Positions 1 through 64,000 of a DNA stretch of 64,000 nt are shown piece by piece. The DNA is taken from IMG/VR virus record IMGVR_UViG_3300029288_001872, positions 1 through 64,000 of that record, one strand, 5' to 3'. This DNA is from a virus. Its lineage: Duplodnaviria > Caudoviricetes. The position numbers and the translations under genes were made by a program. The notes beneath the pieces are model-generated. The model ran no database searches and was not told the origin of the DNA. It was given only the letters and a program-made list of their open reading frames with translations. The number at the start of each line of letters is the position of its first letter. Position 1 is the first letter of the stretch.

Positions 1-1
1 C

Positions 2-1105
2 AATAAAGGACCGAGAGAAAAGTACATAAAATACTTAATTGAAAATGGAGTGGGGGTCTTTGTAGGCGGAACTAGAAAAGAAGAAACAACTATGCAATAT
101 GCTGATACACTTAGAAAATCTCAAATAGTCATTAATTTTTCACCTTTAGGTCAATATGGTTGCCCGTTGAAAGGAAGGTCTTTTGAAGCGATATGGTGTG
201 GTTCTTTATTGATGGAGCCATCTGGTTCTTTTCTTGAATATCATTTTACACCGTATTCTGATTATGTCCCATATGATAATGAAAATGATTTGTTGAATAA
301 GGTCAGATATTTTAGTGCAAACAAAGAAGAAAGAGAATTGATTGCAAATAGGGGATATGAAAGAGCTATTCAAAAATATAATCCATTTTCATTTTGGAAT
401 AAAATATTTAATGACTATTTGATTCCATACGACTTGAATCTTGATATGCAGAATATTCGTGGATTATTGGATTTCTTTATCTCTAAAAAGAAAGAAGTAT
501 TTTGCAATGATTTTGTTTTCATCAAAGAAATTTCATATTTGATTGAAAATTTAAACATCAAAGAATTTTGGGAAACTGGAAGTTATTTAGGTCATTCGTC
601 TGATTTCATAAAAAGTTTATTTCCGAAACTGGATGTATTCAGTTGTGACATTCATGAAGGTTATCTTGAAACAGCAAGAAATAATTGTCCTCTAGTTGAT
701 TATAAATTGATTGATTCTGTCAATTTTCTGAAAGAAAGAATTGATAATTATTCTGTTCCAACTTTTGTTTTCTTGGATGCACATGGACATGGTGGTGGTT
801 TGCCATTAGAAAAAGAATTGCAATTGATAGGAAATTCTGGTAAAGAATTTATAGTTTGTATTCATGATTGTAAAATTTCAGGAAGAAATATTTTTGGTTG
901 GGATTCTTATGATGGGATAGACATAAGCACTGATTTGATAACTAATATTTTAGACAAAACCAAATGTGAATTTGATATTTTTATACCAAGTCAACTATAT
1001 TGTCATAGTCCATTACGAGGAAGATGTTATGTTATAATCAACAGTGATAAAATCCATTATAGCAAAATGATTAGTGAATTATTTACTTCCCTAGAGGAGT
1101 TGTAA
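2..1105 (+). CDS. 5'-truncated glycosyltransferase (GT-B, CgeB/YkvP-like C-terminal domain) fused to a class I SAM methyltransferase-like domain
   Basis: Frame is open from nt 2. GT part has 'SQIVINF...KGRSFEAIWCGSLL...EERELIANRGY'; MTase part has 'ETGSYLGHS' and 'FLDAH'. Confidence 0.7.
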   Translation, partial: NKGPREKYIKYLIENGVGVFVGGTRKEETTMQYADTLRKSQIVINFSPLGQYGCPLKGRSFEAIWCGSLLMEPSGSFLEYHFTPYSDYVPYDNENDLLNKVRYFSANKEERELIANRGYERAIQKYNPFSFWNKIFNDYLIPYDLNLDMQNIRGLLDFFISKKKEVFCNDFVFIKEISYLIENLNIKEFWETGSYLGHSSDFIKSLFPKLDVFSCDIHEGYLETARNNCPLVDYKLIDSVNFLKERIDNYSVPTFVFLDAHGHGGGLPLEKELQLIGNSGKEFIVCIHDCKISGRNIFGWDSYDGIDISTDLITNILDKTKCEFDIFIPSQLYCHSPLRGRCYVIINSDKIHYSKMISELFTSLEEL

Positions 1106-1115
1106 TAAAAGTTGT

Positions 1116-1197
1116 GGTCTGGTTGGGTATGGTCAGGTGAGGTTGGGTAGGGTCTGGTCCGGTAAGGTAGGGTCCGGTAAGGTGTGGTAAGGTGAGG
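1116..1197 (+). repeat. (GGTNN)16 pentamer-phased G-rich tract
   Basis: 16 consecutive GGTNN units at 1116-1195 plus a terminal GG; intergenic, with stops in all three + frames. Confidence 0.95.
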
Positions 1198-1236
1198 GTG
1201 CTAATCCTTTAACTAATTTCACTAAAGGATTAGCAC
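1198..1236 (+). terminator. Perfect 14-bp hairpin directly after the pentamer tract
   Basis: GTGCTAATCCTTTA / TAAAGGATTAGCAC with an 11-nt loop, followed by AATTTTT. Confidence 0.65.
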
Positions 1237-1273
1237 AATTTTTAAAAAACTTATTCTTAAATAAAGGGAAAAC

Positions 1274-2260
1274 ATGAAAACAAAAATCGCCATATTTATT
1301 CCAACGTGCAATAGACCAGAGTTTTTACACAGAGCATTATTATATTATAATAGCAAATCTGAATTCTTACAAGATGTAATCTTCCATATTTATGATGGTT
1401 CTGATAAAACATCTTATAATCTAAATAAAAAAGAAGTTAAAAAATATAAAAATCTGAATATAAATCATGTATGGTTTGAAAATCAGAAGGATGAATTCAA
1501 CAGGTTTGTAGAATCTACTAAAAACATTCAAGAAGAGTATATTTTACAAGTAGGTGATGATGATTTCATAATTGTTGAAAGTCTTAAACCAGCACAGATA
1601 TTTTTAGATTCAAATAAAGACTATGCTGCTTGTAGTGGTTTGAGAATGTCTTTTGTGTTAGAAAATCCTGACGAAAAACAAACCAAAGGAACCAATTTAC
1701 ACATAACAAGGTCTGTGCCAGGACCATATTGGCCTATTAATGATCCAATAGGTTGTTTCAGGTCATATATGAGAAGTGGAATTCCAATGCAGCATTTTCT
1801 TGTTAGAAACGAAGTATATAAAAAAATGTATGCTCATTTGGAAAAAGAAGAATTTAAAACACCATTACTATCCCAAGATTTGCTTCCTTGCGCGATTCTG
1901 TCTTTAAGTGGCAATATCAAAAGATTGGATTTTGTTGTTTCATTTGCGCGCCAAGAAAGCAACTTGTCTACATATAAATATTTAGACGAGATAATGACTG
2001 ATGATAGTTTTTCTAATAACCTTGTGTTGACTAAAGAATTATTAGTAGATAAGATTAAAGATTTTGTAGGATTGGATGAAGCAAAAAAGATAGTTGATAG
2101 CGAATTTGTAATAAGATTTATTCAATTGCTAGAATGGACTAGAGATGTGAAATATAAACCGCAAGGAAGGTATCCATTAGAAGGGCATGATTTTATCCCT
2201 TCTACACAAGCCTATTATCACAATATAATTAAAGAATTATTTCAATTGTGCAAGAGGTAA
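1274..2260 (+). CDS. GT-A fold glycosyltransferase (TIGR04440-like)
   Basis: 'IPTCNRPEFLHRALLYY', 'DGSD', 'GDDDF' (DxD). Confidence 0.8.
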   Translation: MKTKIAIFIPTCNRPEFLHRALLYYNSKSEFLQDVIFHIYDGSDKTSYNLNKKEVKKYKNLNINHVWFENQKDEFNRFVESTKNIQEEYILQVGDDDFIIVESLKPAQIFLDSNKDYAACSGLRMSFVLENPDEKQTKGTNLHITRSVPGPYWPINDPIGCFRSYMRSGIPMQHFLVRNEVYKKMYAHLEKEEFKTPLLSQDLLPCAILSLSGNIKRLDFVVSFARQESNLSTYKYLDEIMTDDSFSNNLVLTKELLVDKIKDFVGLDEAKKIVDSEFVIRFIQLLEWTRDVKYKPQGRYPLEGHDFIPSTQAYYHNIIKELFQLCKR

Positions 2261-2266
2261 TTTATT

Positions 2267-3622
2267 TTGTTAAATGTATTACTAATAAATCCACAAACGC
2301 CTAATTATATATCCAACAAAGAATATATAATGCCACCTTCTTTGTTGCATCTATCTCATCATTTGCAATCTACCATGACTGCAAATGTAGATATATTGGA
2401 TTACAATACTTGGAAAGCAGCGCCTTTACATTCCATAGATAATTTTGATGAATATGATTATGTTGGAATAACAAATCTTTTTTCTGGACATTTTCAATCT
2501 ACAATGGAAATTGCCAAAACAATTAAAGAAAAAAGTCCAAAAACAAAAATTGTTGTTGGTGGAATACACCCAACTATTTTTCATAAAGATATTATAGACA
2601 ATTGTGAATTTATAGATTATGTTATCATAGGTGAGGGAGAATATTCATTTAGAAAATTATTAACAAATGAGTCCACTGATGGTATTTGTTATAGAGTTGG
2701 AAAGAAAACTTTTGTAGAACCAAAAACTTGTTTCATAGAAGATATTAATACTGTGGCACCACCAATATTGGGTTATCAAAGTATTGATTTTAATGATTAT
2801 GCTTATAGCAGAAATGCTTGGTACAATCCAAAAGGTTTTGATTTATCACATTCAGTTGAAGTGCCAATTTTAACTAGTAGAAGTTGCCCAAATAGGTGTA
2901 ATTTTTGTTCCATGTTTTTAGTGATGGGTCCAAAAATTAGATTGAGAAATCCATATATAGTAGTTAATGAAATAGAATGGCTGTATAAAGAATATGGTGT
3001 TAAAATGTTCACAGTGATGGATGATAATGTGACATTAGTTAAATCTCATATCAAAACGATATGTAAAGAAATAATAAAACGAAAATTGGACATATCTTGG
3101 CAGACACCAAATGGACTGATGATAAGAACATTGACGCCAGATATAATTGATTTGATGTCAGAATCAGGATGGTATCGTTCAATGATTGCTATTGAGTCTG
3201 GCAATGATTATATTAGAAATGAAGTGATGAGCAAAAAGGTATCTAAAGAAAAAATTTATGAAGTGGTGGAATATATAAAGAAAAAACATAGTCATGTGTA
3301 TCTACGTGGTCTATATATTATGGGAATGGCTGAAGATGATGGGGCAACGCTGCAAGATTCATTGGACATGATAGAGAACTTACAGACTGATACTGACAGC
3401 GTTGCGAATATTATGTCATTTCCAAAGACTAAAGTATTTGAACAAGCAGTTAGAGATAATTTATTTTTTGAAGATGTAAATATTGGCAATTTGTGGTGTG
3501 AGAAAAGAATGGACTACAACGACAATAAAAAGTTTATAATAAAACCCTATAAAATGACTTTAGAAGAATTAAAAGATTGGAGGGTTAAATTTGATACCGC
3601 AATTGAAAATAAAAGCAAATGA
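2267..3622 (+). CDS. Cobalamin-binding radical SAM protein (class B methyltransferase-like)
   Basis: B12-domain motifs 'VVGGIHPT' and 'GEGE'; CxxxCxxC in 'SRSCPNRCNFC'; 'IESG'. Confidence 0.9.
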   Translation: MLNVLLINPQTPNYISNKEYIMPPSLLHLSHHLQSTMTANVDILDYNTWKAAPLHSIDNFDEYDYVGITNLFSGHFQSTMEIAKTIKEKSPKTKIVVGGIHPTIFHKDIIDNCEFIDYVIIGEGEYSFRKLLTNESTDGICYRVGKKTFVEPKTCFIEDINTVAPPILGYQSIDFNDYAYSRNAWYNPKGFDLSHSVEVPILTSRSCPNRCNFCSMFLVMGPKIRLRNPYIVVNEIEWLYKEYGVKMFTVMDDNVTLVKSHIKTICKEIIKRKLDISWQTPNGLMIRTLTPDIIDLMSESGWYRSMIAIESGNDYIRNEVMSKKVSKEKIYEVVEYIKKKHSHVYLRGLYIMGMAEDDGATLQDSLDMIENLQTDTDSVANIMSFPKTKVFEQAVRDNLFFEDVNIGNLWCEKRMDYNDNKKFIIKPYKMTLEELKDWRVKFDTAIENKSK

Positions 3623-4319
3623 AGTTAGAAGAAAAGTTCTTGAAAATTGCTATAAATATAAAAATAGCCATTTATCGTCATGTTTATCCGCCGTGGACAT
3701 TATTTCAACGCTATACTTTGGCGGATTTATTGGGAAAGGAATTGGGAAGTTTGTGTTGAGCAAAGGCCATGCTAATGAAACATTATCAACAGTATTGGAA
3801 ATGATGGGGGTTCAAAGGGTTATACATAGTGACCACCCTGAATTTGGGAATCCTGGAATTGAAACAACAACAGGTTCATTGGGACAAGGGCTTGGAATAG
3901 CTTGCGGAATGGCTTTGAGTAATAAATTGAATAATTCTAATGAGATAATCTATTGTCTCATTGGTGACGGAGAAATGATGGAAGGTCTCAGCCAAGAAGC
4001 CATCCATTCTATTTATGATTTAGATTTACCTATTAAAGTATTGATAGATAAGAATTGGTATGCTTCTGAAAGACAACCAAGTTCTTTGTTATTTGAGACT
4101 GTATTTGAAACATTAGTAAATGGGCATGATGTAGAAGAAACATACAATGCCTTACAAACAGATGAAAAAGTAATTGTGTGTGAAACTACAAAATGTTTTG
4201 GACTTCATAGAGTACATGATATAAATATAATAAATTGGGATATGATACATTATCTTTGTGTTAATGATGACAACATAGAAAGATTTAGGAAGGAATTGAA
4301 TGACTACTCAGAGAGATAG
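3591..4319 (+). CDS. Split transketolase, N-terminal ThDP-binding subunit
   Basis: 'HLSSCLS', 'SKGHA', 'TGSLGQGLG', 'GDGE' ThDP motif. Confidence 0.9.
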   Translation: MIPQLKIKANEVRRKVLENCYKYKNSHLSSCLSAVDIISTLYFGGFIGKGIGKFVLSKGHANETLSTVLEMMGVQRVIHSDHPEFGNPGIETTTGSLGQGLGIACGMALSNKLNNSNEIIYCLIGDGEMMEGLSQEAIHSIYDLDLPIKVLIDKNWYASERQPSSLLFETVFETLVNGHDVEETYNALQTDEKVIVCETTKCFGLHRVHDINIINWDMIHYLCVNDDNIERFRKELNDYSER

Positions 4320-5154
4320 ATTTTTTAATACCATTGGCAATGCGTATAAAAATGGTCGCGAAGATTTGATTATCCTAACTTGCGACATGGGCGCGGCTGC
4401 ATTAAACCAGTTTAAGAAAGATAAAAATTTTCTTCTCAACTTAGGGCCTGTTGAGCAACTAGGCGCTTGTATGTCAGCCGGTTTAGCCTTGCAAGGTAAA
4501 AAACCATATTTATACGGCATTGTTCCTTTTATAACAGGTAGGTGTTTGGAACAAATAATGGTAAGTATTTGTTCACAGAATTTGCCGGTTACTATTGTTG
4601 GAAGTGGCGCAGCTTTGTCCTACGATCTTGCCGGAGCAACTCATCATGGACTATGTGATTTAGGACTAATGCGCTGCATCCCAAATATGACCATAGCAAA
4701 TATTTCCACTCTTGAAATGGCAGAATATTATGCGAATTATTCATTAGAATGTGAAACACCACTATATATTAGATTAGATAAATATAAAGACAATGGTGTT
4801 TTACCAAACGAAGAAGGTTTTTTTTATTATAGAATACCTTCTAATAATTATCCTATAGTAATAACTACAGGAGCTATTACAAACTATTTAAAATCTATGC
4901 TTCCGTTAGATTTTGGGTTAATGGAAATATATAATTTCCCTTGTAAAGAAAACAATCTACTTGCTTGTATAGCACAATCTCCTTGGTATAATAAACTTAT
5001 ATCTGTTGAAGAAAGTTATAAAATTGGAGGACTTGGAGATTATCTGTTTTCTTTAGGTTTAAATGTAACCAAGATTGGTTTTGACAATTTCTGTGAAGCT
5101 AAACCAAGAGAAGAATACTGGAAATATTTACTAAGAGAGGTATTAAATGCTTAA
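4300..5154 (+). CDS. Split transketolase, C-terminal (pyrimidine-binding) subunit
   Basis: 'GPVEQ', 'GLALQG', 'GATHH', 'YIRLDK', 'VEE...GGLG'; overlaps the N-terminal subunit. Confidence 0.9.
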   Translation: MTTQRDRFFNTIGNAYKNGREDLIILTCDMGAAALNQFKKDKNFLLNLGPVEQLGACMSAGLALQGKKPYLYGIVPFITGRCLEQIMVSICSQNLPVTIVGSGAALSYDLAGATHHGLCDLGLMRCIPNMTIANISTLEMAEYYANYSLECETPLYIRLDKYKDNGVLPNEEGFFYYRIPSNNYPIVITTGAITNYLKSMLPLDFGLMEIYNFPCKENNLLACIAQSPWYNKLISVEESYKIGGLGDYLFSLGLNVTKIGFDNFCEAKPREEYWKYLLREVLNA

Positions 5155-5482
5155 AGATAAAAATAGTTATAATAAAATGATCGAAGGAGAAATAGAAAAA
5201 TTAAATTCTATAATAAGAGATAATAACTTAACTTGTTCTTGTATGTTCTCTACAAATTCAGAATGTAGAAAATGTAAATTAATAGACAAGATTATTAAAT
5301 TGCAGGGAAGTTTATTATGAAATCAAAATTCACTAAATGGAATTGGATGTTGGCCTATGCTACTTCTAAGAGAGCACAAGCCATAGCAAAAGATATGGGA
5401 GTTAGCGACAAACTATTTATAGAACCTATAAATCTTGATGAATTATTGCCAAAAGAATTTATGAAGTTAAAAAGGAAAAAAA

Positions 5483-7129
5483 ATGCTTAAAGACATCACA
5501 CTCTATATTCCTACATATAATAGGAGTCAATTTCTTAATCGTTCATTAAAATATTATTCAACTGTCAAATTCGATGGTACAATTCTTATTGGTGATAGTA
5601 GCAACAAAGAAGAAAAAAAATTAAATAAAGAAGTAATAAATAAATATCCAGATTTGAATATTAATTATCACCATTTGAAACTTCCATCTGACCACCATGA
5701 TGCAGTAAAAACATACAGACTTTTGGATAAAATTAAAACACCTTATATAACTTTTGCTGGCGATGATGATTTTCAAATACCTAATGGCCTTAAAATGTGT
5801 ACTGAATTCCTCGATTATTCACCAGATTATGTTGCAGCACATGGCCATAGATTGAATTTTACAATAGATGATACAGTAAATGGAAATGTCATAGCCTTGG
5901 ATTCTCATCCTGGATATGATTGGACCAATGAAGATGACCCAATTAAAAGATGGCAAGAATATTTAAGATGTGGAGTAGCTACTACATATTATGTCCATAG
6001 AACAGAAAATTGGAAAAAGTATTATTCCTATTCACATCTGGCTAAAAGCAATTATATCGGCAATGAATTAATCCCATGTTCTTTATGTGTTTTGTCTGGT
6101 AAAATTAAAAGAATCGAATGTTTGTCTACTGCTTTTCAAAGAGATAATCCCATAAGGTCTTTCTCTTTTGTCAAAACTACTTTATGGGATTTGATTAATG
6201 GAGAATATTGGAGAGATTCTGTCAAGTTTTTTGAAGAAGCAGTTACGTCTATATTGTCTGATAAATTTGAAGTTAAACAAATTAAAGAATTATTTTATCA
6301 AGAATTTTGGTATCACTGTCTATTGATTATGAATGGGCAATTTAATAGTAGATATGGTGAGAAAAAAGATGAACCAACTACACGAATTTTAGACTTATCT
6401 ACTATGAGTGAAGATGATGATTTCTATCCAATATATCAAGTTTTGATAGAAAATTCCAATGCTGAAATACTTAGTAATTATTTGAAGAAGATACAAAAAT
6501 TGGATATAAGAGAAGGCTCAACAAATGATGATTTTATGACTTTAATAAACTTAGCTAAATCTGTGGAAAGACCAGGGATGCAAGCGGTGGAAGTCGGGTC
6601 TTGGAAAGGCGCAACTGGTGGAGCAATAGGACAAGTGCTCAAGGAAAATGACGGAAAGTTGTTTTGTTGTGATCCGTGGGCAAATGCGACTTGCAATGCA
6701 GACCATTCAGATATATTAGAGATATTTAAAAAGAATATTTCTGAATTAGAGTTGGAAGATAATGTTGTTATCATAAGAGAGCAGTCAATAGATGCATATA
6801 AACATTTTGAAGATGAATCTCTTGATATTGTATTTCTAGATGGATTGCATATGTACAATTATATTGCTCCAGACATAATTTACTTTTACCCTAAAGTTAA
6901 AAAAGGCGGGATAATTGCTGGACATGACTTAAATATACGATATGAAACTCTCAATTCAGAACAACAAAAAGAAGTTGATGAAAATATAAATGTTAATTGT
7001 GTTACCGTTAAATCATTAGGAAGACAAGTTCATTGCGGGGTTTGCAAAGCAGTTTATGACTACTTCGGAAGTAATTATAATTCTTTTGACAATCCAATGA
7101 ACGCAGTTTGGTGGGTGGTTAAAGAGTAA
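5483..7129 (+). CDS. TIGR04440-like glycosyltransferase fused to a C-terminal class I SAM methyltransferase (Methyltransf_24-like)
   Basis: 'IPTYNRSQFLNRSLKYY', 'GDDDF'; C-terminal 'EVGSWKG', 'FLDGLH', 'GGIIAGHD'. Confidence 0.85.
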   Translation: MLKDITLYIPTYNRSQFLNRSLKYYSTVKFDGTILIGDSSNKEEKKLNKEVINKYPDLNINYHHLKLPSDHHDAVKTYRLLDKIKTPYITFAGDDDFQIPNGLKMCTEFLDYSPDYVAAHGHRLNFTIDDTVNGNVIALDSHPGYDWTNEDDPIKRWQEYLRCGVATTYYVHRTENWKKYYSYSHLAKSNYIGNELIPCSLCVLSGKIKRIECLSTAFQRDNPIRSFSFVKTTLWDLINGEYWRDSVKFFEEAVTSILSDKFEVKQIKELFYQEFWYHCLLIMNGQFNSRYGEKKDEPTTRILDLSTMSEDDDFYPIYQVLIENSNAEILSNYLKKIQKLDIREGSTNDDFMTLINLAKSVERPGMQAVEVGSWKGATGGAIGQVLKENDGKLFCCDPWANATCNADHSDILEIFKKNISELELEDNVVIIREQSIDAYKHFEDESLDIVFLDGLHMYNYIAPDIIYFYPKVKKGGIIAGHDLNIRYETLNSEQQKEVDENINVNCVTVKSLGRQVHCGVCKAVYDYFGSNYNSFDNPMNAVWWVVKE

Positions 7130-7340
7130 ATGAATACTTATATATTTTTTAAAGAATTACATAGATATATATTTAATGAAAAGTGTGATGAAAAGATTCC
7201 ATGTGAAGATTGTAATTATGAGCAATCTTGTTTCTATCCCAATTGTTTGAGAAAATATAGCAAGGAACATATTTTAGAAATAATTAAAGTTGTATATAGT
7301 TTATAAAAATTATTTTTACTCTATTAAAAAGGAATTATTA

Positions 7341-8726
7341 ATGATTGATTTCTTATTTGTCAAACCAAATAATTTAAAAGTATTGTATGGAGAAACTAAT
7401 AAATTTAAACAAGTGGCTTATGAACCTCCATTCTGGCCTTTGCTTCTTGCTTCATTTCTCACAAGACAAAATATTCCATCTAAAATTATAGATTTAGAAG
7501 TTCAAAACATTGATTCTTTGAATCATACATTACTACATGATAATCCTAAATTTACAGTAATTTGTGTTAGTGGTCATAATCCAAACGCTAGCATCATGAA
7601 TATGGTTGGGTTAGATGACTTATGCAAAAGCGTAAAAGATGTTTGTCCAACTACTAAAATCATACTTCACGGTTTATATCCATCATCTTGTCCAACAAAA
7701 GTTTTAGAAAAACATAAATTAGTAGATGAGATTCTAATGAAGGAAGGTTTTTTAAATCTAGGTCGTTTAATGGGTTATAAAAGAACAGACCAAATACCAA
7801 TAAACGATATAGGAATAATAAATTGGTCTTTAATAGACATCACAAAATATCGTGCTCACAATTGGCATTTGTTCGGAAATATTCATAATAGAAGTCCATA
7901 TGGAATTGCTTTCACTTCTTTTGGTTGTCCTCATAATTGTGATTTTTGTTGTGTAAATTTAATGTATAGCAAAGTACAATTAAGAGATATAAATTTGGTA
8001 TTTCAAGATATTAAAAGTCTATATGATAAGGGTGTAAAAAATTTTAAGTTCATGGATGAGTTGTTTTTAATGCATAAGGGTAGGGTACAACAATTATGTT
8101 CTATGTTAATTGCTAATAAAATGAATGATATAAACGCTTGGGCTTATGCTAGGACAGATTCTATAGATGAAGATATAATTACATTAATGAAAAATGCTGG
8201 CGTGAAATGGTTAGGAATAGGTTATGAGAGTGGTTCTCAATTAATATTAGATTCTTCTGATAAAAAACAAAGTTTAAAAAAAGCGTATCAAGCAACAGAA
8301 ATTTGCAAAAAGGTTGGGATGAATATTTGTGGTAATTTTGTGTTTGGGTTGGCAGATGATGACTATAAGACAATGGAAGAAACATTGAAATTGTCTATCG
8401 ACTTACAACCAGAATGGGCTAATTATAATGTGGTTTTTGCTTTTCCTGGGACGAAGTTATATGATAAGGTGAAAAATGAGCCTTGGTTTAATGAACCAAC
8501 TGAGTATGAGCAGTATTCTCAACATGGCTATTCTTGTACGCCGATGGGGACAAAATATCTTAGCCCAAAAGCGGTCTTGGAATTTAAGGATGAAGCCTTT
8601 AGGAAATTTTACCAGAATGAGAATTATTTGAGGATGCTGGAGGCAAAATTTGGGGTTGAAACCAGAGAATATGTAGCAAATTCATTAATTTACTACCCAA
8701 AAAGAAAACTTTATGATTTAGCCTAA
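7341..8726 (+). CDS. Second cobalamin-binding radical SAM protein
   Basis: 'SFGCPHNCDFC', 'GYESG'; start moved to ATG 7341 behind AAGGA. Confidence 0.85.
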   Translation: MIDFLFVKPNNLKVLYGETNKFKQVAYEPPFWPLLLASFLTRQNIPSKIIDLEVQNIDSLNHTLLHDNPKFTVICVSGHNPNASIMNMVGLDDLCKSVKDVCPTTKIILHGLYPSSCPTKVLEKHKLVDEILMKEGFLNLGRLMGYKRTDQIPINDIGIINWSLIDITKYRAHNWHLFGNIHNRSPYGIAFTSFGCPHNCDFCCVNLMYSKVQLRDINLVFQDIKSLYDKGVKNFKFMDELFLMHKGRVQQLCSMLIANKMNDINAWAYARTDSIDEDIITLMKNAGVKWLGIGYESGSQLILDSSDKKQSLKKAYQATEICKKVGMNICGNFVFGLADDDYKTMEETLKLSIDLQPEWANYNVVFAFPGTKLYDKVKNEPWFNEPTEYEQYSQHGYSCTPMGTKYLSPKAVLEFKDEAFRKFYQNENYLRMLEAKFGVETREYVANSLIYYPKRKLYDLA

Positions 8727-8732
8727 AGAGAC

Positions 8733-8761
8733 TTGCTGACCAAGAAATTTTGAAGTATAAT
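8733..8761 (+). promoter_or_regulatory. Sigma70-like promoter
   Basis: TTGCTG-N17-TATAAT upstream of the 8780 ORF. Confidence 0.55.
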
Positions 8762-8779
8762 TGAAGAAGGAGAAGAAAT

Positions 8780-9481
8780 TTGGCTAAGAAAACTAAATCC
8801 AAGAAACCTAAAGGCATCACTATAGAAGAATTCTTAAAAAACCTTAACACTCTAGATTTGTTGGACGGGAATTTTTCTGATAATGATGCTTTAGCTCTTA
8901 TGAAGTTAGCTAAAGAAAGCGTTAAAGACCAAAGAACTTTTGTTACATTTTTGGAAATGGGAGCATGGAAGGGAAAATCTACTGCTTGTCTTAGTGTTGT
9001 AGTTAGTAAATTTTTAGAGGGGAAAATTTATGTAATTGATCATTTTCAAGGAGCACCAGAGACTACTAGTGAACAGGTAGCAAAGACAAGTGATGTTCAT
9101 AATATATTTAAAAATAATATGAAAACAATTAATGCTTGGGACAAAGTTGTTCATTTAATAGAAATGGGAATTGAAAATGCTTCATGTGTTCTACAAGACA
9201 ATACATTTGATTTTATTTTTATAGATACAGATAATAGATATAAAATTTATAAAGAACATATTCAATATGCTGTAGAATTTCTTAGAATAGGCGGGACGGT
9301 TTGTGGAAGAAATTTAGTTGCAAATTATCTAGAAGTCAAAAATGAAGTTGATGAAGAAATAGATAAAGAATATTCACAAAAATATAAATTACATCCCGGT
9401 GTTATTAAAGCGGTCTTTGAAGTTTTTGGAAATGATTATAAAAGAGTTGAAGATAGTGGTTTGTGGTATTGGAGGAAATAA
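8780..9481 (+). CDS. Class I SAM methyltransferase (Methyltransf_24-like)
   Basis: 'EMGAWKGKST', 'IDHF', 'FDFIFID'; paralogous to the C-terminal domain of 5483-7129. Confidence 0.8.
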   Translation: MAKKTKSKKPKGITIEEFLKNLNTLDLLDGNFSDNDALALMKLAKESVKDQRTFVTFLEMGAWKGKSTACLSVVVSKFLEGKIYVIDHFQGAPETTSEQVAKTSDVHNIFKNNMKTINAWDKVVHLIEMGIENASCVLQDNTFDFIFIDTDNRYKIYKEHIQYAVEFLRIGGTVCGRNLVANYLEVKNEVDEEIDKEYSQKYKLHPGVIKAVFEVFGNDYKRVEDSGLWYWRK

Positions 9482-9492
9482 AGGAGGAATAA

Positions 9493-9699
9493 ATGAATAG
9501 AAAAATTAATGGTGGGAATATTCATACCCTTCTTGGTGTGATGAAAGAAACAAAAGGTCTCGATGGGTGTGACCATGATTTCCCACCAGAAAGTCAAAGA
9601 ACAAGAAGAATAAAAAATGGTGGAATTTGTCTTCGATGGACTTGTAGTAAGTGTGGTAGGATGGTTTATTATGCTAAAAGATATTCTTCTGGAAATTAA
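9493..9699 (+). CDS. Small hypothetical protein with CxH/CxxC
   Basis: AGGAGG RBS; 'CDH' and 'CSKC'. Confidence 0.55.
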   Translation: MNRKINGGNIHTLLGVMKETKGLDGCDHDFPPESQRTRRIKNGGICLRWTCSKCGRMVYYAKRYSSGN

Positions 9700-9728
9700 T
9701 TAATTAATTAAACAACAAGGAGGAATAA

Positions 9729-10043
9729 ATGAAACTTGAATTGATGAAAAAATTAAATGAATTAATCCTTTCTATTGATAACCCAGTTGAAACATCAACA
9801 GATTGGCTTTTTGATTATCAAACCTATAATTATAATTATATAAGCGCAGAAACAAAAAATAGAGTTGATAAAAAAGAAGAATGGTTAAATTTACATCAAC
9901 AACCTATTCTTCTAGATGAAGAAACACAAACTGAAGAAGAAATGCTTGAAGAAATACTTGATGAACTTGAATCTTGGCTTCCTGCCCTTCAATCTGCAAT
10001 TTGGGCAGTAAAAGAATTAAAAAAGAAATATGAGGATAAATAA
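9729..10043 (+). CDS. Hypothetical acidic protein
   Basis: AGGAGG RBS; 104-aa ORF. Confidence 0.55.
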   Translation: MKLELMKKLNELILSIDNPVETSTDWLFDYQTYNYNYISAETKNRVDKKEEWLNLHQQPILLDEETQTEEEMLEEILDELESWLPALQSAIWAVKELKKKYEDK

Positions 10044-11021
10044 ATGAGGGGTCCAGATAAAAAACCAAGAAAGAAAAGAAGTCCAAATAAAGTTTCTCAT
10101 CAAAATAAACAAAAATTAAATTGTGATATTTGTGGAAAGGAAATTTATAGATGGCCAACGCAAATAAAAAGTGAAAAAGTATTCTGTTCTTGGAAATGTG
10201 CAAATGGAAGAAAAGATAGAGAATCAATAAAAGTATCAGATTTATCTATTTTGTTAGAAGAAAAATTAGAAAGTTATTACTGGATTGGTTATTTGATGGC
10301 AGATGGACATTTCCAAAATAGAGGACAAATAGCTTTAGTTTCTATAGATATAGAACATCTTGAAAAATTTACTGGCTTTGTAAAATATGAAGGCGAAAGA
10401 AAAAATAAAGGAAATATTTCTTTAATGGATAAAGTTGTTGTTAAAAGATTAATGAATAAATTTAATATTTCACATAGAAAAACTTATGAACCTTGTGATA
10501 TTAATATTTCAAATTTAGATTTGTTTGTTTCTTTGGTTATTGGCTTTATAGATGGAGATGGTAGTATTAGAAAACAAACAAATAGGAATGATTGTTTAAT
10601 AGCCATAAAATGTCACAGTTCTTGGTTTGAAAATTTAAAAATAATGAATAGAATTATGAGTGAGATAATAAATATTAATGAAGCAGATGTGGTTAGAATC
10701 AATAAAAAAGGCTATGCTTTATTAATATGGTCAAACAGTAAAGTATTGCGCTTTTTAAAAGAATTCATACTTGCTACTAATCTTCCTGTATTAAAACGTA
10801 AGTGGAATAAAATCGATGAAGGTTTTATTAGTGGACAAGAACTTGCTGCTCAAAGAGTGGGTAGAGTTAAAGAATTATTAGACAAGGATTATAACAAAAG
10901 TGAAATTGCAGAAATTTTAGGTGTTAATAAAAGTGCAGTGACTCTTATTATTCAAAGAAATAAAATTCCTGCTTATATTGGCAGAAAAGAAAGGAGGGAA
11001 AATTATGTCAGTCTTTTTTAG
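10044..11021 (+). CDS. Free-standing LAGLIDADG homing endonuclease with N-terminal Zn motif and C-terminal HTH
   Basis: Two LAGLIDADG helices ('WIGYLMADG', 'IGFIDGDG'); 'SEIAEILGV' HTH. Confidence 0.85.
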   Translation: MRGPDKKPRKKRSPNKVSHQNKQKLNCDICGKEIYRWPTQIKSEKVFCSWKCANGRKDRESIKVSDLSILLEEKLESYYWIGYLMADGHFQNRGQIALVSIDIEHLEKFTGFVKYEGERKNKGNISLMDKVVVKRLMNKFNISHRKTYEPCDINISNLDLFVSLVIGFIDGDGSIRKQTNRNDCLIAIKCHSSWFENLKIMNRIMSEIININEADVVRINKKGYALLIWSNSKVLRFLKEFILATNLPVLKRKWNKIDEGFISGQELAAQRVGRVKELLDKDYNKSEIAEILGVNKSAVTLIIQRNKIPAYIGRKERRENYVSLF

Positions 11022-11553
11022 TGCAGATTGGCATCTTTGACTTAAACATCGAAATATTATCAAGTATTGTAATCGTCCATTTTCATCTATTGAAGAAATG
11101 GACAAAACTATTCTTGATAATTTCTTTTCTACAGTTAAAAAAGGAGATACTTTTTATTTCTTAGGCGATTTAACATTTGATAGAAACTTTTTTGAAAAGT
11201 TTCTACAAGATTGCCATGCTAATAAAATTAATCTTCATTTAATTAGAGGTAATCATGACAAAATTCCATATAATCTGACATCAACTTTTAATATTCCAGT
11301 CTATGATTTAAAAACAGTTAAAATTGAGGATAAAATTGTTGTATTATGTCACTATGCTATGAAGGTTTGGGATCGCTCGCACCATGGTTCGATTTGTCTC
11401 CATGGGCACTCACACGGAACCCTTGAAAGTCAAGGACTGTCATACGATGTGGGAATCGACAATAACAACTTTATGCCAGTTTCTTTTGAAAAAATTAAAA
11501 AAATAATGAAAGACAAACAACAATATTTTGCAGATTATCATGGCAGGAAATAA
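11005..11553 (+). CDS. Calcineurin-like metallophosphoesterase interrupted by an in-frame TGA at 11038-11040
   Basis: AGGAGG RBS, then MSVFFSADWHL*LKHRNIIKYCNRPF in frame with 'LGD', 'GNHD', 'CHY', 'HGHSH'. Confidence 0.8.
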
Positions 11554-11554
11554 A

Positions 11555-11935
11555 ATGAGTTTATTCAACTTAGGCAATTTCATACTTTCCAGTGGAATTT
11601 CATCTGAATTTAAAATAGATTGCGATTTCTTAACTGATGAAGATTTAGAGACTATTGCAAAAATTATATATGAAAATAATAAATCTTTTGGAAGTGTAAT
11701 TGGTATCCCTACTGGTGGACTTAGATTATCAAAGATTCTACAAAAATACATAGACAAAACTTCAAAGACATTATTGATAGTTGATGATGTCTTGACTACA
11801 GGAAAAAGTATGATAGGAATGTTTGAAAAATTCAAAAAGACAACTGCAATAATTGGAGTGGTAATTTTTGCTCGCGGTTCTTGCCCAGATTGGGTAATGC
11901 CATTATTTGTAATGAACGAACAAATAAAGGACTAG
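11555..11935 (+). CDS. Type I phosphoribosyltransferase (orotate PRTase-like)
   Basis: PRPP loop 'IVDDVLTTGKS'; 'FILSSG...FKIDC'. Confidence 0.8.
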   Translation: MSLFNLGNFILSSGISSEFKIDCDFLTDEDLETIAKIIYENNKSFGSVIGIPTGGLRLSKILQKYIDKTSKTLLIVDDVLTTGKSMIGMFEKFKKTTAIIGVVIFARGSCPDWVMPLFVMNEQIKD

Positions 11936-12071
11936 AAACTACCTCTCAAATGGTTTATTTTACGCCTGAGAACGCGTAGATATCGCCCAGAATGAATGAT
12001 AATTTAAAAGAGGTAGTTTGATAGGTAATTTAAAAAAATGACCAGTTTCGAGGCTAAATAATGACGATTAT

Positions 12072-12148
12072 GGTCTGGTTAGGTCAGGTGAGGTGAGGTA
12101 AGGTTGGGTGGGGTGCGGCAAGGTATGGTAGGGTGTGGGAAGGTAAGG
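12072..12148 (+). repeat. Second pentamer-phased tract, (GGNNN)15, mostly GGTNN
   Basis: 15 units at 12072-12146 (13 GGTNN, one GGCAA, one GGGAA) plus a terminal GG. Confidence 0.95.
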
Positions 12149-12178
12149 GAACTGACTCATTTACAGATGAGTCAGTTC
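12149..12178 (+). terminator. Perfect 12-bp hairpin directly after the second tract
   Basis: GAACTGACTCAT-TTACAG-ATGAGTCAGTTC, followed by ATTTT. Confidence 0.65.
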
Positions 12179-12220
12179 ATTTTAAACTAAGAATCTTATG
12201 GTTGTTAATAAGGAGGATTA

Positions 12221-12658
12221 ATGGACTTTCTTGTTCTCTCAAGACAACAATCTGAATTGATTGACCCAACCAAAAACCATATCATCATATCAATTACAGA
12301 CCCATTCGATGTTCCTGCTAATTTATTTCCGAATGATAATTGTAAAGGAATATTGCAATTATCATTTCACGACATTGATTCAGAAGTGATAGCGGACAAA
12401 CACAAATTGGAATTGTTTACGAGAGAACAAGCAAGAAAAATTCTTGACTTTGTTGATGAAAATATAAACAATATCGAATTGATTATCGTAGCATGTGAGA
12501 GTGGAATTTCAAGATCATCATCTGTTGCCGCTTTTTTAAGTGAGATATATAATGGACATGATTCTGGTTTCTTTAGAACTCATATTCCAAATAGGTTTGT
12601 TTTTAAACAGCTAATGTATGAACATGAGAATATAAATATAGAGGATATGTTTTTATAA
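12221..12658 (+). CDS. Cys-based protein-tyrosine/dual-specificity phosphatase-like protein
   Basis: CX5R loop 'ACESGISRSS'; 'IISITD', 'LSFHD', 'PNRFV'. Confidence 0.8.
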   Translation: MDFLVLSRQQSELIDPTKNHIIISITDPFDVPANLFPNDNCKGILQLSFHDIDSEVIADKHKLELFTREQARKILDFVDENINNIELIIVACESGISRSSSVAAFLSEIYNGHDSGFFRTHIPNRFVFKQLMYEHENINIEDMFL

Positions 12659-12848
12659 AATCAACTGAATAAAGGAGGAGATGATGATTAATTGGTTATG
12701 TGATAAGATTAATTCCTTTATAAGATTTATTATATTTATTCTAACCTTATTTCTACTTGCTTTTGGAGGATTATTTGTTTTAATTGGACAAGCAATATTA
12801 TCTGTTGCAGAAAAAACAATCATTTATTCGTTTAAGGAGAAGTAATTA

Positions 12849-13031
12849 ATGGCTTTAAAATTGATAATTTACAAGGAAGTCATCTTAGATGATTTATGGG
12901 GAACCAAAGAAGAATTTGACGAACTAGGTGAAAATACATTTCTAGATATGATTGCTGATGCAGACCCTCTTTCTATAATTGAAGAAGCCGGTGGATTTAG
13001 AGAAATATTTAGGAAATTAGAATGGGTTTGA
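12849..13031 (+). CDS. Small acidic hypothetical protein
   Basis: AGGAG RBS; 60 aa. Confidence 0.5.
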   Translation: MALKLIIYKEVILDDLWGTKEEFDELGENTFLDMIADADPLSIIEEAGGFREIFRKLEWV

Positions 13032-13071
13032 AAATAATAGTTATTATATACTATCTATTGTTGTGGTTATA

Positions 13072-13109
13072 AATAAAAAACCTCTGAAGATACTCAGAGG
13101 TTTTTTATT
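13072..13109. terminator. Bidirectional rho-independent terminator between the convergent arms
   Basis: AATAAAAAACCTCTGA-AGATAC-TCAGAGGTTTTTTATT, with A/T tails on both sides. Confidence 0.9.
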
Positions 13110-13149
13110 GTAAATGATACAACCCTTTCATTCTTAATGTGGCTTCTGG

Positions 13150-14025
13150 TTATTTCAATTTTCCCGCAACCCAAACAATATCTTCGGCCAAACTTTCATT
13201 AAGCAAATCGCAATCATAAAGTTCAAGATAGGAGGCCCCACACAGCACCGCCTTCTCGAAGGCAACCCGGTAATCACCCATATTCTCCGGGTTCCACTCG
13301 GTTGACCCCGTGGTCTGGTAGCCGACCGTGACCCGCTTACTGCGATCCTTGAGACGTTTGTCGTACTCATCCAGGACTCCATCTCGACCGTGCAGACCAT
13401 TATACTGTAAGACAATTTGCAGAGGATACTTGGCGATGGCCCAGGTCAAAATCTCGTCCAGGACTTCGTAGTCGGTACGCAGTGGCGCTCCGATATTCAA
13501 CCCCAAACGCTTCTTGGGAAACGCCGCAGCATAAGCGTCGATGATCTGCTTCCACACCCCCACAATCCGCTCCTTGGTATAGCCCAGGGCAGGCCAGTTG
13601 ACATACTGTTTGCCTAGGAACATCTCCGCCGCCAGCCCCCCGCCGGTCATCTGAACCATCTGCACAGTTTTGTTACCATTATAGCGTTGACCGAAAGCCT
13701 TGATGAACACCAACCAGGGTTTCAAATACGCCTCATCCCAGGGATAGGGAATAGCGGGGGAGGTCGTTGTTTTCTGACACTCTACCCAAGCCGGCGACAT
13801 GGTTCCGGCCACCACACGGATAATCGCCTTGCGACATAAGGCTAAAGCCTGGTCCATACCAATCCAGTTGTAAGAGCCTGCCGTTGGCTGAATGTTCTTC
13901 CAGCCATACCGGATGCTCAAGCCCTGCACATACGGCTTGTTGAGTTCTGGGGCCGCAGATATGGCCGAGTTGGTATTGTGTAGTGAATAAACGCCTTTAA
14001 CCGATGAAAAGATATTTATTAGCAT
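13150..14025 (-). CDS. Putative glycoside hydrolase (TIM-barrel, GH-A/GH42-like)
   Basis: 'GLSIRYGWKNIQPTAGSYNW', 'PYPWD..YL', 'FGQRYNG'; GC-rich. Confidence 0.55.
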   Translation of the reverse strand: MLINIFSSVKGVYSLHNTNSAISAAPELNKPYVQGLSIRYGWKNIQPTAGSYNWIGMDQALALCRKAIIRVVAGTMSPAWVECQKTTTSPAIPYPWDEAYLKPWLVFIKAFGQRYNGNKTVQMVQMTGGGLAAEMFLGKQYVNWPALGYTKERIVGVWKQIIDAYAAAFPKKRLGLNIGAPLRTDYEVLDEILTWAIAKYPLQIVLQYNGLHGRDGVLDEYDKRLKDRSKRVTVGYQTTGSTEWNPENMGDYRVAFEKAVLCGASYLELYDCDLLNESLAEDIVWVAGKLK

Positions 14026-14070
14026 TTTATCATCTCCAATTTAAATTTTTAATGGTTTATCCTTAAACAT

Positions 14071-16506
14071 CTAAGGCAAATTCGCCCAAGCCTTAAATGC
14101 ATCTCCAGTGGTATGATTATGAAAAGTTACCGCCTCATCTACCACAGGAGCCGATCCGGTAGTAGTAACCACTGCGTCAAGGGCGACCTCTTTGGTAGTT
14201 GAATTGATATTAATCACACGCCTAGGGCTGTTAGTAACTTCAACAGTCCCGCCTACAACATCAATCCAATCCCCAATCTTTAGCCCGGTAGCCGCCCCCA
14301 TGTTGGTTAGATTAGCTACTGTCAGTGTGTTTGATCCATTGGTTATGCTGCCGGTGTTTGCTGTCAGCGTTCCAAAGGTATTGTCCAGGATGCAGGACCA
14401 ACCTGCCGGAGCGCCAGTTGTCGCAACAGTACTGAAAATCACATCCCCTCGTGACCAACTGCCAGTCGTAGGAATTGCCGCCAGCCAAGAAATGCTGAAC
14501 TCTCCAACGTATAATTTCGGAGTGGCCGTAGGCGTTCCAATGCGAACGCTTCCTGTGCTACCTCCTATCTGGGTCTCCGAGGCAGACAACCGCATATCTT
14601 TAATAATGTTGTTTCGATTGTAACTGTTCGGGGTAATTAGAACTTCACCACAGAGCAAAGGGATTTCCAGTTCGTTATTATACCAATAGCCGGAGGTCAT
14701 TTTAAAGCTCGTCATGGTCTCCAGGTTCGTAAAGTGGCAGTCGTGCGCCCCACCCGCTATATCAATGGAGAACCCATTAAGCCCCCGGATGCGTTTAATG
14801 TGGGAGTCACGTAATACCACGTTTGCATGGGTTTTTAAAGACACCGACCCAAGCACCTTGTTCGTGACATTATCCAGGTCCACCGTTATATTAATTAGGG
14901 TGGGACTGTAGAGATAAACCCCGGCGATTTGACCGTAGCCGTCACCCCAAGTGTCTTTTGAGTAAACATCAGCCATATGAGAATATATCTGGTAGTCCAT
15001 CAACCCGCCAAACATGCACTTCTCATTATAGACCCTCTGGCCATGTTGATACAATCCAGCATTGCCAGCCTTTTTGTAAGTCTCGTTATTCCAGTTATTA
15101 AAGTAGCAGTTGACCATCTTACAGTTTTCACCCGCATAGGCGGTATTAATGGAGATCGTACCATTCGTGGATACGATTACTCCCTGAAACGGATTGGTAG
15201 CATGAAGCGCCTGATTAACAACGCAGATGTCGAACATCCACTCGTCAGTATTGATCGGACTTGCGTCGGTTAAAATATTCCGAAACTCACTATCCGAGTA
15301 TCCAGCGTTGTAAATCTCACCGAATCGGAAATAGCCCCAAAATCCCAGATCAATAAACCTGGAATTATAAGCATTGATGCCGGTGTCAGACCGGGCCAAG
15401 AGCAGACCAACGCTGGGGGCGACTGCGCCCGCGTATCCTTCCGTGGTTCCCGTTGTTATGCCTGCAATTCCGAAGTTGTGGCAATCCACCATCGGAGTGC
15501 CAACAATTTCCATGACTGGTTTATTGTCACAAGCCGCAAGGCCAACGAGTCCACTATTTTGTTTGCCAGAACCATAAATACCAAACGAGCGATTGTTGGC
15601 GTAGGTAATATCTACCAGAGAAAAGGTACTGGATACCCCATACCACCGGCTTAACATCATGATCCCACGGCCTACCTGGTGCCCGCCAACATTATAGGTC
15701 ATGGCGTCCCGGCAGGCGTTAAGGGCTGCTATGTCATCTGTACCAGTCCCATCGGTGGCCCCTCCATTACCAACTGCCCCAAACCACTCAGGGTAGAAGT
15801 AGACTTGAGGTGAGGTGTCGTCGAATTTTACTGCGCCGGTTCCGGTACAATTAAAAACCTGATAAGGACCACTGGTAAGCAGCCCATTAATGGTTAGGGT
15901 TTTTGTGGTGCTGATCGGAAGGGGCGCCCCCGGCTGAATCGAAACTTTGGGCGCTGACAAGGTGACATCATCGTCAATGGGGAAAGAGTAAGTGATAAGA
16001 AGTTCTTTCCCGGCAGACGCCGCAAGGGCGTCCGCATCTTCTAAGTCAGTTCGGCCAGTCCCATAATCACGAGCCACCACGTAACCGGGGCCATTGGGCC
16101 ATAAGCCGTCCCTGGTGGCCACCACGTAAACCCGCGTGATGGGGTTAGTGAGTACGGTGTCATTCAAGTTGACCGTGGTATTAGGGGCGGCATAGGAACT
16201 GCTGGCCACGGTGCTGAATACCATCCCCGCAGCCACCTGAATCTGCACCACAGCCCCGGCTGGGAACCGGGAGGTGTAGTCGCCTGGCAGGGTGAAAGTA
16301 TTGTTGTCAGAATAGGTGCAGGTGACCGGGATCATTGTAACGATCTGGTCTTCGATGGCCCAGTTATTAATTAAACTAGATAAGTCTGCTATAGTGCTAG
16401 TAAAGGCAACATCGGCATCCCAAAGTGCATCTAGACCGGCATTGAGTTTAATATGCCATAGACTATTTCCTAAATTTTCTTTATATTGCGATGGTTGTCC
16501 ACTCAT
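14071..16506 (-). CDS. Tailspike / receptor-binding protein with pectate-lyase-like beta-helix
   Basis: 'YPEWFGAVGNG...TDDIAAL' beta-helix entry motif; C-terminal 'PTTGSWSRGD...GWSC'; end of tail module. Confidence 0.8.
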   Translation of the reverse strand: MSGQPSQYKENLGNSLWHIKLNAGLDALWDADVAFTSTIADLSSLINNWAIEDQIVTMIPVTCTYSDNNTFTLPGDYTSRFPAGAVVQIQVAAGMVFSTVASSSYAAPNTTVNLNDTVLTNPITRVYVVATRDGLWPNGPGYVVARDYGTGRTDLEDADALAASAGKELLITYSFPIDDDVTLSAPKVSIQPGAPLPISTTKTLTINGLLTSGPYQVFNCTGTGAVKFDDTSPQVYFYPEWFGAVGNGGATDGTGTDDIAALNACRDAMTYNVGGHQVGRGIMMLSRWYGVSSTFSLVDITYANNRSFGIYGSGKQNSGLVGLAACDNKPVMEIVGTPMVDCHNFGIAGITTGTTEGYAGAVAPSVGLLLARSDTGINAYNSRFIDLGFWGYFRFGEIYNAGYSDSEFRNILTDASPINTDEWMFDICVVNQALHATNPFQGVIVSTNGTISINTAYAGENCKMVNCYFNNWNNETYKKAGNAGLYQHGQRVYNEKCMFGGLMDYQIYSHMADVYSKDTWGDGYGQIAGVYLYSPTLINITVDLDNVTNKVLGSVSLKTHANVVLRDSHIKRIRGLNGFSIDIAGGAHDCHFTNLETMTSFKMTSGYWYNNELEIPLLCGEVLITPNSYNRNNIIKDMRLSASETQIGGSTGSVRIGTPTATPKLYVGEFSISWLAAIPTTGSWSRGDVIFSTVATTGAPAGWSCILDNTFGTLTANTGSITNGSNTLTVANLTNMGAATGLKIGDWIDVVGGTVEVTNSPRRVININSTTKEVALDAVVTTTGSAPVVDEAVTFHNHTTGDAFKAWANLP

Positions 16507-16539
16507 TATATAAACTCCTTAATATAAATTATAAATCTA

Positions 16540-17274
16540 TTATCCCCAAGTTTTATAAGAACTAATTTTAGTCCATTTATTTATAGAACTAGAAGACCTA
16601 ACTAATCTGATAGTTAAATTTGGTATTCCAGTTCCATCAGAAGTATTAGAAATGTTAATTCCTGCACCTAAATTAGCAATAAAATTTCCAGTTCCAGGTT
16701 TAACTGTAAGAACTCCGTTTACTGTCGCCAAATTTACAAAAGTGTATTCTAAATATGGCGTGGCAGAAGAAACATAGGAAACAAGATTACCAGTAGCAAG
16801 AACATAATTTACTGTTGCGAGAGCAACAAAAGTTTGTCTATTTAAAGATGCTGTAACACTAACCGTCCCTTTTGAATTAGTAGTCGTTGTTCCTCCACCT
16901 ATAACTTTTAAAGAATAGTGAGTAGTTGGAGTATAAGCTGCACTTTGTAATCCTAATGTAGTTTTTACTGTAGCTAAAGATTGTTTAGCAAAAACCCCAA
17001 CTCCAGATGCAACTAAAAAATCATTTATAGTTATAGCAGATGAATGTTGAATATACTGAGGATGATCATTGTCTGATAAACCATTTAAACCACCATGATC
17101 ATGTTTGTGTCCAGGGTCAACAGAACTGGTATTTTTCACTAAATAATCAAGAGATGATGAATCAGAAGAATTGTCAATTCCAACCTTTTCTTCAAGATTA
17201 TTTATATGGGCAGCAACTATCTCAGTTCCGCCCGGTCCATCAACAACATTCGTTAAAGTCGTTGGATAAGCCAT
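16540..17274 (-). CDS. Tail fibre-associated protein, S/T-rich
   Basis: 'HDHGGLNGLSDNDHPQY' fibre-type motif; position in the tail module. Confidence 0.55.
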   Translation of the reverse strand: MAYPTTLTNVVDGPGGTEIVAAHINNLEEKVGIDNSSDSSSLDYLVKNTSSVDPGHKHDHGGLNGLSDNDHPQYIQHSSAITINDFLVASGVGVFAKQSLATVKTTLGLQSAAYTPTTHYSLKVIGGGTTTTNSKGTVSVTASLNRQTFVALATVNYVLATGNLVSYVSSATPYLEYTFVNLATVNGVLTVKPGTGNFIANLGAGINISNTSDGTGIPNLTIRLVRSSSSINKWTKISSYKTWG

Positions 17275-17287
17275 ATATTTTCCACCT

Positions 17288-18253
17288 TTATGTTATTTCT
17301 TCTTCAAATGTTATTCCGGTGCTACTAACTTGAAGTCCTTCAATCCAAGGCATTTCAGAATTTTGTTCTATTGATGGTAAGTCTTGAAATCTGCCATATA
17401 ATATTGAATGATGGTGTTGTGAAGCTAAATCTATACTAGGAAAACAATCTATTAAATATGATTCAGTGATTCCCATCTTTTCAACCATAAATTTTAAATT
17501 CCAATATTTATCTGCATATTCCAATACATCAAAATTTAATTCCATTGTTCTCCTCAATAGGGTTTTTTTTGCAATCCAAGCTTGACCACCTAATGATCTG
17601 TATATTTCCGATTCATCTATAGTTCCATGAACTATATTATCAAAATTTAAATTAAAATTTGCATATCGACAAATAAATAACCTACCAAGTTCTATGTACC
17701 CATCTGGATTATTATCATCTTTAAATTTAATTGTTAAATATCTAGCTGTTATAGTTTTTTGAGTAGGAGGTTCTATTGATGTTCCATATATAATATTGTT
17801 CCCGAAATACAACCCAGTTCCATACTTTATCATATTTTCAAAATAAAATATTTTAATCGGATTGGGGACAATCCAAGTTCTATCCGTTTCTGATAAATAA
17901 CCACCAAATCCAAAGTAACCAAACCCATCTTCACCAAATCCAATCAACGGGTCGTAAGCCAATATGTTCATATCAAGAAGATCATAGCCTAAAGGGGTAT
18001 TAGAAGCCATAATCCTAATTGTTCCAGTAGTTGATAGATTATGATCAATAAAGGCAATTGAATTAAAGTTAATAGCAGTCCCAAAATCAATAGTTACATA
18101 TTGTTCAGCAATTGATGTTGTTCTCCATTTACGAGACCTAAACTGATCTTGAAGACAGGTTATTGGATAGCCACTAGCTGATGTTGTTGCAGTTAATGTT
18201 GCTGCATCAAATTGATGATTATCCCATAACATCCTAAAATTTTTCATCGCCAT
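17288..18253 (-). CDS. Tail tip / baseplate protein
   Basis: 'SRKWRT...VTIDFG...DHNLS', 'ARYL...DNNPDGYIELGRLF'. Confidence 0.6.
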   Translation of the reverse strand: MAMKNFRMLWDNHQFDAATLTATTSASGYPITCLQDQFRSRKWRTTSIAEQYVTIDFGTAINFNSIAFIDHNLSTTGTIRIMASNTPLGYDLLDMNILAYDPLIGFGEDGFGYFGFGGYLSETDRTWIVPNPIKIFYFENMIKYGTGLYFGNNIIYGTSIEPPTQKTITARYLTIKFKDDNNPDGYIELGRLFICRYANFNLNFDNIVHGTIDESEIYRSLGGQAWIAKKTLLRRTMELNFDVLEYADKYWNLKFMVEKMGITESYLIDCFPSIDLASQHHHSILYGRFQDLPSIEQNSEMPWIEGLQVSSTGITFEEEIT

Positions 18254-20523
18254 AAAGTCACCGTAGATTGCTTGTCAGCAAAATTGATTGAAATACCTTG
18301 AACTATGTAAAGTTGACCGGCATCTTGGCCAAAATTCTCCCTAGTCATCATCACTATATCTCCGATGTCAAGTTGAACTGATTGAAGACCGATCTGGACA
18401 TCAACAGTCTCGTGAGGTACTTGGTATAAGGCTAAAAGTTTATCAGCTAAAGCCCCAGCATCAGCCCTCAGATTTAACACCGTCTCAAGTGGGCCAAGGT
18501 CTGATGCCATAGGATAATTTATTAGAACAGAATCGTCCTTCCGAGAAATTGATCTATTCCCCCGCTTGAGCCAAGCTAACCGTTCTTGAGATACCCCAGA
18601 TAAATCTTTACTTGTGTTTGTAGTATAATTCTTATCATATTCTAAGTAAACTCGCTTGGTAATATCTGGTAACTGATTGAATTCAGGTAAATCCATAATT
18701 TGTTCATCAGTAATTGATAAGACTGGAATTCCAGAAGGTAACACAAGTTCTTGAATATAAAACTTTCCAGCAATTGTGATTGAGTAGAGAGTTGGAATTC
18801 CAGTAAGTAGCGTGTCAATAATAGATGTTATACTTTCTGGGGAATCTATTACTAAACCTGCGGTATAAGGTATGGAAACATCAAAAGTATCAAATGATAG
18901 CAAGTCAAAATCAGCATCCTCCCATTCGACAAATACTCGGATTAGCGAATAAATTATTTGGCCTATAGTGTCCGCAAACAAGTCTGTGTTTGGGTTAATT
19001 AACCCTTTAGCATCTATAGTAAGATCAGTAGTATCAGTAAATTTGACTAAAATCGTTGACATGAGAATGAAAGAAAACTCATCCCACTGGTAAAAATCCT
19101 GTTCGGTTTGGGTGACAAATTGGATTGATACCCCGTCCGCCAAGGGTATAGGAATTTCTTTAAAGGTAAACGTCCATAGATCATCGGCCACGAAGGCCGG
19201 GGTATAAAAACTGCCAAGCACGGAAGCGTCTCCGACATCATAATCGTCAACGCCCGGATTACCCACCACAGTAAACTGCACCGAATAACCAGGTGTGACC
19301 TCTTGGGGGGAATCAGAGGTTGTCCCAGTGCCGGAATCCTCTGCGGTTTCCCAATAGAACGTAGCGACTCCGCAGGCTCCACCAGCCGTTATGGCAATAC
19401 CAATCCCCTGCGGATCGCCCTCCACCACGGAACAGACACCTGGTGCCGAACCGACAGGCGTCCACGTCCATGTGGGAGTCGTGACTCCTGTACCGGAAAA
19501 TTCAGCGCTCAAACCTAGATTAAGGGGGATTGGATCTTCATCGGCAATATACTCAGGCCCCTGCCATGTGACCCCATTGTCGTCAGACCATTCAAACTGA
19601 GGTGCATCATCGGTTATACGCATACTGGCAAGGTCCACATAAAACACCGAAGCCGAAGGTGCCACTACCCCCCACTTAAAACTGCTATCGTCACCATCGT
19701 GAACATAATCCAGAATCAGGGTTTGCCAGGTGCCTACCTCAGAATGCACTACGTTTTGATCAAAATTATCCAGACCGTCTTTCGTGTTAATGCCGCACAG
19801 CAAGGGGGCACTGCCTGATTCCCAATATACCCGAGCTTTTAGTTGAACTTTTTGTCCGAGAGAAAGACCTGCGACATAGTTCTGAATTAGACCCTTTACT
19901 GCCGCTGGTTTAATTGCAAACCATAATATTCTTCCCCAATCTGGCCCCACATTGGTTTGTTGAGATACTTGATCTCCGGTAGCTCCAGCAGAGGAAACCA
20001 ACTCGGTAACTACGCAAAATGATGTATTGCCACCATAATCGGATGATATTCTCTGAGTACCACCACCTGATTGATAAGCCCAAGTATTGTCATCGGTAGA
20101 ACTCCAAAGATAAAAAGCCAGAGCGCCGTCTGCGACTGTATTAAAACTCGAAATGGTAACATTATATGGAGAGGCAGGAGCCGCGAAATTGCTTCCACTA
20201 ATACTAACGTCAAATATTGCAGAATCAAAATTATATAATGTAAATATTACTGATACATGATTTCCAGAACTGCTCGGGGTAATAGTTGGGTCGCCATCGC
20301 TATCTTGATATATCCTTGTGTAAACTGCATACGATCCCTTAGTCTGAGACCCAGGATCATACCTTTCATCCCAACCAGCAGAACAACCAAATGTGAGGCT
20401 GTCAGCCCGAGCAAAGACAATTAGCACCATCAAATCCCCTACCTGTACGGCGGGAATTGTTGGAGTAGTAGAAGTGGTGCCCCAAGATGGAGTACCTACA
20501 TCTCTGATTGTCACATCGAACAT
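18244..20523 (-). CDS. Tail hub protein, C-terminal part, with a foreign N-terminal beta-sandwich domain
   Basis: Hub-like C-terminus 'QLDIGDIVMM...VQGISIN...TVTLWR'; contains the second half of a CBM-like domain. Confidence 0.6.
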   Translation of the reverse strand: MFDVTIRDVGTPSWGTTSTTPTIPAVQVGDLMVLIVFARADSLTFGCSAGWDERYDPGSQTKGSYAVYTRIYQDSDGDPTITPSSSGNHVSVIFTLYNFDSAIFDVSISGSNFAAPASPYNVTISSFNTVADGALAFYLWSSTDDNTWAYQSGGGTQRISSDYGGNTSFCVVTELVSSAGATGDQVSQQTNVGPDWGRILWFAIKPAAVKGLIQNYVAGLSLGQKVQLKARVYWESGSAPLLCGINTKDGLDNFDQNVVHSEVGTWQTLILDYVHDGDDSSFKWGVVAPSASVFYVDLASMRITDDAPQFEWSDDNGVTWQGPEYIADEDPIPLNLGLSAEFSGTGVTTPTWTWTPVGSAPGVCSVVEGDPQGIGIAITAGGACGVATFYWETAEDSGTGTTSDSPQEVTPGYSVQFTVVGNPGVDDYDVGDASVLGSFYTPAFVADDLWTFTFKEIPIPLADGVSIQFVTQTEQDFYQWDEFSFILMSTILVKFTDTTDLTIDAKGLINPNTDLFADTIGQIIYSLIRVFVEWEDADFDLLSFDTFDVSIPYTAGLVIDSPESITSIIDTLLTGIPTLYSITIAGKFYIQELVLPSGIPVLSITDEQIMDLPEFNQLPDITKRVYLEYDKNYTTNTSKDLSGVSQERLAWLKRGNRSISRKDDSVLINYPMASDLGPLETVLNLRADAGALADKLLALYQVPHETVDVQIGLQSVQLDIGDIVMMTRENFGQDAGQLYIVQGISINFADKQSTVTLWR

Positions 20524-20585
20524 TATTTAATTACCTATTGGGCACCAACTACGCCCCTGCTTGGACTATAATTACATAACCTTTT

Positions 20586-21800
20586 TCAAGTAATCGTTAC
20601 CTTACAACTGTAATCGCCCTCATAAACCTGTTCTTGGTTTTGACAGTCTATAACGGCACCATTTAGGGCTTCCCATTCACCAGCATTTGGCAATTCAAAA
20701 TTACCATTTATCAGTTCTTGTACTGTCGGGATGTCTCCGGTTTCTGTTATTTTGACTTTATAGATTAACTTAATGTCACCCGTGTAATCCCCTGAAACCA
20801 CCATAACGCCAGCACCCGCAGCCGGGGACTTAACCAGCGTGGTGATGTCGTAGCCCAGCTTCCAAGTAAGCATAAGCTCCGACCATTCACCATCTTCCAG
20901 TTTCCACTTAAACCATGCCAACCCCACCTCCGAACCGAAATCACCTTGACTATTTAGCGCAGTAATGCTCCAAATCTGGATGATCCATTTTGCCCGGAGT
21001 AGTTGGCCAGTATAGGGGCCGTAGGCATTTACCAGGACCGAGCCACCATCAATAGTGTCTTTGCGAGGAGGTGACACATCAGTTTTTTTAAATAAATATT
21101 GAGAGGGAGTTGATGCAACTATCTGATCAAAATACACATTAGTTAAAGAAGCGATTGTATGACAAGCTAAAGCATATTTATCTGTATATGTCACCCCACC
21201 TTCGGTTATAGAATCAGTTTTGATTAGAACTGGAGTGTAATTTTTAACTTCACCTAAAACAATTGGAACCGATTGATCCCAACTATCTTCCTCCACTTGC
21301 TCTGATTCCGGGAGTTCATAATCTGGGTATTTGGTTTCAAGTTCCTTTGCCTTGTCGTAAATAGTAAAAGTTAATTCAGTATCAGTCCAATGCACCTCAC
21401 CAATCTGACCAGAAAAGATGGTGGTGAAAGAGGCATAGGCATCTACAGCAGCACCTATTTTGATCGTAAGGGATTGTCCTGCAAAAGTGTAGGTATCCTT
21501 ATAAAGCAAAAGATTCCAAGGGATGATATTCCCAGCATCAGGTTTATAAGCCCCAGTGATAAATAAACTTATGTCTCCCCAAGTGGGCAAGTAGGCCGGG
21601 TCCATAGTATCATTACCAGCCCGATCCAAGTCCGACAATGAGGATATACAAGGGAGGAATTGTTTATCAGCAGCGTAAAATGGACGGGAAGAAAAGTACA
21701 ACGGCTCCAGGGAACCATCCGCCAAAAGGCAAGCGTTTAACTCCACCAAGTAAATAAGATCAGCATTGCCTCGATTAAGATATGTAGTTAAATCGGTCAT
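20586..21800 (-). CDS. Tail hub protein, N-terminal part
   Basis: Follows the tape measure; 'VPIVLGEVKNYTPVLI'; ends inside a CBM-like domain. Confidence 0.6.
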   Translation of the reverse strand: MTDLTTYLNRGNADLIYLVELNACLLADGSLEPLYFSSRPFYAADKQFLPCISSLSDLDRAGNDTMDPAYLPTWGDISLFITGAYKPDAGNIIPWNLLLYKDTYTFAGQSLTIKIGAAVDAYASFTTIFSGQIGEVHWTDTELTFTIYDKAKELETKYPDYELPESEQVEEDSWDQSVPIVLGEVKNYTPVLIKTDSITEGGVTYTDKYALACHTIASLTNVYFDQIVASTPSQYLFKKTDVSPPRKDTIDGGSVLVNAYGPYTGQLLRAKWIIQIWSITALNSQGDFGSEVGLAWFKWKLEDGEWSELMLTWKLGYDITTLVKSPAAGAGVMVVSGDYTGDIKLIYKVKITETGDIPTVQELINGNFELPNAGEWEALNGAVIDCQNQEQVYEGDYSCKVTIT

Positions 21801-24800
21801 TTAGTAGGAACCCGCAAACGATTAAGTTTAATTTGTTTTTGAAGTGCAGGAACAAGCTGCTTTGCAAGTTTGTCAGCATTAAAGTCTTTTGGGGGATTAT
21901 TGATATTAACACTGACTGCTATTTTATCAATGTTTGTAGAATTATCTGAAGAAACAGATTCACCACCTACTTGACCATTATTAAGCATGTCAAAAGAGAT
22001 ACCCTTTCTTGAATACAAGTCCATTGTACTTCTTTTTATAATTCCTTCGCCTACTTGGGCTTTTATCATTCTTTCATCTATCATCAAACCAGCATGAGCA
22101 ACTGAATAACCTACTACTCCACCAGTGTGATAACCTTCAGTGTACCCAGCACCAGTGCTTGTCATTCCTGGGGAAGAACCAAGACCCCCACCACTACCAC
22201 CGCCAATCCCACTAGTGACTCCACCAAAAGCTCCGTAAGCAGAGATAGCAGCAAAAGTTAAAGCAGCGGCGGCCACAGCCAAAGGAAAATTCGCTGGTGG
22301 TGGGACTATTTTCATGACCCACGCATAAGCAGAAGCAGCACCGCGATAAGCATCAATTAATATCTGAGCCTTAGCCAATTGCATAATTAATGAAATGCCT
22401 TGCATACCATACTGCACCATAGCGCCATATCTGGCCACTTCGCCAGATACGCCAGCAGCAGTCATAATACCCTGAGCCAATCCCCAAACTGAAGTTATAT
22501 TTTCAGCCATACCAGTAAAGCTATTTTCATAGTCAGTTAAGTAATCAGCTTGGAAAGATTCTTGGTTCAAATCAATCCGCTCTTGTATCATTTGTTGATA
22601 TGCGTCTTCTTCTCCAAACAACCGTTTGTATAATTTCTTATTTTCTTTTTCTAAAGTTTTTGTTTCCTTTCGTTCTTCTCTAAATATAGAGTCATCAAGT
22701 TTGTCATACTGTTTGGCTTGTTTCATTAATTTCGCATATCCACCTAAACCACTATCTTTTTTACCACCAAACGAATAGGCAGTTTTATCCATTCTTTGCA
22801 TTGTTCTGTCAAAGTTAGATTCTGGCAAAATACCTTTACCTATGCCTTCCATATTAGCTATTTCTACATACATAGGATTTTTTTTAGTTCCTAAACTACC
22901 TTTCCCAAATAAAGAACTTAGAAAACCACCTTCTTCTTTGCCATTAGATTTAACAGGATTTAATAAACCACCAATTAAATCAAAACCTCTAGAAACTCCC
23001 ATTTTCATTATTTGTTTAACAAAAGTTCCACCTAAATCCCAAAACATATCTTCAAGTATTACTTTTTTCCCTCTAATACTATCAATAAAGGCCGAACCAG
23101 CCATATCGCCTATTCCAGATTCAAGATTATCCATTAATGCTTTAAAATCAGCAGCACCACGTTTAGCCGCTTCATTTTGCCTTTCTACTCCATAAATTTT
23201 AGCACCACCAGCAAATCCTTGAGTTTCCCATTTTTTCATTTCAAGTTGCAATTTTTCTGCTTCTTGATTTTGTTTATGAAGATTTCGTAAACGATCTTCA
23301 TCAAAACCAGCAGATTTCAAAGCGTATTCATTTTTCTTAATCCATATCTCCAATTCATTCAAACTAACTTTTTGTTGGATATTTAAACTTTCTTCCTGAT
23401 ATCTCAATTGGTCTGTGTATAACAAAGAATTAGAAGCAAGGCTAGATGTATGTTTATTTATCTCATTTAGCCAAGTGTTTTGTTGTTCTAATGGTCTGTT
23501 TTGTTGATTAATATTCTCTGCGCGTTCTTTTTCTATACTTAATAGATAGTTATTTTTTAGTAAATTTTCAGCGTTTACTCCATCTAATTTATTTGCTCCA
23601 ATCAATTGCAAAGTCTTTGTATGGTCAATCATAAGTTCAAAATTCAATGCTTCTTTAGCATATTCATTTTGTTTTTCTGCTGGTATATTCATAGCAATTA
23701 AAGTTCCATAAGAACTTTTCATGATTTCATCTATTTTTAATTTATCTGCTAAATCAATTTTACTAAGGTTATACATTAATTTCCTATCAGCCATTTCTTT
23801 ATCAGTTTGACCACCAAGCATGACTTTTCTATTTGCATCTGCTGCGCCTTGCATTTTTTGAAATTCACCTACAATTTTAGTTCCAGAATCTTGAGAAGCC
23901 AACATTTGTGCAAGAGAGTTTTTTGATAATCCAGCAATATTAGTATCAGATGAAACCCCAAAAAATGAAGTCATTTGTTGAATACGTTTGTTTACATTGT
24001 CATTTTCAAATCTTGGGGCATACGTTTCAATCATTTTAGTAATTGTCATATTACTTTCTTGATATTTCCCAACCAATTCTAATAATGCTTCATATCCCAA
24101 CTCCGGTGTTGGAAATTTACTAAAGCGAGGACCACCTTTACCAGCAGCCGGGTTTGCATAACCGATCGGTTCTTCTAAAACTGCTCCATATTTTTGTTGC
24201 CAAGGACGGAATTCTATATTTCCTGGGTTGTTATTCCTAATAGAACGATCATTCCCAACCCCAATCTGCACACTACCAGGAGGCATTGTTACATTAACCC
24301 CTTTTGTGTTTAAACTTTTTTGTATTCCCTCTTGCAATGGAGAAACAATATCTAAATCTATAAATTTGACATCAAATCCAGCACCTTTTAAATACTTTGC
24401 CAATGGATCATTACTTGTTCCGCCACCAGTCAAGTCTTTAAATTGTTTTATTAATTCTTCAAAGCCGCTTGGTTTTATAGTAAACAATGTTTCAATTTTA
24501 TCTCTCATTTTATCTAAACTAATATTAAGGTCATCAACTACGGTTTGTATCTCTTGACCAACTTTTTTCCCAATTCCTTCTATTGCTGCCAAAGCATCTT
24601 TAGCATTTTCAACCATTTTTAGAATAGGATCGCCATACAATTCATCCATAGCCCCAGCAGATGGAGGATTCACAAGTTTTCTAATAAATTCGTCATATTC
24701 ATTTATAGCTTTTTTATATTGATTTTCTCTTGTTTCTGGTACGCCTTCTAATGAATAAGCATAAATTTCTCTATTGCGTTTTTCAAGTTCCTGAATAGTA

Positions 24801-26776
24801 ATTTGATCTCGTATGTCTTTTAATTGTTTCGCATAAGATACAGAAAGTTCTGAAGCCTTAGCTTCTTTTTCCATTTTATATATAGTTTTATCAATTTGAT
24901 CATTCATTTTAGCAAAATCTGAAACTATCTGAGACATACTATTCCCAGAAATGCTACTTAAACGTTGATTGAAAGTTACAATTAAAGAACTAGCAGTTTG
25001 AAGAGCCTTAATGTTTTTATCATCCCATAAATTATCTTTATCTTTTGGTTGACCTTGTAAAGATTTAGCTGTAGAATCTTTCAATCCTTCATATATGCTA
25101 ATACCACTTGTTCCACTTACAGGGTTTCGTAACATTTCCATTTTATTGCGTACATTTTTTATTTGCGTATCCCATTTAGTGTTAAAATCAGATAATGCCT
25201 TATCCATCCCTCCACCAAAGCCTGGGATACCAGCAATAAGAATATCAAGATCAAAGATGTTTGCCCAAACTTTCTTAACTTTTAATCCAAATTCTTCAAA
25301 CATCAAAGCAAAAATATCAAGCCAATCTTGGATTGAACTTCCTAATATTTCAAAGTTTTTTATTACTTCCCATATTGGGCCTATTAAACCAGGAGCTATT
25401 TCTGCTGCAAGTATTCCAACTCCAAGAATAAGAGTGGCAATTGCAGCAGCAGCAGCCCACCCCCAGGCAGTCATTGCTGCACCTGCAACTCCCCAACCCA
25501 TTATGGTCGCTCCTATCGCTGCTGCTTTAGTAGCAACGGTTGCGATAGCAGCACCTATTGCAACAAATCCACTTATAATATATTTAAATGAACTTAAAGC
25601 AACCCCGCCTATCAAAGCAAATCCCCAACCTATTGCTTTAATTGCAATAACTAATGCTGTAATTTTAATTAATATTATTCCAACATCTGCTGCAAATTGA
25701 GTAAGAACTGGATGAGCAGTATTAAAATCATCTATTAATTTCACAAATTCTTTAGTTGTTTCTATTAAACCAATAATTCCAGCATCAGCCCTTTTAATAG
25801 CAGAAATTAAATTTTCATTCAATGTCACTTTTTTGGTTTCATCATTAAATGTTACCATCCAATTGAAAACACTAATCATAGATTGTTTTAATGCTTCAAA
25901 AGAACCTATGGTTCCAGAACCCATTGAATTTTGAAACGCATCTTTTAAATTAGATATTACAACTGACCAATTGTTAAATGCAATTGCTGCCATTATAGCG
26001 ATATTCTTGCTATTTTCCATAAAATTATTATATAATTGTCCAGTTCCTATAAGTTCTCTTATTTTTACATTAGTAAGACCAATAGATTCCATAAAAGGTT
26101 GGACTCTAGTCATTCTAGGTTGCATGACGCCAGTTAAAAACGATCTAAATTCTTCCCCAAGTTGCTCCATTGGAACTTGAGCGACTTGTGCTATTTGAAC
26201 AAATCTTTGCACAAAATCAACCATATTTCCAAGTGGGACACCAGCATTGGCAGCAGGAGCCATAGCTTGTGTCATTCCTCTCATCAATTGGTCATAAGTT
26301 GCAGCGGTAGTAAGGCCAGCGTATCTTAATTTTTCTTGAATTATAACAGCATCACCCATAGCCATATTAAATGCTTCTTGTGTTGAAACTATCTTCCCAG
26401 TCGCATCTTTATAACTATACAAAGAAGAAAGAAGACCTGCTAAAGATAATTTGGTATCCTCTAACATAGCGTTGAATTCATAACCAGTTTGAAATACAGC
26501 CATAGCATTTTTTACTGTATAGAAAACAGCAGCAATAGATGCCAAAGTTCTACCAAATTTTAACAAATCATTTTGAAAACTATTGGTAGCTTCTTGTGCT
26601 TTTTTTTGATTATTGATAAAACCAGTAGTGCTATCACCAGCTTTCTTGTGACTGTCAGAAAGGATACTAGTGCTTTTAGCTGCTTTTTCAGAACTGGCGC
26701 TTAAATTATTTAATTGGGTAGACGCTTGTTCTGCGCCAGATGTGGTAATTTTTATGGCTAGAGATGCAATATCGAT
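21797..26776 (-). CDS. Tail tape measure protein (~1659 aa) with an internal lysozyme-like domain; probable non-canonical ATC start
   Basis: Long Ala/Gly-rich helical ORF after the chaperones; frame is open upstream to 'IDIASLAIKI'; internal 'RNNNPGNI...F.TPELG...YAP..END'. Confidence 0.85.
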   Translation of the reverse strand: MDIASLAIKITTSGAEQASTQLNNLSASSEKAAKSTSILSDSHKKAGDSTTGFINNQKKAQEATNSFQNDLLKFGRTLASIAAVFYTVKNAMAVFQTGYEFNAMLEDTKLSLAGLLSSLYSYKDATGKIVSTQEAFNMAMGDAVIIQEKLRYAGLTTAATYDQLMRGMTQAMAPAANAGVPLGNMVDFVQRFVQIAQVAQVPMEQLGEEFRSFLTGVMQPRMTRVQPFMESIGLTNVKIRELIGTGQLYNNFMENSKNIAIMAAIAFNNWSVVISNLKDAFQNSMGSGTIGSFEALKQSMISVFNWMVTFNDETKKVTLNENLISAIKRADAGIIGLIETTKEFVKLIDDFNTAHPVLTQFAADVGIILIKITALVIAIKAIGWGFALIGGVALSSFKYIISGFVAIGAAIATVATKAAAIGATIMGWGVAGAAMTAWGWAAAAAIATLILGVGILAAEIAPGLIGPIWEVIKNFEILGSSIQDWLDIFALMFEEFGLKVKKVWANIFDLDILIAGIPGFGGGMDKALSDFNTKWDTQIKNVRNKMEMLRNPVSGTSGISIYEGLKDSTAKSLQGQPKDKDNLWDDKNIKALQTASSLIVTFNQRLSSISGNSMSQIVSDFAKMNDQIDKTIYKMEKEAKASELSVSYAKQLKDIRDQITIQELEKRNREIYAYSLEGVPETRENQYKKAINEYDEFIRKLVNPPSAGAMDELYGDPILKMVENAKDALAAIEGIGKKVGQEIQTVVDDLNISLDKMRDKIETLFTIKPSGFEELIKQFKDLTGGGTSNDPLAKYLKGAGFDVKFIDLDIVSPLQEGIQKSLNTKGVNVTMPPGSVQIGVGNDRSIRNNNPGNIEFRPWQQKYGAVLEEPIGYANPAAGKGGPRFSKFPTPELGYEALLELVGKYQESNMTITKMIETYAPRFENDNVNKRIQQMTSFFGVSSDTNIAGLSKNSLAQMLASQDSGTKIVGEFQKMQGAADANRKVMLGGQTDKEMADRKLMYNLSKIDLADKLKIDEIMKSSYGTLIAMNIPAEKQNEYAKEALNFELMIDHTKTLQLIGANKLDGVNAENLLKNNYLLSIEKERAENINQQNRPLEQQNTWLNEINKHTSSLASNSLLYTDQLRYQEESLNIQQKVSLNELEIWIKKNEYALKSAGFDEDRLRNLHKQNQEAEKLQLEMKKWETQGFAGGAKIYGVERQNEAAKRGAADFKALMDNLESGIGDMAGSAFIDSIRGKKVILEDMFWDLGGTFVKQIMKMGVSRGFDLIGGLLNPVKSNGKEEGGFLSSLFGKGSLGTKKNPMYVEIANMEGIGKGILPESNFDRTMQRMDKTAYSFGGKKDSGLGGYAKLMKQAKQYDKLDDSIFREERKETKTLEKENKKLYKRLFGEEDAYQQMIQERIDLNQESFQADYLTDYENSFTGMAENITSVWGLAQGIMTAAGVSGEVARYGAMVQYGMQGISLIMQLAKAQILIDAYRGAASAYAWVMKIVPPPANFPLAVAAAALTFAAISAYGAFGGVTSGIGGGSGGGLGSSPGMTSTGAGYTEGYHTGGVVGYSVAHAGLMIDERMIKAQVGEGIIKRSTMDLYSRKGISFDMLNNGQVGGESVSSDNSTNIDKIAVSVNINNPPKDFNADKLAKQLVPALQKQIKLNRLRVPTK

Positions 26777-26784
26777 GGCGTCAC

Positions 26785-27171
26785 CTATTTCTTTTTCTTA
26801 ACCTTCTTCTTTTCAAACTCAGAAATAACCCTGAGATACTTTGCATCCATTATACGAAGAAGTTGAATTTCCCAATTAGATAATTTTATGCCAGTCAACC
26901 TAGACCAAGCATCAATTTCACGATAATAAATTGGATTTTGACCCATACCTACTTCACGACTAGAGCCAAGTTCCAGAAAGAGTTGCCATAAATAAGCTAT
27001 GTCTATCGGTAAATCAAATTCAGGTCTTTGTGGAGCACCACTAACTGGAATGAGCATATTAGGATTCATTTCCAATCTTTTTTCATGTTGCTCCACTAAA
27101 TCATGTTGAGAGATGCCATCTTCGTTTGGATAATTAAATTTTACCCAAACTTCAACGGCATCTTCCAACAT
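26785..27171 (-). CDS. Tail assembly chaperone, second ORF (lambda gpT-like position)
   Basis: 'YLWQLFLELGSSR...PIYYREIDAWSRLTG...WEIQLLRIMD'; lies between the chaperone and the tape measure. Confidence 0.75.
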   Translation of the reverse strand: MLEDAVEVWVKFNYPNEDGISQHDLVEQHEKRLEMNPNMLIPVSGAPQRPEFDLPIDIAYLWQLFLELGSSREVGMGQNPIYYREIDAWSRLTGIKLSNWEIQLLRIMDAKYLRVISEFEKKKVKKKK

Positions 27172-27176
27172 TAAAG

Positions 27177-27581
27177 TCAGTCCTGTAGGAAGTTCGCCCT
27201 ATCTTCAACAAACAGTTGTACTTGTTCTAAAAACCAAGGAAGTTTAGCCATCACCATTTTTACATTCTCAAAAGAACATGGCAAAGTAACACCTTCCCAC
27301 TCCACATTTTCCCATTTTAGAACCATCTTGGAAATCAGTTCAATGTTGTTAGCACGATTTTCTTCCGCACTTAAATTCATGCGTACTTGATTTCTACGAA
27401 CCATCTTTTTCATAGCTTTATTCTGCATAGATAGAGAAGTCTTTTGATACAAGTCTGAATCAATTCCTGCAACCCAAACTTTAGTAGGCGGCTCAAAAGA
27501 TTGTTCTGTAATAGGATGGACAATTTCCATCTCAACGCCTTCATCATTTGCAGAAGCTACGCTTAATTTTGTGAAATCCAT
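27177..27581 (-). CDS. Tail assembly chaperone (gpG-like)
   Basis: 'HPIT...VAGIDSD', 'PWFLEQV...DRANF'; synteny. Confidence 0.8.
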   Translation of the reverse strand: MDFTKLSVASANDEGVEMEIVHPITEQSFEPPTKVWVAGIDSDLYQKTSLSMQNKAMKKMVRRNQVRMNLSAEENRANNIELISKMVLKWENVEWEGVTLPCSFENVKMVMAKLPWFLEQVQLFVEDRANFLQD

Positions 27582-27599
27582 AAAAATACATTCTCCATT

Positions 27600-28601
27600 T
27601 TAAGCAACTCTCCAAGAGTTGTAAGTTAAAAATTTACAATCACATGTTTTTATATTCCTACTTAACCTCTTACCATTACTTAATGAATGTAAACTAATTT
27701 TTCCATTAGGACATCCTCCAACATAAACCAATTTATATTTATCGTGTTTAACTAAACCGCCTCGTTTAAATCCCAAACTCATTGTTCCACCATAACAAGG
27801 ACGAAGACCACCTTTAGAGAACTGTAATCTATGCAACTGTCTACGATGGAATTGTAACGGAGTCATAAAAAGTATTTGCTTATTATCAACTTTTGTATGA
27901 CCGCCAGTATAGGAATTAGCTAGAACCCAGCTATCTACGCAGTGGGCTTCAAAAACCTCAGAGAGTTTCTTCTTAGATTTCTTGAAACCAAGAATATCTC
28001 TCATCTGTTTGGTTTCATACCCGTATTTGGTTTCAACTTCACCCATTTTAGAAAGTTCTGAATAAAACCAATTCTTACCAATTTCTAATGGAGAAAAAGT
28101 TTTATTCCATCTTCTTCCACCATGACTATGCGCTTTAATATCTTCCACTACAAAATTAGTAATGGGATACATTTTACACAACCAATTGCAAATTCTCAAC
28201 TTCCATTGCCATCTCGCTTTAGTGGAAGGAGACAAAAAGGTTTTCTTTTTCCGGTTAAGTCTACATTTTCTGTATGGAACATTTCTTTGTCTTCTATTTC
28301 TTCTCATTATTCTTCTAACTTCCATACGTTTCTTAACCCAAGTAACTGCATTTGCTTGAATATTTAAAAAAGTGTGGAAACCAGATTTCAATGTTATACC
28401 TTCTTTTTTACTTCCACTATCTATACCCAGAGCAACTTCTTGTTTTTCTTCACCAGAAGGTTCTATGTTTAATCTGACACAAAACACACCTCTTTTCCAA
28501 AATGGTGTGGCTTTGCCTTCTTTAATCCATCTCCTTGCTCTTGATGGTTTAGTAGGCATCAATGGTTTTTGATTCTTATCAACTACGGGTACAAAAGTCA
28601 T
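27600..28601 (-). CDS. isrB: IsrB (IS200/IS605 OMEGA RNA-guided nickase; IscB relative lacking HNH)
   Basis: PLMP motif, RuvC-I 'GIDSG', Arg-rich bridge helix, RuvC-II 'VVED', RuvC-III 'HCVD'; 333 aa; no HNH. Confidence 0.9.
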   Translation of the reverse strand: MTFVPVVDKNQKPLMPTKPSRARRWIKEGKATPFWKRGVFCVRLNIEPSGEEKQEVALGIDSGSKKEGITLKSGFHTFLNIQANAVTWVKKRMEVRRIMRRNRRQRNVPYRKCRLNRKKKTFLSPSTKARWQWKLRICNWLCKMYPITNFVVEDIKAHSHGGRRWNKTFSPLEIGKNWFYSELSKMGEVETKYGYETKQMRDILGFKKSKKKLSEVFEAHCVDSWVLANSYTGGHTKVDNKQILFMTPLQFHRRQLHRLQFSKGGLRPCYGGTMSLGFKRGGLVKHDKYKLVYVGGCPNGKISLHSLSNGKRLSRNIKTCDCKFLTYNSWRVA

Positions 28602-28802
28602 GAAATAATCCTCTTTGCAGAGTGTTTACATCCCTTCGCCACTGACTGACGCATTGAATGAAGACTAGGGAGGCATCCTCAATATACTTTGCTCTGCCAT
28701 GAGCAGTCAGTTCAGTTATTATCTGGCTAGTCAACTGTTTAGTTCCATAAGTCATGATTGGCTTTCATTTCTTTCTGGACCTCTTGTTAAGAGGTAGTTG
28801 AC
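28602..28802 (-). ncRNA. omega-RNA (HEARO-like) scaffold
   Basis: Begins GTCAACTACC, which pairs with GTTGACTAG; contains GATGCCTCCCTAGTC and GGCGAAGGG; directly 5' of isrB. Confidence 0.85.
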
Positions 28803-28833
28803 TTTTTGGTTTTTTAGATATTAGTTATCTTAT

Positions 28834-29988
28834 TTAAACATCGACCCGAGTTATTTGGGCAGTGAAACCATAAGTTGGCGAATAAACAGCTTGGAAAGGC
28901 ATCTTCAAAGTAATTGGGCCTTCACCATCAACTGCATGGTCAGAGCTACTAAACTTAACATTAGGAATAAAGAACTTGTAATATTCATCAGTTCCACCAA
29001 TATCAAATTCAAGCAGAGATGCAGTTTCATTCACAAATTTGTTAATCATAGTGGTATCTTGGAAAAACACTTCCACAGTACCAGTTATATTACATCTTCC
29101 AAGAACAATCTTTTGAGTGTATTGACTACCAATAACAAAAGTGTCTTGTCCAGCATTGTCCAAAGAGAAATCAATGCCAGTTATCAATGCTATCGCAGTT
29201 CCAGCTTCTTTAACTGTCCCAGTAAAGGTATCAAATGGCGAATCAGTCTGAGAAGCAATAGGTGTAGCATCAATAGAAACTGTAGCGATTGTAACGCTAC
29301 GTCCCATTATACTGAAAGTTCCAGTAACAATGTTATTTGGCTTCAAACTAAGCGCAATCTTGTTTACAACACCACCAGCATATCTCTCATAAACATCAAT
29401 ATCAGTATATCCACGTTCAAAAGTGAAAGACCTGTCAGTAACGCCATTAGACAAAGAAGAAAGTCTTTTCACATTAACTGCAACAGTATCAGTAGCAGCC
29501 TTTGAACCTAGAGTGGAATAACCAAGAGTCAAAGTATGAGTTCCAGTAATGGCAGTGACAAGGTGAACACCATTTGTGGTTAAACCAGTGCCAGTAAAAC
29601 CACTAACATAAATACAGTCACCAGTTCCAAGATAACCAAAAGTGAGTGCGGAACTGTAAAGGGTTTTTAATGTGGTTGCACATCCCACAGTTGCCGCAGA
29701 TTTTGAAGCCACAGTTTGCCAAGTGCCACAAAAACCTGCTTCAAAAAGTGGATCAAATTCTGACCAGGACAGCTCTATTGAGGCGTCCCCTGAAATCTTC
29801 TGAGTTCCATGCCGAAAATCCGTAATTTGCCGATCTGAACGCAATTCCTTAGATTGGAATGTATCTTTGGTTAATTGCAATGAACATGCAGTGTGTCTTA
29901 ACTCAGTGTAAGTAGCCGGTGAAGTTCCAAAAACTGTCTCCACTCCATAAAGGAGGGCGTGCTGGCTGCCACTAGAAAAATCGGTCAT
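28834..29988 (-). CDS. Major tail tube protein
   Basis: 'ETVFGTSP', 'SKELRSDRQ', 'ITGTVEVFFQD'; ATG overlaps the upstream TGA. Confidence 0.85.
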   Translation of the reverse strand: MTDFSSGSQHALLYGVETVFGTSPATYTELRHTACSLQLTKDTFQSKELRSDRQITDFRHGTQKISGDASIELSWSEFDPLFEAGFCGTWQTVASKSAATVGCATTLKTLYSSALTFGYLGTGDCIYVSGFTGTGLTTNGVHLVTAITGTHTLTLGYSTLGSKAATDTVAVNVKRLSSLSNGVTDRSFTFERGYTDIDVYERYAGGVVNKIALSLKPNNIVTGTFSIMGRSVTIATVSIDATPIASQTDSPFDTFTGTVKEAGTAIALITGIDFSLDNAGQDTFVIGSQYTQKIVLGRCNITGTVEVFFQDTTMINKFVNETASLLEFDIGGTDEYYKFFIPNVKFSSSDHAVDGEGPITLKMPFQAVYSPTYGFTAQITRVDV

Positions 29989-31088
29989 TGTATTTTCCTC
30001 CAAATTTCCTTATCTAAAATTTTTGCCTTACCATTTTTAATCATCCTATCAATTGTTGATGCACAAACACCAAACGCTTTAGCCGCCTCCTTCTTACATC
30101 CATAAACAACACAATCAATTATTATTGGAACTGCTGCTTGATTGTTTGACCCTATGTTTTTATTTTTACCTTTTGTAGCAGAAGATATTTTAGCTCTGTT
30201 TTCTGGTCTTTTATTTGGGTGTTCATCACCACTTAAAATAATTTTTTTCAAAGTTCCTTTTTTAGCGGCGGTATCAACTTGGCTTCTAGTTATTCCTAAT
30301 TTTTCACCAGCTTCCACAAGAGACCCATAAGTTATTCCATCAATAGTAACTTGTCTTGCCTTATGATTATCCGATCCTATTAAAATTTTTTCTGGTGATT
30401 TCCTAGTCCAATGCTCATCCCCACTTATGCCATATATTTTTTGTTTTTCTGGTTTATTTTTAAGTGGGCCTGGTTTCTTCTTTTCTAAAGTCCCTTTCCT
30501 CCCTGCCCACCATGCTTGTCTATAAGTAATGTTTAATTTTTCCATCGCTTCTGGAACGCAAGAGTAAACAATTCCATCAATTTCTAAATCTGGGGCGCAT
30601 TCACGTTTACCTATGCTAATTTTCTCTCTAACTTCTAGTCTTTTAGCAGGATTGTTTTCTCCGATAAATTTTTTTACAACTTCTGGATTCTTCATAGGGT
30701 TCTTTTCACTAGACATAAACTCTTTATTTCTAATTAAAAATTCTGGATTATGCATAGAATGGTTTTTCTTTTGTTCTTCTGTCCACTTAAATCCAGAAAA
30801 ACCTTCTCCACCATCTGTTAAGTTATAACCATTTGGACTTTTACAATTAAAATGTTTGATATAATATTTTTCCAATTTGCAAAGTTCTTCCCAAGGTTCA
30901 TCATCTATAAGAATATCACAGGAAAAACCTTCTAACCCATATTTGTTTAATGCTCTATGAAAAGGCAAATGTTTTTCATTTTTTGCAGTCATATGTATTT
31001 TCAATCTTCTTTCTAAAGTCTTTGTAGTTATTCCTACATAAGCCTTACCATTAATCAAATTGGTTATTTTATAAACTATACCATTCAT
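29985..31088 (-). CDS. GIY-YIG homing endonuclease with NUMOD-type repeats
   Basis: 'GIVYKITNLINGKAYVGIT', 'GYNLTDGGEG', three 'IDGI.Y' repeats. Confidence 0.9.
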   Translation of the reverse strand: MNGIVYKITNLINGKAYVGITTKTLERRLKIHMTAKNEKHLPFHRALNKYGLEGFSCDILIDDEPWEELCKLEKYYIKHFNCKSPNGYNLTDGGEGFSGFKWTEEQKKNHSMHNPEFLIRNKEFMSSEKNPMKNPEVVKKFIGENNPAKRLEVREKISIGKRECAPDLEIDGIVYSCVPEAMEKLNITYRQAWWAGRKGTLEKKKPGPLKNKPEKQKIYGISGDEHWTRKSPEKILIGSDNHKARQVTIDGITYGSLVEAGEKLGITRSQVDTAAKKGTLKKIILSGDEHPNKRPENRAKISSATKGKNKNIGSNNQAAVPIIIDCVVYGCKKEAAKAFGVCASTIDRMIKNGKAKILDKEIWRKIQ

Positions 31089-31090
31089 AA

Positions 31091-31510
31091 TTAACTATTC
31101 TGCTCGTATGCTTCATAATAAATACTAGTTGAAATTTTATATGTGGGGCCATCAACACTACCCGCATCTGGATACACTTTAACTACTCTCAATTGAAAAT
31201 CATTGAAGGTCAAAAGGCTTCCGCGCTTGAAATGTGTGCATATTCTGTCCACTTTTGCTTTTGCATCTCCCCAACCCTTGTCTATAGGATAGACTGCATC
31301 CACTTGAAAGACCCCGACAAAGCTGTTGAACCCTTGGGGACCAAGTGTCAATCCAACAGTTTCTCCCGGCAGCAGCCATGATCTTAAATAGGGGGCTTCT
31401 ATTGTAGGATCAAAAGAAGTATTTTCAGACACCACTGAAAAATTTGTTGGTGTCATAAGACTTAAATGTTTACAAAGGGCTGACTGAATGGAACTATTCG
31501 CGACTGTCAC
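31091..31510 (-). CDS. Tail terminator protein
   Basis: 'ENTSFDP...YLR', 'GVFQVD', 'HFKRG'; synteny. Confidence 0.75.
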   Translation of the reverse strand: MTVANSSIQSALCKHLSLMTPTNFSVVSENTSFDPTIEAPYLRSWLLPGETVGLTLGPQGFNSFVGVFQVDAVYPIDKGWGDAKAKVDRICTHFKRGSLLTFNDFQLRVVKVYPDAGSVDGPTYKISTSIYYEAYEQNS

Positions 31511-31513
31511 TCT

Positions 31514-32161
31514 CTACCCTCCCAACCCAGAACTTAACCCACCGCCACTCTGCACAGAGGCTACCGCCTCATTGCTGATGCTTCCAAATTCTGCCAATGT
31601 TATTCTCACCATTCCTCTTGGCGCTTGTGGTGAACCATAAGGAGGACTTGGATATACTCTGCCGCCTTCAAGATAAATTGCATATCTCACATTATTAAAT
31701 ATATATGCGATTAACCCATCGTGAATATCCATACCACTTGATATGAATTGTCTACCTTTGTTTATTGTGGCGCTAGCTGATTCAAAGATTCCAGATGTCT
31801 TTACAGTTTCAGTAGTCTTACCTTCCCAATAACCAGTAGTTGTTCTTTTCCCTTTAGGTGTTGCTCTGCTTACTTTCTTCCAAGATACCTTTGAACTAGA
31901 AGTGGATGATTCCTGAATTGAAGATGAGGCAGAATAGACAGAGGAACACTGCCAGGAAGATGCGAGCAAACCTGTGTCGCGTGGTGTCCTCATTACAATT
32001 CTTTTAAACACTTCAAACACCATCTTACGAATTGCTTTATCAATATTATTCATTGCTTTAGCATTGAATAAATTAATCTGGCTAACGAAGTTGCCTAGCC
32101 CTAAGTTAGAAACTTGATTGCTACTTGGTCTAATATAGGTTGATTGATGAGTAATCGCCAT
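31514..32161 (-). CDS. Neck / tail-completion protein (HK97 gp10-like)
   Basis: 'RTPRDTG...SW', 'NNVRYAIYLE.G', 'SPQAPRGMVR'. Confidence 0.8.
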   Translation of the reverse strand: MAITHQSTYIRPSSNQVSNLGLGNFVSQINLFNAKAMNNIDKAIRKMVFEVFKRIVMRTPRDTGLLASSWQCSSVYSASSSIQESSTSSSKVSWKKVSRATPKGKRTTTGYWEGKTTETVKTSGIFESASATINKGRQFISSGMDIHDGLIAYIFNNVRYAIYLEGGRVYPSPPYGSPQAPRGMVRITLAEFGSISNEAVASVQSGGGLSSGLGG

Positions 32162-33134
32162 AACTACTTCCTATAAACTCAAAAATTCTTTCTTTACATT
32201 CATCAGCCTTAGAAACAATTTCACTTCCAGTTAAATGCAACACATCCCATCCACATCTTGCAAGATATAAATCTCTTTCTTGTTCTTTCTTTTTATCTTT
32301 GTGCCATCGCTCACCGTCGCACTCAATAATCTTTCTCTTCTCAATAACTGCAAAATCAGGCCATTTATTTCCAACTCTATGATTAAAAACAGTTTTAATT
32401 CCAAGTTCTTCTAATAATTCAGAAACAATCTTTTCAATATGGGTATATCCTTTACCTTTTGTCTTCTTGGCAAGTATGGCATTCGGATGTTTTTCAGGAT
32501 ATTCTTGATAAAAACTTTTCATTCTTTCTGAATGCTCTGGGTTTTTTCTTCCAGTATATTTCTTTGATAAAATTTCTGCCCTTCTCGCAATAGATGGATG
32601 ATCTTCTTTGGTTAGACCTTTACACCATAATCTACTTTTAGCAAGAGCGGCAAGTTGATTTTCATTTGGTTTTCTTGGATTTCTTTTTTGTTCTTCTGAA
32701 ATAGTAATAGATAATTTTGCTAGTCTTACATCTGTCTCTTTAGTAAGTCCTTTATTCCAACAAACATGGCCTTTCTTACCAGTAAAATATTCTGACAACT
32801 TTGCTAACCTTTCATCAGTTTCTTTTGTCAATCCTCTGTTCCAAATATTAGCTTGTTGGCATTCTCTTCCACAATACTTCTTTTCATCCCATTGTTTTTG
32901 ACTATGTTTTTTATTCCTTGGAAATACTTTATCACAACATTCACACCATTTAATTTCAGTATAATTTTTTATTCTAATTCCCTTCTTTGGTGAAATTCTA
33001 CCAATCGATGATATGTGTTGGCATTTTTTACTACAATATTTTCTATTCTCCCATTGTTTTCTAGAACAGTTTTTTCCATAAACCTTACCACACAGTTCAC
33101 AATATTTTATTTCACAATAAATTTTCTTAGCCAT
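32130..33134 (-). CDS. Free-standing Vsr/DUF559-like PD-(D/E)xK endonuclease with Zn and 'WNKGLTKETD' repeats
   Basis: 'PDF...IECDGERWH...RD'; three WxxGLTKE repeats. Confidence 0.8.
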   Translation of the reverse strand: MAKKIYCEIKYCELCGKVYGKNCSRKQWENRKYCSKKCQHISSIGRISPKKGIRIKNYTEIKWCECCDKVFPRNKKHSQKQWDEKKYCGRECQQANIWNRGLTKETDERLAKLSEYFTGKKGHVCWNKGLTKETDVRLAKLSITISEEQKRNPRKPNENQLAALAKSRLWCKGLTKEDHPSIARRAEILSKKYTGRKNPEHSERMKSFYQEYPEKHPNAILAKKTKGKGYTHIEKIVSELLEELGIKTVFNHRVGNKWPDFAVIEKRKIIECDGERWHKDKKKEQERDLYLARCGWDVLHLTGSEIVSKADECKERIFEFIGSSYGDYSSINLY

Positions 33135-33137
33135 TAT

Positions 33138-33368
33138 TTATGATCCACTCTTATTAAACAAAGAAACTATCATTCCACCAAATCCTTGGCTTATAAATAT
33201 ATAAGTTAATGCTTGTATTCCGCCAGTCATATCTTTTTGTATCCAATAACCATAATAAATGTACATAAAAATCGCAGTCAAGAAACCAAAGAAGCAGCAA
33301 AAACATGCTATGGCAAATATCACATTTGTTCTAATTTCTGATCCATTAACTAAATCTGAAAGCGCCAT
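33138..33368 (-). CDS. Small two-TM membrane protein (holin candidate)
   Basis: Two hydrophobic segments. Confidence 0.45.
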   Translation of the reverse strand: MALSDLVNGSEIRTNVIFAIACFCCFFGFLTAIFMYIYYGYWIQKDMTGGIQALTYIFISQGFGGMIVSLFNKSGS

Positions 33369-33371
33369 TTT

Positions 33372-33677
33372 TTAATCTCTCTCTGGTTCTGGTTTTGGTC
33401 TAGCTTTTCCACCTGTTCTAGAAGAAGTATAATCAGAAGCACTTCTAGTAAGGTATGCTCCCAAACCTCCTGTTCCACCACCACCAACTATTAAACCCAA
33501 TATCAATTTAACAGTCTCACTATCTATTCCTTTACCATGATAAAAACAATGATAGCAAATAAGAATTATAGCTAATAAAAACAATATTACAGTAAGAACT
33601 AACATTGCTGTCGCTACAATAGTAGGGCTATTAACTTTTTCATTTGAAGAACTAATGTATTCTTGCCACCAAGCCAT
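33372..33677 (-). CDS. Small membrane protein (holin candidate)
   Basis: Two hydrophobic segments and a charged C-terminus. Confidence 0.45.
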   Translation of the reverse strand: MAWWQEYISSSNEKVNSPTIVATAMLVLTVILFLLAIILICYHCFYHGKGIDSETVKLILGLIVGGGGTGGLGAYLTRSASDYTSSRTGGKARPKPEPERD

Positions 33678-33679
33678 GA

Positions 33680-34060
33680 CTACTCGCGAAGCAAACCCCT
33701 ATAGAAAAGCACTGTCGCCGCGGGTTCTAATACAGAAATCCCAACAATTCCATACACTTTACTATTCAAAGTAAGTCTATCGCCCAATTCCGGGTCTGAA
33801 GTAGCATTTGTCGTGAATAAAACGATGCGGTCGTTCTGGAGGATAAGAGTCCCCCCAATATACGTTTCTCCATAACCTTTCAAATAAGTCTTAGTTGGTG
33901 TTACATCAACTAAATTAATATTATAAACAGCAGATGATGAAGAAGAATACGAGCCGGTTATCGGGTTAAAACTAGCATTGGTGAACCTTTTTAAAACTCC
34001 GGTAGTCCCAAATTTGGTTATAAGTTTATTAGTTCTATTTGCTAATGCTGTATAATTCAT
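33680..34060 (-). CDS. Head closure protein
   Basis: 'LITKFG', 'FNPITG', 'GTLILQND', 'PELGD'; synteny. Confidence 0.7.
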   Translation of the reverse strand: MNYTALANRTNKLITKFGTTGVLKRFTNASFNPITGSYSSSSSAVYNINLVDVTPTKTYLKGYGETYIGGTLILQNDRIVLFTTNATSDPELGDRLTLNSKVYGIVGISVLEPAATVLFYRGLLRE

Positions 34061-34062
34061 AG

Positions 34063-34575
34063 CTATGCTCTAAAAATTTCCACGTTAGTTTTTCCGCGAA
34101 TCCATCCCCTAAGTAGTGTATCTATATATGGTTGTGAAGGAACTTGTTGTGCTCCACCTGAATCATATTGTATTTCTACCACATCAACTTTTTCTCTAAT
34201 AACATTTCCAGTGGTGTCATTATCTGGTAGTGGATCATCACCATTAAGAAATCTATAAGCAAGTTCTGCCTGAATCCATTTTATTTGTAAGGGAACACAA
34301 GTGGATGAAATAAAATAGGAATTTTTATCTGTTACGTTTCTTCTAGGCCACTCAAGAGGTTGAGTTGATAATGCCTTAGTACCAATGAAGTCTTGTAATT
34401 CCATGTAGTAACAAGCACGAATCAACGCAGCACTTTGTGTAGTTGTGGTTCCAGAAGCCCAACTAGTTAGTTTCCCAATTTTTGTAAAATATTCCGTACA
34501 AGAATTTAGGCTAAAATAGGAGTTTGCAGATGCAGGTGTCGTGGAGGCACCTGTTTCAATTACAAGTTCTGGCAT
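34063..34575 (-). CDS. Head-tail adaptor (DnaT-like family)
   Basis: 'LVIETG...ANSY', 'QPLEWPR', 'REKVDVVEIQY'. Confidence 0.8.
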   Translation of the reverse strand: MPELVIETGASTTPASANSYFSLNSCTEYFTKIGKLTSWASGTTTTQSAALIRACYYMELQDFIGTKALSTQPLEWPRRNVTDKNSYFISSTCVPLQIKWIQAELAYRFLNGDDPLPDNDTTGNVIREKVDVVEIQYDSGGAQQVPSQPYIDTLLRGWIRGKTNVEIFRA

Positions 34576-34765
34576 TTATATTCCCTCCTATTCCCAAAAC
34601 TTCCACCAAGATTTCTTTTCTGGTAAGTCATAAATAACTTTAACAATATCACTAATTGACATCTTTCTTAGTTCTACTAATTTTATCTTTCTACGCATCT
34701 CTAGTATGTTTTTGACAATGAATTTCTTTTGTTTTAAAGAAAATTCCACTATTAGAATCCAACCT

Positions 34766-34912
34766 TTAAAAACCTCTTAGTCTTGAATCTCTCTTATTTG
34801 GGTCCAAGGCGGTGCCATTTCTCTTTGACAATCTCATCGACTTGGGTACCTTGGTCTTAATCTTTTTCTTTTTCGCTGTCTTCAATTTTTTTATTTTCGA
34901 TTTTGCGCCCAT
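34766..34912 (-). CDS. Very basic 48-aa protein (not in the ORF track)
   Basis: Manual translation MGAKSKIKKLKTAKKKKIKTKVPKSMRLSKRNG...; GAGG RBS. Confidence 0.5.
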   Translation of the reverse strand: MGAKSKIKKLKTAKKKKIKTKVPKSMRLSKRNGTALDPNKRDSRLRGF

Positions 34913-34932
34913 AAAAAGAACCTCAATTATAG

Positions 34933-35139
34933 TTATTTCTTTTTCTTAGAAAGTTTGTTTAGAGTTTTAGCCAATGATGCTCTCTTCTTAGTCTTGGCAG
35001 TCGCCTTAATTTTTCCAGTCATAACGGCATTAGCAAATTCTTGCACACCCATATCGTGAGCCTTAGCTTGGGCAGTAAAACTACCTGTTTTTAATTTAGC
35101 AGATTGGATAAACTTTTTCTTACTTCTAACAGTACCCAA
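34933..35139 (-). CDS. Small Lys-rich protein
   Basis: GGAGG RBS; 'KKFIQSAK...KKRASLAKTL'. Confidence 0.6.
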   Translation of the reverse strand: MGTVRSKKKFIQSAKLKTGSFTAQAKAHDMGVQEFANAVMTGKIKATAKTKKRASLAKTLNKLSKKKK

Positions 35140-35150
35140 GGTGTATCCTC

Positions 35151-35357
35151 CTAATCTATTATCTCAACCTTACAACCAGTAATTTTAACGCCCAATTTCA
35201 TTATCTTTTTACCTAACCACATTCTAAATTTAAACATAGGATTGATATTAAATCTAATCTGAATACATAATTCTCTGATTAAATCAGAAGCGTTAATATT
35301 TACAGTTTCAAGAGGTGGGTGTAACATATTATTTTTCCTTCCCTTTTTTCTTTCCAC
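35151..35357 (-). CDS. Hypothetical protein
   Basis: Co-oriented ORF filling the gap. Confidence 0.4.
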   Translation of the reverse strand: MERKKGRKNNMLHPPLETVNINASDLIRELCIQIRFNINPMFKFRMWLGKKIMKLGVKITGCKVEIID

Positions 35358-35368
35358 CTTTACATTTA

Positions 35369-35899
35369 TTATTCATTAGGGGTGTCTTTTTCTCTGTCTT
35401 TGGCATACCATCTTATGTCTTGTCGTTTTGCAGGAACACCCCAGACCATAGTATCTGGTGCAACATCCCGAGTACAGACCGCGCCAGCGCCTATCGTCGC
35501 GTTGCGACCCACGGTGATTCCAGGAAGAAGGATAGCTCCCGCACCAATTGTGGCTCCGTCCTCAATGATTGTTACAGAAAATTGGCCTTTTCGATCAGCC
35601 TTCGGTTTTTTAACATTACACACCACCACACGTGGACCTAAAAAAACTGAATCACCAACAATAGTAGAATCAAAAAGTTGCACTCCATTTTGAATACGAC
35701 AGAATTTGCCAATTCGAGTATTGCCAGAAACATAGCAGTGTTCAGCAATCATCGTTCCTTCTCCGACCACTGCGCCGGGAAGGATGTGGGTCCAAGCAAA
35801 AACTTTTACCCCATTCCCTAGTGAACAACCCGACTCAACATAACTTTTAGGATGAATAAAAATTGGCGGTGAATTTTTCAAAGGGTCTTTACTATCCAT
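35369..35899 (-). CDS. Hexapeptide-repeat sugar N-acetyltransferase (WbpD/WlbB-like)
   Basis: Left-handed beta-helix repeats; 'RIQNGV', 'VFLGP', 'GATIGAGA', 'WGVPA'. Confidence 0.85.
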   Translation of the reverse strand: MDSKDPLKNSPPIFIHPKSYVESGCSLGNGVKVFAWTHILPGAVVGEGTMIAEHCYVSGNTRIGKFCRIQNGVQLFDSTIVGDSVFLGPRVVVCNVKKPKADRKGQFSVTIIEDGATIGAGAILLPGITVGRNATIGAGAVCTRDVAPDTMVWGVPAKRQDIRWYAKDREKDTPNE

Positions 35900-36869
35900 A
35901 AATTACTTCTCCTTCTGGAGTATTGTGATATTTTTCGTTTTCATATATTTCTTTTATTGCAGAAACAGAACGCTCAACATTTTTAGGCGAAATAGAATTT
36001 ACTTCAATAAATCTATCTCTCATTCCACAAACCATTTCTATTGCTATTCTATTTTCTTCTATCCCATATCCTTCGCCAGCGAGAATTTTCTTGTACATAT
36101 TTGTGTGAAGTTCAGTAAACCCTTTATCAAGATTCAAAGTATATTCATCACCGATACTTAAACACCTATTTGGAATTCCTTCTATTAGATCATTTTTATC
36201 TGTAGATAAAAACCATTCCACATAAGCATTTTCTAAATCAATATAACCACTCGCCTTTGTTTCTGTAAGTGAAGATACTGAAGCCATTTTCCAATGACCA
36301 AATGTATAATTCATTATATCAAAAGCATGAATAGCAAGATTTAGGAGTATTCCACCACTTTTGTTAATATCAGATTTCCAAGATTTTCCGTACCAATCAC
36401 CTCTTGGAACCACATAGCGAAGATTGACTTTATATCGTTCTTTGTTACTTAATTTGATTATTTCTCTTAATCTATTTATTTCTTTGTGTAATCTTAATTG
36501 AAGAATTGAGAATACTTTTTTCCCAGTTTCTTTTTCTATTCTAATCAAATCATCTAAGTCAGATGGAAATAAACAAAGAGGTTTTTCACATATTACATTT
36601 ATATTATTTCTAAGTCCGAATTCAATGTGTTGTTTGTGCATATGATTTGGAGATATGACAGTCAGCCAATCAATTTTATTTTCTTTACAACACTCTTGAA
36701 AATCTAAATCATTCATAAAAAATTTACACTCATTGAACCAAGAATCGAGATGGCCAACTATATCATTTTTACTCAAGACCGCAATCAATTCTCCATTAAC
36801 ATCAGAGATGGCTTTTAAGTGTTTATGGCTTACATATCCACACCCTACCATTGCAAATTTTGGTTTCAT
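35892..36869 (-). CDS. Gfo/Idh/MocA NAD-dependent sugar-nucleotide 3-dehydrogenase (WbpB/WlbA-like)
   Basis: 'VGCGYV..KHLKAI', 'SPNHMH', 'CEKP', 'LQLRLH', 'SWK...KSGG', 'GFTELH'. Confidence 0.85.
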   Translation of the reverse strand: MKPKFAMVGCGYVSHKHLKAISDVNGELIAVLSKNDIVGHLDSWFNECKFFMNDLDFQECCKENKIDWLTVISPNHMHKQHIEFGLRNNINVICEKPLCLFPSDLDDLIRIEKETGKKVFSILQLRLHKEINRLREIIKLSNKERYKVNLRYVVPRGDWYGKSWKSDINKSGGILLNLAIHAFDIMNYTFGHWKMASVSSLTETKASGYIDLENAYVEWFLSTDKNDLIEGIPNRCLSIGDEYTLNLDKGFTELHTNMYKKILAGEGYGIEENRIAIEMVCGMRDRFIEVNSISPKNVERSVSAIKEIYENEKYHNTPEGEVIYG

Positions 36870-36879
36870 TCATTCACCT

Positions 36880-37041
36880 TTATTTCTTCTTTGTTTTAGT
36901 TTTAGTTTTAGTCTTTTTCACTTTTACTGCACCAGAATGTAACTCTGATTTTAGTTTCTTTTGTTGTTCACTAGTCAACGGGCTTACTTTTGATAAAAGG
37001 TAGCGCGTCTGTTTCAATGATTTAGTTTTAGTTTTTGCCAT
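36880..37041 (-). CDS. Lys/Thr-rich 53-aa protein (not in the ORF track)
   Basis: Manual translation MAKTKTKSLKQTRYLLSKVSPL...KKTKTKTKTKKK. Confidence 0.55.
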   Translation of the reverse strand: MAKTKTKSLKQTRYLLSKVSPLTSEQQKKLKSELHSGAVKVKKTKTKTKTKKK

Positions 37042-37426
37042 AATTAAATTAACCTTTTAATTCAAACCAATTAGCTTCTGAGCCACAACCTTTATTTCTT
37101 AATTCTTCACAAGAGTCTTTTGGCAACCCTCTTACTTTTCCTTTATTTTTTATGTGAGAACAGAAATCTGAATATACTTCTTCTGGTTCTTCTTCTATAT
37201 TACTTTCTTCTAAGTAAAACTTACAATCAATACATAATTTAATTTCATCCATTTTTATATTCCTCCAATTCCTTTTCCAATCTTTTATTCTTGTTCTTCA
37301 AAACTGTATATTGCGAATTGCACTTTATCTGAAACAATTCGTTTTCCAATTCTTCCACTCTCTCTTCCAATTCCAGAAGTCTATTGACGATCTGGTCTTG
37401 GGTGAGAGGGTGTAGTTTGATTAGTT

Positions 37427-38545
37427 TCATTGACATTTCTTTCTTCTCATATCTACTTTCCTGCAACCAATTTCACTATGTGCCAATTCATGACATGGTA
37501 CACAAAGCGTGATGCAGTTATCTAGATCAGCAGATTCAATAGGGTTTAATTCAATACCTTCAAAATGATGACAATGAAGAGAAACTTTAGTTTTCTCACA
37601 TCGTTGACATTGATATGAATCTCTAGCAAAAACCATTTGTCTTAATTCAGGTTGCACTTCGCGATTAAGAGGAACTGTTCCATTCATCTGATTCAAATAA
37701 CCATTTTCTGTCTTTTTGTAACTAGGACAAACATTTTGACATAATTTTGAACAATATAAATTGTGTTCATAAATATCTTTTCCATTTATAAAATCTATTC
37801 TACCACAGACTTGACTCCTAGTAGGAATAAACATTTTTCCGCAATATTTGCAAATACATTCGAGAATAGCTGGATTTTCTCTATTTCTCTTAACCTTCTC
37901 ACCAACACTCAATAATGTCGCTGCATATGTATCATAACTAGCCACTTGTTTATTTTTTGAAAGACCATGTGTAGTAGTAACTTTGCTTGCTCTCTCTAAT
38001 GCTAGACATCCACAAGACTTAGTATGACCGTAAAATAATCTTGAACTTAATATTTCTTTTGTTTTTCCACAATCACATTGACAATTCCAATACCAATAAC
38101 CAAATTTATTTTGCTTTGTTTTTGATATAGCAACAAGTCTATCAAATCTTTTATTGGTCAAATCGTATTGTTCTTTTCTTTGAATACACCCACAAGATTT
38201 AGTTTTACCATTCCATACTTTATTTCCTTTTATTTCTTTCACAGAACCACAATCACACTTAAACATCCAATACCAATCATTGTCTTTCCCCATCTTTGTT
38301 CTATATAAAGCAGTTAATCTATTAAATTTTTGTCCAGTAACATCTTTGAATTTATCATAATATTGTCTTGCACATTGTCTACTACAACAACCTTCAATTT
38401 TCTTTGCTGGAAAAACAAGACAATCTTCACCACAATTGAAACATTTTATTTTTCTATATAAACTTTTTCTAGTTGAATGTTGATATCTAAAAATATCACT
38501 ATTAATCCACTCTCCTTTTGAGAGAACTTCTTCAGTTATCTTCAT
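37427..38545 (-). CDS. HNH homing endonuclease with duplicated 'W.C.CDCG...KSCGC' domains
   Basis: 'RDSYQCQRC...HCHH...NCITLC..CH'. Confidence 0.85.
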   Translation of the reverse strand: MKITEEVLSKGEWINSDIFRYQHSTRKSLYRKIKCFNCGEDCLVFPAKKIEGCCSRQCARQYYDKFKDVTGQKFNRLTALYRTKMGKDNDWYWMFKCDCGSVKEIKGNKVWNGKTKSCGCIQRKEQYDLTNKRFDRLVAISKTKQNKFGYWYWNCQCDCGKTKEILSSRLFYGHTKSCGCLALERASKVTTTHGLSKNKQVASYDTYAATLLSVGEKVKRNRENPAILECICKYCGKMFIPTRSQVCGRIDFINGKDIYEHNLYCSKLCQNVCPSYKKTENGYLNQMNGTVPLNREVQPELRQMVFARDSYQCQRCEKTKVSLHCHHFEGIELNPIESADLDNCITLCVPCHELAHSEIGCRKVDMRRKKCQ

Positions 38546-39766
38546 TTATATTGCTACCTTGTAGATATCAAGACTGTTTTTTATAACGTTTTTATCATCA
38601 TTTTTAAAATTAATATCTTCTATCAAACAAGACAATCCCATCCCATTTAAATTAGTTCTAAGTTCTTGCATGATATCAGCAGGTGCAGTAGCCAATTGCG
38701 GTTTAATAGCATTTAATGCGTTTACTCCCTCGTTCAACGCGGCAACGCTTAAGCGGTAGGTCTGGAGGAGTAGAGAATCTTCGCGAAGACTGAAAAAAAA
38801 TTGCCCTCCGCGTTTTTCTGGTGACTGTGACATCTCCCTGTATCCTCTAATAAATCGCCGTGCTCCATCTGCCATTATAGAAAGGTTGTTATTTGCTGCA
38901 CCCCAATCACTTAATGCATATGCCAAATCGGGGTCATAAGGGTTTTCTTTCAATGCTTCGATATTCAATTTATATGCTTCTTCCATTCTATTTTTTTCAT
39001 ATAAAGACTTTATGATCGTAAAAAAAATCGTGGCATTAAATTTCGTTGGATCAATTTTATCCTTCAAACTAATATACCATTTGCCATACTTTATCGATTC
39101 TTCCGTATAACCATGATGTCCAAGAAGCTGGGAGAGGTAAAATAAGGTATCTTTTCTAGTTGGATTCCCTTCCTCATCCAAATCTTCCATCTCTTTCATC
39201 AGCAAACCATGAGTTCTTTCAAACTTCAATCGCATTTTTTCTTCAGACAAATCATATCCATAATGCTCTATTTCAAGCATATCACAAAGAACTGCTGCAC
39301 CTTCAAATATAGGCGAGTTATGAATTCTGTGTTTATATTCTACTTTGCCTTTCTTAAATAATCTAGCGCTATTGCAAGACATTACTGTTTGACCTTGCTG
39401 CATGTCTCTAATTGGAATGGCAACAACATTATATTTGTCTTGTACCATTTCCAACCATTTCTTTAGTTTCTTTATAGAAAAGTCTTTTGACGGAACAATT
39501 TTTTCGTCAGCATCGATTATGAGTATAAAGTCCGCGCCATTCTCTTCAGCATATTTTATTGATTCGTTCCTATGATGTGAAAAATTATCCTGCCAAGGGG
39601 AATGATATAGTTTTACATTATCGAATGATTCTAGAATAGAAATTGTTCGATCAACACTGCCGGTGTCTACACATATGACCTCATCAACGATTCCTTTCAA
39701 GGAGTTTAGGCTTTGGGTTATAAATCTCTCTTCGTCCCGAACCATAAGACACGCTGTAATTTTCAT
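38546..39766 (-). CDS. GT2 glycosyltransferase with helical/TPR-like C-terminus (protein-glycosyltransferase architecture)
   Basis: 'MVRDEE', 'DTGSVD', 'WQDNFS..RN', 'DADE', 'RIHN', 'HYGY'. Confidence 0.85.
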   Translation of the reverse strand: MKITACLMVRDEERFITQSLNSLKGIVDEVICVDTGSVDRTISILESFDNVKLYHSPWQDNFSHHRNESIKYAEENGADFILIIDADEKIVPSKDFSIKKLKKWLEMVQDKYNVVAIPIRDMQQGQTVMSCNSARLFKKGKVEYKHRIHNSPIFEGAAVLCDMLEIEHYGYDLSEEKMRLKFERTHGLLMKEMEDLDEEGNPTRKDTLFYLSQLLGHHGYTEESIKYGKWYISLKDKIDPTKFNATIFFTIIKSLYEKNRMEEAYKLNIEALKENPYDPDLAYALSDWGAANNNLSIMADGARRFIRGYREMSQSPEKRGGQFFFSLREDSLLLQTYRLSVAALNEGVNALNAIKPQLATAPADIMQELRTNLNGMGLSCLIEDINFKNDDKNVIKNSLDIYKVAI

Positions 39767-40458
39767 AACACCTCATTTAAATACCGATAATTATATTTTT
39801 GATTTAAAATCAATTGATATAGTGCTTTCCAAGTATTTCTCTTTTTGTTTGCTCTAGAATTACAAGATGTACAAATTGAGATCAAATTATTAGGATGACA
39901 ATTTTTCTTGTCATAATCGACATGGTGTGCTGCTAATCTTTTTGAATTGTTTTTACAAGAAGGGTTTAAACATTTATAGCCATCCCTCTCTTTTATTTCG
40001 TCTCTATATTCTTTGGTCCACAGACAACAATAAGATTCAGTTGAAGTTCCACCCTTCCAATTATGGTTGTTAGGGCCACTTATTTTTAATATGGTCTCTT
40101 CGCTAAGTGGACCTTTCTTTATGCCCAATTGAGATTCAGAAATTTTTATTCTTGTTTCTTGTGTTACTTCATGTCCTAAATGTGCTTCACTCTTCTTCTT
40201 TTTGGTTTCTTCTGAATCTTTTTTCCCTTTTATTTTTTTACTATGATTAAGACACCATTCTAAAGAACTATTTCTATCTTTGGTACTACACCCACGAGAA
40301 CAATAACTCCCATTATTCTCTGGAAGATTAAGACATAATACTCCACAATATTTACATTTATTAATCTTGTATCTTCTATATTGGATACCACAATGATAAA
40401 TAATTGTATAATCATCAATCCATTTACAATTATCAAATATTTCTTGGGTTAATTTCAT
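39763..40458 (-). CDS. HNH endonuclease with NUMOD3 repeats
   Basis: 'SEETKKK', 'NWKGG', 'RDGYKC', 'HHVDYDK.N...NLISIC'. Confidence 0.85.
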   Translation of the reverse strand: MKLTQEIFDNCKWIDDYTIIYHCGIQYRRYKINKCKYCGVLCLNLPENNGSYCSRGCSTKDRNSSLEWCLNHSKKIKGKKDSEETKKKKSEAHLGHEVTQETRIKISESQLGIKKGPLSEETILKISGPNNHNWKGGTSTESYCCLWTKEYRDEIKERDGYKCLNPSCKNNSKRLAAHHVDYDKKNCHPNNLISICTSCNSRANKKRNTWKALYQLILNQKYNYRYLNEVL

Positions 40459-40663
40459 ACACCTTCCTTGCTGATCTTCAATTTATCTTTCCTCTTTTAA
40501 ATAGTTTTTATTACCAAATAGTTTCTTCACCTAAACTTTCCCAGTAATGGCGATCCAACTCATGTTCAATCGCTCGCCGCTCTTTCTCTCTATTCATCCC
40601 GGCCAAAATGAAAATCGTCCGGCCCAGACATCCCCGGCAGGTCGTCTTGGTTGCAATAAAGCA

Positions 40664-42133
40664 TTATCTCTTCCTTCTCAATTCATTAAATCCCGCCAGA
40701 CTAATGAGGCCATATCCTACTGGCGTAGAATGAAGACCGTCAGCATCGCAATCAGGGTCCGCAGCCTTTAAGTCCCAGAGATTGACTACTGGCCCTCCGG
40801 GGCGGAATTGGCCAATATAGGCTTTACTGTCCACGATCACCGCTTCAGGGTAACTGACCCTACACATGGATGTCAGGGAGGCATTCCAGGCATCAATGGT
40901 TGACATATCGTTGGCTACGGCGCTCACCGATGCAACCGGCCCCTCATTGACCAATCCCACAGCATTGTCAAATGTTAGGACAAGGGCTGACCCATCCGTG
41001 ACTTGTATTTTTTGGTTGTTCCCAGCTTCACTGAATCCGCCCCACTGTATCCAGGTTCCCAGCGATACGCCATCTACAAGCCACGACCCCGTGGCCCTAG
41101 TGTAGGTCTTGGCTGCTGCATCCACTGTGACATTGGCCACGGTCAGACTGAACTCATCCCCATTGGTATAAGGCGGCATCAGCATAACTAACGGAATGAT
41201 AGAATTTGCCCTGCAAAGGTCTAAAATATCCGCCCAATCAGACAGATGATTTGCTTGGACATAATCTCCGTTTCGCAGGTTGTTTGTGCCGCCATCAATA
41301 ATTGCGATCCGTGGTTTAAGCGCAATACAATCGGCAGCAAACCGAGATAGAATCTCCGAAGTCGTATCACCCCCGGCACCCATGTTTTGAATCGTGTAGG
41401 CTGGATTGAGGAAGTCACGAAACTGCTCAATAATGGTAGAACCGGGAAGGTAGATATCTTGAAGACCCTGTAAAAAAGAATAATTGGCAGGTTGACCGGC
41501 CATACCGGAGTCACCAATGCCCACGATATGAGGTGCCGTGTCCATAAATAACTCAATAGGCACGGCAGTGTTGGCTACAGTGCTCTTGCTTTCCCAATCA
41601 TAGCCGGTAGCATCCGGCGTGGCGTTGCTGATGTAATAGAGGACCATCCCGGCAATGCCGGTGCGGGCACGAAATAGGTTCTGAGTACCGGAGGTCTTAG
41701 TAATCCGTAGTCCGTAATAATCCCCCACCTGGACGCCAGCAATCGGCGTTGAAAGAGTGATAGTTGCAGTGGCTCCAGCTACCAGGGAAGCCAAGAGGTT
41801 TTCCGTGGTGGACCCCACTCGGTCATAAGTTCCCGCTTCATTCCGTCTCCAGACTTTCACATAGACGCCTGTAATTCCTGTGAGAGTCGCCCCGGCATAG
41901 ATTTTGATTTGCGAGATAGTCCCTGCCTGCCGGATGCGGTAAGACGGCCCCTTAAACAGAGCTTCCCTGGCGGTATAGGCCAGGCCGCCGTAGTTCGGAG
42001 TGTCTTCACTAACCGTAGCATAAGGCCCCACAATCACCGGCCCGATGTTAGGGATTAGGTTAGCTACCTCCGGCCAATATAATGGTTTCTTTTTCCCTAC
42101 AAGATTAATCCGGTTCCCACGCAAATAAGGCAT
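40664..42133 (-). CDS. SGNH/GDSL hydrolase with an N-terminal beta-sandwich domain
   Basis: Blocks 'GDS', 'GAGGDT', 'GGTNN', 'DGLH'; GC-rich. Confidence 0.8.
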   Translation of the reverse strand: MPYLRGNRINLVGKKKPLYWPEVANLIPNIGPVIVGPYATVSEDTPNYGGLAYTAREALFKGPSYRIRQAGTISQIKIYAGATLTGITGVYVKVWRRNEAGTYDRVGSTTENLLASLVAGATATITLSTPIAGVQVGDYYGLRITKTSGTQNLFRARTGIAGMVLYYISNATPDATGYDWESKSTVANTAVPIELFMDTAPHIVGIGDSGMAGQPANYSFLQGLQDIYLPGSTIIEQFRDFLNPAYTIQNMGAGGDTTSEILSRFAADCIALKPRIAIIDGGTNNLRNGDYVQANHLSDWADILDLCRANSIIPLVMLMPPYTNGDEFSLTVANVTVDAAAKTYTRATGSWLVDGVSLGTWIQWGGFSEAGNNQKIQVTDGSALVLTFDNAVGLVNEGPVASVSAVANDMSTIDAWNASLTSMCRVSYPEAVIVDSKAYIGQFRPGGPVVNLWDLKAADPDCDADGLHSTPVGYGLISLAGFNELRRKR

Positions 42134-42134
42134 A

Positions 42135-42719
42135 TTAATCCCTCAAAATTCCAAATGTCAACTTCAGATCAATAGTCCCTAAATAAGTCGGCGTCCCGGT
42201 TGTTCTCATTACGCAATAAAGACTTTTAGTTGCAGGAGCAGATTTAATTGGCAATCCCAAATTACTAACACATGCCACTGAATTATCAGCCAACGATTTA
42301 TAATCACTTGCAGTTATTTCTGCCCACCCAATACAATTACCCAAATCTGCATCACTAATATCTAAAGCCGCATTATCAGTATAAGTAGTTAATGAAGTTG
42401 ATTTAAATAAAAATATTTCCATTGCAGCGTTTTTCTTAGCTAAATCTTGCAATGTGATTGATTGTAAAACACCAGTTCCAGCATTAACTCTAACTGCTCC
42501 TGGTATCGCAAAACCACCACCTACACAATCATTAGCGGTATAAGTAGCCAAAGAAACTGCTGGAGTGACTTGTACAATAGTAGTATTTCCTCCGACCTCT
42601 CCAATATGATTTTCACTTGCTGTGATTGGAGTTCCGGCAGAAATAGTATTAAGGAGGTTTACGGTTTGATCGCCATGCTTGTCTCTGAGGTTAGTGTATG
42701 AACTGGTTGGTATCGCCAT
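42135..42719 (-). CDS. Putative virion structural protein
   Basis: A/T/S-rich, beta-type composition; located after the capsid genes. Confidence 0.5.
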   Translation of the reverse strand: MAIPTSSYTNLRDKHGDQTVNLLNTISAGTPITASENHIGEVGGNTTIVQVTPAVSLATYTANDCVGGGFAIPGAVRVNAGTGVLQSITLQDLAKKNAAMEIFLFKSTSLTTYTDNAALDISDADLGNCIGWAEITASDYKSLADNSVACVSNLGLPIKSAPATKSLYCVMRTTGTPTYLGTIDLKLTFGILRD

Positions 42720-42751
42720 AATGATTCACTCCGTTAAAATTTACTTAAATT

Positions 42752-43231
42752 CTATTTTCCTACAAGTTTCGCCAATTCCACTAATATCTGATCTTGACCT
42801 AATTTCAATAAAGCCAAAGTGGTTTTCAAATTTGATAATTCATCTTTATTCTCATTATATTTTACATATAAATCAGAAATATGATTCACATTAGTAACAC
42901 TTCTTTCATGTTCAGCACTATGTTCTGGACAGTCTCTTGGACATATAACTAAATTTTTTTCTGTTTCGATGTTTGTCTTACCTATTACTACGAGTTTTGA
43001 TTTGATTAACAACCAGCCCACAAATCCGAATACCACTATCGTAGCTACTGTTCCTGTAACTACACCTAATATTACATCAATATAAGAAAAATCTACAGTT
43101 TGCGGATGATTGATTTGTAATGGTGTAGTTTGTGCCAATACAACAGGAAAAATAAAAGCAATCATAAATAAGATTAATCCAGTTATAAATAGTAAGTTTT
43201 TACATTTTTTATTTTTAAAGTTAATTGTCAA
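42752..43231 (-). CDS. Membrane protein with a C-terminal coiled coil
   Basis: Two hydrophobic helices and a heptad tail. Confidence 0.5.
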   Translation of the reverse strand: MTINFKNKKCKNLLFITGLILFMIAFIFPVVLAQTTPLQINHPQTVDFSYIDVILGVVTGTVATIVVFGFVGWLLIKSKLVVIGKTNIETEKNLVICPRDCPEHSAEHERSVTNVNHISDLYVKYNENKDELSNLKTTLALLKLGQDQILVELAKLVGK

Positions 43232-43369
43232 TTCATATACTCCCCCAAAATGAAAAAGAAAAAGGACAATTTCAACACTTTTAATTAAGGCAAAATTGTC
43301 CCATAGTTTTATCCAATGTAATGCTCCACTTATGCTTCTCCGCTAGCGATTGAAATCAAAGACATAAAT

Positions 43370-43639
43370 TTAAAGTTTCTCAAAATGGGAAGGAACAAAT
43401 TCACCTTCTTGAAATAATTCAGTTTCACCTTGATTGTACAGTTTCTTCTTAGTAGAAACCCAACATTTATTTCTACAAATATATTTTCTAGGCCAAGATT
43501 CTTCCACAACTTCTGGTTCGACAATCACTTCTTCTTTTACTTCCACAACTGGTTCGGGAATTATTTCTTCAACAATAGGTTCAAAGACTTCTTCAACTTT
43601 ATTCTCATATGTTTCAAAGGCCGATTTAACTTTAGCCAT
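43370..43639 (-). CDS. Acidic Glu/Pro-rich hypothetical protein
   Basis: GGAG RBS; follows the cement gene. Confidence 0.5.
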   Translation of the reverse strand: MAKVKSAFETYENKVEEVFEPIVEEIIPEPVVEVKEEVIVEPEVVEESWPRKYICRNKCWVSTKKKLYNQGETELFQEGEFVPSHFEKL

Positions 43640-43665
43640 ATGTATATTCTCCAATCAAAAAGGTT

Positions 43666-43697
43666 CTAGTGTGGGAGACGCCAATCTCCCACACTAG
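43666..43697 (-). terminator. Hairpin terminator after the cement gene
   Basis: 13-bp stem CTAGTGTGGGAGA / TCTCCCACACTAG. Confidence 0.7.
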
Positions 43698-43705
43698 GTT
43701 AATGG

Positions 43706-44170
43706 TTATTCATACATTTTGGGCAGCGAAGCAGAATCTAACCAAGCATCAACAGTACCAGCAGAGCAAGTAGCACCGCCAAGAGTACCTTTGACACGCA
43801 GATAACGTTTGCAAACAGGTGGTAGAGCGCCACTGTAAATCAACTTGCCAGCAGTAAGCAAATTATGAGTCATGCTGGAAGCGCCAGCCAGATTCAAATT
43901 CATCAAATTGGAAAAAGAAGCTGCGGAATTGGCAGTGGCATCCTGCAAATAAAGAGCAACAGTGCCGGTGGCAGCATTACCAGAAATAGCAGTGCCAACG
44001 CGAACGTGAATATACACAGGTTCGCCACGGCCTACATTTGGATTCCGAGCCGTAGAGTTCCAGTCTACCGAAGGCCCAGTATCTACAGTATTCCCTTGAA
44101 TAGTTACACCACTAGCCCCAGCTAAAGACTGAGCATCATAAAAACTTAACTTACTATCCATGATCGCCAT
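43706..44170 (-). CDS. Capsid cement/decoration protein (Bbp16-like)
   Basis: 'MAIMDSKLSF..AQ', 'G.GEP', 'LP...RYLR', 'AGTVDAWL'. Confidence 0.8.
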   Translation of the reverse strand: MAIMDSKLSFYDAQSLAGASGVTIQGNTVDTGPSVDWNSTARNPNVGRGEPVYIHVRVGTAISGNAATGTVALYLQDATANSAASFSNLMNLNLAGASSMTHNLLTAGKLIYSGALPPVCKRYLRVKGTLGGATCSAGTVDAWLDSASLPKMYE

Positions 44171-44197
44171 AATAATTAACTCCTATTTAGCAACTAT

Positions 44198-45061
44198 TTA
44201 AGTCGCTTTTTTCTTCAAATTGTTTAGTTCACATTCAAGCCATATTGCTACTCTCATTAAATCTTCTGGATCAGTCACCGAGTTTTTTATAGAATTTGCC
44301 TTATGACTAATAACCATAATATTGTTTTTCACATAACCCAATTCGGGGATTATCCTATCTAATGATGGGCTGTCAAATCTTGAAACATCATTAACTTTTA
44401 ATTTTATTTCTGGAAAGACAGGACAATATTCTGGAATAATAATATCAGACAATTCTAAATTAAACGGCAAATCTAGCTTTTTAGCTCTTGATTTAGCTGA
44501 ATGGAACATAATATATTTGGGTGCCAAACCTGTACTTTTTGAAAGTCCGTGTTTGGTAAATGTCTTAATTAATGTATCAACTCTTAAACACCCACAGCTT
44601 TTAGTATGACCATTTCTTAAAGTGCCAGTTCTAACAAATGTTTGATTTCCACAATCACATTGGCATAACCAGCGAGATATTTTCTTCTTTAAATTTGGCG
44701 CTTCTTCTAAAACCAAAAGTCTACCAAATCTTTGACCAACTAAGTCCGGTTTGTTTGGAGCAGAATGCCTTATTTTTTGATTATTTTCTCTAAGAATTTC
44801 TAAAATTCTATTCCCAGATAAATCAAATTGTTTTCCTATTTGTATTGAATTTAAACCACCAGCATATAGCTCAACAATCTTTTTGTTCCGGTCTGTAAAA
44901 TCTGGCTTACCACGATGTCTTGTGTGGAAATTGTTTTCTTTAAGAATTTCTAAAACTCTTGCATAAGATAAATTAAATTGTTTTCCCACCTTTTCTGCGG
45001 TGGCTCCATTTATATAGGTTTTAACAATTTCTTGATTTCTTTGTTCCAATTCTGGAAGCAT
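44198..45061 (-). CDS. HNH-type homing endonuclease with two N-terminal HTH repeats
   Basis: 'GQRFGRLLV...WLCQCDCG', 'CPVF', 'PSLDRIIPELGYVKNNI...AN'. Confidence 0.85.
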   Translation of the reverse strand: MLPELEQRNQEIVKTYINGATAEKVGKQFNLSYARVLEILKENNFHTRHRGKPDFTDRNKKIVELYAGGLNSIQIGKQFDLSGNRILEILRENNQKIRHSAPNKPDLVGQRFGRLLVLEEAPNLKKKISRWLCQCDCGNQTFVRTGTLRNGHTKSCGCLRVDTLIKTFTKHGLSKSTGLAPKYIMFHSAKSRAKKLDLPFNLELSDIIIPEYCPVFPEIKLKVNDVSRFDSPSLDRIIPELGYVKNNIMVISHKANSIKNSVTDPEDLMRVAIWLECELNNLKKKAT

Positions 45062-45086
45062 TTATATTTTCCTATTCAAAAGATAA

Positions 45087-45122
45087 TTTCATGGTAGGGT
45101 TTAGAATTACCCTACCATGAAA
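45087..45122 (-). terminator. Hairpin after the major capsid gene
   Basis: 14-bp stem TTTCATGGTAGGGT / ACCCTACCATGAAA. Confidence 0.65.
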
Positions 45123-45130
45123 AGTTTTAC

Positions 45131-46105
45131 TTAGGTCAAAGCTGACTCAGTTCCGAGCAAGGCGTCAGCTTTGAGAATTTTTATACCTCTGAAGCGCATC
45201 GTCGGCAGACCCCACGGACCCTCTGGAGTGTATGTCACATTTGCCTTATCTTTGCTTTCTTTATCCAGACAACCAAGAACGGTAGCATTAGCATACATTA
45301 CAGCACCAGCACCATCACCCGGCATTTGACGCAGAGCATCAATAAGAGTATCAGACAAATTAGAAGCAGTGGCAGGAATGTTACATACACGTTGCACACA
45401 ACGGTCGTCACGGACAGCAAGACCAGCCCATACTTTGAATTGAGTCTGCCAAACCTTATAAGGAAGGCCATTTCCATCAGTGACAGTCAATTCTCCATCA
45501 TCTTTCTGCACAATACCAACATTGGCATCAGCATTACGAGGATAAAGTAGATGGCAAGTGGTTGGCCCCCAAGTCACGATCCAAACAGAACTTAGGGCTG
45601 ATCCAGTCCCGCCATAGTTATGTACATTATGAACAGCACTAGTACCAAGGGTGGTCAGAGTGGCATAACGAGTAGCAAAACCGTCGAACTTTTCAGGAGA
45701 GCCAACAGTGGTTCCATAAAAAATCTGAGTTGCTAAGGTTTGACTCATACCTTCAACGAAAGCCAAATCCTCATCCATACGGAAAGCCATAGGATCGGGA
45801 GACAATTCAACAAGGGCGGAGTCGATACGGCTAAAAGATTCCAACATGCCGATAGATTCCACAACCTGGGTTACTTCAGATTTCTCTAAAGCTACACCAG
45901 AATTAATTTTGCGCCAAGAACCAGCAGGCAAATAGACACGTTTAGAGGTCGTATGTGAAGTTTCAGAATTAGCTCTAATCCAAGGAGCGTCATCTAGTAT
46001 AGAGTTAGATTTACTCAGAACTTCCGCAACAGCCAATATTGCATTATTCTTGGTGCGTTTTGCTAAACTAACTAAAGTCATTTGATTTGCAGTCAAAAGT
46101 GCCAT
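45131..46105 (-). CDS. Major capsid protein (HK97 fold, BPP-1 Bbp17-like)
   Basis: 'NSILDDAPW', 'LPAGSWRKIN.GV', 'AFVEGMSQ', 'FDGFATRY', 'FRGIKI...DAL..TE'. Confidence 0.9.
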   Translation of the reverse strand: MALLTANQMTLVSLAKRTKNNAILAVAEVLSKSNSILDDAPWIRANSETSHTTSKRVYLPAGSWRKINSGVALEKSEVTQVVESIGMLESFSRIDSALVELSPDPMAFRMDEDLAFVEGMSQTLATQIFYGTTVGSPEKFDGFATRYATLTTLGTSAVHNVHNYGGTGSALSSVWIVTWGPTTCHLLYPRNADANVGIVQKDDGELTVTDGNGLPYKVWQTQFKVWAGLAVRDDRCVQRVCNIPATASNLSDTLIDALRQMPGDGAGAVMYANATVLGCLDKESKDKANVTYTPEGPWGLPTMRFRGIKILKADALLGTESALT

Positions 46106-46123
46106 CTATATGTTACTCCTGTT

Positions 46124-46909
46124 TTATCCTTTTTTCATAGAAGGGTATAAGGTTTCAGGCAGGGATTTTTCCTTCTTCTCATCAGAGTTTCCGGGTTTGT
46201 CCATCCCACCACCTGCACCATCTGATTTAAGAATACTATCTCTAAATTGATAGTTTTTAATTAAATATTCAATAGCTTCTTCAGTAGAAGCCAACTCGCC
46301 ATTACTTTCAGAAAGGATTTCATTACCGTTAAACTTGCCAACTGCTCTCAATTGCCCTTCTTTCTCCACAACCTCAAAATTATTACCAAAGTGTGAATAG
46401 GCTAAGTCAGATGGCATTACAGTCTTAGAACGTAGATATTCAGAACGATCAAAGGCTCCTCTCACGAGAAGATTCCGAATCTGATTTTCTTTAGTTCCAA
46501 GTAGAGCTTCCTTCTTGGCTAGATTCTCTTGAAATTCTTTTCTAGTTTGGGCCATAGTCTTTTCATGCCCATCAATTAAACTTTTTCTCACCTCGTCTAG
46601 TTTTCCTGCATCAATAAGTTCTTTCTCACCTATGAGTTTGACATCTTCCAAAGCCTTCTTTGCTTCCTCTGGATTCAATCCTTCCCATTTCTTGACTTCT
46701 TCATCAAATTGAGCTTCTAAAGCATCAATCCTCTTGCGCCTCTCGGCGCTTTCGTGATTAAGAGATTTGACTTTCTGTTGCAATTCACTAGCATCAAGTG
46801 AGATTTCATTTTGACCATCTTGGTCAACATAAACGGGTTTTCCTTCCACTACTACGACATGACCTTCTTCATCAAGTTTTAATTTCAGGGGGTATTTTAA
46901 TTCAGCCAT
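46124..46909 (-). CDS. Capsid scaffolding protein
   Basis: 'LKLDEEGHVVVVEGKPVYV', coiled coil, 'EEAIEYLI..Y..RDSILK'; directly upstream of the MCP. Confidence 0.8.
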   Translation of the reverse strand: MAELKYPLKLKLDEEGHVVVVEGKPVYVDQDGQNEISLDASELQQKVKSLNHESAERRKRIDALEAQFDEEVKKWEGLNPEEAKKALEDVKLIGEKELIDAGKLDEVRKSLIDGHEKTMAQTRKEFQENLAKKEALLGTKENQIRNLLVRGAFDRSEYLRSKTVMPSDLAYSHFGNNFEVVEKEGQLRAVGKFNGNEILSESNGELASTEEAIEYLIKNYQFRDSILKSDGAGGGMDKPGNSDEKKEKSLPETLYPSMKKG

Positions 46910-46980
46910 TTTGTTTCTCCTCTCGGAGTGTGCCTTGTTCGTTGGGCATCACGCCTTAAAATCCTTATATATTATTAATA

Positions 46981-47024
46981 AAAAAAAGAACTGGACAGAG
47001 CATCACGCTCTTATTTGCCAGTTC
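46981..47024 (-). terminator. Hairpin plus poly-U in the scaffold leader
   Basis: On the - strand: GAACTGG...AGAGCGTGATGCTCT..CCAGTTC-TTTTTTTT. Confidence 0.6.
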
Positions 47025-47128
47025 CTTCAATTGCCCTCTTAATGAGGATTGGTGGATAATCTGATTTATTTAATTATATGTTTAGTTATCAGTAGGGTCT
47101 CTAGGCATATAACCTTCTTATTAATTTT

Positions 47129-47722
47129 TTAATTAACTTTCTTGATTGTTATAGTTTCTTCTGTTTTATTTTTACTTTTTTCTTCTTTCTCTTTTTCTTT
47201 AGTTAATAATTGGTCCACACAAAACTTTAATCCAGTTATATTCTCAATAGATTTTACCATTTCATATGAACATTCATTATCTCTTTTCTTTAAACACAAA
47301 TTACAAATACTTATTTTATATGGTTTTGGATTTTCAATTTTCATACTTGGATACATAGCATTTGGTGTTGGAAGAATTTTAGATTTTTCAACTTTATTTT
47401 CTTCTTCTAATTGCTTTAATGCTACATAAATTTTTCCAGTTATTTGACTAAGCAAATTATATAGTCTTTCTACTTCATAATGTTTTCTATTGCAAAGAAT
47501 GTCAAGAACTTCATCTCTTGAAGGAATTCTACCAAGAAGACCAACAAATGGTTGCGAAATAGTTATTATTTTTTCGTCAATTTCCGATTCCAAATACACA
47601 GGAATTTTATCCCAATCAATTGTCCCATCTAATTTTAAATTGCAACAAAATCCTTCATTCCCAAGTTTTAAATCTTCACCATTACAAGGAAGTTTCTTTA
47701 TTTTTTCTTTCCAATCCTTCAT
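47129..47722 (-). CDS. Hypothetical protein
   Basis: GAGG RBS; 197 aa. Confidence 0.55.
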   Translation of the reverse strand: MKDWKEKIKKLPCNGEDLKLGNEGFCCNLKLDGTIDWDKIPVYLESEIDEKIITISQPFVGLLGRIPSRDEVLDILCNRKHYEVERLYNLLSQITGKIYVALKQLEEENKVEKSKILPTPNAMYPSMKIENPKPYKISICNLCLKKRDNECSYEMVKSIENITGLKFCVDQLLTKEKEKEEKSKNKTEETITIKKVN

Positions 47723-47934
47723 ATAACCTCTTTATTTTACAGGTTAATCTTCTTTCAATTCTATTGGTAAGTTTATATTAAATATTTGGCAACGTGGATA
47801 TGGTTTTTTTGATGGTTCGCAAACAGATTGATACATAATAAAACCAATACATTTACTCCCAATACATTTTGTGTTATCAAGCAACTGATTAAAACGATAT
47901 GGACATTCCATATAACCTCTCTCTATTTTATAGA

Positions 47935-48210
47935 TTAATCATTAATTGCTGTATTAAGTTTATAAGAAATTTTATCTTTTATAAAATCATAGTTATTATA
48001 AATGGCATCAATTACTTCTTCAAAAATCCATCTACAATAATCATATTCATCCTTTTTATTCTTCAGATAAATATTCAAACAATGATCATCTACCACTAGT
48101 TGACATCTTCCGCCGTATTCATCTGCTAAAGTCATAATTGGACGATGTATAGCAAGATTATGACTTACTTTGGCAGGAAATGATTTATCTGTCTTAACTA
48201 TTTTGTACAT
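47935..48210 (-). CDS. Hypothetical protein
   Basis: GAGG RBS. Confidence 0.5.
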   Translation of the reverse strand: MYKIVKTDKSFPAKVSHNLAIHRPIMTLADEYGGRCQLVVDDHCLNIYLKNKKDEYDYCRWIFEEVIDAIYNNYDFIKDKISYKLNTAIND

Positions 48211-48434
48211 AAAACCTCTCTTACTTTATAGGTTCACGATAATCAATAAATGCGCTCATCAACTTTCCAGACATGAAATTAAATTCAAAATTGAACTTGC
48301 CAGTCTTATTGGAAGACTGCCATTTGTCAAGTTCAAGTCTTAATCTCTGTATAACTTTTTCTGGTGATGGTGATGTTTGCATAAGTAATGTTTAGGTAAG
48401 GTTAGAGTAAGTAAATAAATAAGTATCTAAATAT

Positions 48435-48463
48435 ATTATACTAAATTATACACCTCTTGTCAA
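48435..48463 (-). promoter_or_regulatory. Perfect-consensus sigma70 promoter
   Basis: TTGACA (48463-48458), N17, TATAAT (48440-48435) on the - strand. Confidence 0.85.
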
Positions 48464-48512
48464 AAAAAAGTACGTTTTTGTAGATGAAAATGCACTTTAT
48501 TTGCATTTTTGT

Positions 48513-49949
48513 TCATTTCTTTTGTTTTGTTTTACAATTTAGACAAATAACGTTTTTAACTTTCCTTTTTCTTAAAATTTTATTACCACAAACTGAACAT
48601 AGAAATTCTTTTAATCTTAAAGAATATCCACCATCATTATTTAATATAGTTTTTTCTTCAACATATTTTATACATCCAGTTCTCTTAAGATGATATTGAA
48701 CAGTTCCCCAAGCGACATTATATTTCTCTGCTATGTTACCTACTGAAATATTGTCATTATACATTTTTATAAAATCTTCAATATCATTTTCAGAAAGTTT
48801 GTCTAATGATTTATTTTTATTATGACCGCCGAGGTATTTATATGGCTCTCCTTTTATTTGTCCAGACCTAATATCATTTCTTTTGATTATATTAGTTTTC
48901 TGTCCACAACCACAATGGCAATATCCATAAGGAATTTCAATGTCAATAGTTTCTTCTTCATTTAATTCAAATTTACAAACAGATTCTTTTATATTCCCAT
49001 CTAAATCTATATTTTTAAGAAAAGAAAAATCTTTGTATTGTTCTAAATCTTGTGGATAATGTAAATATATTCTTTCAGAATCTATATTTGGAAATGGGAT
49101 TAAATAGACATCATTGTCTTTACTGGTAATTATATAATCAGCCCTTACATATAAAGTTAAAATATATAATCCAGACTTCTTATGTAAGGACAATTTTTTA
49201 ATTGTAAATGTCTTACCGTTTTCACACTCCCATTTACAATTGCCTTTTCGATGTTTTATTCCCTCTTCTCTTAATTTATTTCCAATTACTCCTTGTAAAT
49301 TAGAAGGATAACAAGACTGTCTTTCTTGACGGAAATTTTCTGATTTTAATCTCCAGACATTATCTCCATGAATTTTCCATAATAAATATCTAACCCCTTC
49401 ATGGCTAAGACCAGTATATTCAGAAATATCAGCTTGAATTATTAAAGGATCATCTAAATAATTGACAAATAAATCATATGCAATATCCCCAAATCTTTTT
49501 CTTATACCAATTAAAAAATCTTCTCTTGATTTCGACGGACCTTCGCCGCCATCACTAAGATTTGCAAGACAACCTGTACCGTTGTTTATCCTACCATATT
49601 CTTTAATCTTCTTTTTCTCAATTTTAAATGCTTCTTTCTCTGTTAAATTGTCAAACAAAATCATTTCTTTAAAATCTAAACCCTTATCCCATAATTCATG
49701 AATGATTTCATTTTTTAAATTTTTCTCTTCTTCACTATCTTTTAATCTATTGGCTTCTCTTCTATGGTCTAAATATCTATCATCACATCCTTTGCCAAAA
49801 TAAAATGGTTCAAAGTCATAATTACCAAGAAGGTCTGGTTTATCAAGTCTAAATAAACCATAAAGATAAAATTTCATATCTTCTTGAACAGTTTCTTGAA
49901 AATCTCCCCATAAATCACAAACTTTTAGTTGAGCAAATCCCATAAACAA
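48513..49949 (-). CDS. GIY-YIG-like nuclease domain fused to HTH and Zn-ribbon domains
   Basis: 'FYLYGL...PFYFGKG...R...H', 'LANLSDGGEG'; two HTH-like segments; 'CHCGCG'. Confidence 0.65.
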   Translation of the reverse strand: MFMGFAQLKVCDLWGDFQETVQEDMKFYLYGLFRLDKPDLLGNYDFEPFYFGKGCDDRYLDHRREANRLKDSEEEKNLKNEIIHELWDKGLDFKEMILFDNLTEKEAFKIEKKKIKEYGRINNGTGCLANLSDGGEGPSKSREDFLIGIRKRFGDIAYDLFVNYLDDPLIIQADISEYTGLSHEGVRYLLWKIHGDNVWRLKSENFRQERQSCYPSNLQGVIGNKLREEGIKHRKGNCKWECENGKTFTIKKLSLHKKSGLYILTLYVRADYIITSKDNDVYLIPFPNIDSERIYLHYPQDLEQYKDFSFLKNIDLDGNIKESVCKFELNEEETIDIEIPYGYCHCGCGQKTNIIKRNDIRSGQIKGEPYKYLGGHNKNKSLDKLSENDIEDFIKMYNDNISVGNIAEKYNVAWGTVQYHLKRTGCIKYVEEKTILNNDGGYSLRLKEFLCSVCGNKILRKRKVKNVICLNCKTKQKK

Positions 49950-50268
49950 TCACCCTTTGAATATAAAATTAACACAAATAACACAAGGGACACATATCGC
50001 ATCGTCTAAAGCTGCTTGCATCAAACAATTTTCATAATTTAGACAATCCCTCCTCTCTGTTTTCCTATGAATAGTAATCTGTAAATAAGTAACATTTTTT
50101 ATATTTTTGTGGTTTGTCTTTTTACCACAAATTACACATCTATCATTTATTATTAGAGAAGGTTTCATATGGTATCACTTATATTTTATCATATTTTAAA
50201 AACCACTTCATGAAAGAGTTTGTATTTTTGGGATAAAACTTAATATATAATATCACTAAACTCCCCAA

Positions 50269-51285
50269 CTATGTTCTCACAGGGTAGAAAGTGCCAGTAA
50301 CACTTACAATTCGTTCTGGCGCTACAGTAACTTCAATAATCCAAAATCCCATCGCTGCTGCTATTTTTCTACCGCGCATAAAAGGAGATTGGGATTGCGT
50401 ACATCCAGACTGGATCGCACATACTCCTCTAGTTATAAGCATTTCTGCTTTATGATAGTGGCCCACCACGCATATGTCTGGTTTTTGCCCCGGTGCGATG
50501 GATTCAATGTATTTCTGAATATTATAAGAAATCGCGTAACTAGTACCACCATCTGGATGAAAGAGTCTTATAGTAGCAAGGGCATCACCTTTACCTATTT
50601 TAATATCAGCTTCTTGATGCCCAAGATGGACTAAATCTGGTCTTTCATTGCTAATCATCTTACCAATATCTAACCCGCCATGTTTGTAAAAAGAATAATC
50701 ATGATTACCACGAATAAAATACGTAGTTATACCATCTTTCCTAGGATATCTTTCTCTCACTACATTTACTTGGTTGTCACTTCCTGAAAACTCCAACTCA
50801 AAGTCGTGACCCGCAAACATGCGGATGCCGTCACAAATATCCCCCGAATTCAACACCGTATTTATTTTTTCTTTTTCAAATGTATCATAAGCAAAATTCA
50901 ACAAAGCATAGTCAGAATATAAACTTCCAAAATGGTTATCAGAAACTATGCCAAACTTATGATGTGTTCCTTCCAAACATAAACTAGGCGTCTGTATATG
51001 TCTAGTTAATTCCTGCACTTGTCTTTGCAACTTCTTCACTTGTTCTTCTGCATCAGAAGTTTTTGGTCCAGTTTCTTCTTTTTCTACAACAGGAATTTCA
51101 TCGCCCATCTCAGCCAGATATTTCTTGGCTTCTTCTAGTGCATCTCCCCATTTTCCAAATAAACGATATAGGACTCGTCTAGATGGTTTCTCTGTTTTCA
51201 GAGTGTCGTAAACTACAGCAGAAATAGTTCCTTGTTCCTTGATTATTGAAGCAAACTTTTCAAGTGCTTGATTTTTATCTATCAT
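50269..51285 (-). CDS. Calcineurin-like metallophosphoesterase with an N-terminal HNH-associated-repeat-like domain
   Basis: 'SDNH', 'GDICDG', 'GNHD', 'HPDGG', 'GHYH'; N-terminal 'PS...Y.LFG.W..AL'. Confidence 0.85.
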   Translation of the reverse strand: MIDKNQALEKFASIIKEQGTISAVVYDTLKTEKPSRRVLYRLFGKWGDALEEAKKYLAEMGDEIPVVEKEETGPKTSDAEEQVKKLQRQVQELTRHIQTPSLCLEGTHHKFGIVSDNHFGSLYSDYALLNFAYDTFEKEKINTVLNSGDICDGIRMFAGHDFELEFSGSDNQVNVVRERYPRKDGITTYFIRGNHDYSFYKHGGLDIGKMISNERPDLVHLGHQEADIKIGKGDALATIRLFHPDGGTSYAISYNIQKYIESIAPGQKPDICVVGHYHKAEMLITRGVCAIQSGCTQSQSPFMRGRKIAAAMGFWIIEVTVAPERIVSVTGTFYPVRT

Positions 51286-51307
51286 TTATTTTCCTTTTTA
51301 ATAGGTT

Positions 51308-51643
51308 TTAAATTCTTATTCCTCTTCTGTTCATCTCTCTACTCATAGCATCAGAAAGAGTTTTATCAAGAACACCGCTCTTGATAACTTTTTTAATTTC
51401 ATCTTCATTAACATCATATTTAATTGAGCAACCATTACACATAATCTTACGAATATCATCTTCATTAGGAGGAAAGTTATTGACAATTATTCCACCACTA
51501 TGCCAAACTTTTTCTCTTTCCAATTCTTCGTCAATTCTTCTGACAGCGAGCAGGGCGTTCCACGCCAACTCTATTGTCTGCCATCTTTCTGCCTCAGTCA
51601 TTATTCTGAGAAGTTCTTCTTGAATTAAAATTTTATTGGTCAT
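51308..51643 (-). CDS. Hypothetical protein
   Basis: GAGGG RBS. Confidence 0.5.
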   Translation of the reverse strand: MTNKILIQEELLRIMTEAERWQTIELAWNALLAVRRIDEELEREKVWHSGGIIVNNFPPNEDDIRKIMCNGCSIKYDVNEDEIKKVIKSGVLDKTLSDAMSREMNRRGIRI

Positions 51644-51654
51644 AAATTACCCTC

Positions 51655-51993
51655 TTATTTCCAAAATTGATACCAGCTTTTAGTATCTTCTTTCTTTGGT
51701 TCAACAGGAACCACATTAGTAAGTTGTTCTACCAACGCCTCAATCGCCATATCTCTTTCATCGAAACCACCTTCAACACCAATCATGTACTCTTCAAGTT
51801 CGCCAACAAAACCAAGAGGCATCTTGTCGAAGTCTTGTCTACTCGGCGGCTTTAGCTTTGGCCTTGGTGTTAGGTCTTTTAATGTTACTGCTGGTGTCCT
51901 TGGTTGAGGTGGGAGGTACTTTATTGTTGTACATCCTATTCCAATTGTCATAAAGATAATCACGGTTATTGTCGCTAACTGCTTTCTTAACAT
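51655..51993 (-). CDS. o-spanin (Rz1-like lipoprotein)
   Basis: Signal peptide with lipobox 'GIGC', Pro-rich segment; overlaps the i-spanin 3' end. Confidence 0.75.
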   Translation of the reverse strand: MLRKQLATITVIIFMTIGIGCTTIKYLPPQPRTPAVTLKDLTPRPKLKPPSRQDFDKMPLGFVGELEEYMIGVEGGFDERDMAIEALVEQLTNVVPVEPKKEDTKSWYQFWK

Positions 51994-52258
51994 CAGAAGT
52001 CTCCTTCTGCACCTTCTGTCTTAAAGATAGTTGGTTTCTTTGAAATTTTATAGTAGCTTCCAAATCAGCTACTTTCTGTCTTTCTTGATATAAATCAACC
52101 AATGCTTTATCTCTTTCTTTTTCTATCTTGGTTATTTTGCTTTCATAGTTCCAAGCAGACAGTTTGTTATATATCCCAAACGCGCCTATAGCAAGACAAG
52201 CAATCACTATGATCCCTAGCTTGCTGCTTATAAATGACCATATTAAACTTAATCCCAT
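51839..52258 (-). CDS. i-spanin (Rz-like)
   Basis: N-terminal TM helix plus coiled coil; follows the endolysins. Confidence 0.75.
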   Translation of the reverse strand: MGLSLIWSFISSKLGIIVIACLAIGAFGIYNKLSAWNYESKITKIEKERDKALVDLYQERQKVADLEATIKFQRNQLSLRQKVQKETSDVKKAVSDNNRDYLYDNWNRMYNNKVPPTSTKDTSSNIKRPNTKAKAKAAE

Positions 52259-52264
52259 AATTGT

Positions 52265-52753
52265 TTATCCTTGGAATATTTCCTTAAATTGTTCTGCTCT
52301 ATCCAAGACATCAGAAGAATAATTTTTATTTGCAGTTCTATTATCAATATTTTCGCCATTGCGGATAACTCTCATCATATTCCCTTCACCACAATTATAT
52401 GCTGCGATTGCTGCTTGTTCAGCTTCCTCTTGATTCATATTATCAAAACCACCATGTTCATTCAGATAATTATATTTGTCTGTCAATATTTTAACACCCA
52501 TCTCTATATTGGTAAATGGGTCTTGCCAATCATGATTAGCTAACCAACTACCAAAACTGCGGTCGTCAATTTGAACTAGACCATGCCCATGACCATTATC
52601 GCCTGTCATATCTGGGTCAAGTATCAAACCAAATCTTGATTCTCTAGAAATGATTGCCGCGATAACTTCTGGCCTCCAATCATATTTCTCAGCAAGTGGT
52701 TTGATGATTGGTGCTAATTCTTTACATAATTCAAATTCTTCTTTTTTAATCAT
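52265..52753 (-). CDS. Endolysin, goose-lysozyme/SLT (GH23) family
   Basis: 'AAIISRESRFG', 'GLVQID', 'AAYNCG'. Confidence 0.85.
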   Translation of the reverse strand: MIKKEEFELCKELAPIIKPLAEKYDWRPEVIAAIISRESRFGLILDPDMTGDNGHGHGLVQIDDRSFGSWLANHDWQDPFTNIEMGVKILTDKYNYLNEHGGFDNMNQEEAEQAAIAAYNCGEGNMMRVIRNGENIDNRTANKNYSSDVLDRAEQFKEIFQG

Positions 52754-52762
52754 AAAGACTCC

Positions 52763-53248
52763 TTAATAATCAACGACTTCGTGCCAAGGAAAAAGTTCTC
52801 CAGGGTCAACTTTACCAGCAGTGCGGTCAGGAATATCTACATGACCAAAAATATCTTCAATCTTATAAACTTCTCCCAAGGCTGTGATCAATTTCCTATT
52901 GGCTTCTATTTGTTCTATTGGCCAATCACTACCATTTCCAACATTTTCAATCCCAATAGAATGAGAATTAACCGTAAGACCATTATAATGTCCTTTGGCA
53001 TGCCATCCTTTAATATTAAATGGAAGTAATTGATAAATAGTTCCATCTTTAGCAATTACAACATGAGCAGATACTTGAGACCGAGATGCACAAAGCCAAG
53101 ATAAAGCACCCTCAAGCGAATTGTCCCCGGTATAATGTTCAACAATAAAAATTGGTGAAATCTCTCCACCATGATTAGGCGATGGTCTATATTCTACTTG
53201 TTCACCATCTATGTAAAGAAAATTATCTTTTACTTCATATCTGGACAT
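52763..53248 (-). CDS. Endolysin, N-acetylmuramoyl-L-alanine amidase (Amidase_2)
   Basis: 'HYTG', 'SAHVVI', 'WHA', 'SIGIE', 'GH', 'KVDPG'. Confidence 0.9.
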   Translation of the reverse strand: MSRYEVKDNFLYIDGEQVEYRPSPNHGGEISPIFIVEHYTGDNSLEGALSWLCASRSQVSAHVVIAKDGTIYQLLPFNIKGWHAKGHYNGLTVNSHSIGIENVGNGSDWPIEQIEANRKLITALGEVYKIEDIFGHVDIPDRTAGKVDPGELFPWHEVVDY

Positions 53249-53471
53249 TCTGTACTCTCCTCTTTACGACCTTTTATCGGGCATGTTTGGTTGTAATTTT
53301 CTGAGTCTAAACATAAACATTTATTTGACATATCTCCAAAGTGGATGCACTCTTCCACACCACATGGCCAAATTTCATGATGGTTGCACAAATCATATAA
53401 CCTCCCAAAATGTTAAAGGTTAATAAAGGTTAATACTTCTTCCTTTCTTCCAATCTTCCAAATAATACTTA

Positions 53472-54470
53472 TTAAAATCCCAATGTGATTTGACAGGGAA
53501 ACAATAATTTGTCCCCTTTGCTTAAATTTTCTTCTGCTTTCAATGGTCTTAAATTTTTCAATGCCCATGCTCTCTTAAAATCAGAACTTTCAGCATTTTG
53601 AAAATTAAAAAAATTCAACGGAATGATATGGTCTATGTGCCAATAACTACCATAATTATCCCAACTCATTTCTATTGTAAATTGCTTTTCAAGATGCTTT
53701 TTTAATTTCTTTGCTGTATAACCAACCATTTCTTCCCACTTATGCCAATCTTTTGAACTATTCCTTCTTTTCAAACACTTGCTTATGCCACCTTTTACAG
53801 TTCTATTTAATCTAAGAATTGGATCGGTTTTTGTACATTCTTTACAATAACCCATTTTATGAAATTCTGATGTAGTTTTAGTCTTTTTACATATTGGACA
53901 AGTTTTTAAAGTATCACCTTTTTCAAATCTCTTATCCCTATTCTTCACATTTTCTATACTAGAACATTTTTTACATGCATTTTGTAGAGGATAAAAATCA
54001 ATTTCTTTTTTGATTTTTCCACAAGTTCTACATTTTTTATCTTTATTTGGGTCTGGATCAAATTTGGCTAAAGCCTTCTCTTTTTCTTTTTTTAATTTCT
54101 TTTTAGCACATTCCCTACAATAGTTTATAGTCAAAAAATCACTTAATTTATGATCTTCTTTGCATCTTGCACATTTCCTAATTTCATCTGGATGTTCTTT
54201 GTAATATTTTAATTTTTCTTTTCTCCTTTCTCTTTGTAAAGATAATTGACATTCTTTACACATCACATATTTTGGTTTAAATTGATCTGATTTTTTAACT
54301 ATTCCACAAACACTACATTGTATTTCTTCTAATATATTTGTTGATCTATAATCGCCTCTTTTCTGAGCATTGTGATAACATTCATGTGAACAATATTTAT
54401 GTTCATTACGAATACTAGTTTTAAATTTCTTATCACAAAATAAGCAACTATTAAATTTTGTTTTTCCCAT
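53472..54470 (-). CDS. HNH endonuclease with multiple CxxC repeats
   Basis: 'HLEKQF...MSWDNYG..WHIDHIIP...NLRPL..EENLSKG'. Confidence 0.85.
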   Translation of the reverse strand: MGKTKFNSCLFCDKKFKTSIRNEHKYCSHECYHNAQKRGDYRSTNILEEIQCSVCGIVKKSDQFKPKYVMCKECQLSLQRERRKEKLKYYKEHPDEIRKCARCKEDHKLSDFLTINYCRECAKKKLKKEKEKALAKFDPDPNKDKKCRTCGKIKKEIDFYPLQNACKKCSSIENVKNRDKRFEKGDTLKTCPICKKTKTTSEFHKMGYCKECTKTDPILRLNRTVKGGISKCLKRRNSSKDWHKWEEMVGYTAKKLKKHLEKQFTIEMSWDNYGSYWHIDHIIPLNFFNFQNAESSDFKRAWALKNLRPLKAEENLSKGDKLLFPCQITLGF

Positions 54471-54471
54471 T

Positions 54472-55569
54472 TTATAGCAAGTCCTTTAATAATACCAATT
54501 TTGCTGTATCTCTCGTTACTAAATCATCCCATTTAACTTTTCCAGATTTAATTAATTCAAAACGATTTTTTCCAAGTAAGTCAAGTTTAAATTTATCATT
54601 CCTAGTATTAAACCATTCTCCAAAATTACCTTGAGAAAATCCAACTTCTTCTATCGTTCTCCTCCCTCCTGCACCAATAGAAACTGGAGGTCTTATAGTA
54701 TAAGGTCTGTAAATTTCTTCTAACTCCCCAAAATCTTTGATTCCTAGAGATTCCCAAGACACCAAAACTGGCATCCAAAAGCAGCGTCAACGAGGATGAG
54801 CGGGCAAAGGGGGTTTTGATTCATCCAATCTATATTCACGACCATCACTAACAGCACATCGGAGGCAGCAGCCCGTTCCTTTTCTAATGTTCCCATTTTC
54901 GAGCGTGGAGACCCAACGAACTTTTTTTATAATATCACTATTATTTTGGTAAACACTATCCATTGCATAATTGTTGACTGAAGATACATACGTCCTTGCA
55001 AGTGTCACAGCATCATTCCTTGCCATGTCAAAGCCATTGCTAAGGCGATTTGTAAATTCTGCGTATGATTCGCCTTTCAACATTCCAGTCAACACTTCTT
55101 GTCTTATTTCTTCACTCATTGCGCCATATGTGTCTGTCAACCATCCATTCAATAATTTTCCACCAACTGGTTCATTTATAACTATTGTTCTTAATTGTTC
55201 TGCTGTTAATGTTACACTGTTAAAATTATTAATTCTACCACCAAAACTAACTATATCATTCATTGCCAAAATTGTAGACGCTCCCGCTTCACTGGCAATC
55301 TGCGCTATACCACCTTCTAATACATATCTAATTCCTAAAGTCATTCTATTGAAATTATCAAGAAGTGCTATCGTTCTATCTTCTTGCCAATCCGGTATTT
55401 GTGATCCATATTGGTTTAACTTCGCGAGTAGTTCGTTCTCAGCAGACTTGACCGATTTTAATAAAATCTTGAGCGATTCATCTTCCCAAGAAGATAGATC
55501 GTAGAAATATTCTATACTTCTGGCAAGCAGTATTAATTCTATTGTTTCTTGTTCAGTTAGTTTAGTCAT
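54472..55569 (-). CDS. Head morphogenesis protein (SPP1 gp7 / Mu gpF-like) spanning an in-frame TGA at 54789-54787
   Basis: 'TLART', 'RWVSTL', 'CLRC..SDG..Y', then PPLPAHPR*RCFWMP continuing in frame to 'FGEWF...LLGKNRFEL'. Confidence 0.8.
54757..54776 (-). promoter_or_regulatory. Candidate bacterial SECIS element
   Basis: GGAUGCCA-GUUU-UGGUGUCU starting 11 nt after the UGA; loop starts GU; 3 of 8 pairs are G-U. Confidence 0.45.
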
Positions 55570-56596
55570 TTTATAATCTCTTAAATCTGCTTAAATAATT
55601 TTCAAGTTCTAATTTTTGTTTTCTTTCCATTTCTCCCCACATTTTATCTAACCCTTCTTTGAATTCTTTACTTTTAAGATAATCTAACTTATTTACAAAT
55701 TCCAAACCATGATACTCTATCATTTCTTTACGTCTTTCTTCTTTTTGTTTCTTTATTTCTAAATCAAAACAATTTTTACAACAAATTAACTTAGATGATT
55801 TTGAAACATTAATAACAAAATCGTGAGGTTTATGTGGACAATATCTTTTCTTTTTAGCCATTATTGTTTTTTACTATATCTATAGATTCTTTCATAGTAT
55901 AATAATTACAAAGGGCAACGCTTAATCTTTTACCAAATTCTAATAAATCTTCATTGAATGAATTGTATATTTTCTTATTCTTCTGTCTTAATAATCTTTC
56001 CATCTTTTTATTATTCATCTATTCTCCTTATAACTCATTCAACCTATTCTTAGCCCATGTATGGAAATCAAGAAGTGGCATCTCGTCTATCATTCCATCA
56101 TCAAATAATTGTCTTTCTTCTTTATCTGTACTAACCATCAAATCGCTGCCGCCCTTAGTTAAGATATACATATTATTTATCTCTTTGATGGCTTCTCTAT
56201 AAATAGATTTGATGGTAACTTTTTTGAATTGGATTATGGTCATAAGTTTTTATGATTTTATTTTGATAATCTGACTAACATTTCTTTTTACTTCTTTCAT
56301 ATGTTTTAAATATTTTTTACAATCTTTCTCAAGATGGTCTTCTAATAAATTATATTCAAGAAATTCTATAAGACTTTCATCTGTAGCATAACCAATCTTA
56401 GAAAAAGCCCCAAAAAACTCAAAATAACCAAATGGGTCAACAACAGCAGATAGTTCTTTACCACATTTACTACATTCTCCAGTTATTGATAAGAAATAAT
56501 TCAAATTTTTTATAGACATAAATCATCCTTGTTTTAAAAAATCCACATACCCCACAAGAGGTGTAATTGACTCTTGTGAGGCATATGATTATTAAA

Positions 56597-57406
56597 TTAA
56601 AATTCCAAAGCAGTTCCACACTCTACACAACATTTATTTAAAGACCTATTCTTCGTCCCACATATTTCACAAACAAGGTTTTCTTTAACCATCAAAGGTT
56701 TTTCAACTTGCTTGTCATTATGATAACCTTTGAGTCTAATTATAATGGTGTGAGAATTAGGTTCTAATTTTCCGATATCTCCATACACAAAATTTTGGTT
56801 AGACACTTCGCCTTTCGTTGTGATGCCCTCATCAGAAAGTGGTTTAGAAAAATCCTTTGGTTCTGAACAACAAGCCATAGCTACATTATCATTATTTAAA
56901 TTAGGATTACTGTCAGCAGTCATATTCCCGCAACTACTACCCCTTCCACTTCCTCCAATGGTACTTGTATAAGTTACCCAAGGACCGGTCGGATAAGGCT
57001 GCCAAGGATTTACCCAATTATTGTGATAATAATGGTTGGTAGTAATCGTGATTGGTTTCATTTCTTCAAATGTGTAGATTATCTGAATGATACCATCATC
57101 TATCTTATCCCCACGATAATCAGAAATTTGTTGCGTTTTTCTTATAAATTTAAATTTGTAACCTTTATCTAAATCTTTGATAAAGCGTGTTAAGGTTTGA
57201 GTTTCATTTGGGTTGATAATCAATGCCTTATTGTATAAAACATCTTGTCCATCAATCGAAATCTTAACAGATGCTTTTCGTGAGTTTAAATTCTTGAGTT
57301 GAATTTCATACTCTTTCCCGAATGGGATAAAAACTTCGCCATCTTTTTCTCTCAACACCTTGCCATCTACGCGAATCACTGAAATAAATTTTTCCTGATA
57401 AACCAT
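56597..57406 (-). CDS. Phage hypothetical protein with C-terminal zinc ribbon
   Basis: AGGAG RBS; 'GKVLREKDGEVFIPFGKEY.I.LKNL'; 'CEICG...CVECGT'. Confidence 0.7.
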   Translation of the reverse strand: MVYQEKFISVIRVDGKVLREKDGEVFIPFGKEYEIQLKNLNSRKASVKISIDGQDVLYNKALIINPNETQTLTRFIKDLDKGYKFKFIRKTQQISDYRGDKIDDGIIQIIYTFEEMKPITITTNHYYHNNWVNPWQPYPTGPWVTYTSTIGGSGRGSSCGNMTADSNPNLNNDNVAMACCSEPKDFSKPLSDEGITTKGEVSNQNFVYGDIGKLEPNSHTIIIRLKGYHNDKQVEKPLMVKENLVCEICGTKNRSLNKCCVECGTALEF

Positions 57407-58333
57407 TTTACTTCTCCTTTGACTTACCATCTAGAAGTCAGTATTTTTAAAGATGGTATTTTTATTTTTACTTCAAGTTTTTAATTAATCTTCATCCCAT
57501 AAAGTTCTGGATTCTTATCTTCAAATCTTTTCAATCTAACAAAGGAATTTATAACTCTATTCAACATATCTCTCAATTCGTCCGCATCAAATTCGTTATA
57601 TAATTCCTCGTCCATTTTAACTTCACAAAAAATTCCCAATCCATCGTTTTCTGTATCAAAGGCTAACATATTTTTATATCCTCTAGAATTTAACAGATTT
57701 AATATATTCTGACATATCTGAAAAATAGGCTGGGTGTTTCTCAACTTCCCATCCCTTCCTTTTGGCGGTTTCAGCCAATATTTTTAACGCTTCTTCTGAC
57801 TTCCAACATAATGGATTGCCGTCTGGCCCATTAATCCTTTCCCAACCTCTACTCTCCCAGCCGCATTCCTCTTCATTCTCTAACACCCTTGACACTTTTG
57901 TGAACACATAATTATCTGAACTATAAGCAAATTCACGAAGATAAAGAACACCTTGTTGCATCACTTCTTTCGAGAGGTGTAGAATCTCTACTGGTTCTTC
58001 ATTGTTGTTTTCTGTCATTATTCTGTTCTCCTTTTCGTTTAATAGGAGGTTTTTTCTTTTTATTATCATCCCTATGTATCATTTTTGTGAGCAAAACTTG
58101 AAGTGGAATTAGATCACCCATTTGTCATTCACTCTCAACAATTAATCTACCAGAAAAAACAAATACTGGTTCATAACTTTCAGCACAATCCAAACAGAAA
58201 AAAGTTATGGACAATTCCCTTAAAGAATCATCATCCATTTCAACTTCTGTGTTTGGAGATACCCTATCACTTCCACAATAAGGACATAATTCAGGACTAC
58301 CTTTAATTTCTTTGATATCCATTTTAATTTCCT

Positions 58334-58672
58334 TTACTTTTCCTTTTTAGAAACCTTGGTTTTTGGTTTGTCCAACTTTTTAATTTGTTTCTTTTCAATC
58401 TTCTTAGGTTTGTCTGTTTTTGGTCTAGAAGTATTTGTCATATCTTTCTTCTTATCTTTATTAGCAAGATTAGATAAAGCGTCATGTTCAACCTTCATAT
58501 CTTCCATACGCTTTGCTTTGTCTTCTGCCATTTTCCCAGCCATCTTTTTAGCTGCTGCCATCCGCATTTGGTCGTTTTGAATCACAGAGGCATTAGCGAT
58601 TGTTTCTGCGTCCATCTGTGCTTGCCAATCAGATTCACTCATAGGTTTATCAACTACAGTATTTTTAGCCAT
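58334..58672 (-). CDS. Hypothetical protein with a Lys-rich tail
   Basis: GAGG RBS; directly after the portal. Confidence 0.6.
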   Translation of the reverse strand: MAKNTVVDKPMSESDWQAQMDAETIANASVIQNDQMRMAAAKKMAGKMAEDKAKRMEDMKVEHDALSNLANKDKKKDMTNTSRPKTDKPKKIEKKQIKKLDKPKTKVSKKEK

Positions 58673-58722
58673 TTTTATTTCCTCTTTTATATTTTATTTT
58701 TTATAACTATTTAATATCATTA

Positions 58723-60339
58723 CTATTTTCCAGGCCCTCTTTTAATTGCGAAAGGCGATCCTACCCCGGCAGGCGACTTTGAAGTATCGGTAGCAACGCT
58801 TGTATACTTTGAAAGGTCAGGAGAACCTATTGACATAGCACCACCAAGAAAATCTTCCTTATCAAACATTGCCATAACTTCTGCCCATTCCCAATCAGCA
58901 TTCAAAATGCCCCTGCGTCTCAATTCTTCAAATACCAATTCTTTAGGCAAAATCTTGAATTGTGCAGCACGAAGCAATACTTCAGCATCCATCGTCTGCA
59001 TCCATCTAAAGTCAGTATTCACATCAACAGACCCACCAGAATTTTCGCCAATATACTTAGAAGTAAATACAAGCAATTGCTCAACAAAATCTTTAAATTC
59101 CAATGCCCAACTTCTTAATGTGCTATCGCTTTCACCAGATGACAATGCTCTTTCAGTAGCAGTCACATTGCCAGTATTAGGCATAAGTAATTGCAAACCG
59201 AACAAAGCCATCTTAGTTTCTAAATCAATCAATTGGGAATGACCAGCATTAATAGCAGCGCCTTGATGTTCTACATATTTAAGTTCTGAGTCTGGATGGT
59301 CAGAATGAATCATTCTATTAGGACCAAGTTCTATTTCGCCTAATTTGTTTGGTTCAGATAATTTCTTGCCAAATAAAATAGGAAGTCTCGTAAAATGCAA
59401 AATATTAGTTTGGTCAGAAGTTGATTGCCAATGAGAAAGATTAAGATAAGCCAAATCTTCCAAAGGAGGTTTAGCAGTCAACGCAGACATTCTTTCTCCT
59501 GGCATAAACACAGCAAGAGGAATTAAATCTTTAATTGAGTTTGTACCAGAATCTATTTTAACCCAATCGCTATTGTCTTTTTGTTTTGTCTTATCTGGTT
59601 CTTCCCACACTTCATATTTCCCAGGTTCAAGCAACCTGATTCTATTAACTTCAACAGTATTATAAGAATTTTCTGGATCATCTTTTTCAAACACTTCTTT
59701 AATTCTTAGTTGAGTAAAAACCTCTTTCCCGTTTCTTCTTTCTGTTTTCCAACCTATAATCGACTCAGTAGGAATATGCACCCAATATGGACGTAAACCT
59801 CTTTTATCTGCTTCGGCCTTAGTCATTGGCCCATCAGTAGGAGGATATTCAGCAAGACAAGTGGTAACACCATCACTTATCCCTCTTGAAAAAACATCTG
59901 CAAGGAATACATCAGCATTGTTGCCTCTTAAATCCATATCTTCTATATAACCATCCTTATTTTTTGTACCACGAATGGCTACTGGAATATCTTCTTTCCA
60001 AGTAATTGGTTTTGAAAATATTTGCCCAGTAAGATATGAAACAGTTCTTCCAAAACCATTAAATAGAATAGTTTTACTTAATCTATTATTATAATTTTCT
60101 GTACTCTCTTTAGGCTCTTTAGGAAGATAAGTAGTGCCTGCTGCAAGCATTGCCTCAGTACCGCCAAGCAAAGTTCTAATTAAATCTAGTCTTGCTTGTT
60201 GTTGGACATAATTATTGCAAGGTTTAGAAATATCTCCTTTTGTACTGGCAGAAGAATCTCCTTTTATATCAATCTGAATCTTCTCCCCCGTGTAAGAGTC
60301 TAATAAAACACGTCCATCGTCATCAATCGCTATTGCCAT
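58723..60339 (-). CDS. Portal protein (DUF4055-like)
   Basis: 'GGTEAM..AG..YLP..PKE...Y..RL', 'RPYW', 'PPL.DLA.LN..HWQ..SDQ..ILH', 'TATE'. Confidence 0.9.
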   Translation of the reverse strand: MAIAIDDDGRVLLDSYTGEKIQIDIKGDSSASTKGDISKPCNNYVQQQARLDLIRTLLGGTEAMLAAGTTYLPKEPKESTENYNNRLSKTILFNGFGRTVSYLTGQIFSKPITWKEDIPVAIRGTKNKDGYIEDMDLRGNNADVFLADVFSRGISDGVTTCLAEYPPTDGPMTKAEADKRGLRPYWVHIPTESIIGWKTERRNGKEVFTQLRIKEVFEKDDPENSYNTVEVNRIRLLEPGKYEVWEEPDKTKQKDNSDWVKIDSGTNSIKDLIPLAVFMPGERMSALTAKPPLEDLAYLNLSHWQSTSDQTNILHFTRLPILFGKKLSEPNKLGEIELGPNRMIHSDHPDSELKYVEHQGAAINAGHSQLIDLETKMALFGLQLLMPNTGNVTATERALSSGESDSTLRSWALEFKDFVEQLLVFTSKYIGENSGGSVDVNTDFRWMQTMDAEVLLRAAQFKILPKELVFEELRRRGILNADWEWAEVMAMFDKEDFLGGAMSIGSPDLSKYTSVATDTSKSPAGVGSPFAIKRGPGK

Positions 60340-60353
60340 AATTATTTATCCTT

Positions 60354-62184
60354 TTATAATTTTTCTGTATCTATCAAGAATCTTTTCGCTTTTATTCTAG
60401 CTATTTTCAATTTGCCATTGTCATTACTAATGAACAAAACTTCATCCTCTGTCAAACTAGTCAGCGCATCCCAAGCCTCAATTTCTGACAAATACTCCTC
60501 TTTAATATTTTTATGTTTAGAAAAATCTATTACTTTCATATTTCAAACTTCTTTCTAGGAATTTCATTTGTCCAAATAAACAAAGGTTGACCATTCTTCC
60601 ATCTACACCACACTTCAATATCTTTCTTATCTTTAATCCCATAACCATGAAGCAAAACATTGGTATAATCTGGTTGATAATCCATTGTGCCGGAATAGAG
60701 ATTAACACCAGAAATTTCAGACAAAACTTCTAATGCGTTTTGTGACATTGGGATAAGTAAAAATAAAAATATGAGAAGATATTTCATAATTTATTAATAG
60801 TCTCTATTTCATGTTTTAAGTCTTTTTCTATTTGAAGGTCTTCTTCTCTTATCCTCTCTGATTCTTCCAATTCTTCATCAAACAATTTTCTCATATAGTC
60901 ATCTGCTTCAACAATAACTGTCTCTGGCAAAGTGTTAGGCTTACTAATTCTTCCACCAGTGACATGGTCGTAAACCAAACTGACAGAAGAAAGTAGCCAA
61001 TAATAATCAGATAGCTCTCTGATTAATCTGTCTTTGTTGATGGTGCCATCTAAATTCTCAACTAAGTCTTTCCAAAAGGTTTCGTAGATTATTGTTGGGT
61101 CTTGTGTGTTGTACATTTGGTCAGTCCTTATGTTTCAAAGAAGTGATTTTCTTTCCTGTCTTTGGATCGACTATGATAGCATAAATCAAACCTTTGTCAT
61201 AAATTTCAAAGAATTTTTCTTTAATCTTTTTCAATCTGTCTGAAAATGTTGCACAATGAAACATAGTCATTATCCTATTTAAAATTATTTAATTTCTGTT
61301 TCTGTTGGTTTATCTTTTCTTTCAGTTCTTTCATTTCTTGTTTAATGACTGGATCAGTAACCTTATCACAATCTGAACCAAACCTATCTTCTAATTTCCA
61401 AAGTCTGGATTGATCGTTTGACAAAACATCAGTTTGAATTTTATAATCTAATCTTTTTTCAAGAAGTATTACCTTCTCATCTCTAGCATAAGTCTTGTCA
61501 ACGAAAAAATAAACGCCAAAGCAAAATGATATGATGGTAGCTAGTGAAATTATTGATTTAGTTAGGTTAGACATTTTGATTTTTCTCCGTTCAATCTTCA
61601 AACACTTTCAAAGTGGCTTTGCCTTCTATCTTCTCGCCAAAATAATCAATTGAAATGTCTGTGACCAAGACTTGAATAGATTCTTCTTTGTAATATTTAT
61701 CAAGAAGAAAATCGTATTCTTCTTCATCTAGAGAATCAATATTTAATGTGATACCAATCATTTTATGTTTCATTCATCAATACCCATCTTCCCATTGAAA
61801 ATCAAAATTACCTCTTATTACTCTACCATCCTCAAACATGACATATCCAGTCTCAACGCCATGACCACAACAAGCAGCAGTTACTCCTGGTAAGTTGGCA
61901 ATACATGGATCGTGACCATCTTTTGTTCGTTTTTTACCACATCTTGGACAAGGCCATTTGTGTTTCTCTGGGCCACTAGTTTTGGTTATAAATCTATATT
62001 CCTCCATTGGAATGATCGCATAGCCATCCAATTGAGGTGTGATTCTGCCTAATCTATCAAAATGAAATAATTCTTCATCCCAAGGATTCTCTTTGATTAG
62101 ACAATTATTGAGATAACCTCTTCTAAGTCGTTTCAAACGATTGCGAAGATGTTCTAATTCTTCATTTTGATTTTTAGTGGGCAT
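60354..62184 (-). other. Run of six to seven small hypothetical ORFs between TerL and portal
   Basis: Tightly packed co-oriented ORFs ending at 60354, 60536, 60784, 61275, 61591 and 61777. Confidence 0.55.
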
Positions 62185-63252
62185 TTATAGTCCTTGATTA
62201 ATATTTGGTTTATATCTATTTTTAATAACTTGAGACTCATATCTACTTTTCTTATTTTTACTTCTATTTAAGTCATAACACTTTTTACAACAAAATTTTT
62301 TATCATCTATACTTGGTTGAAAGATAGTGCCACATTCTTTACACGGCCTTGGCTCATATTTTTTTACATTACCTTTGTTTTTAGTCGTATTTCCAAAAGG
62401 TCTATTTTTATGAACTTCCTTTCTACATTCTATAGAACAGAAAGTTTGTTTTTGTGAATTACTCCTAGGTTTAAAAGAATTCCCACAACTAGGACAAATT
62501 CTATCTTTTACATTTTTATGCCTAAACAAATCAAAACATTCTTTGGAACAAAATCTTTTCTTCTTCGCTTCATTTGCTGATTTAGGTTCATAAACAATTC
62601 CACAGTGTTCACATGGTCTTGGTTCATATTGCCATGCTTCGACCTTCCCGTTTGTAATTGCTTTTTCTCTAGCTATCCTACTAGTTTTCTCTGTTTCTTC
62701 TTTAGTATGTTTTCTACCATACCAAGGGTGATTTTCCCCGCTTTGTTTTTTGCTCAGATTTTGTCTTCTTTCTTCATCCCAATAATGAGCAAAATTAGAA
62801 TTATTTTCACCCTTATTATCTAATTGTTTTTGTATTTCAGACATCCTCTTTCTATCTTCTTCTGTGTGTTTATAACCAGAACAACCCTCCCCTCCATCAG
62901 TCATATTAGCAAGAATGCCAGTGCCATTGTTTTCTCTACCATAAAAAAGAATCATTTTGTTTTCAATTTCAAATGCCTCCTGTTCTGTAAGGTTATCAAA
63001 TAATATTTCTTCTTCAAAATCGATAAGGTTCTTCCATAAATATATAATTATATTTGTCTTTCTTAAATTTTCAACATAACACTCATTTCCACTTTTTAAA
63101 TATTTAATTGTATAATCACGATGTTGAATAATTCTTTTGTCAAATCCTTTTCCTATATAGAAAGGTTGAGATAACCATACATAAAAAGGGTCATGATTAT
63201 CGGGTCTTCTTAGGATATAAACATAAAATTTTCTTTTATTTTTCTTTGGCAT
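62185..63252 (-). CDS. GIY-YIG-like homing endonuclease with NUMOD3 and Zn-finger repeats
   Basis: 'FYVYIL...PFYIGKG...R', 'ANMTDGGEG', 'HTEE', repeated 'C..CG..F....FCS..C'. Confidence 0.8.
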   Translation of the reverse strand: MPKKNKRKFYVYILRRPDNHDPFYVWLSQPFYIGKGFDKRIIQHRDYTIKYLKSGNECYVENLRKTNIIIYLWKNLIDFEEEILFDNLTEQEAFEIENKMILFYGRENNGTGILANMTDGGEGCSGYKHTEEDRKRMSEIQKQLDNKGENNSNFAHYWDEERRQNLSKKQSGENHPWYGRKHTKEETEKTSRIAREKAITNGKVEAWQYEPRPCEHCGIVYEPKSANEAKKKRFCSKECFDLFRHKNVKDRICPSCGNSFKPRSNSQKQTFCSIECRKEVHKNRPFGNTTKNKGNVKKYEPRPCKECGTIFQPSIDDKKFCCKKCYDLNRSKNKKSRYESQVIKNRYKPNINQGL

Positions 63253-63282
63253 TATTTATTCCTTAATATATAACTTATTGGA

Positions 63283-63999
63283 TTACCACAAGATTTCAAC
63301 CGAGCGTCCTTGATTCTCATCGATGGGAAAGCGTTTTGCACAGTAGTAGGAAAGGGCGTCTGAGGCATGGCTTATAGTAGGATCGCTTTTGTCAATATCT
63401 ACACCGCCAGAAAGTATTTTTGTCCCCTCAATATCACGGATGATATTAGGACATCTTCGATTGTCAAATTTCATCCGTACAACATTAGACATTGAAAGAA
63501 GTCTCGCGTTGGTCGCGTTGATCCTTGATCTGACCCTCGGGTTGCTATCATCCACGAAAAGGTACGTTCTTTCTGGATTGAAATGTGAAAATAGACATTT
63601 TTTTACAATCGACCAATCACTGCCTTCAACCTTTGCAGAACCACCAGAACCACCAGTGGCGTCGCCATACAGATGGATTTCTCCCTCATGCATACCCCAA
63701 TCATAAATTAGCTTATTACACACAGCAACAGTGTTGCTATTTTGAGGAATATGTACTTCTCCAATTACACCAGTGCCAATCACAGGACGACTATATTCTT
63801 TGTTATCTTTTTTATCATAAACGGTTTCAACAACCCCAGGCATAATTTGTTCTTGACATACAACAGCAACACCAGGATTAATGTTAAAGTCAAAACAAAA
63901 AACTAATGGTAGTTTCTTATTATATTCAAGTGGACAACAATGAAGTCTTTCGTCAAATGGGTAATATGCTCTCCCAGCGAAGTGACAAAAATCCGCGCA
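63283..63999 (-). CDS. terL: Terminase large subunit, C-terminal nuclease domain (5' part outside the window)
   Basis: Frame is open to the window edge; 'FCFDFNINP', 'YGDATG', 'NP.V..RI', 'HASDALSY'. Confidence 0.9.
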   Translation of the reverse strand, partial: CADFCHFAGRAYYPFDERLHCCPLEYNKKLPLVFCFDFNINPGVAVVCQEQIMPGVVETVYDKKDNKEYSRPVIGTGVIGEVHIPQNSNTVAVCNKLIYDWGMHEGEIHLYGDATGGSGGSAKVEGSDWSIVKKCLFSHFNPERTYLFVDDSNPRVRSRINATNARLLSMSNVVRMKFDNRRCPNIIRDIEGTKILSGGVDIDKSDPTISHASDALSYYCAKRFPIDENQGRSVEILW

Positions 64000-64000
64000 A

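Follow-up and report, generated by a model that had tools for sequence, protein, structure and literature searches.

The window analysed here comprises the first 64,000 nucleotides (positions 1 to 64,000) of IMG/VR record IMGVR_UViG_3300029288_001872, the ~190 kb genome of an uncultured Caudoviricetes phage with two known near-complete relatives. At its left end lies a cluster of glycosyltransferase, methyltransferase, radical SAM and transketolase genes, all encoded on the + strand (Table 1). Profile and fold searches re-found between positions 2 and 9481 every domain listed by an earlier sequence-only reading, each at its given coordinates, together with the small ORFs that it had seen between the genes (the 5147–5490 region and 7130–7306). 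The same reading had the cluster running off the left edge. This is indeed the case: the record ends overlap by ~132 nt, so that the upstream flank absent from the window is the other end of the genome, where the continuation occupies positions 184085–189498 and brings the whole gene set to ~14.9 kb. The flank had been singled out as the place to look for NDP-sugar genes, and it contains an HddA-like kinase, an HddC-like nucleotidyltransferase, an RmlC-like epimerase and a 6VO6-like dehydrogenase, as well as a third TIGR04440 transferase. The cluster is of ordinary composition for this phage genome and is located in the replication and nucleotide-metabolism arm, in the same orientation as the genes of that arm and not beside the structural genes. 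No transmembrane segments were found in the cluster proteins, and all of the enzymes are predicted to be soluble. Of the nine (GGYNN)n arrays in the genome with seven or more units, eight are in or adjoin the cluster. A separate GT2 and a GFO/IDH/MocA sugar oxidoreductase are present among the head genes.

Table 1. Features of the glycan cluster that lie within the window.
Feature	Position	Strand	Matches and remarks
GT-B glycosyltransferase + class I SAM methyltransferase fusion, C-terminal 367 aa of 538 aa	2..1105	+	Pfam Glyco_trans_1_2 E 1.6e-14
TIGR04440-type GT-A glycosyltransferase, 328 aa	1274..2260	+	TIGR04440 116 bits vs cut-off 70; GDDDF motif
B12-binding radical SAM enzyme 1, 451 aa, putative C-methyltransferase	2267..3622	+	B12-binding E 7e-16; Radical_SAM E 7e-16
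Split transketolase N-terminal (ThDP/PP) subunit	3591..4319	+	Transketolase_N E 1e-13
Split transketolase pyrimidine-binding subunit	4300..5154	+	Transket_pyr E 2e-13
Two 57-aa ORFs	5147..5490	+	No family match; stretch missing from sister phage
TIGR04440 glycosyltransferase + Methyltransf_24 fusion, 548 aa	5483..7129	+	TIGR04440 162 bits; Methyltransf_24 E 5e-19
58-aa Cys-rich ORF overlapping start of second radical SAM gene	7130..7306	+	Five Cys
Radical SAM enzyme 2, 478 aa, divergent B12-like N-terminal domain	7290..8726	+	Radical_SAM E 2e-16
Stand-alone class I methyltransferase, 233 aa	8780..9481	+	Methyltransf_24 Pfam E 1e-11

The leftmost protein starts at genome position 188987 and its reading frame is unbroken across the record ends, giving a fusion of a GT-B glycosyltransferase (residues ~1–310) with a methyltransferase (~333–538) which in the sister phage is likewise a single ORF (L010:7407–9017). 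A model built from the sister homologue (37 sequences, pLDDT 92) assigns the transferase part to the GT-B fold (PimA, Z 21.7; HepE, Foldseek E 9e-11), and this fold is about as close to transferases acting on lipids as to those acting on small molecules, proteins or DNA. The last ~200 residues form a third class I methyltransferase which a Pfam search did not detect at the C-terminus; the best 50 fold matches are all SAM methyltransferases (Z 8.3–10.1) and motif I reads ETGSYLGHS. Three phage proteins exceed the curated TIGR04440 cut-off (116–164 bits vs 70), and all three contain GDDDF, the GT-A type DxD motif that is invariant in the TIGR04440 alignment. None of 14 control genomes reached this cut-off, the domain found no match among GenBank phages, and TIGR04440 is unmentioned in the literature searched. 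With its three class I methyltransferase domains and two B12-class radical SAM enzymes, the cluster probably does make an unusual, heavily methylated sugar, as first proposed.

The flanking genes suggest what kind of sugar this might be. At the family level, the kinship of the kinase with heptose kinases is clear from its sequence matches: the best NCBIfam match is HddA (NF049969; E 3e-36, 126 bits vs a cut-off of 600), and the top four PDB matches are all heptose kinases, including 3K85, 4USK and 4N3O (E 1e-27 to 1e-31). The nucleotidyltransferase is matched best in NCBIfam by HddC (E 4e-23, 82 bits vs a cut-off of 300) and second by mannose-1-P guanylyltransferase. The dehydrogenase retains both GxxGxxG and YxxxK and could be aligned along its entire length to PDB 6VO6, which we take to be Cj1427, at E 2.4e-72 (next SDR, 1.6e-19). 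The cupin epimerase has the RmlC fold (PF00908, E 7e-26) and its PDB matches include the GDP-4-keto-heptose 3,5-epimerases 7M14 and 8DB5 (~E 1e-11); it is absent from a 140-kb relative of the phage. These four genes fit the higher-carbon sugar that had been suggested from the window. Across the whole phage we found a single Epimerase-family SDR and no C4 reductase of the Cj1428 type, no SIS_2 match (that is, no GmhA isomerase) and no GmhB.

In Campylobacter jejuni, capsule heptose is made from the entry metabolite sedoheptulose-7-P by GmhA, HddA, GmhB, HddC, the C4-dehydrogenase Cj1427, the C3/C5-epimerase Cj1430 and the C4-reductase Cj1428 (PMC10680097). No protein of the phage cluster reaches an NCBIfam equivalog cut-off, so that we infer both substrate and nucleotide; following the logic of the C. 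jejuni pathway (PMC10680097), the cluster should encode a pathway for modifying GDP-heptose like that of the Campylobacter capsule, with GDP as the putative nucleotide. The two systems are alike in grouping HddA-like, HddC-like, 6VO6-like and RmlC-type enzymes in one cluster, and in having sugar methylation and transfer by dedicated glycosyltransferases as the later stages. They differ in that the phage system is carried by a virus, is without GmhA and the C4 reductase, and has three kinds of enzyme beyond the published set (PMC10680097): TIGR04440 transferases, a split transketolase and two radical SAM enzymes of the B12 class.

The first radical SAM enzyme contains CX3CX2C at residue 207 (CPNRCNFC) and has 657 homologues, with 40–48% identity in anaerobic bacteria. 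The second, in which CX3CX2C is at residue 213 and the B12-binding match is weak (E 0.034), is of the type kept by the 140-kb relative (35% identity). The best NCBIfam matches of these proteins (P-methyltransferase, BchE and HpnJ, the latter two for the second enzyme) are all far under their cut-offs, and the class B radical SAM family also has non-methylase members. The two transketolase subunits are matched best among solved structures by split transketolase 6YAK chain A (N-terminal subunit) and the 6YAJ split transketolase C chain (pyrimidine subunit). Alignments to 6YAK/6YAJ and human transketolase reveal that SH, KGHA, HPE, GDGE...DKN, VEQ and GATHH are all kept, which include the His residues and GDG...N motif of the N-terminal subunit and the activating Glu (VEQ) and GATHH of its partner. 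The pyrimidine subunit is without the Ser-rich substrate-phosphate loop of 6YAJ (DMGAAA vs DADLSKS), the later Arg of its RLGR segment is replaced by Lys, and a Pfam search of the phage protein gave no match to Transketolase_C (PF02780), a domain present in a homologue from the bacterial locus L041. Of the small ORFs, the pair at 5147–5490 probably lies outside the pathway, and the Cys-rich ORF is conserved in the sister phage (69%).

Related modules were found in bacteria by a survey that took a TIGR04440-like transferase as its seed and covered 28 metagenome loci, none of them phage and each 10 kb or longer. A 6VO6-like SDR or HddA-like kinase is present in 11 of these loci, a related radical SAM gene in 10 and a split transketolase in 5. 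The radical SAM gene is often beside the transketolase pair and near a TIGR04440 gene, adjoining the pair in L166, L152, L149, L077 and the phage itself, while in the Chitinispirillaceae operon L041 the order is SDR, NTase, GHMP kinase, TktN, TktC, DegT. These counterparts are surface-glycan loci beside ABC-2 transporter genes (ABC2_membrane, ABC_tran), and they hold nonulosonic-acid genes (NeuB, 8; Epimerase_2, 8; CTP_transf_3, 6), SIS_2 and HAD. The sequence-only reading had described the enzyme mix as typical of bacterial loci and not of phage modules; bacterial surface-glycan loci do hold related modules, and the statement about phages needs qualifying, as some version of the cluster is present on at least five related phage contigs. 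Our literature search found transketolase, radical SAM, glycosyltransferase and heptose together in no paper, and the bacterial module (TIGR04440 transferase, B12 radical SAM enzyme, split transketolase and GDP-heptose genes), which occurs in diverse metagenomes, is apparently uncharacterised.

The sister phage is complete (187,988 bp with direct terminal repeats) and contains the entire cluster, collinear and internal, at about 112–128 kb of its record. This rules out an assembly chimera or an arm of host chromosome. The 140-kb relative, whose capsid is 63% identical, has a version that is divergent and includes a homologue (50% identical) of the methyltransferase at 8780–9481, and variant versions are found on the fragments L098, L105 and L111. 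Each of the three near-complete genomes with this type of capsid has some version of the cluster. In a phylogenetic tree the dehydrogenases from phages group together (97/98 support), and no integrase was found in the phage. The gene set, its catalytic motifs intact, resides in phage genomes and is conserved across the capsid lineage, and the earlier proposals that it is phage-encoded and of long residence are both borne out, the former by the sister genome, the missing integrase and the ordinary composition, and the latter by the divergent version and the single dehydrogenase group.

We tentatively favour a self-contained pathway, carried by the phage, that would make a modified and methylated heptose glycan, with virion proteins as the slightly preferred acceptor. 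For this pathway we infer an order of steps, along with the nucleotide, the radical SAM/transketolase chemistry and the acceptor. Sedoheptulose-7-P would come from the host, which would also supply GmhA, because a SIS gene is missing from the phage, and probably the GmhB phosphatase. From this the pathway should form an activated seven-carbon sugar of GDP-heptose type. The 6VO6-like (Cj1427-like) dehydrogenase would then oxidise C4, and the RmlC-like cupin would epimerise C3 and/or C5. Since the phage is without a C4 reductase, the resulting 4-keto sugar would be either reduced by a host enzyme or used by the conserved pair of radical SAM enzyme and split transketolase, which may add carbon to it, a C2 unit coming from the ThDP-dependent transketolase-like enzyme and a C-methyl group from its radical SAM partner. 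The oligosaccharide would be built by four transferases, three of them TIGR04440 GT-A enzymes and the fourth of GT-B type, with O-methylation of the growing glycan by the fused and neighbouring class I methyltransferases. In its boldest and rather improbable form, this proposal would have the TIGR04440, B12 radical SAM and split transketolase trio perform undescribed chemistry on GDP-4-keto-heptose (ThDP-dependent C2 addition and radical C-methylation), yielding a branched or extended methylated higher-carbon sugar that glycosylates the phage's own virion.

For the transketolase step alone there is a simpler explanation, doubtful yet with a real chance of being correct, in which the enzyme is a mere central-carbon auxiliary that raises the supply of sedoheptulose-7-P and the radical SAM enzymes work separately from it. 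The pathway starts from sedoheptulose-7-P (PMC10680097), the conserved catalytic His, GDG...N metal site, activating Glu and GATHH fit ordinary ketose-donor chemistry, and in L041 the transketolase pair directly follows the kinase in a precursor operon. However, the pair recurs beside a B12 radical SAM gene in unrelated loci (the four bacterial loci listed above and the phage), its pyrimidine subunit is without the Ser-rich phosphate loop of 6YAJ, no Transketolase_C domain was detected, and if it served only for supply then the 4-keto sugar, in a phage without C4 reductase, would have no assigned consumer.

As to the acceptor, virion proteins are slightly favoured, a host envelope glycan is close behind and DNA is unlikely. 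The lack of an integrase and of transmembrane segments, the GT2 and sugar oxidoreductase of the head module and the presence of the cluster in all three near-complete genomes point to the virion, whereas the position of the cluster, in the replication arm and away from the structural genes, speaks against it; the bacterial counterparts with ABC transporters fit a host-envelope acceptor equally well. That the same pathway acts on an LPS O-antigen, capsule, S-layer or flagellin glycan of the host is somewhat unlikely in our estimation. The phage enzymes would then work at the cytoplasmic face and a host ABC transporter would export the altered glycan, changing the surface during infection in a way that might, for example, block superinfection by siblings or the sticking of progeny to debris. 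The homologous modules sit in surface-glycan loci with ABC2_membrane, ABC_tran, nonulosonic-acid, SIS_2 and HAD genes, and transferases of such pathways are soluble or peripheral, matching the lack of transmembrane segments. The phage also invests heavily in inter-phage competition, eight of the nine (GGYNN)n arrays being in or beside the cluster, which shares its arm and orientation with replication and nucleotide-metabolism genes. On the other hand, with no integrase this would not be classical lysogenic conversion, a lytic phage benefits only briefly from surface remodelling, the host acceptor must stay constant across a phage lineage whose capsids have diverged to 63% identity, and the cluster is without an initiating phosphoglycosyltransferase, ligase or transporter. 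The sequence-only reading had taken the absence of a flippase or membrane enzyme to favour a cytoplasmic acceptor; this argument fails, because glycan pathways that depend on an ABC transporter have all their transferases in the cytoplasm, and the bacterial counterparts do lie beside ABC-2 transporter genes. We consider it very unlikely that the glycan is placed on phage DNA as a base hypermodification, for which phage clusters installing mono- and di-heptose on 5-hydroxymethylcytosine (5hmC) are a precedent (bioRxiv 10.1101/2023.12.21.572611). These clusters resemble ours in combining phage-encoded sugar activation with a GT-B enzyme and in having heptose among the installed sugars, but they lie beside a cytosine methylase and TET-type dioxygenase, or a thymidylate-synthase homologue, and activate heptose by an HAD/APH-like enzyme and a cytidylyltransferase instead of HddA-/HddC-like enzymes (bioRxiv 10.1101/2023.12.21.572611). 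All of the phage enzymes are cytoplasmic, which would fit DNA modification, and the GT-B resembles the T4 alpha- and beta-glucosyltransferases (Z 19.3 and 17.7), no better than it does many GT-B enzymes. The known entry enzymes were not found, which weakens the earlier suggestion of DNA hypermodification: thymidylate synthase/hydroxymethylase (PF00303) and C5 cytosine methylase (PF00145) had no match in the phage genome in searches whose positive controls worked for both, and TET/JBP (PF12851) had none either, a weaker result because its controls were silent. Moreover, four transferases together with extensive C- and O-methylation go beyond every DNA glycan described so far, and the bacterial homologues are in surface-glycan loci.

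Our preferred reading, a methylated heptose glycan on virion proteins, has likenesses in cellular and viral systems. GDP-activated heptose is also converted to protein-linked oligo-heptose glycans in the S-layer glycosylation of Aneurinibacillus thermoaerophilus and of Ca. Kuenenia stuttgartiensis, where they are accompanied by nonulosonic-acid genes or sugars, as are the bacterial loci resembling the phage cluster (bioRxiv 10.1101/2020.12.03.409086). The text consulted describes neither the transferases of these systems nor any radical SAM or transketolase genes. The cluster is also like the capsid glycan machinery of giant viruses in having its own cytoplasmic glycosyltransferase-methyltransferase fusions and nucleotide-sugar enzymes for methylated sugars. 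Chlorovirus PBCV-1 A064R is a transferase-transferase-methyltransferase fusion, and Mimivirus has fibril glycan clusters; these glycans are of hexose, deoxyhexose and aminosugar and belong to eukaryotic viruses. Giant-virus glycan systems are not known to involve a heptose, a radical SAM enzyme or a transketolase, and the virion acceptor of the phage glycan is putative.

Single glycosyltransferases, short modules for sugar nucleotides and cassettes for DNA glycosylation are already known from phages. The conserved pathway described here is far larger, its ~15 kb providing for activation, oxidation, epimerisation, radical SAM/ThDP/methyltransferase tailoring and four transferases. If the acceptor is the virion, it would be the equivalent, in a prokaryotic virus, of giant-virus glycan coats, and if the full novel chemistry also holds, this would be a bacteriophage largely self-sufficient for a complex glycan coat. 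If the acceptor is instead the host surface, the cluster would be a large receptor-remodelling weapon in a phage already heavily armed against its siblings.

The gene cluster is cut by the left edge of the window and continues at the opposite end of the IMG/VR record, which is 189,632 bp long and has the window as its first 64 kb; genome 170001-189632 was examined for the continuation. End comparison showed that the first ~132 nt of the record recur as its last ~132 nt with 98% identity, so we regard the assembly as circular or terminally redundant. An ORF starting at genome 188987 carries on in the same frame at window 2-1105, giving a 538-residue protein. In a sister phage (IMGVR_UViG_3300014204_000113) the same type of protein is a single unbroken ORF (L010:7407-9017, on a stretch of that genome), and the sequence there is unbroken across the point matching the record cut. 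The full cluster spans 14.9 kb; no tRNA genes were found in the window. The sequence-only reading had proposed retrieving the upstream flank, which proved to hold a nucleotidyltransferase, a kinase, an SDR, a cupin and a third TIGR04440 transferase, all in the orientation of the gene for the 538-residue protein.

Features of the glycan cluster and of related regions (w, window coordinates; g, genome coordinates)
Feature	Position	Strand	Remarks
SDR (dehydrogenase)	g 184085-185023		upstream flank
Nucleotidyltransferase	g 185206-185892		upstream flank
RmlC-like cupin	g 185849-186352		upstream flank
GHMP kinase	g 186548-187528		upstream flank
Third TIGR04440 transferase	g 187716-188735		upstream flank
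GT-B	first ~310 residues of 538-residue protein
Third methyltransferase of the earlier reading	C-terminal ~200 residues of 538-residue protein		fold search
Two TIGR04440 transferases	window		above curated cut-off; one fused to Methyltransf_24
Methyltransf_24 enzyme	window		stand-alone, separate gene
First radical SAM enzyme	w 2267-3622		clear B12-binding domain
Transketolase_N and Transket_pyr	w 3591-4319, 4300-5154		two genes overlapping one another
Two small ORFs	w 5147-5490
Five-cysteine protein	w 7130-7306		58 residues
Second radical SAM enzyme	w 7290-8726		B12 domain divergent, E 0.034
LAGLIDADG homing endonuclease	w 10044-11021		HTH tail
Metallophosphoesterase	w 11098-11553
Head-gene sugar module	w 35892-39766	-
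GFO/IDH/MocA oxidoreductase	w 35892-36869	-	head-gene sugar module
HNH gene	w 37427-38545		interleaved with head-gene sugar module
GT2	w 38546-39766	-	head-gene sugar module
Endonuclease VII-like gene	w 39763-40458		interleaved with head-gene sugar module
GDSL-type protein	w 40664-42133	-	489 residues
Major capsid protein	w 45131-46105		Pfam GP7
HAD/NT5C-type phosphatase	g 181365-181928		arm upstream of cluster
Thg1-like protein	g 182280-182981		arm upstream of cluster
(GGYNN)n arrays then hairpin	w 1116-1195, 12072-12136; g 136845-136924, 185027-185091, 186370-186464, 187584-187658, 188736-188913

Within the window, every gene and domain listed by the sequence-only reading was present. The first model of the whole 538-residue fusion was poor (pLDDT 50); its domains were resolved by a fold search with the C-terminal part, which was modelled confidently, and by modelling the glycosyltransferase part anew. 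The new model (37 sequences, pLDDT 92) matches GT-B enzymes of the GT4 type along its entire length, with fold matches to PimA (Z 21.7), sucrose-phosphate synthase (Z 20.3) and HepE (Z 20.3; Foldseek E 9e-11). The C-terminal domain was undetected by Pfam search; its 50 best fold matches are all class I SAM methyltransferases (Z 8.3-10.1), including the sugar O-methyltransferases CalS11 and SpnH and the methyltransferase CmcI, and it contains motif I. A profile comparison showed no significant similarity between this C-terminus and the free methyltransferase (E 0.34). Motif checks found that each radical SAM enzyme has an intact CX3CX2C, all three TIGR04440 domains GDDDF, and the dehydrogenase both GxxGxxG and YxxxK; alignment of the transketolase showed that all alignable cofactor and catalytic residues are kept. 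The small five-cysteine protein has a 69% identical homologue in the sister phage; its gene runs into the 5' end of the second radical SAM gene, and it could be a small metal-binding partner of that enzyme.

Among the flank genes, the best family and structure matches of the kinase are all heptose kinases (HddA, 3K85, WcbL 4USK/4USM and 4N3O), the best match of the nucleotidyltransferase is HddC, and the cupin matches RmlC and GDP-4-keto-heptose epimerases. For the SDR, PDB 6VO6 is by a wide margin the best match among SDRs, with a full-length alignment (E 2.4e-72); we take this structure to be Cj1427, which acts in C. jejuni as GDP-heptose C4 dehydrogenase. The same four enzyme types (kinase, nucleotidyltransferase, dehydrogenase and cupin) recur in the C. 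jejuni capsule heptose pathway, which runs through GmhA, HddA, GmhB and HddC to Cj1427, an epimerase and a reductase (PMC10680097). That pathway differs in including GmhA, which was not found in the phage, and a C4 reductase, which the phage lacks since its sole SDR is the 6VO6-like dehydrogenase. The phosphatase in the arm upstream of the cluster is a possible stand-in for GmhB; the same arm (genome 170003-183000; L009 3-12981) has genes for a TSCPD-domain ribonucleotide reductase, a GIY-YIG/NUMOD3 endonuclease and RF-1-domain, SMC/AAA and Thg1-like proteins. A phosphonate pathway, raised by a P-methyltransferase as the best NCBIfam match of the first radical SAM enzyme, was ruled out because the phage has no PEP mutase.

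Sugar activation, C4 oxidation and epimerisation would form the opening steps (1-4) of the proposed mechanism, on the basis of strong family-level matches and of the pathway published for C. jejuni; we can only infer which nucleotide and which exact sugar are involved, since no match reached an equivalog cut-off. With the reductase absent the 4-keto sugar has no assigned fate, and the radical SAM and transketolase pair may tailor the sugar by C2 addition and C-methylation. That the transketolase merely supplies sedoheptulose-7-phosphate as a precursor is a real possibility, at appreciably less than an even chance, and its conserved residues are compatible with either role. We favour tailoring because of the unassigned 4-keto sugar and the recurrent adjacency of the two gene types: a radical SAM gene adjoins the transketolase pair both in the phage and in four unrelated bacterial metagenome loci (L166, L152, L149 and L077). 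Three of the four transferases are fused to or precede a methyltransferase or radical SAM gene, which suggests that an oligosaccharide would be built and decorated stepwise.

Anaerobic bacteria commonly encode homologues of the first radical SAM enzyme (40-48% identity). In a Chitinispirillaceae genome, an operon runs SDR, nucleotidyltransferase, kinase, TktN, TktC, DegT aminotransferase; encoded on the other strand are a B12 radical SAM enzyme, a fusion of methyltransferase and GT2, and further methyltransferases. Among the loci from a metagenome scan seeded with TIGR04440-like transferases, 28 were non-phage and at least 10 kb long; 11 of these carry a 6VO6-like SDR or HddA-like kinase within 10 kb, 10 a related radical SAM gene and five the split transketolase, and the GT-B protein has a homologue in five. 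Tallied by Pfam family, 141 and 146 neighbouring ORFs are typical of ordinary bacterial surface-glycan loci, with SDRs, DegT, NeuB, UDP-GlcNAc 2-epimerase, CMP-sugar cytidylyltransferase, SIS_2, HAD, and ABC-2 and ABC transporters; no phage hallmark family was among the top families. TIGR04440 above its cut-off was found in none of 14 control genomes and in no bacterial genome with the heptose-transketolase operon.

The sister phage genome, 187,988 bp long and with a completeness rating of 100%, carries direct terminal repeats; the entire cluster is collinear and internal there (about 112-128 kb of the record; protein identities 54-94%). No tyrosine integrase was found in the phage under study. 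The cluster resembles its genome in GC (31.7% versus 34.1%), as the sequence-only reading had held for AT content, and also in tetranucleotide distance (within the normal range of equal-sized windows) and in codon usage (r = 0.95). Together these results rule out a host arm, a prophage or a chimera, and the pathway is phage-encoded as first claimed.

Major capsid homologues occur in the sister phage (74%) and in a 140-kb, 92% complete relative (IMGVR_UViG_3300027902_000006; 63%). The latter has its own divergent cluster of broadly similar order, flanked by homologues of the same phage arm, with identities of 45% (SDR), 30% (nucleotidyltransferase), 41% (kinase), 50% (methyltransferase), 27-32% (GT-B), 34% (transketolase), 30% (TIGR04440) and 35% (second-type radical SAM); the cupin is absent from it. 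On the stretches L183 (G006:56001-76000) and L099 of that relative, this cluster lies at ~56.7-69.3 kb and a lone extra TIGR04440-like gene sits ~20 kb away between conserved replication-arm genes. The suggested check on co-occurrence with the capsid type therefore found some version of the cluster in all three near-complete genomes. Further variants lie on related phage fragments L098, L105 and L111; that on L098, for instance, is missing a TIGR04440 gene and the first radical SAM gene. The phage dehydrogenases group together in a maximum-likelihood tree (97/98 support), with which the kinase tree agrees only weakly. The diverged clusters and this grouping support the long residence suggested earlier, with diversification.

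The two small ORFs and the LAGLIDADG gene are missing from the sister phage and are therefore recent insertions; the sister sequence runs straight through the site of the LAGLIDADG gene, which lies just upstream of the metallophosphoesterase gene. Eight of the nine (GGYNN)n arrays of at least seven units in the genome lie within gaps of the cluster or directly beside it. In the sister phage, arrays occur at some of these junctions but not at all of them, and genes that are separated in the present record adjoin each other there. When the arrays were decoded as dinucleotides, skipping one base, a search of the phage and its relatives gave a single weak match, to the sister phage cupin gene.

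No cluster protein has a transmembrane segment. The sequence-only reading took the lack of membrane enzymes to favour a cytoplasmic acceptor, but this does not discriminate, since ABC-transporter-dependent glycans are assembled wholly by cytoplasmic enzymes. Nor does the GT-B fold, whose matches are about equal across lipid (PimA), small-molecule (BshA, MshA), protein (GtfA, SdgB, Gtf3) and DNA (T4 alpha- and beta-glucosyltransferase) transferases. We tentatively favour phage virion proteins as acceptor, at somewhat under an even chance, given the absence of an integrase, the extra GT2 and sugar oxidoreductase among the head genes and the retention of the cluster across the capsid lineage; a literature search on phage virion glycosylation gave no match with the terms used. 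The structural arm also encodes a protein with a GDSL-type lipase/esterase domain (E 2e-10); carried on the virion, it could act as an esterase on glycans of the host surface.

A host envelope glycan is only a little less probable an acceptor than virion proteins, and for it the surface-glycan context of the bacterial counterparts, the location of the cluster in the replication and nucleotide-metabolism arm, and the phage's wealth of anti-phage weapons all speak. Phage DNA, also offered by the earlier reading, has a real heptose precedent (bioRxiv 10.1101/2023.12.21.572611), but the known entry enzymes are absent: searches across the whole phage found no thymidylate-synthase/hydroxymethylase homologue, C5 cytosine methylase or TET gene (the TET search having no positive control), making DNA a very improbable target. 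The remaining weight falls on acceptors other than these three.

Megablast of window 1-25000 against GenBank phages gave no match, and tblastn with the TIGR04440-methyltransferase fusion matched by its methyltransferase half alone, the TIGR04440 domain having no match there. Literature searches returned no paper mentioning TIGR04440, nor any combining transketolase, radical SAM, glycosyltransferase and heptose; the parallel bacterial module appears likewise uncharacterised. Viruses are already known to encode glycan pathways borrowed from surface-glycan loci of bacteria; what is new here is the size of the pathway, its heptose chemistry and the proposed tailoring by radical SAM and transketolase enzymes.

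Follow-up and report, generated by a model that had tools for sequence, protein, structure and literature searches.

Genomic setting of the pentamer tract

Near the left edge of the window, the 64,000 nucleotides (64 kb) that open the uncultured phage record IMGVR_UViG_3300029288_001872, a glycosyltransferase-like open reading frame (ORF) and a GT2-type glycosyltransferase gene flank a tract of GGT-headed pentamers joined to a hairpin. The whole record comprises 189,632 bp at 34% G+C; its two ends (189499–189632 against window positions 1–134) share 126 identical overlapping bases, followed by three differences in the last eight, so that a record classed as 'linear' is in effect circular or terminally redundant, and the glycosyltransferase-like gene upstream of the tract spans the junction. 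A related phage, hereafter the sister (IMGVR_UViG_3300014204_000113; 187,988 bp, with terminal repeats), was reached via relatives of the product of this upstream gene; approximately 96 kb of the two genomes aligns by megablast, with a mean identity of 86.5% (about 87% overall). Window positions 1–6000 gave no blastn match among cultured phages, and no Rfam family was detected in the window at the gathering threshold. The features on which the following discussion draws are:

left edge–1105, + strand: glycosyltransferase-like ORF, with Pfam Glyco_trans_1_2 in its N-terminal part
840–1105, + strand: diverged 3′ end of this upstream gene, from the identity between own and sister genomes
854–892, + strand: own copy of the proposed target site, codons VCIHDCKISGRNI, a mismatched 'escape' version lying in frame in the flanking gene
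1103–1108, + strand: double stop TAA TAA of the upstream gene, read from the sequence
1106–1273, + strand: 168-nt insert carrying the whole element and absent from the sister, from the pairwise alignment of the two genomes
1116–1195, + strand: pentamer tract of 16 consecutive in-phase GGTNN units, all 16 beginning GGT
1116–1180, + strand: units 1–13, the variable part proposed as guide, with NN read against the sister genome
1181–1197, + strand: constant 3′ units GGTGT GGTAA GGTGA GG, common to several copies
1196–1197, + strand: GG directly 3′ of unit 16, read from the sequence
1198–1236, + strand: tail hairpin, with a perfect 14-bp stem (1198–1211/1223–1236) and an 11-nt loop
1237–1243, + strand: AATTTTT (AAUUUUU in RNA), directly 3′ of the hairpin
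1262–1276, + strand: start codon (ATG) of the downstream gene, preceded by a new ribosome-binding stretch (AAAGGGAAAAC), from the sequence and the ORF list
1274–2260, + strand: downstream GT2-type glycosyltransferase gene, from the ORF list and Pfam
12072–12185, + strand: copy 2, with 15 units, GG, a 12-bp perfect hairpin (12149–12178) and ATTTT

An initial annotation of this DNA had placed a non-coding tract of 16 GGTNN units, fused to a 14-bp hairpin and a T-run, at 1111–1243; the coordinates are accurate and the composition is as described, with stops interrupting the tract in all three + frames and no ORF of at least 40 aa covering 1106–1273. The variable pairs of the 16 units read CT TG AT CA GA TG AG CT CC AA AG CC AA GT AA GA, ten different dinucleotides in all; the further proposal that the phase of GG(T) is constrained and NN is free holds. 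The motif (GGNNN)5GG is matched 23 times in the window, as against none in 100 dinucleotide shuffles, and all 23 matches fall within this tract and the second tract at 12072–12148.

The tail hairpin by itself is predicted to fold at −17.9 kcal/mol, and a stable 14-bp stem-loop running directly into AAUUUUU resembles an intrinsic (Rho-independent) terminator and an RNA 3′ end, making 1198–1243 a predicted terminator. A consensus terminator scan did not list this hairpin, probably because a loop of 11 nt is longer than the maximum of 8 that the scan allows, and a consensus promoter scan returned no convincing promoter directly upstream of or next to the tract. A TAAAT-like box is present 0–15 nt upstream of many copies of the element in this AT-rich genome.

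Further copies and their variable tails

Approximately nine GGT-NN tracts are distributed through the whole genome (starting at 1116, 12072, 115703, 136845, 185027, 186370, 187584, 188736 and 188839), adjoining unrelated genes. The genome-wide pattern search advocated in the initial annotation, which asked for hairpin association and a consistent orientation, returned both: nearly all copies are fused to a hairpin and T-run, and (GGNNN)5GG occurs 64 times in the forward direction and never in reverse, every tract lying on the + strand. The units GGTGT GGTAA GGTGA end the copies denoted c1 (the 1116 tract), c136 and c186, with close variants ending the others.

In nearly all copies the hairpin follows flush after the terminal GG; it shows neither sequence conservation nor an evident pseudoknot. 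Every tail begins with G and ends with C, with a closing pair that is always G–C, and A(A/G)TTTT follows the hairpins of most copies, while the stem sequences differ completely from copy to copy. Among ten distinct tails, pairing holds at 98 of the 100 outer stem positions, whereas exchanging arms between copies leaves 55 paired on average, and each outer stem position displays three to four pair types, i.e. covariation. A compensatory G–C to A–T change separates the tails of c1 and c187. The latter copy (187563–187700) is likewise an insertion absent from the sister, with a hairpin paralogous to that of copy 1; the single compensatory change between these paralogs suggests that scaffolds are duplicated and then re-coded. 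In the hairpin of copy 2, RNAfold adds a thirteenth pair, U–G.

Beyond this genome, GGT/GGC-NN tracts of at least nine units were found on at least 117 viral contigs in IMG/VR, most of those listed being back-to-back arrays; a strong hairpin and T-run directly 3′ was present in 15 of 259 tracts among the matches listed.

Reading of the tract against the sister phage

The code tested joins the NN pairs as NNx, with one target base skipped after each pair. Read in this way, the first 12 units match the sister genome at 117934 in 24 of 24 positions, the first 13 units in 25 of 26, and all 16 in 26 of 32 (81%). The match falls within the sister's ortholog of the gene directly upstream of the guide, in frame and with the skips on codon third positions (sister codons CTA TGT ATT CAT GAT TGC AGA CTT CCG AAA AGA CCT ATT; LCIHDCRLPKRPI), the guide spelling codon positions 1–2 of LCIHDCRLPKRP(I) in the sister's glycosyltransferase-like gene. 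Skips of 0, 2 or 3 nt achieved at best 16–17/24 anywhere in the sister for 12 units and no more than 18/26 for 13; 200 guides of shuffled unit order averaged 16.6 and peaked at 20/24 against the sister, and 200 random guides peaked at 19/24.

The constant 3′ units (1181–1197) do not match the sister target and, being near-constant between copies as well as unpaired, look like a handle. The guide has the coding-strand sense of the target gene, and could thus pair with the template DNA strand and not with the mRNA, which fits DNA targeting. An exact scan of IMG/VR for the 13-unit target of copy 1 gave no match (the sister's site differs at unit 13); a metagenome scan with the upstream protein recovered the sister again and one 66% relative only. 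This 66% relative and a relative on a further contig (L127) carry third and fourth alleles of the site (LCIHDCKIPGRAI and LCIHDCKIPSRKV), scoring 19 and 20 of 26, respectively, and neither is accompanied by a guide.

An altered gene end and a new insert beside the guide

The site in the phage's own upstream gene (854–892), 262 nt upstream of the guide, matches the first 13 NN pairs in 17 of 26 positions (65%), a score that no more than six positions genome-wide attain. Scanned in full, the guide finds no self-target at ≥80%, the best own-genome score being 20/32 against a shuffled maximum of 22, i.e. chance level. The changes in the own site that break the match are non-synonymous: a CIHDC motif is kept in all four alleles, and the variable patch directly after it holds the amino-acid changes. 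Synonymous changes are invisible to a code that skips every third base, so that amino-acid replacement is the expected route of escape.

The own and sister sequences are 91.0% identical at the nucleotide level over positions 2–400 and 89.7% over 401–839, falling to 63.5% over 840–1105, a level found between distant lineages, and recovering from about position 1300; the breakpoint sits just 5′ of the target site. Judged from these identities, the 840–1105 gene end appears to be of other descent than the remainder of the gene. In the sister, the stop of the upstream gene overlaps the ATG of the next gene as TAATG, leaving no spacer; here the two genes are separated by the 168-nt insert with its new ribosome-binding stretch, and the first codons of the downstream GT2-type gene differ from those of the sister. 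The drop in identity and the insert together make the altered gene end and the guide look like one block, and the guide, by its sequence, appears to spell the very version of the gene that this block replaced. Guide, resistant gene end, terminator and new ribosome-binding site would then be inherited as a single cassette of approximately 450 nt.

Probable identification as a solo VIPR guide-RNA gene

A VIPR system combines a Vipr gene, vap and a GGY/NN guide; Vipr is a stand-alone RAMP protein that polymerises on a guide RNA (vrRNA) composed of 9–16 GGY/NN repeats and a structured 3′ tail (10.64898/2026.04.26.720920; 10.64898/2026.04.26.720927), with one protomer per GGY repeat, the two G and the pyrimidine being flipped into protein pockets (10.64898/2026.04.26.720927). 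The NN pairs read double-stranded DNA, skipping every third target base; natural targets are competing mobile elements, in which the skips fall on wobble positions, and the guides lack a match of ≥80% in their own genome (VIPR bioRxiv preprints, 2026). Solo vrRNAs, located more than 20 kb from any vipr gene, have been reported on F5 satellites and VIPR-null SUSP1-like phages, where they redirect the Vipr of another element, a use termed 'guns for hire' (10.64898/2026.10.15.759431).

Against this background, the 1116–1243 element is most probably a stand-alone ('solo') vrRNA gene of a VIPR system, a reading to which we assign a probability of roughly 0.8. Its 16 invariant GGT units with variable NN stand within the 9–16 units of the founding paper; its target in the sister is matched above 80% under a one-base skip, with the skips on codon third positions; and a Vipr-type RAMP gene, P0002, is present in the same genome. 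This nearest Vipr homolog lies approximately 35 kb away, as measured across the overlapping record ends, which by the >20 kb criterion makes the 1116 copy a solo vrRNA. Counting against this assignment are the absence of a convincing promoter directly upstream and a cost to the phage itself, in that the predicted terminator would interrupt the glycosylation operon.

On the mechanism published for VIPR, the element would be transcribed as an RNA of ~120–130 nt ending at the hairpin and U-run; Vipr would polymerise on this RNA with one protomer to each pentamer, burying GGU and presenting NN; and 12–13 variable NN pairs would each read two bases of double-stranded DNA, with every third base skipped. 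The likely role of such a complex would be the silencing of the target gene in a rival phage during co-infection.

The element shares with published vrRNAs the GGY/NN pentamers, a target read with a one-base skip and a competing phage as target, may also share a structured 3′ tail, and departs from them in several respects: the tail, an invariable pseudoknot in the SUSP1 clade, is here a plain hairpin and U-run that differs in every copy; the guide stands alone in a glycosylation operon, ~35 kb from vipr; the arrays at the phage's own vipr locus are looser, consisting of G-N-Y triplets with GGCAGG delimiters; and the last three units are constant and unpaired with the target. With the published solo vrRNAs (10.64898/2026.10.15.759431) it has in common its distance from vipr, a self-match below the match to the rival, and the possible use of a foreign Vipr; those guides, however, sit at vipr–vap1 deletions or on satellites, whereas this genome is Vipr-positive, and their targets (REP decoys, vipr genes, other vrRNAs or satellites) differ from the sister's orthologous genes matched here. 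Class 1 CRISPR crRNAs on a Cas7 backbone offer a further parallel, sharing a RAMP filament on a guide RNA and periodically flipped bases; their pairing, however, involves five of every six bases, whereas here two of five guide bases would pair with two of three target bases, and the surroundings showed no repeat-spacer array and no cas1, cas2 or any other cas gene.

Vipr homologs and the likely protein partner

P0002 (219 aa; 154992–155648) is the only Vipr homolog of the genome. Its structural model reached a pLDDT of 84.5 with an alignment, as compared with 35.6 from the single sequence, and the fold matches listed were all CRISPR effector complexes, mostly the Cas7-type backbone of type III Csm/Cmr and type VII systems (Foldseek E about 3e-5, TM about 0.4); a PDB sequence search with P0002 gave no match. 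Its family of ~7,000 proteins has no Pfam domains, the closest members being ~60–70% identical, and is related to a second Vipr-like family (hhalign probability 99.65%, E 5e-25; profile search E 1e-16) that includes three small Vipr genes of the sister. The G-loop reads GEGRP in the P0002 family and GDYRP in the small Viprs. In GC-rich phages (L144, L145 and L147), relatives of P0002 adjoin RecA, SSB or polymerase genes and are flanked by strict GGC-NN arrays with the delimiter GGCA(A/G)G.

The arrays beside P0002 itself are composed of G-N-Y triplets, GGT among them, with GGCAGG delimiters; no fewer than two guides in these arrays score 17/18 against the sister, so that the phage's own system seems to be aimed at the same rival. 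The sister, for its part, has no ortholog of P0002, encoding instead its three small Viprs (about 176–190 aa), which are quite different from P0002 and two of which are flanked by GGT-NN guides. Non-orthologous VIPR loci are inserted at neighbouring sites in the two phages (154917–157324 here; 82429–83701 and 86948–88660 in the sister).

The sister carries an ortholog of the copy 2 guide at 128190, in which 4 of the first 12 NN pairs are different. A small Vipr-like gene of the sister (126578–127132) lies ~1 kb upstream of this ortholog, and the sister's 126399–127155 corresponds to 9473–9716 in the window, only 243 bp, which suggests that copy 2 is the orphan of a mini VIPR locus. Window 10044–11021 encodes a LAGLIDADG-type protein (325 aa, with an HTH), likely a homing endonuclease insertion; 10047–10994 has no sister counterpart.

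P0002, as the single Vipr homolog of the genome, is the likeliest partner of the 1116 guide; the assignment is uncertain, given that the sister keeps similar solo guides yet encodes three quite different Viprs. The GGT-NN solo guides may instead capture the rival's small Viprs in mixed infection and turn them on the rival's own genes, an improbable but substantive alternative. The own genome lacks the small Vipr type that in the sister is flanked by GGT-NN guides, having only the 243 bp where the sister carries its third Vipr upstream of the copy 2 ortholog, and its own Vipr is served by arrays of another format (G-N-Y, GGCAGG); redirection of another element's Vipr is, moreover, what published solo vrRNAs do (10.64898/2026.10.15.759431). 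Set against this, the occurrence of GGT within the own arrays and of strict GGC-NN guides beside P0002 relatives indicates that P0002 may accept GGT-NN, and the presence of such solo guides in the sister too means that they are not restricted to Vipr-poor genomes.

Alternative explanations for the element

A solo guide that is now a relic, left after recombination and neither expressed nor used, would account for the lack of a clear promoter in the consensus scan, for the degeneration of some copies (that at 115703, and TGT and AGT units in c185 and c186), and for the absence of a detectable target for copy 2, for which no site at ≥80% was found in the sister genome and an exact IMG/VR scan was also without match. 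A decaying element would not be expected, however, to keep all 16 GGT units intact together with a stem perfect over 14 bp and full (24/24) agreement with a present-day allele, and this explanation is accordingly very unlikely for copy 1.

The initial annotation had also raised a TRAP-like site, at which an oligomeric protein would wrap the GGU triplets and control the adjacent terminator of the glycosylation operon. Part of that proposal stands, since a protein that recognises one triplet in every 5 nt is probably involved: the sites of the Bacillus trp leader share the binding geometry, with an oligomer, one triplet per subunit, ~5-nt spacing and a terminator nearby, and the tract here has a flush junction to a terminator-like hairpin within an operon. 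The regulatory part does not: TRAP recognises GAG/UAG triplets and not GGU; no PF02081 match was obtained in the genome at E ≤10, whereas control genomes gave matches; no alternative antiterminator pairing was seen; and the NN positions, free spacers in a TRAP site, here encode a gene segment and point to DNA targeting. The sister, moreover, runs the same operon without the element, and the other copies adjoin unrelated genes. An attenuator, for which the position within the operon had been thought suitable, is thus highly improbable; the element lies instead immediately 3′ of the phage's own, changed version of the gene whose sister ortholog the guide matches.

Equally improbable, as a structural, replication or recombination signal, are tandem two-tier G-quadruplexes in RNA or DNA, which the 17 GG runs with 3-nt loops could form and the strict strand bias (64 forward, 0 reverse) might favour, but which require neither the invariant T after GG nor NN pairs that spell a gene, do not agree with the flipping of GGY bases into protein pockets in VIPR complexes (10.64898/2026.04.26.720927), and gain little from the minimum free energy fold of the complete element, whose advantage over shuffled sequences is weak (z = −1.99); for a replication or recombination signal in particular, nothing was found in support.

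Reciprocal matches and significance

The solo vrRNA reading of copy 1 extends to several of its fellow guides, which likewise match the sister's orthologs of their neighbouring genes: c186 at 30/34, c136 at 22/28 and c187 at 20/26. Whole-guide scans of the own genome are at chance for every copy, the informative comparisons being local ranking and the sister genome; for six of eight guides (c1, c136, c185, c186, c187 and c188b, each with a located target or partial match), the best own-genome partial match ranks between first and sixth of ~380,000 positions and falls no farther than 360 nt from the guide, while c2 and c188a yielded no target or nearby best partial match. Unlike the published solo vrRNAs, at least eight solo guides are scattered here through one genome, and for six of them the own, diverged version of the target or best-match gene is no more than ~360 nt away. 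Matches in the reverse direction were also found, the sister guide at 82587 scoring 29/36 against own position 158203, and that at 68927 scoring 19/22 against 136738.

The pairing of a guide with a resistant allele could be understood, tentatively and on odds that we place well below even, as a selfish, gene-drive-like cassette that replaces the end of an ancestral gene and carries a guide against the sequence replaced. Were this so, unconverted genomes would be silenced in mixed infection and recombinants with the cassette favoured, and some new means of copying codon positions 1–2 of a DNA sequence into a guide would be implied; in a sub-variant, the guide would act through the rival's own Vipr. 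The resulting linkage of weapon and immunity, like that of toxin–antidote or homing elements, would arise from an RNA guide and a few non-synonymous changes.

VIPR was first described in 2026, and most of what is known of its natural biology comes from a single E. coli phage with its satellite; the present case would extend it to an uncultured ~190-kb phage in which scattered solo guides are directed at the corresponding orthologs in a near-identical sibling, whose guides match back. Solo vrRNAs as such have already been published; what appears new here is the layout of a guide beside an escape allele, which text searches of the founding VIPR preprint and of 10.64898/2026.10.15.759431 did not turn up, and the variable terminator tail, which was not found in the 2026 VIPR preprints. 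The layout offers a testable model of how VIPR guides spread and diversify and of how phages escape a code blind to synonymous changes, and a vrRNA tail that can be a simple, freely varying terminator hairpin is relevant to both the detection and the engineering of guides.

A further guide of the sister (167630, − strand) matches window positions 58083–58118 (− strand; GDLIPLQVLLTK) at 21/24 and the sister's own copy at 20/24, and so does not discriminate between the two phages.

Follow-up and report, generated by a model that had tools for sequence, protein, structure and literature searches.

In an uncultured phage, we found a gene for a minor head protein of 365 residues in which the in-frame UGA at codon 261 is probably read as selenocysteine (Sec); on the evidence of the sequences, we put the probability of this reading at roughly 0.78. 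The window, that is, the whole stretch of 64,000 nucleotides that was analysed, is the first part of a 189,632-bp IMG/VR virus record with a GC content of 34%, which was 100% complete according to CheckV. A selenoprotein interpretation had been put forward in the original prediction, and it is supported by the recurrence of the UGA in further lineages, by the association of a hairpin with the UGA, and by purifying selection on the part of the gene that follows it. The known selenoproteins are those of cells and of a few animal viruses, and a selenoprotein built into the particle of a virus of bacteria is the most likely interpretation of the gene described here.

The MuF/SPP1-gp7-like minor head protein gene lies at positions 54472–55569 of the minus strand, as do all of its features given below, and consists of 365 sense codons, including one in-frame TGA, and a TAA stop codon (54472–54474). 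Translation of this interval confirmed that the two ORFs called in it are a single frame, with the TGA as the sole internal stop. The proposed Sec codon (codon 261, 54787–54789) is placed by the DNA reading CAT CCT CGT TGA CGC TGC (H-P-R-stop-R-C) and by the family alignment on the first Cys of the H-x-x-C-R-C motif, here H258-P-R-U261-R-C263 (54781–54798). The original prediction had assigned it to exactly this Cys of H-P-x-C-R-C and had described the upstream CxxC ("CLRC") as intact, and both statements proved correct, the partner knuckle C235-L-R-C238 being located at 54856–54867. Position 261 is occupied by Cys in all 72 full-length relatives; C235, C238, and H258 are likewise invariant in the family, and at least 90% of these relatives have C263. 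The 104 codons after the TGA (54475–54786) are homologous to the C-terminal part of the full-length relatives but lack a separate start signal. The first ATG in frame is five codons beyond the TGA and lacks a Shine-Dalgarno (SD) core, a signal present in 55% of the phage's genes. Thus, the tail homology and the SD scan agreed with the earlier view that the downstream part continues the family sequence and that its ATG is without an SD.

The assignment of the 365-codon frame to the gp7/gpF family of head proteins was also upheld. With the TGA read through, the score for PF04233 (Phage_Mu_F) was 30.7 bits against a cut-off of 29.6, whereas the N-terminal ORF alone reached 24.5. The match to PHROG 241 ("head morphogenesis", E = 2.9e-41) covered residues 108–355 and therefore spanned the TGA, and the score for TIGR01641 was 27.7, below its cut-off of 39.65. 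As an Atlas query, the N-terminal ORF retrieved MuF clusters only. The head module context is given by a portal protein gene (58723–60339, minus strand; PHROG 145, E = 3.3e-108) located 3 kb upstream of the MuF gene. HNH/endonuclease VII-like genes are also present within the module, at 53472–54470 and 62185–63252 (both on the minus strand); the former directly follows the MuF gene and is missing in the syntenic relative L003, and it is therefore probably a homing endonuclease insertion. After the head genes, on the same strand, are an amidase/endolysin-like gene (52763–53248), a second lysin-like gene (52265–52753), and a metallophosphoesterase gene (50269–51285).

Elsewhere in this phage, TGA is an ordinary stop codon. 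It terminates 40 of the 148 long ORFs of the phage record, no other long gene of the phage has an in-frame stop, and taking TGA as a sense codon throughout the genome mostly produced fusions of non-coding frames. A genome-wide screen of the phage for further genes combining a TGA with a hairpin returned none that look coding. The phage has five tRNAs, all of them ordinary; neither a suppressor tRNA nor tRNA-Sec was detected in the record, and genes for SelA, SelB, and SelD were not found in it. The examined parts of the relatives' contigs contained no tRNA genes.

Relatives of the protein were collected by a word-indexed search (n = 36) and by an HMM search with the N-terminal 260 residues. 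Most of the 36 relatives have C-R-C at the site, and three are "truncated" there, their DNA revealing a TGA with the frame going on. The sequence at the site is H-P-R-TGA-R-C in L003/L004 (51% identity), H-Q-Q-TGA-R-C in L005 (38% identity), and H-I-N-C-R-TGA, with the UGA at the second Cys, in L002/L006–L008 (~75% identity, three samples). The HMM search gave 4144 matches; of the 150 top-ranking representatives, nine stop precisely at H-x-x. DNA was obtained for four more of these and for P0139, giving L049, L050/L051, L052, L053, and L065/L066; in each of them, R-C and a homologous tail come after a TGA. With the window included, TGA was verified at the DNA level in nine lineages that range from 31 to 80% in identity and from 32 to 60% in GC content; it is found at the first Cys or, in L002/L006–L008, at its partner. 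The frame continues after the TGA in all nine, with homology to the C-terminus and with no further stops or frameshifts, and in each lineage the annotation shows two separate ORFs. Neither TAA nor TAG occurs in place of the TGA, and the stop is always on one of the two motif Cys codons and never elsewhere in the 365 codons. Three more representatives that end exactly at H-x-x (P0063, P0136, and P0183) are probably additional TGA lineages, judging by the position of their ends.

Several of the TGA forms were assembled independently from two or three different samples, and the N-terminal ORF ending at the TGA is present in three source collections. P0024 and P0191 are diverged strains that have both kept the TGA, the latter on a 188-kb contig. 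The exact U-R-C form of the window has no second close copy (a cluster of one member). In viral, metagenome, and genome collections, ~30 further loci have TGY at both positions. Thus, the homologues with TGA at the same column that the original prediction had proposed to search for do exist, and the TGA is not unique although most relatives have TGY. Searches with the C-terminal ORF yielded no new TGA forms; their candidates were an intein-containing gene (L031), a remnant (L032), a Cys form at a contig edge (L034), and one record that has no DNA. Among 50,697 GenBank phage records, no relatives of the subfamily were found by DNA, and none by protein at E ≤ 1e-20. A sister jumbo phage (L003, ENA ERZ27247780, 54-kb contig; P0191, 188-kb contig) also has the TGA in its MuF gene and shares the gene order of the window, namely MuF, amidase, SLT-like, and metallophosphoesterase; in L065 the order is terminase, portal, and MuF.

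Pairwise dN/dS values were 0.15–0.28 after the TGA/motif and 0.13–0.34 before it, which indicates that purifying selection acts on the C-terminal part in this frame. Downstream of the TGA, neither a conserved restart codon nor an SD core was found across the TGA forms.

Directly 3' of the UGA, the window contains a SECIS-like hairpin, GGAUGCCA-GUUU-UGGUGUCU (54757–54776, minus strand), which has an 8-bp stem and a 4-nt loop with G in the first position. The hairpin is separated from the UGA by a 10-nt spacer, and its energy is −7.9 kcal/mol (constrained 60-nt MFE, −11.5). It is the stem-loop of the original prediction, and the details reported then, a loop starting with GU at a spacing of 18 nt from the UGA and three G-U pairs in the stem, were all recovered. 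The published consensus of bacterial SECIS elements comprises an apical loop of 3–9 nt, an upper stem of 4–16 bp, a distance of 16–37 nt from the UGA to the loop, a G within the first two nucleotides of the loop, and an MFE of at most −7.5 kcal/mol (PMC13188914). The hairpin of the window lies within all of these ranges, while its unconstrained MFE fold is a different one, a competing structure that pairs the UGA itself and that would be melted by a ribosome positioned on the UGA. The 48-nt segment after the UGA folds no better than its shuffles in the window (z = −0.09), the other lineages giving values from −0.3 to −2.1; as these whole-segment scores are weak, no thermodynamic significance is claimed.

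Comparison of TGA forms with Cys forms revealed an association between the hairpin and the UGA. Eight of the nine TGA forms have a hairpin of the bacterial SECIS type, as against zero of the 20 Cys forms (p = 2.1e-6, Fisher exact test). The eight hairpins have stems of 5–8 bp, spacings of 17–24 nt, and the loops GUUU, GUUA, AGUU, AGUU, GUG, GGU, CGUGA, and GAA; the TGA of L053 has no hairpin, and the hairpin of L052 is weak. The mean energy of the best hairpin was −5.85 kcal/mol in the TGA forms compared with −1.2 kcal/mol in the 20 Cys forms (Mann-Whitney p = 0.0003). When the post-UGA hairpin was ranked against all codon positions of its own gene, the combined Fisher p was 1.8e-4; the genes of the window, L003, and L049 contain no stronger G-loop hairpin at SECIS spacing at any other position. 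When synonymous codons were resampled without altering the protein, eight of the nine TGA forms had p ≤ 0.045 (combined p = 3.4e-6), only 2.5% of the recodings equalling the hairpin in the case of the window, whereas none of the 20 Cys forms had p < 0.05 (combined p = 0.94).

The hairpins of the TGA forms are in different registers (pair sums 47, 56, 57, and 58), and for this reason classical covariation can be counted for one pair of sequences only, L003 and L006, which have a common register with one compensatory pair (G-C to A-U). The hairpin geometry of the window, namely a spacer of 10 nt, a stem of 8 bp, and a GUUN loop, recurs identically in L065, which is unrelated (GC content of 60%, tails 31% identical). 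Conservation of the hairpin, which the original prediction had named as a point to be checked, thus holds for its presence beside the UGA and its absence from the Cys forms, but not for its register, and covariation is limited to the one pair. A search of Rfam returned nothing relevant.

The AlphaFold model of the read-through protein based on 72 sequences had a pLDDT of 88.2 and a pTM of 0.83 (with 10 sequences, the pLDDT was 49). It predicts a long helical bundle (residues 6–208) followed by a small alpha/beta part, in which C235 and C238 are at the start of a helix and H258, U261, and C263 just before a strand. The resulting Cys-x2-Cys ... His-x2-Cys-x-Cys arrangement is typical of a metal knuckle and is probably metal-binding, or else redox-active. 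The PDB gave no match by sequence, and a search by fold (Foldseek, VIA-align) gave only generic helical bundles over residues ~4–260, with the Cys-knuckle and the C-terminal part barely covered. In protein P0031 and at L031:1–1016, the first Cys of H-x-x-C-R-C is directly preceded by an inserted intein (...VVSSN/CRC..., the slash marking the junction). Thus, the residue that is UGA in the window is the +1 nucleophile of the intein in these sequences, and the insertion exactly before this Cys marks it as a key residue.

In SPP1, gp7 is a portal-binding protein of which a few copies are incorporated into the procapsid; it helps infection to start, and virions lacking it are only ~25% infectious (PMC6316719). 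By analogy, the protein of the window may be carried in the virion, and if there are few copies per particle, an inefficient insertion of Sec would be tolerable. MuF domains have a further role as anchors of head-packaged effectors (PMC5512222). Many close MuF relatives have long C-terminal extensions, with matches of 500–3000 aa, for example, the ADP-ribosyltransferase domains PF03496/PF01129 in P0012 and PF07737 in P0028. These extensions fit a role of MuF as a carrier of packaged effectors; the protein of the window has none.

Reconstruction of the TGA state on phylogenetic trees suggested that it arose repeatedly. A tree built from the N-terminal 260 residues (142 rows) requires 11 changes to explain its 12 TGA rows, and at least eight of these changes are forced by supported branches; for the eight TGA rows in the tree of the knuckle plus tail (137 rows), eight changes are required, at least six of which are forced. 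TGA forms are thus scattered over the family tree in these sequence comparisons, and the pattern appears to need at least six to eight independent switches. Such scattering fits the different registers of the hairpins. It also fits the pattern published for bacterial selenoproteins, which are usually rare Sec forms amid widespread Cys homologues and have arisen from Cys ancestors by repeated Cys-to-Sec change (PMC1794560). Still, six to eight independent origins of a UGA together with a hairpin at one codon are a demanding scenario.

The gene is, in addition, a mosaic. Positions 54472–55569 of the window, L001:741–1847, and L006:1564–2658 are ~90% identical over nucleotides 1–630 and 55–65% identical afterwards, and the variable cassettes have U-R-C in the window, C-R-C in L001, and C-R-U in L006. 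A broader interpretation, which we consider tentative and somewhat doubtful, is that MuF/gp7 is a family of phage selenoproteins in which the same metal-ligand or redox Cys was changed to Sec at least six to eight times independently, each time with a new SECIS hairpin. According to it, recombining C-terminal cassettes (U-R-C, C-R-C, and C-R-U in near-identical phages) would match the chemistry of the virion to Sec-competent hosts, and infectivity would depend on the selenium supply of the host.

If the UGA is read as Sec, the hairpin starting 11 nt behind it would act as a bacterial SECIS element. Host SelB, together with GTP and Sec-tRNA(Sec), would bind the apical GU loop and deliver Sec once the UGA reaches the A site of the ribosome, and ribosomes that miss this step would terminate and release a fragment of 260 residues. 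The phage would provide only the cis signals, namely the UGA and the hairpin, with tRNA-Sec, SelA, SelB, and SelD coming from the host. In the protein, Sec would substitute for one ligand of the invariant Cys-x2-Cys ... His-x2-Cys-x-Cys cluster. This would make it a ligand in an apparently structural Cys/His cluster rather than part of a UxxC redox site, which is less typical for Sec. The dependence on SelB, the incorporation of selenium, and the role of the Cys cluster are predicted from these features, and the link between virion assembly and selenium status proposed in the original prediction may follow from them.

Landfill leachate, an anoxic habitat, is the origin of the closest relatives of the window, which were sampled from wells at a municipal site (3300014205 and 3300037067). 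Prophages with a MuF gene in the Cys form are found in Desulfobacterota genomes, one of which has a tRNA-Sec at 85.7 bits, and selenoprotein-rich bacteria are mostly Deltaproteobacteria and Clostridia (PMC1794560). The habitat and these prophages are compatible with a Sec-competent host, but they are not evidence for one. A Cys-form MuF prophage (G001, a Desulfovibrionaceae MAG; L029/L062 and L054) is located in a genome that has the tRNA-Sec mentioned above; thus, Sec-competent hosts also carry Cys forms. The two prophage copies in genome contigs are both Cys forms, the 401 Desulfobacterota genomes gave three matches without a stop at the site, and none of the genomes searched provided a prophage of the TGA form in a named host.

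The explanations that compete with the Sec reading differ in what they make of the UGA. It could be handled without Sec, either through read-through by a near-cognate tRNA (Trp or Cys) helped by the hairpin, as in the A1 protein of phage Qbeta, or through termination and re-initiation that give polypeptides of 260 aa and ~100 aa which then assemble. Hairpins can indeed stimulate read-through, the phage is without Sec machinery of its own, and the stability of the hairpin is unremarkable. Moreover, all nine forms have C or A directly behind the UGA, a weak context for termination, although this base is forced by the Arg codon that follows. Neither route accounts well for a stop that is invariably TGA and invariably on motif Cys codons, and a split inside the H-x-x-C-x-C knuckle, or a Trp there, would destroy an invariant site. 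Re-initiation is further contradicted by the lack of a conserved restart codon or SD, and the hairpins fit a SelB-type geometry, with G in the first two loop positions at 17–24 nt from the UGA. We therefore regard handling of the UGA without Sec as unlikely. A second possibility is that the UGA is recoded in a SECIS-dependent manner but that Cys is inserted, by means of a Sec-like tRNA of the host charged with Cys. Such tRNAs have been proposed for some anaerobes; the same cis signals, a UGA plus a hairpin, would be expected, and the relatives have Cys at the site. As this would be a rare variant of the Sec system, we judge it considerably less probable still.

Pseudogenization, sequencing error, and an altered genetic code are practically excluded. 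In a single genome, one base change from TGY to TGA, whether a nonsense mutation that broke the gene or an error of sequencing or assembly, would give the same picture, and the window's U-R-C form is indeed represented by one copy. Against this very improbable explanation stand the nine TGA lineages with their independent samples, the purifying selection on an uninterrupted tail, the co-occurrence of the hairpin with the TGA, and the identical end of the N-terminal ORF in three source collections. The least probable explanation is an altered genetic code, with TGA read as Trp or Gly by the phage or its host. Recoding of stop codons is known in some large phages, but here TGA serves as a regular terminator, neither a suppressor tRNA nor another interrupted long gene accompanies it, its reading as sense mostly fuses non-coding frames, and the column contains Cys in the relatives rather than Trp or Gly. 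Thus, the probability that does not fall to Sec insertion lies mainly with read-through without Sec or with the Cys-inserting variant.

If the Sec reading is correct, the presence of Sec in a virion protein would mean that phages exploit the recoding machinery of their hosts, and the Sec trait and the supply of selenium could affect both host range and infectivity. The repeated change from Cys to Sec would then represent a natural experiment on the joint origin of a UGA and a SECIS element and on the role of Sec at a Cys/His cluster. Gene callers systematically split such genes into two ORFs. The earlier statement that no phage structural selenoprotein has been described agrees with the literature: a full-text search for phage selenoproteins returned cases from eukaryotic viruses only and no phage-encoded selenoprotein, and phages, prophages, capsid proteins, and PF04233 are all absent from a 2026 review and catalogue of prokaryotic selenoproteins. 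Genes for tRNA-Sec have been noted in huge phages (PMC10747093).

Comparison with known systems demonstrated that the protein shares its domain with Mu F (gp30) and SPP1 gp7 (PF04233, TIGR01641), keeps the CxxC ... H-x-x-C-x-C motif, and is encoded downstream of a portal gene. It differs from them in that one motif Cys codon is a UGA followed by a hairpin; no described member of the family is a selenoprotein, and according to the PDB searches, the subfamily of the window is without a solved structure. The gene resembles bacterial selenoprotein genes with a SECIS element inside the ORF, the prototype of which is formate dehydrogenase H of E. coli, in the alignment of the UGA with Cys and in the hairpin directly 3' of it, and its Sec forms are likewise rare and scattered among Cys forms (PMC1794560). 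In contrast to those genes, it is viral and codes for a predicted virion protein, not a cellular oxidoreductase, and its motif is U-x-C or C-x-U beside a His and a CxxC, not UxxC or CxxU. Among the viruses of eukaryotes, selenoproteins are represented by the glutathione peroxidase homologues of poxviruses. Both those proteins and the one proposed here would borrow the Sec machinery of the host; however, the poxvirus proteins are captured host enzymes with a SECIS element in the 3'-UTR, whereas the phage gene codes for a putative structural protein and has a bacterial-type element within the ORF.
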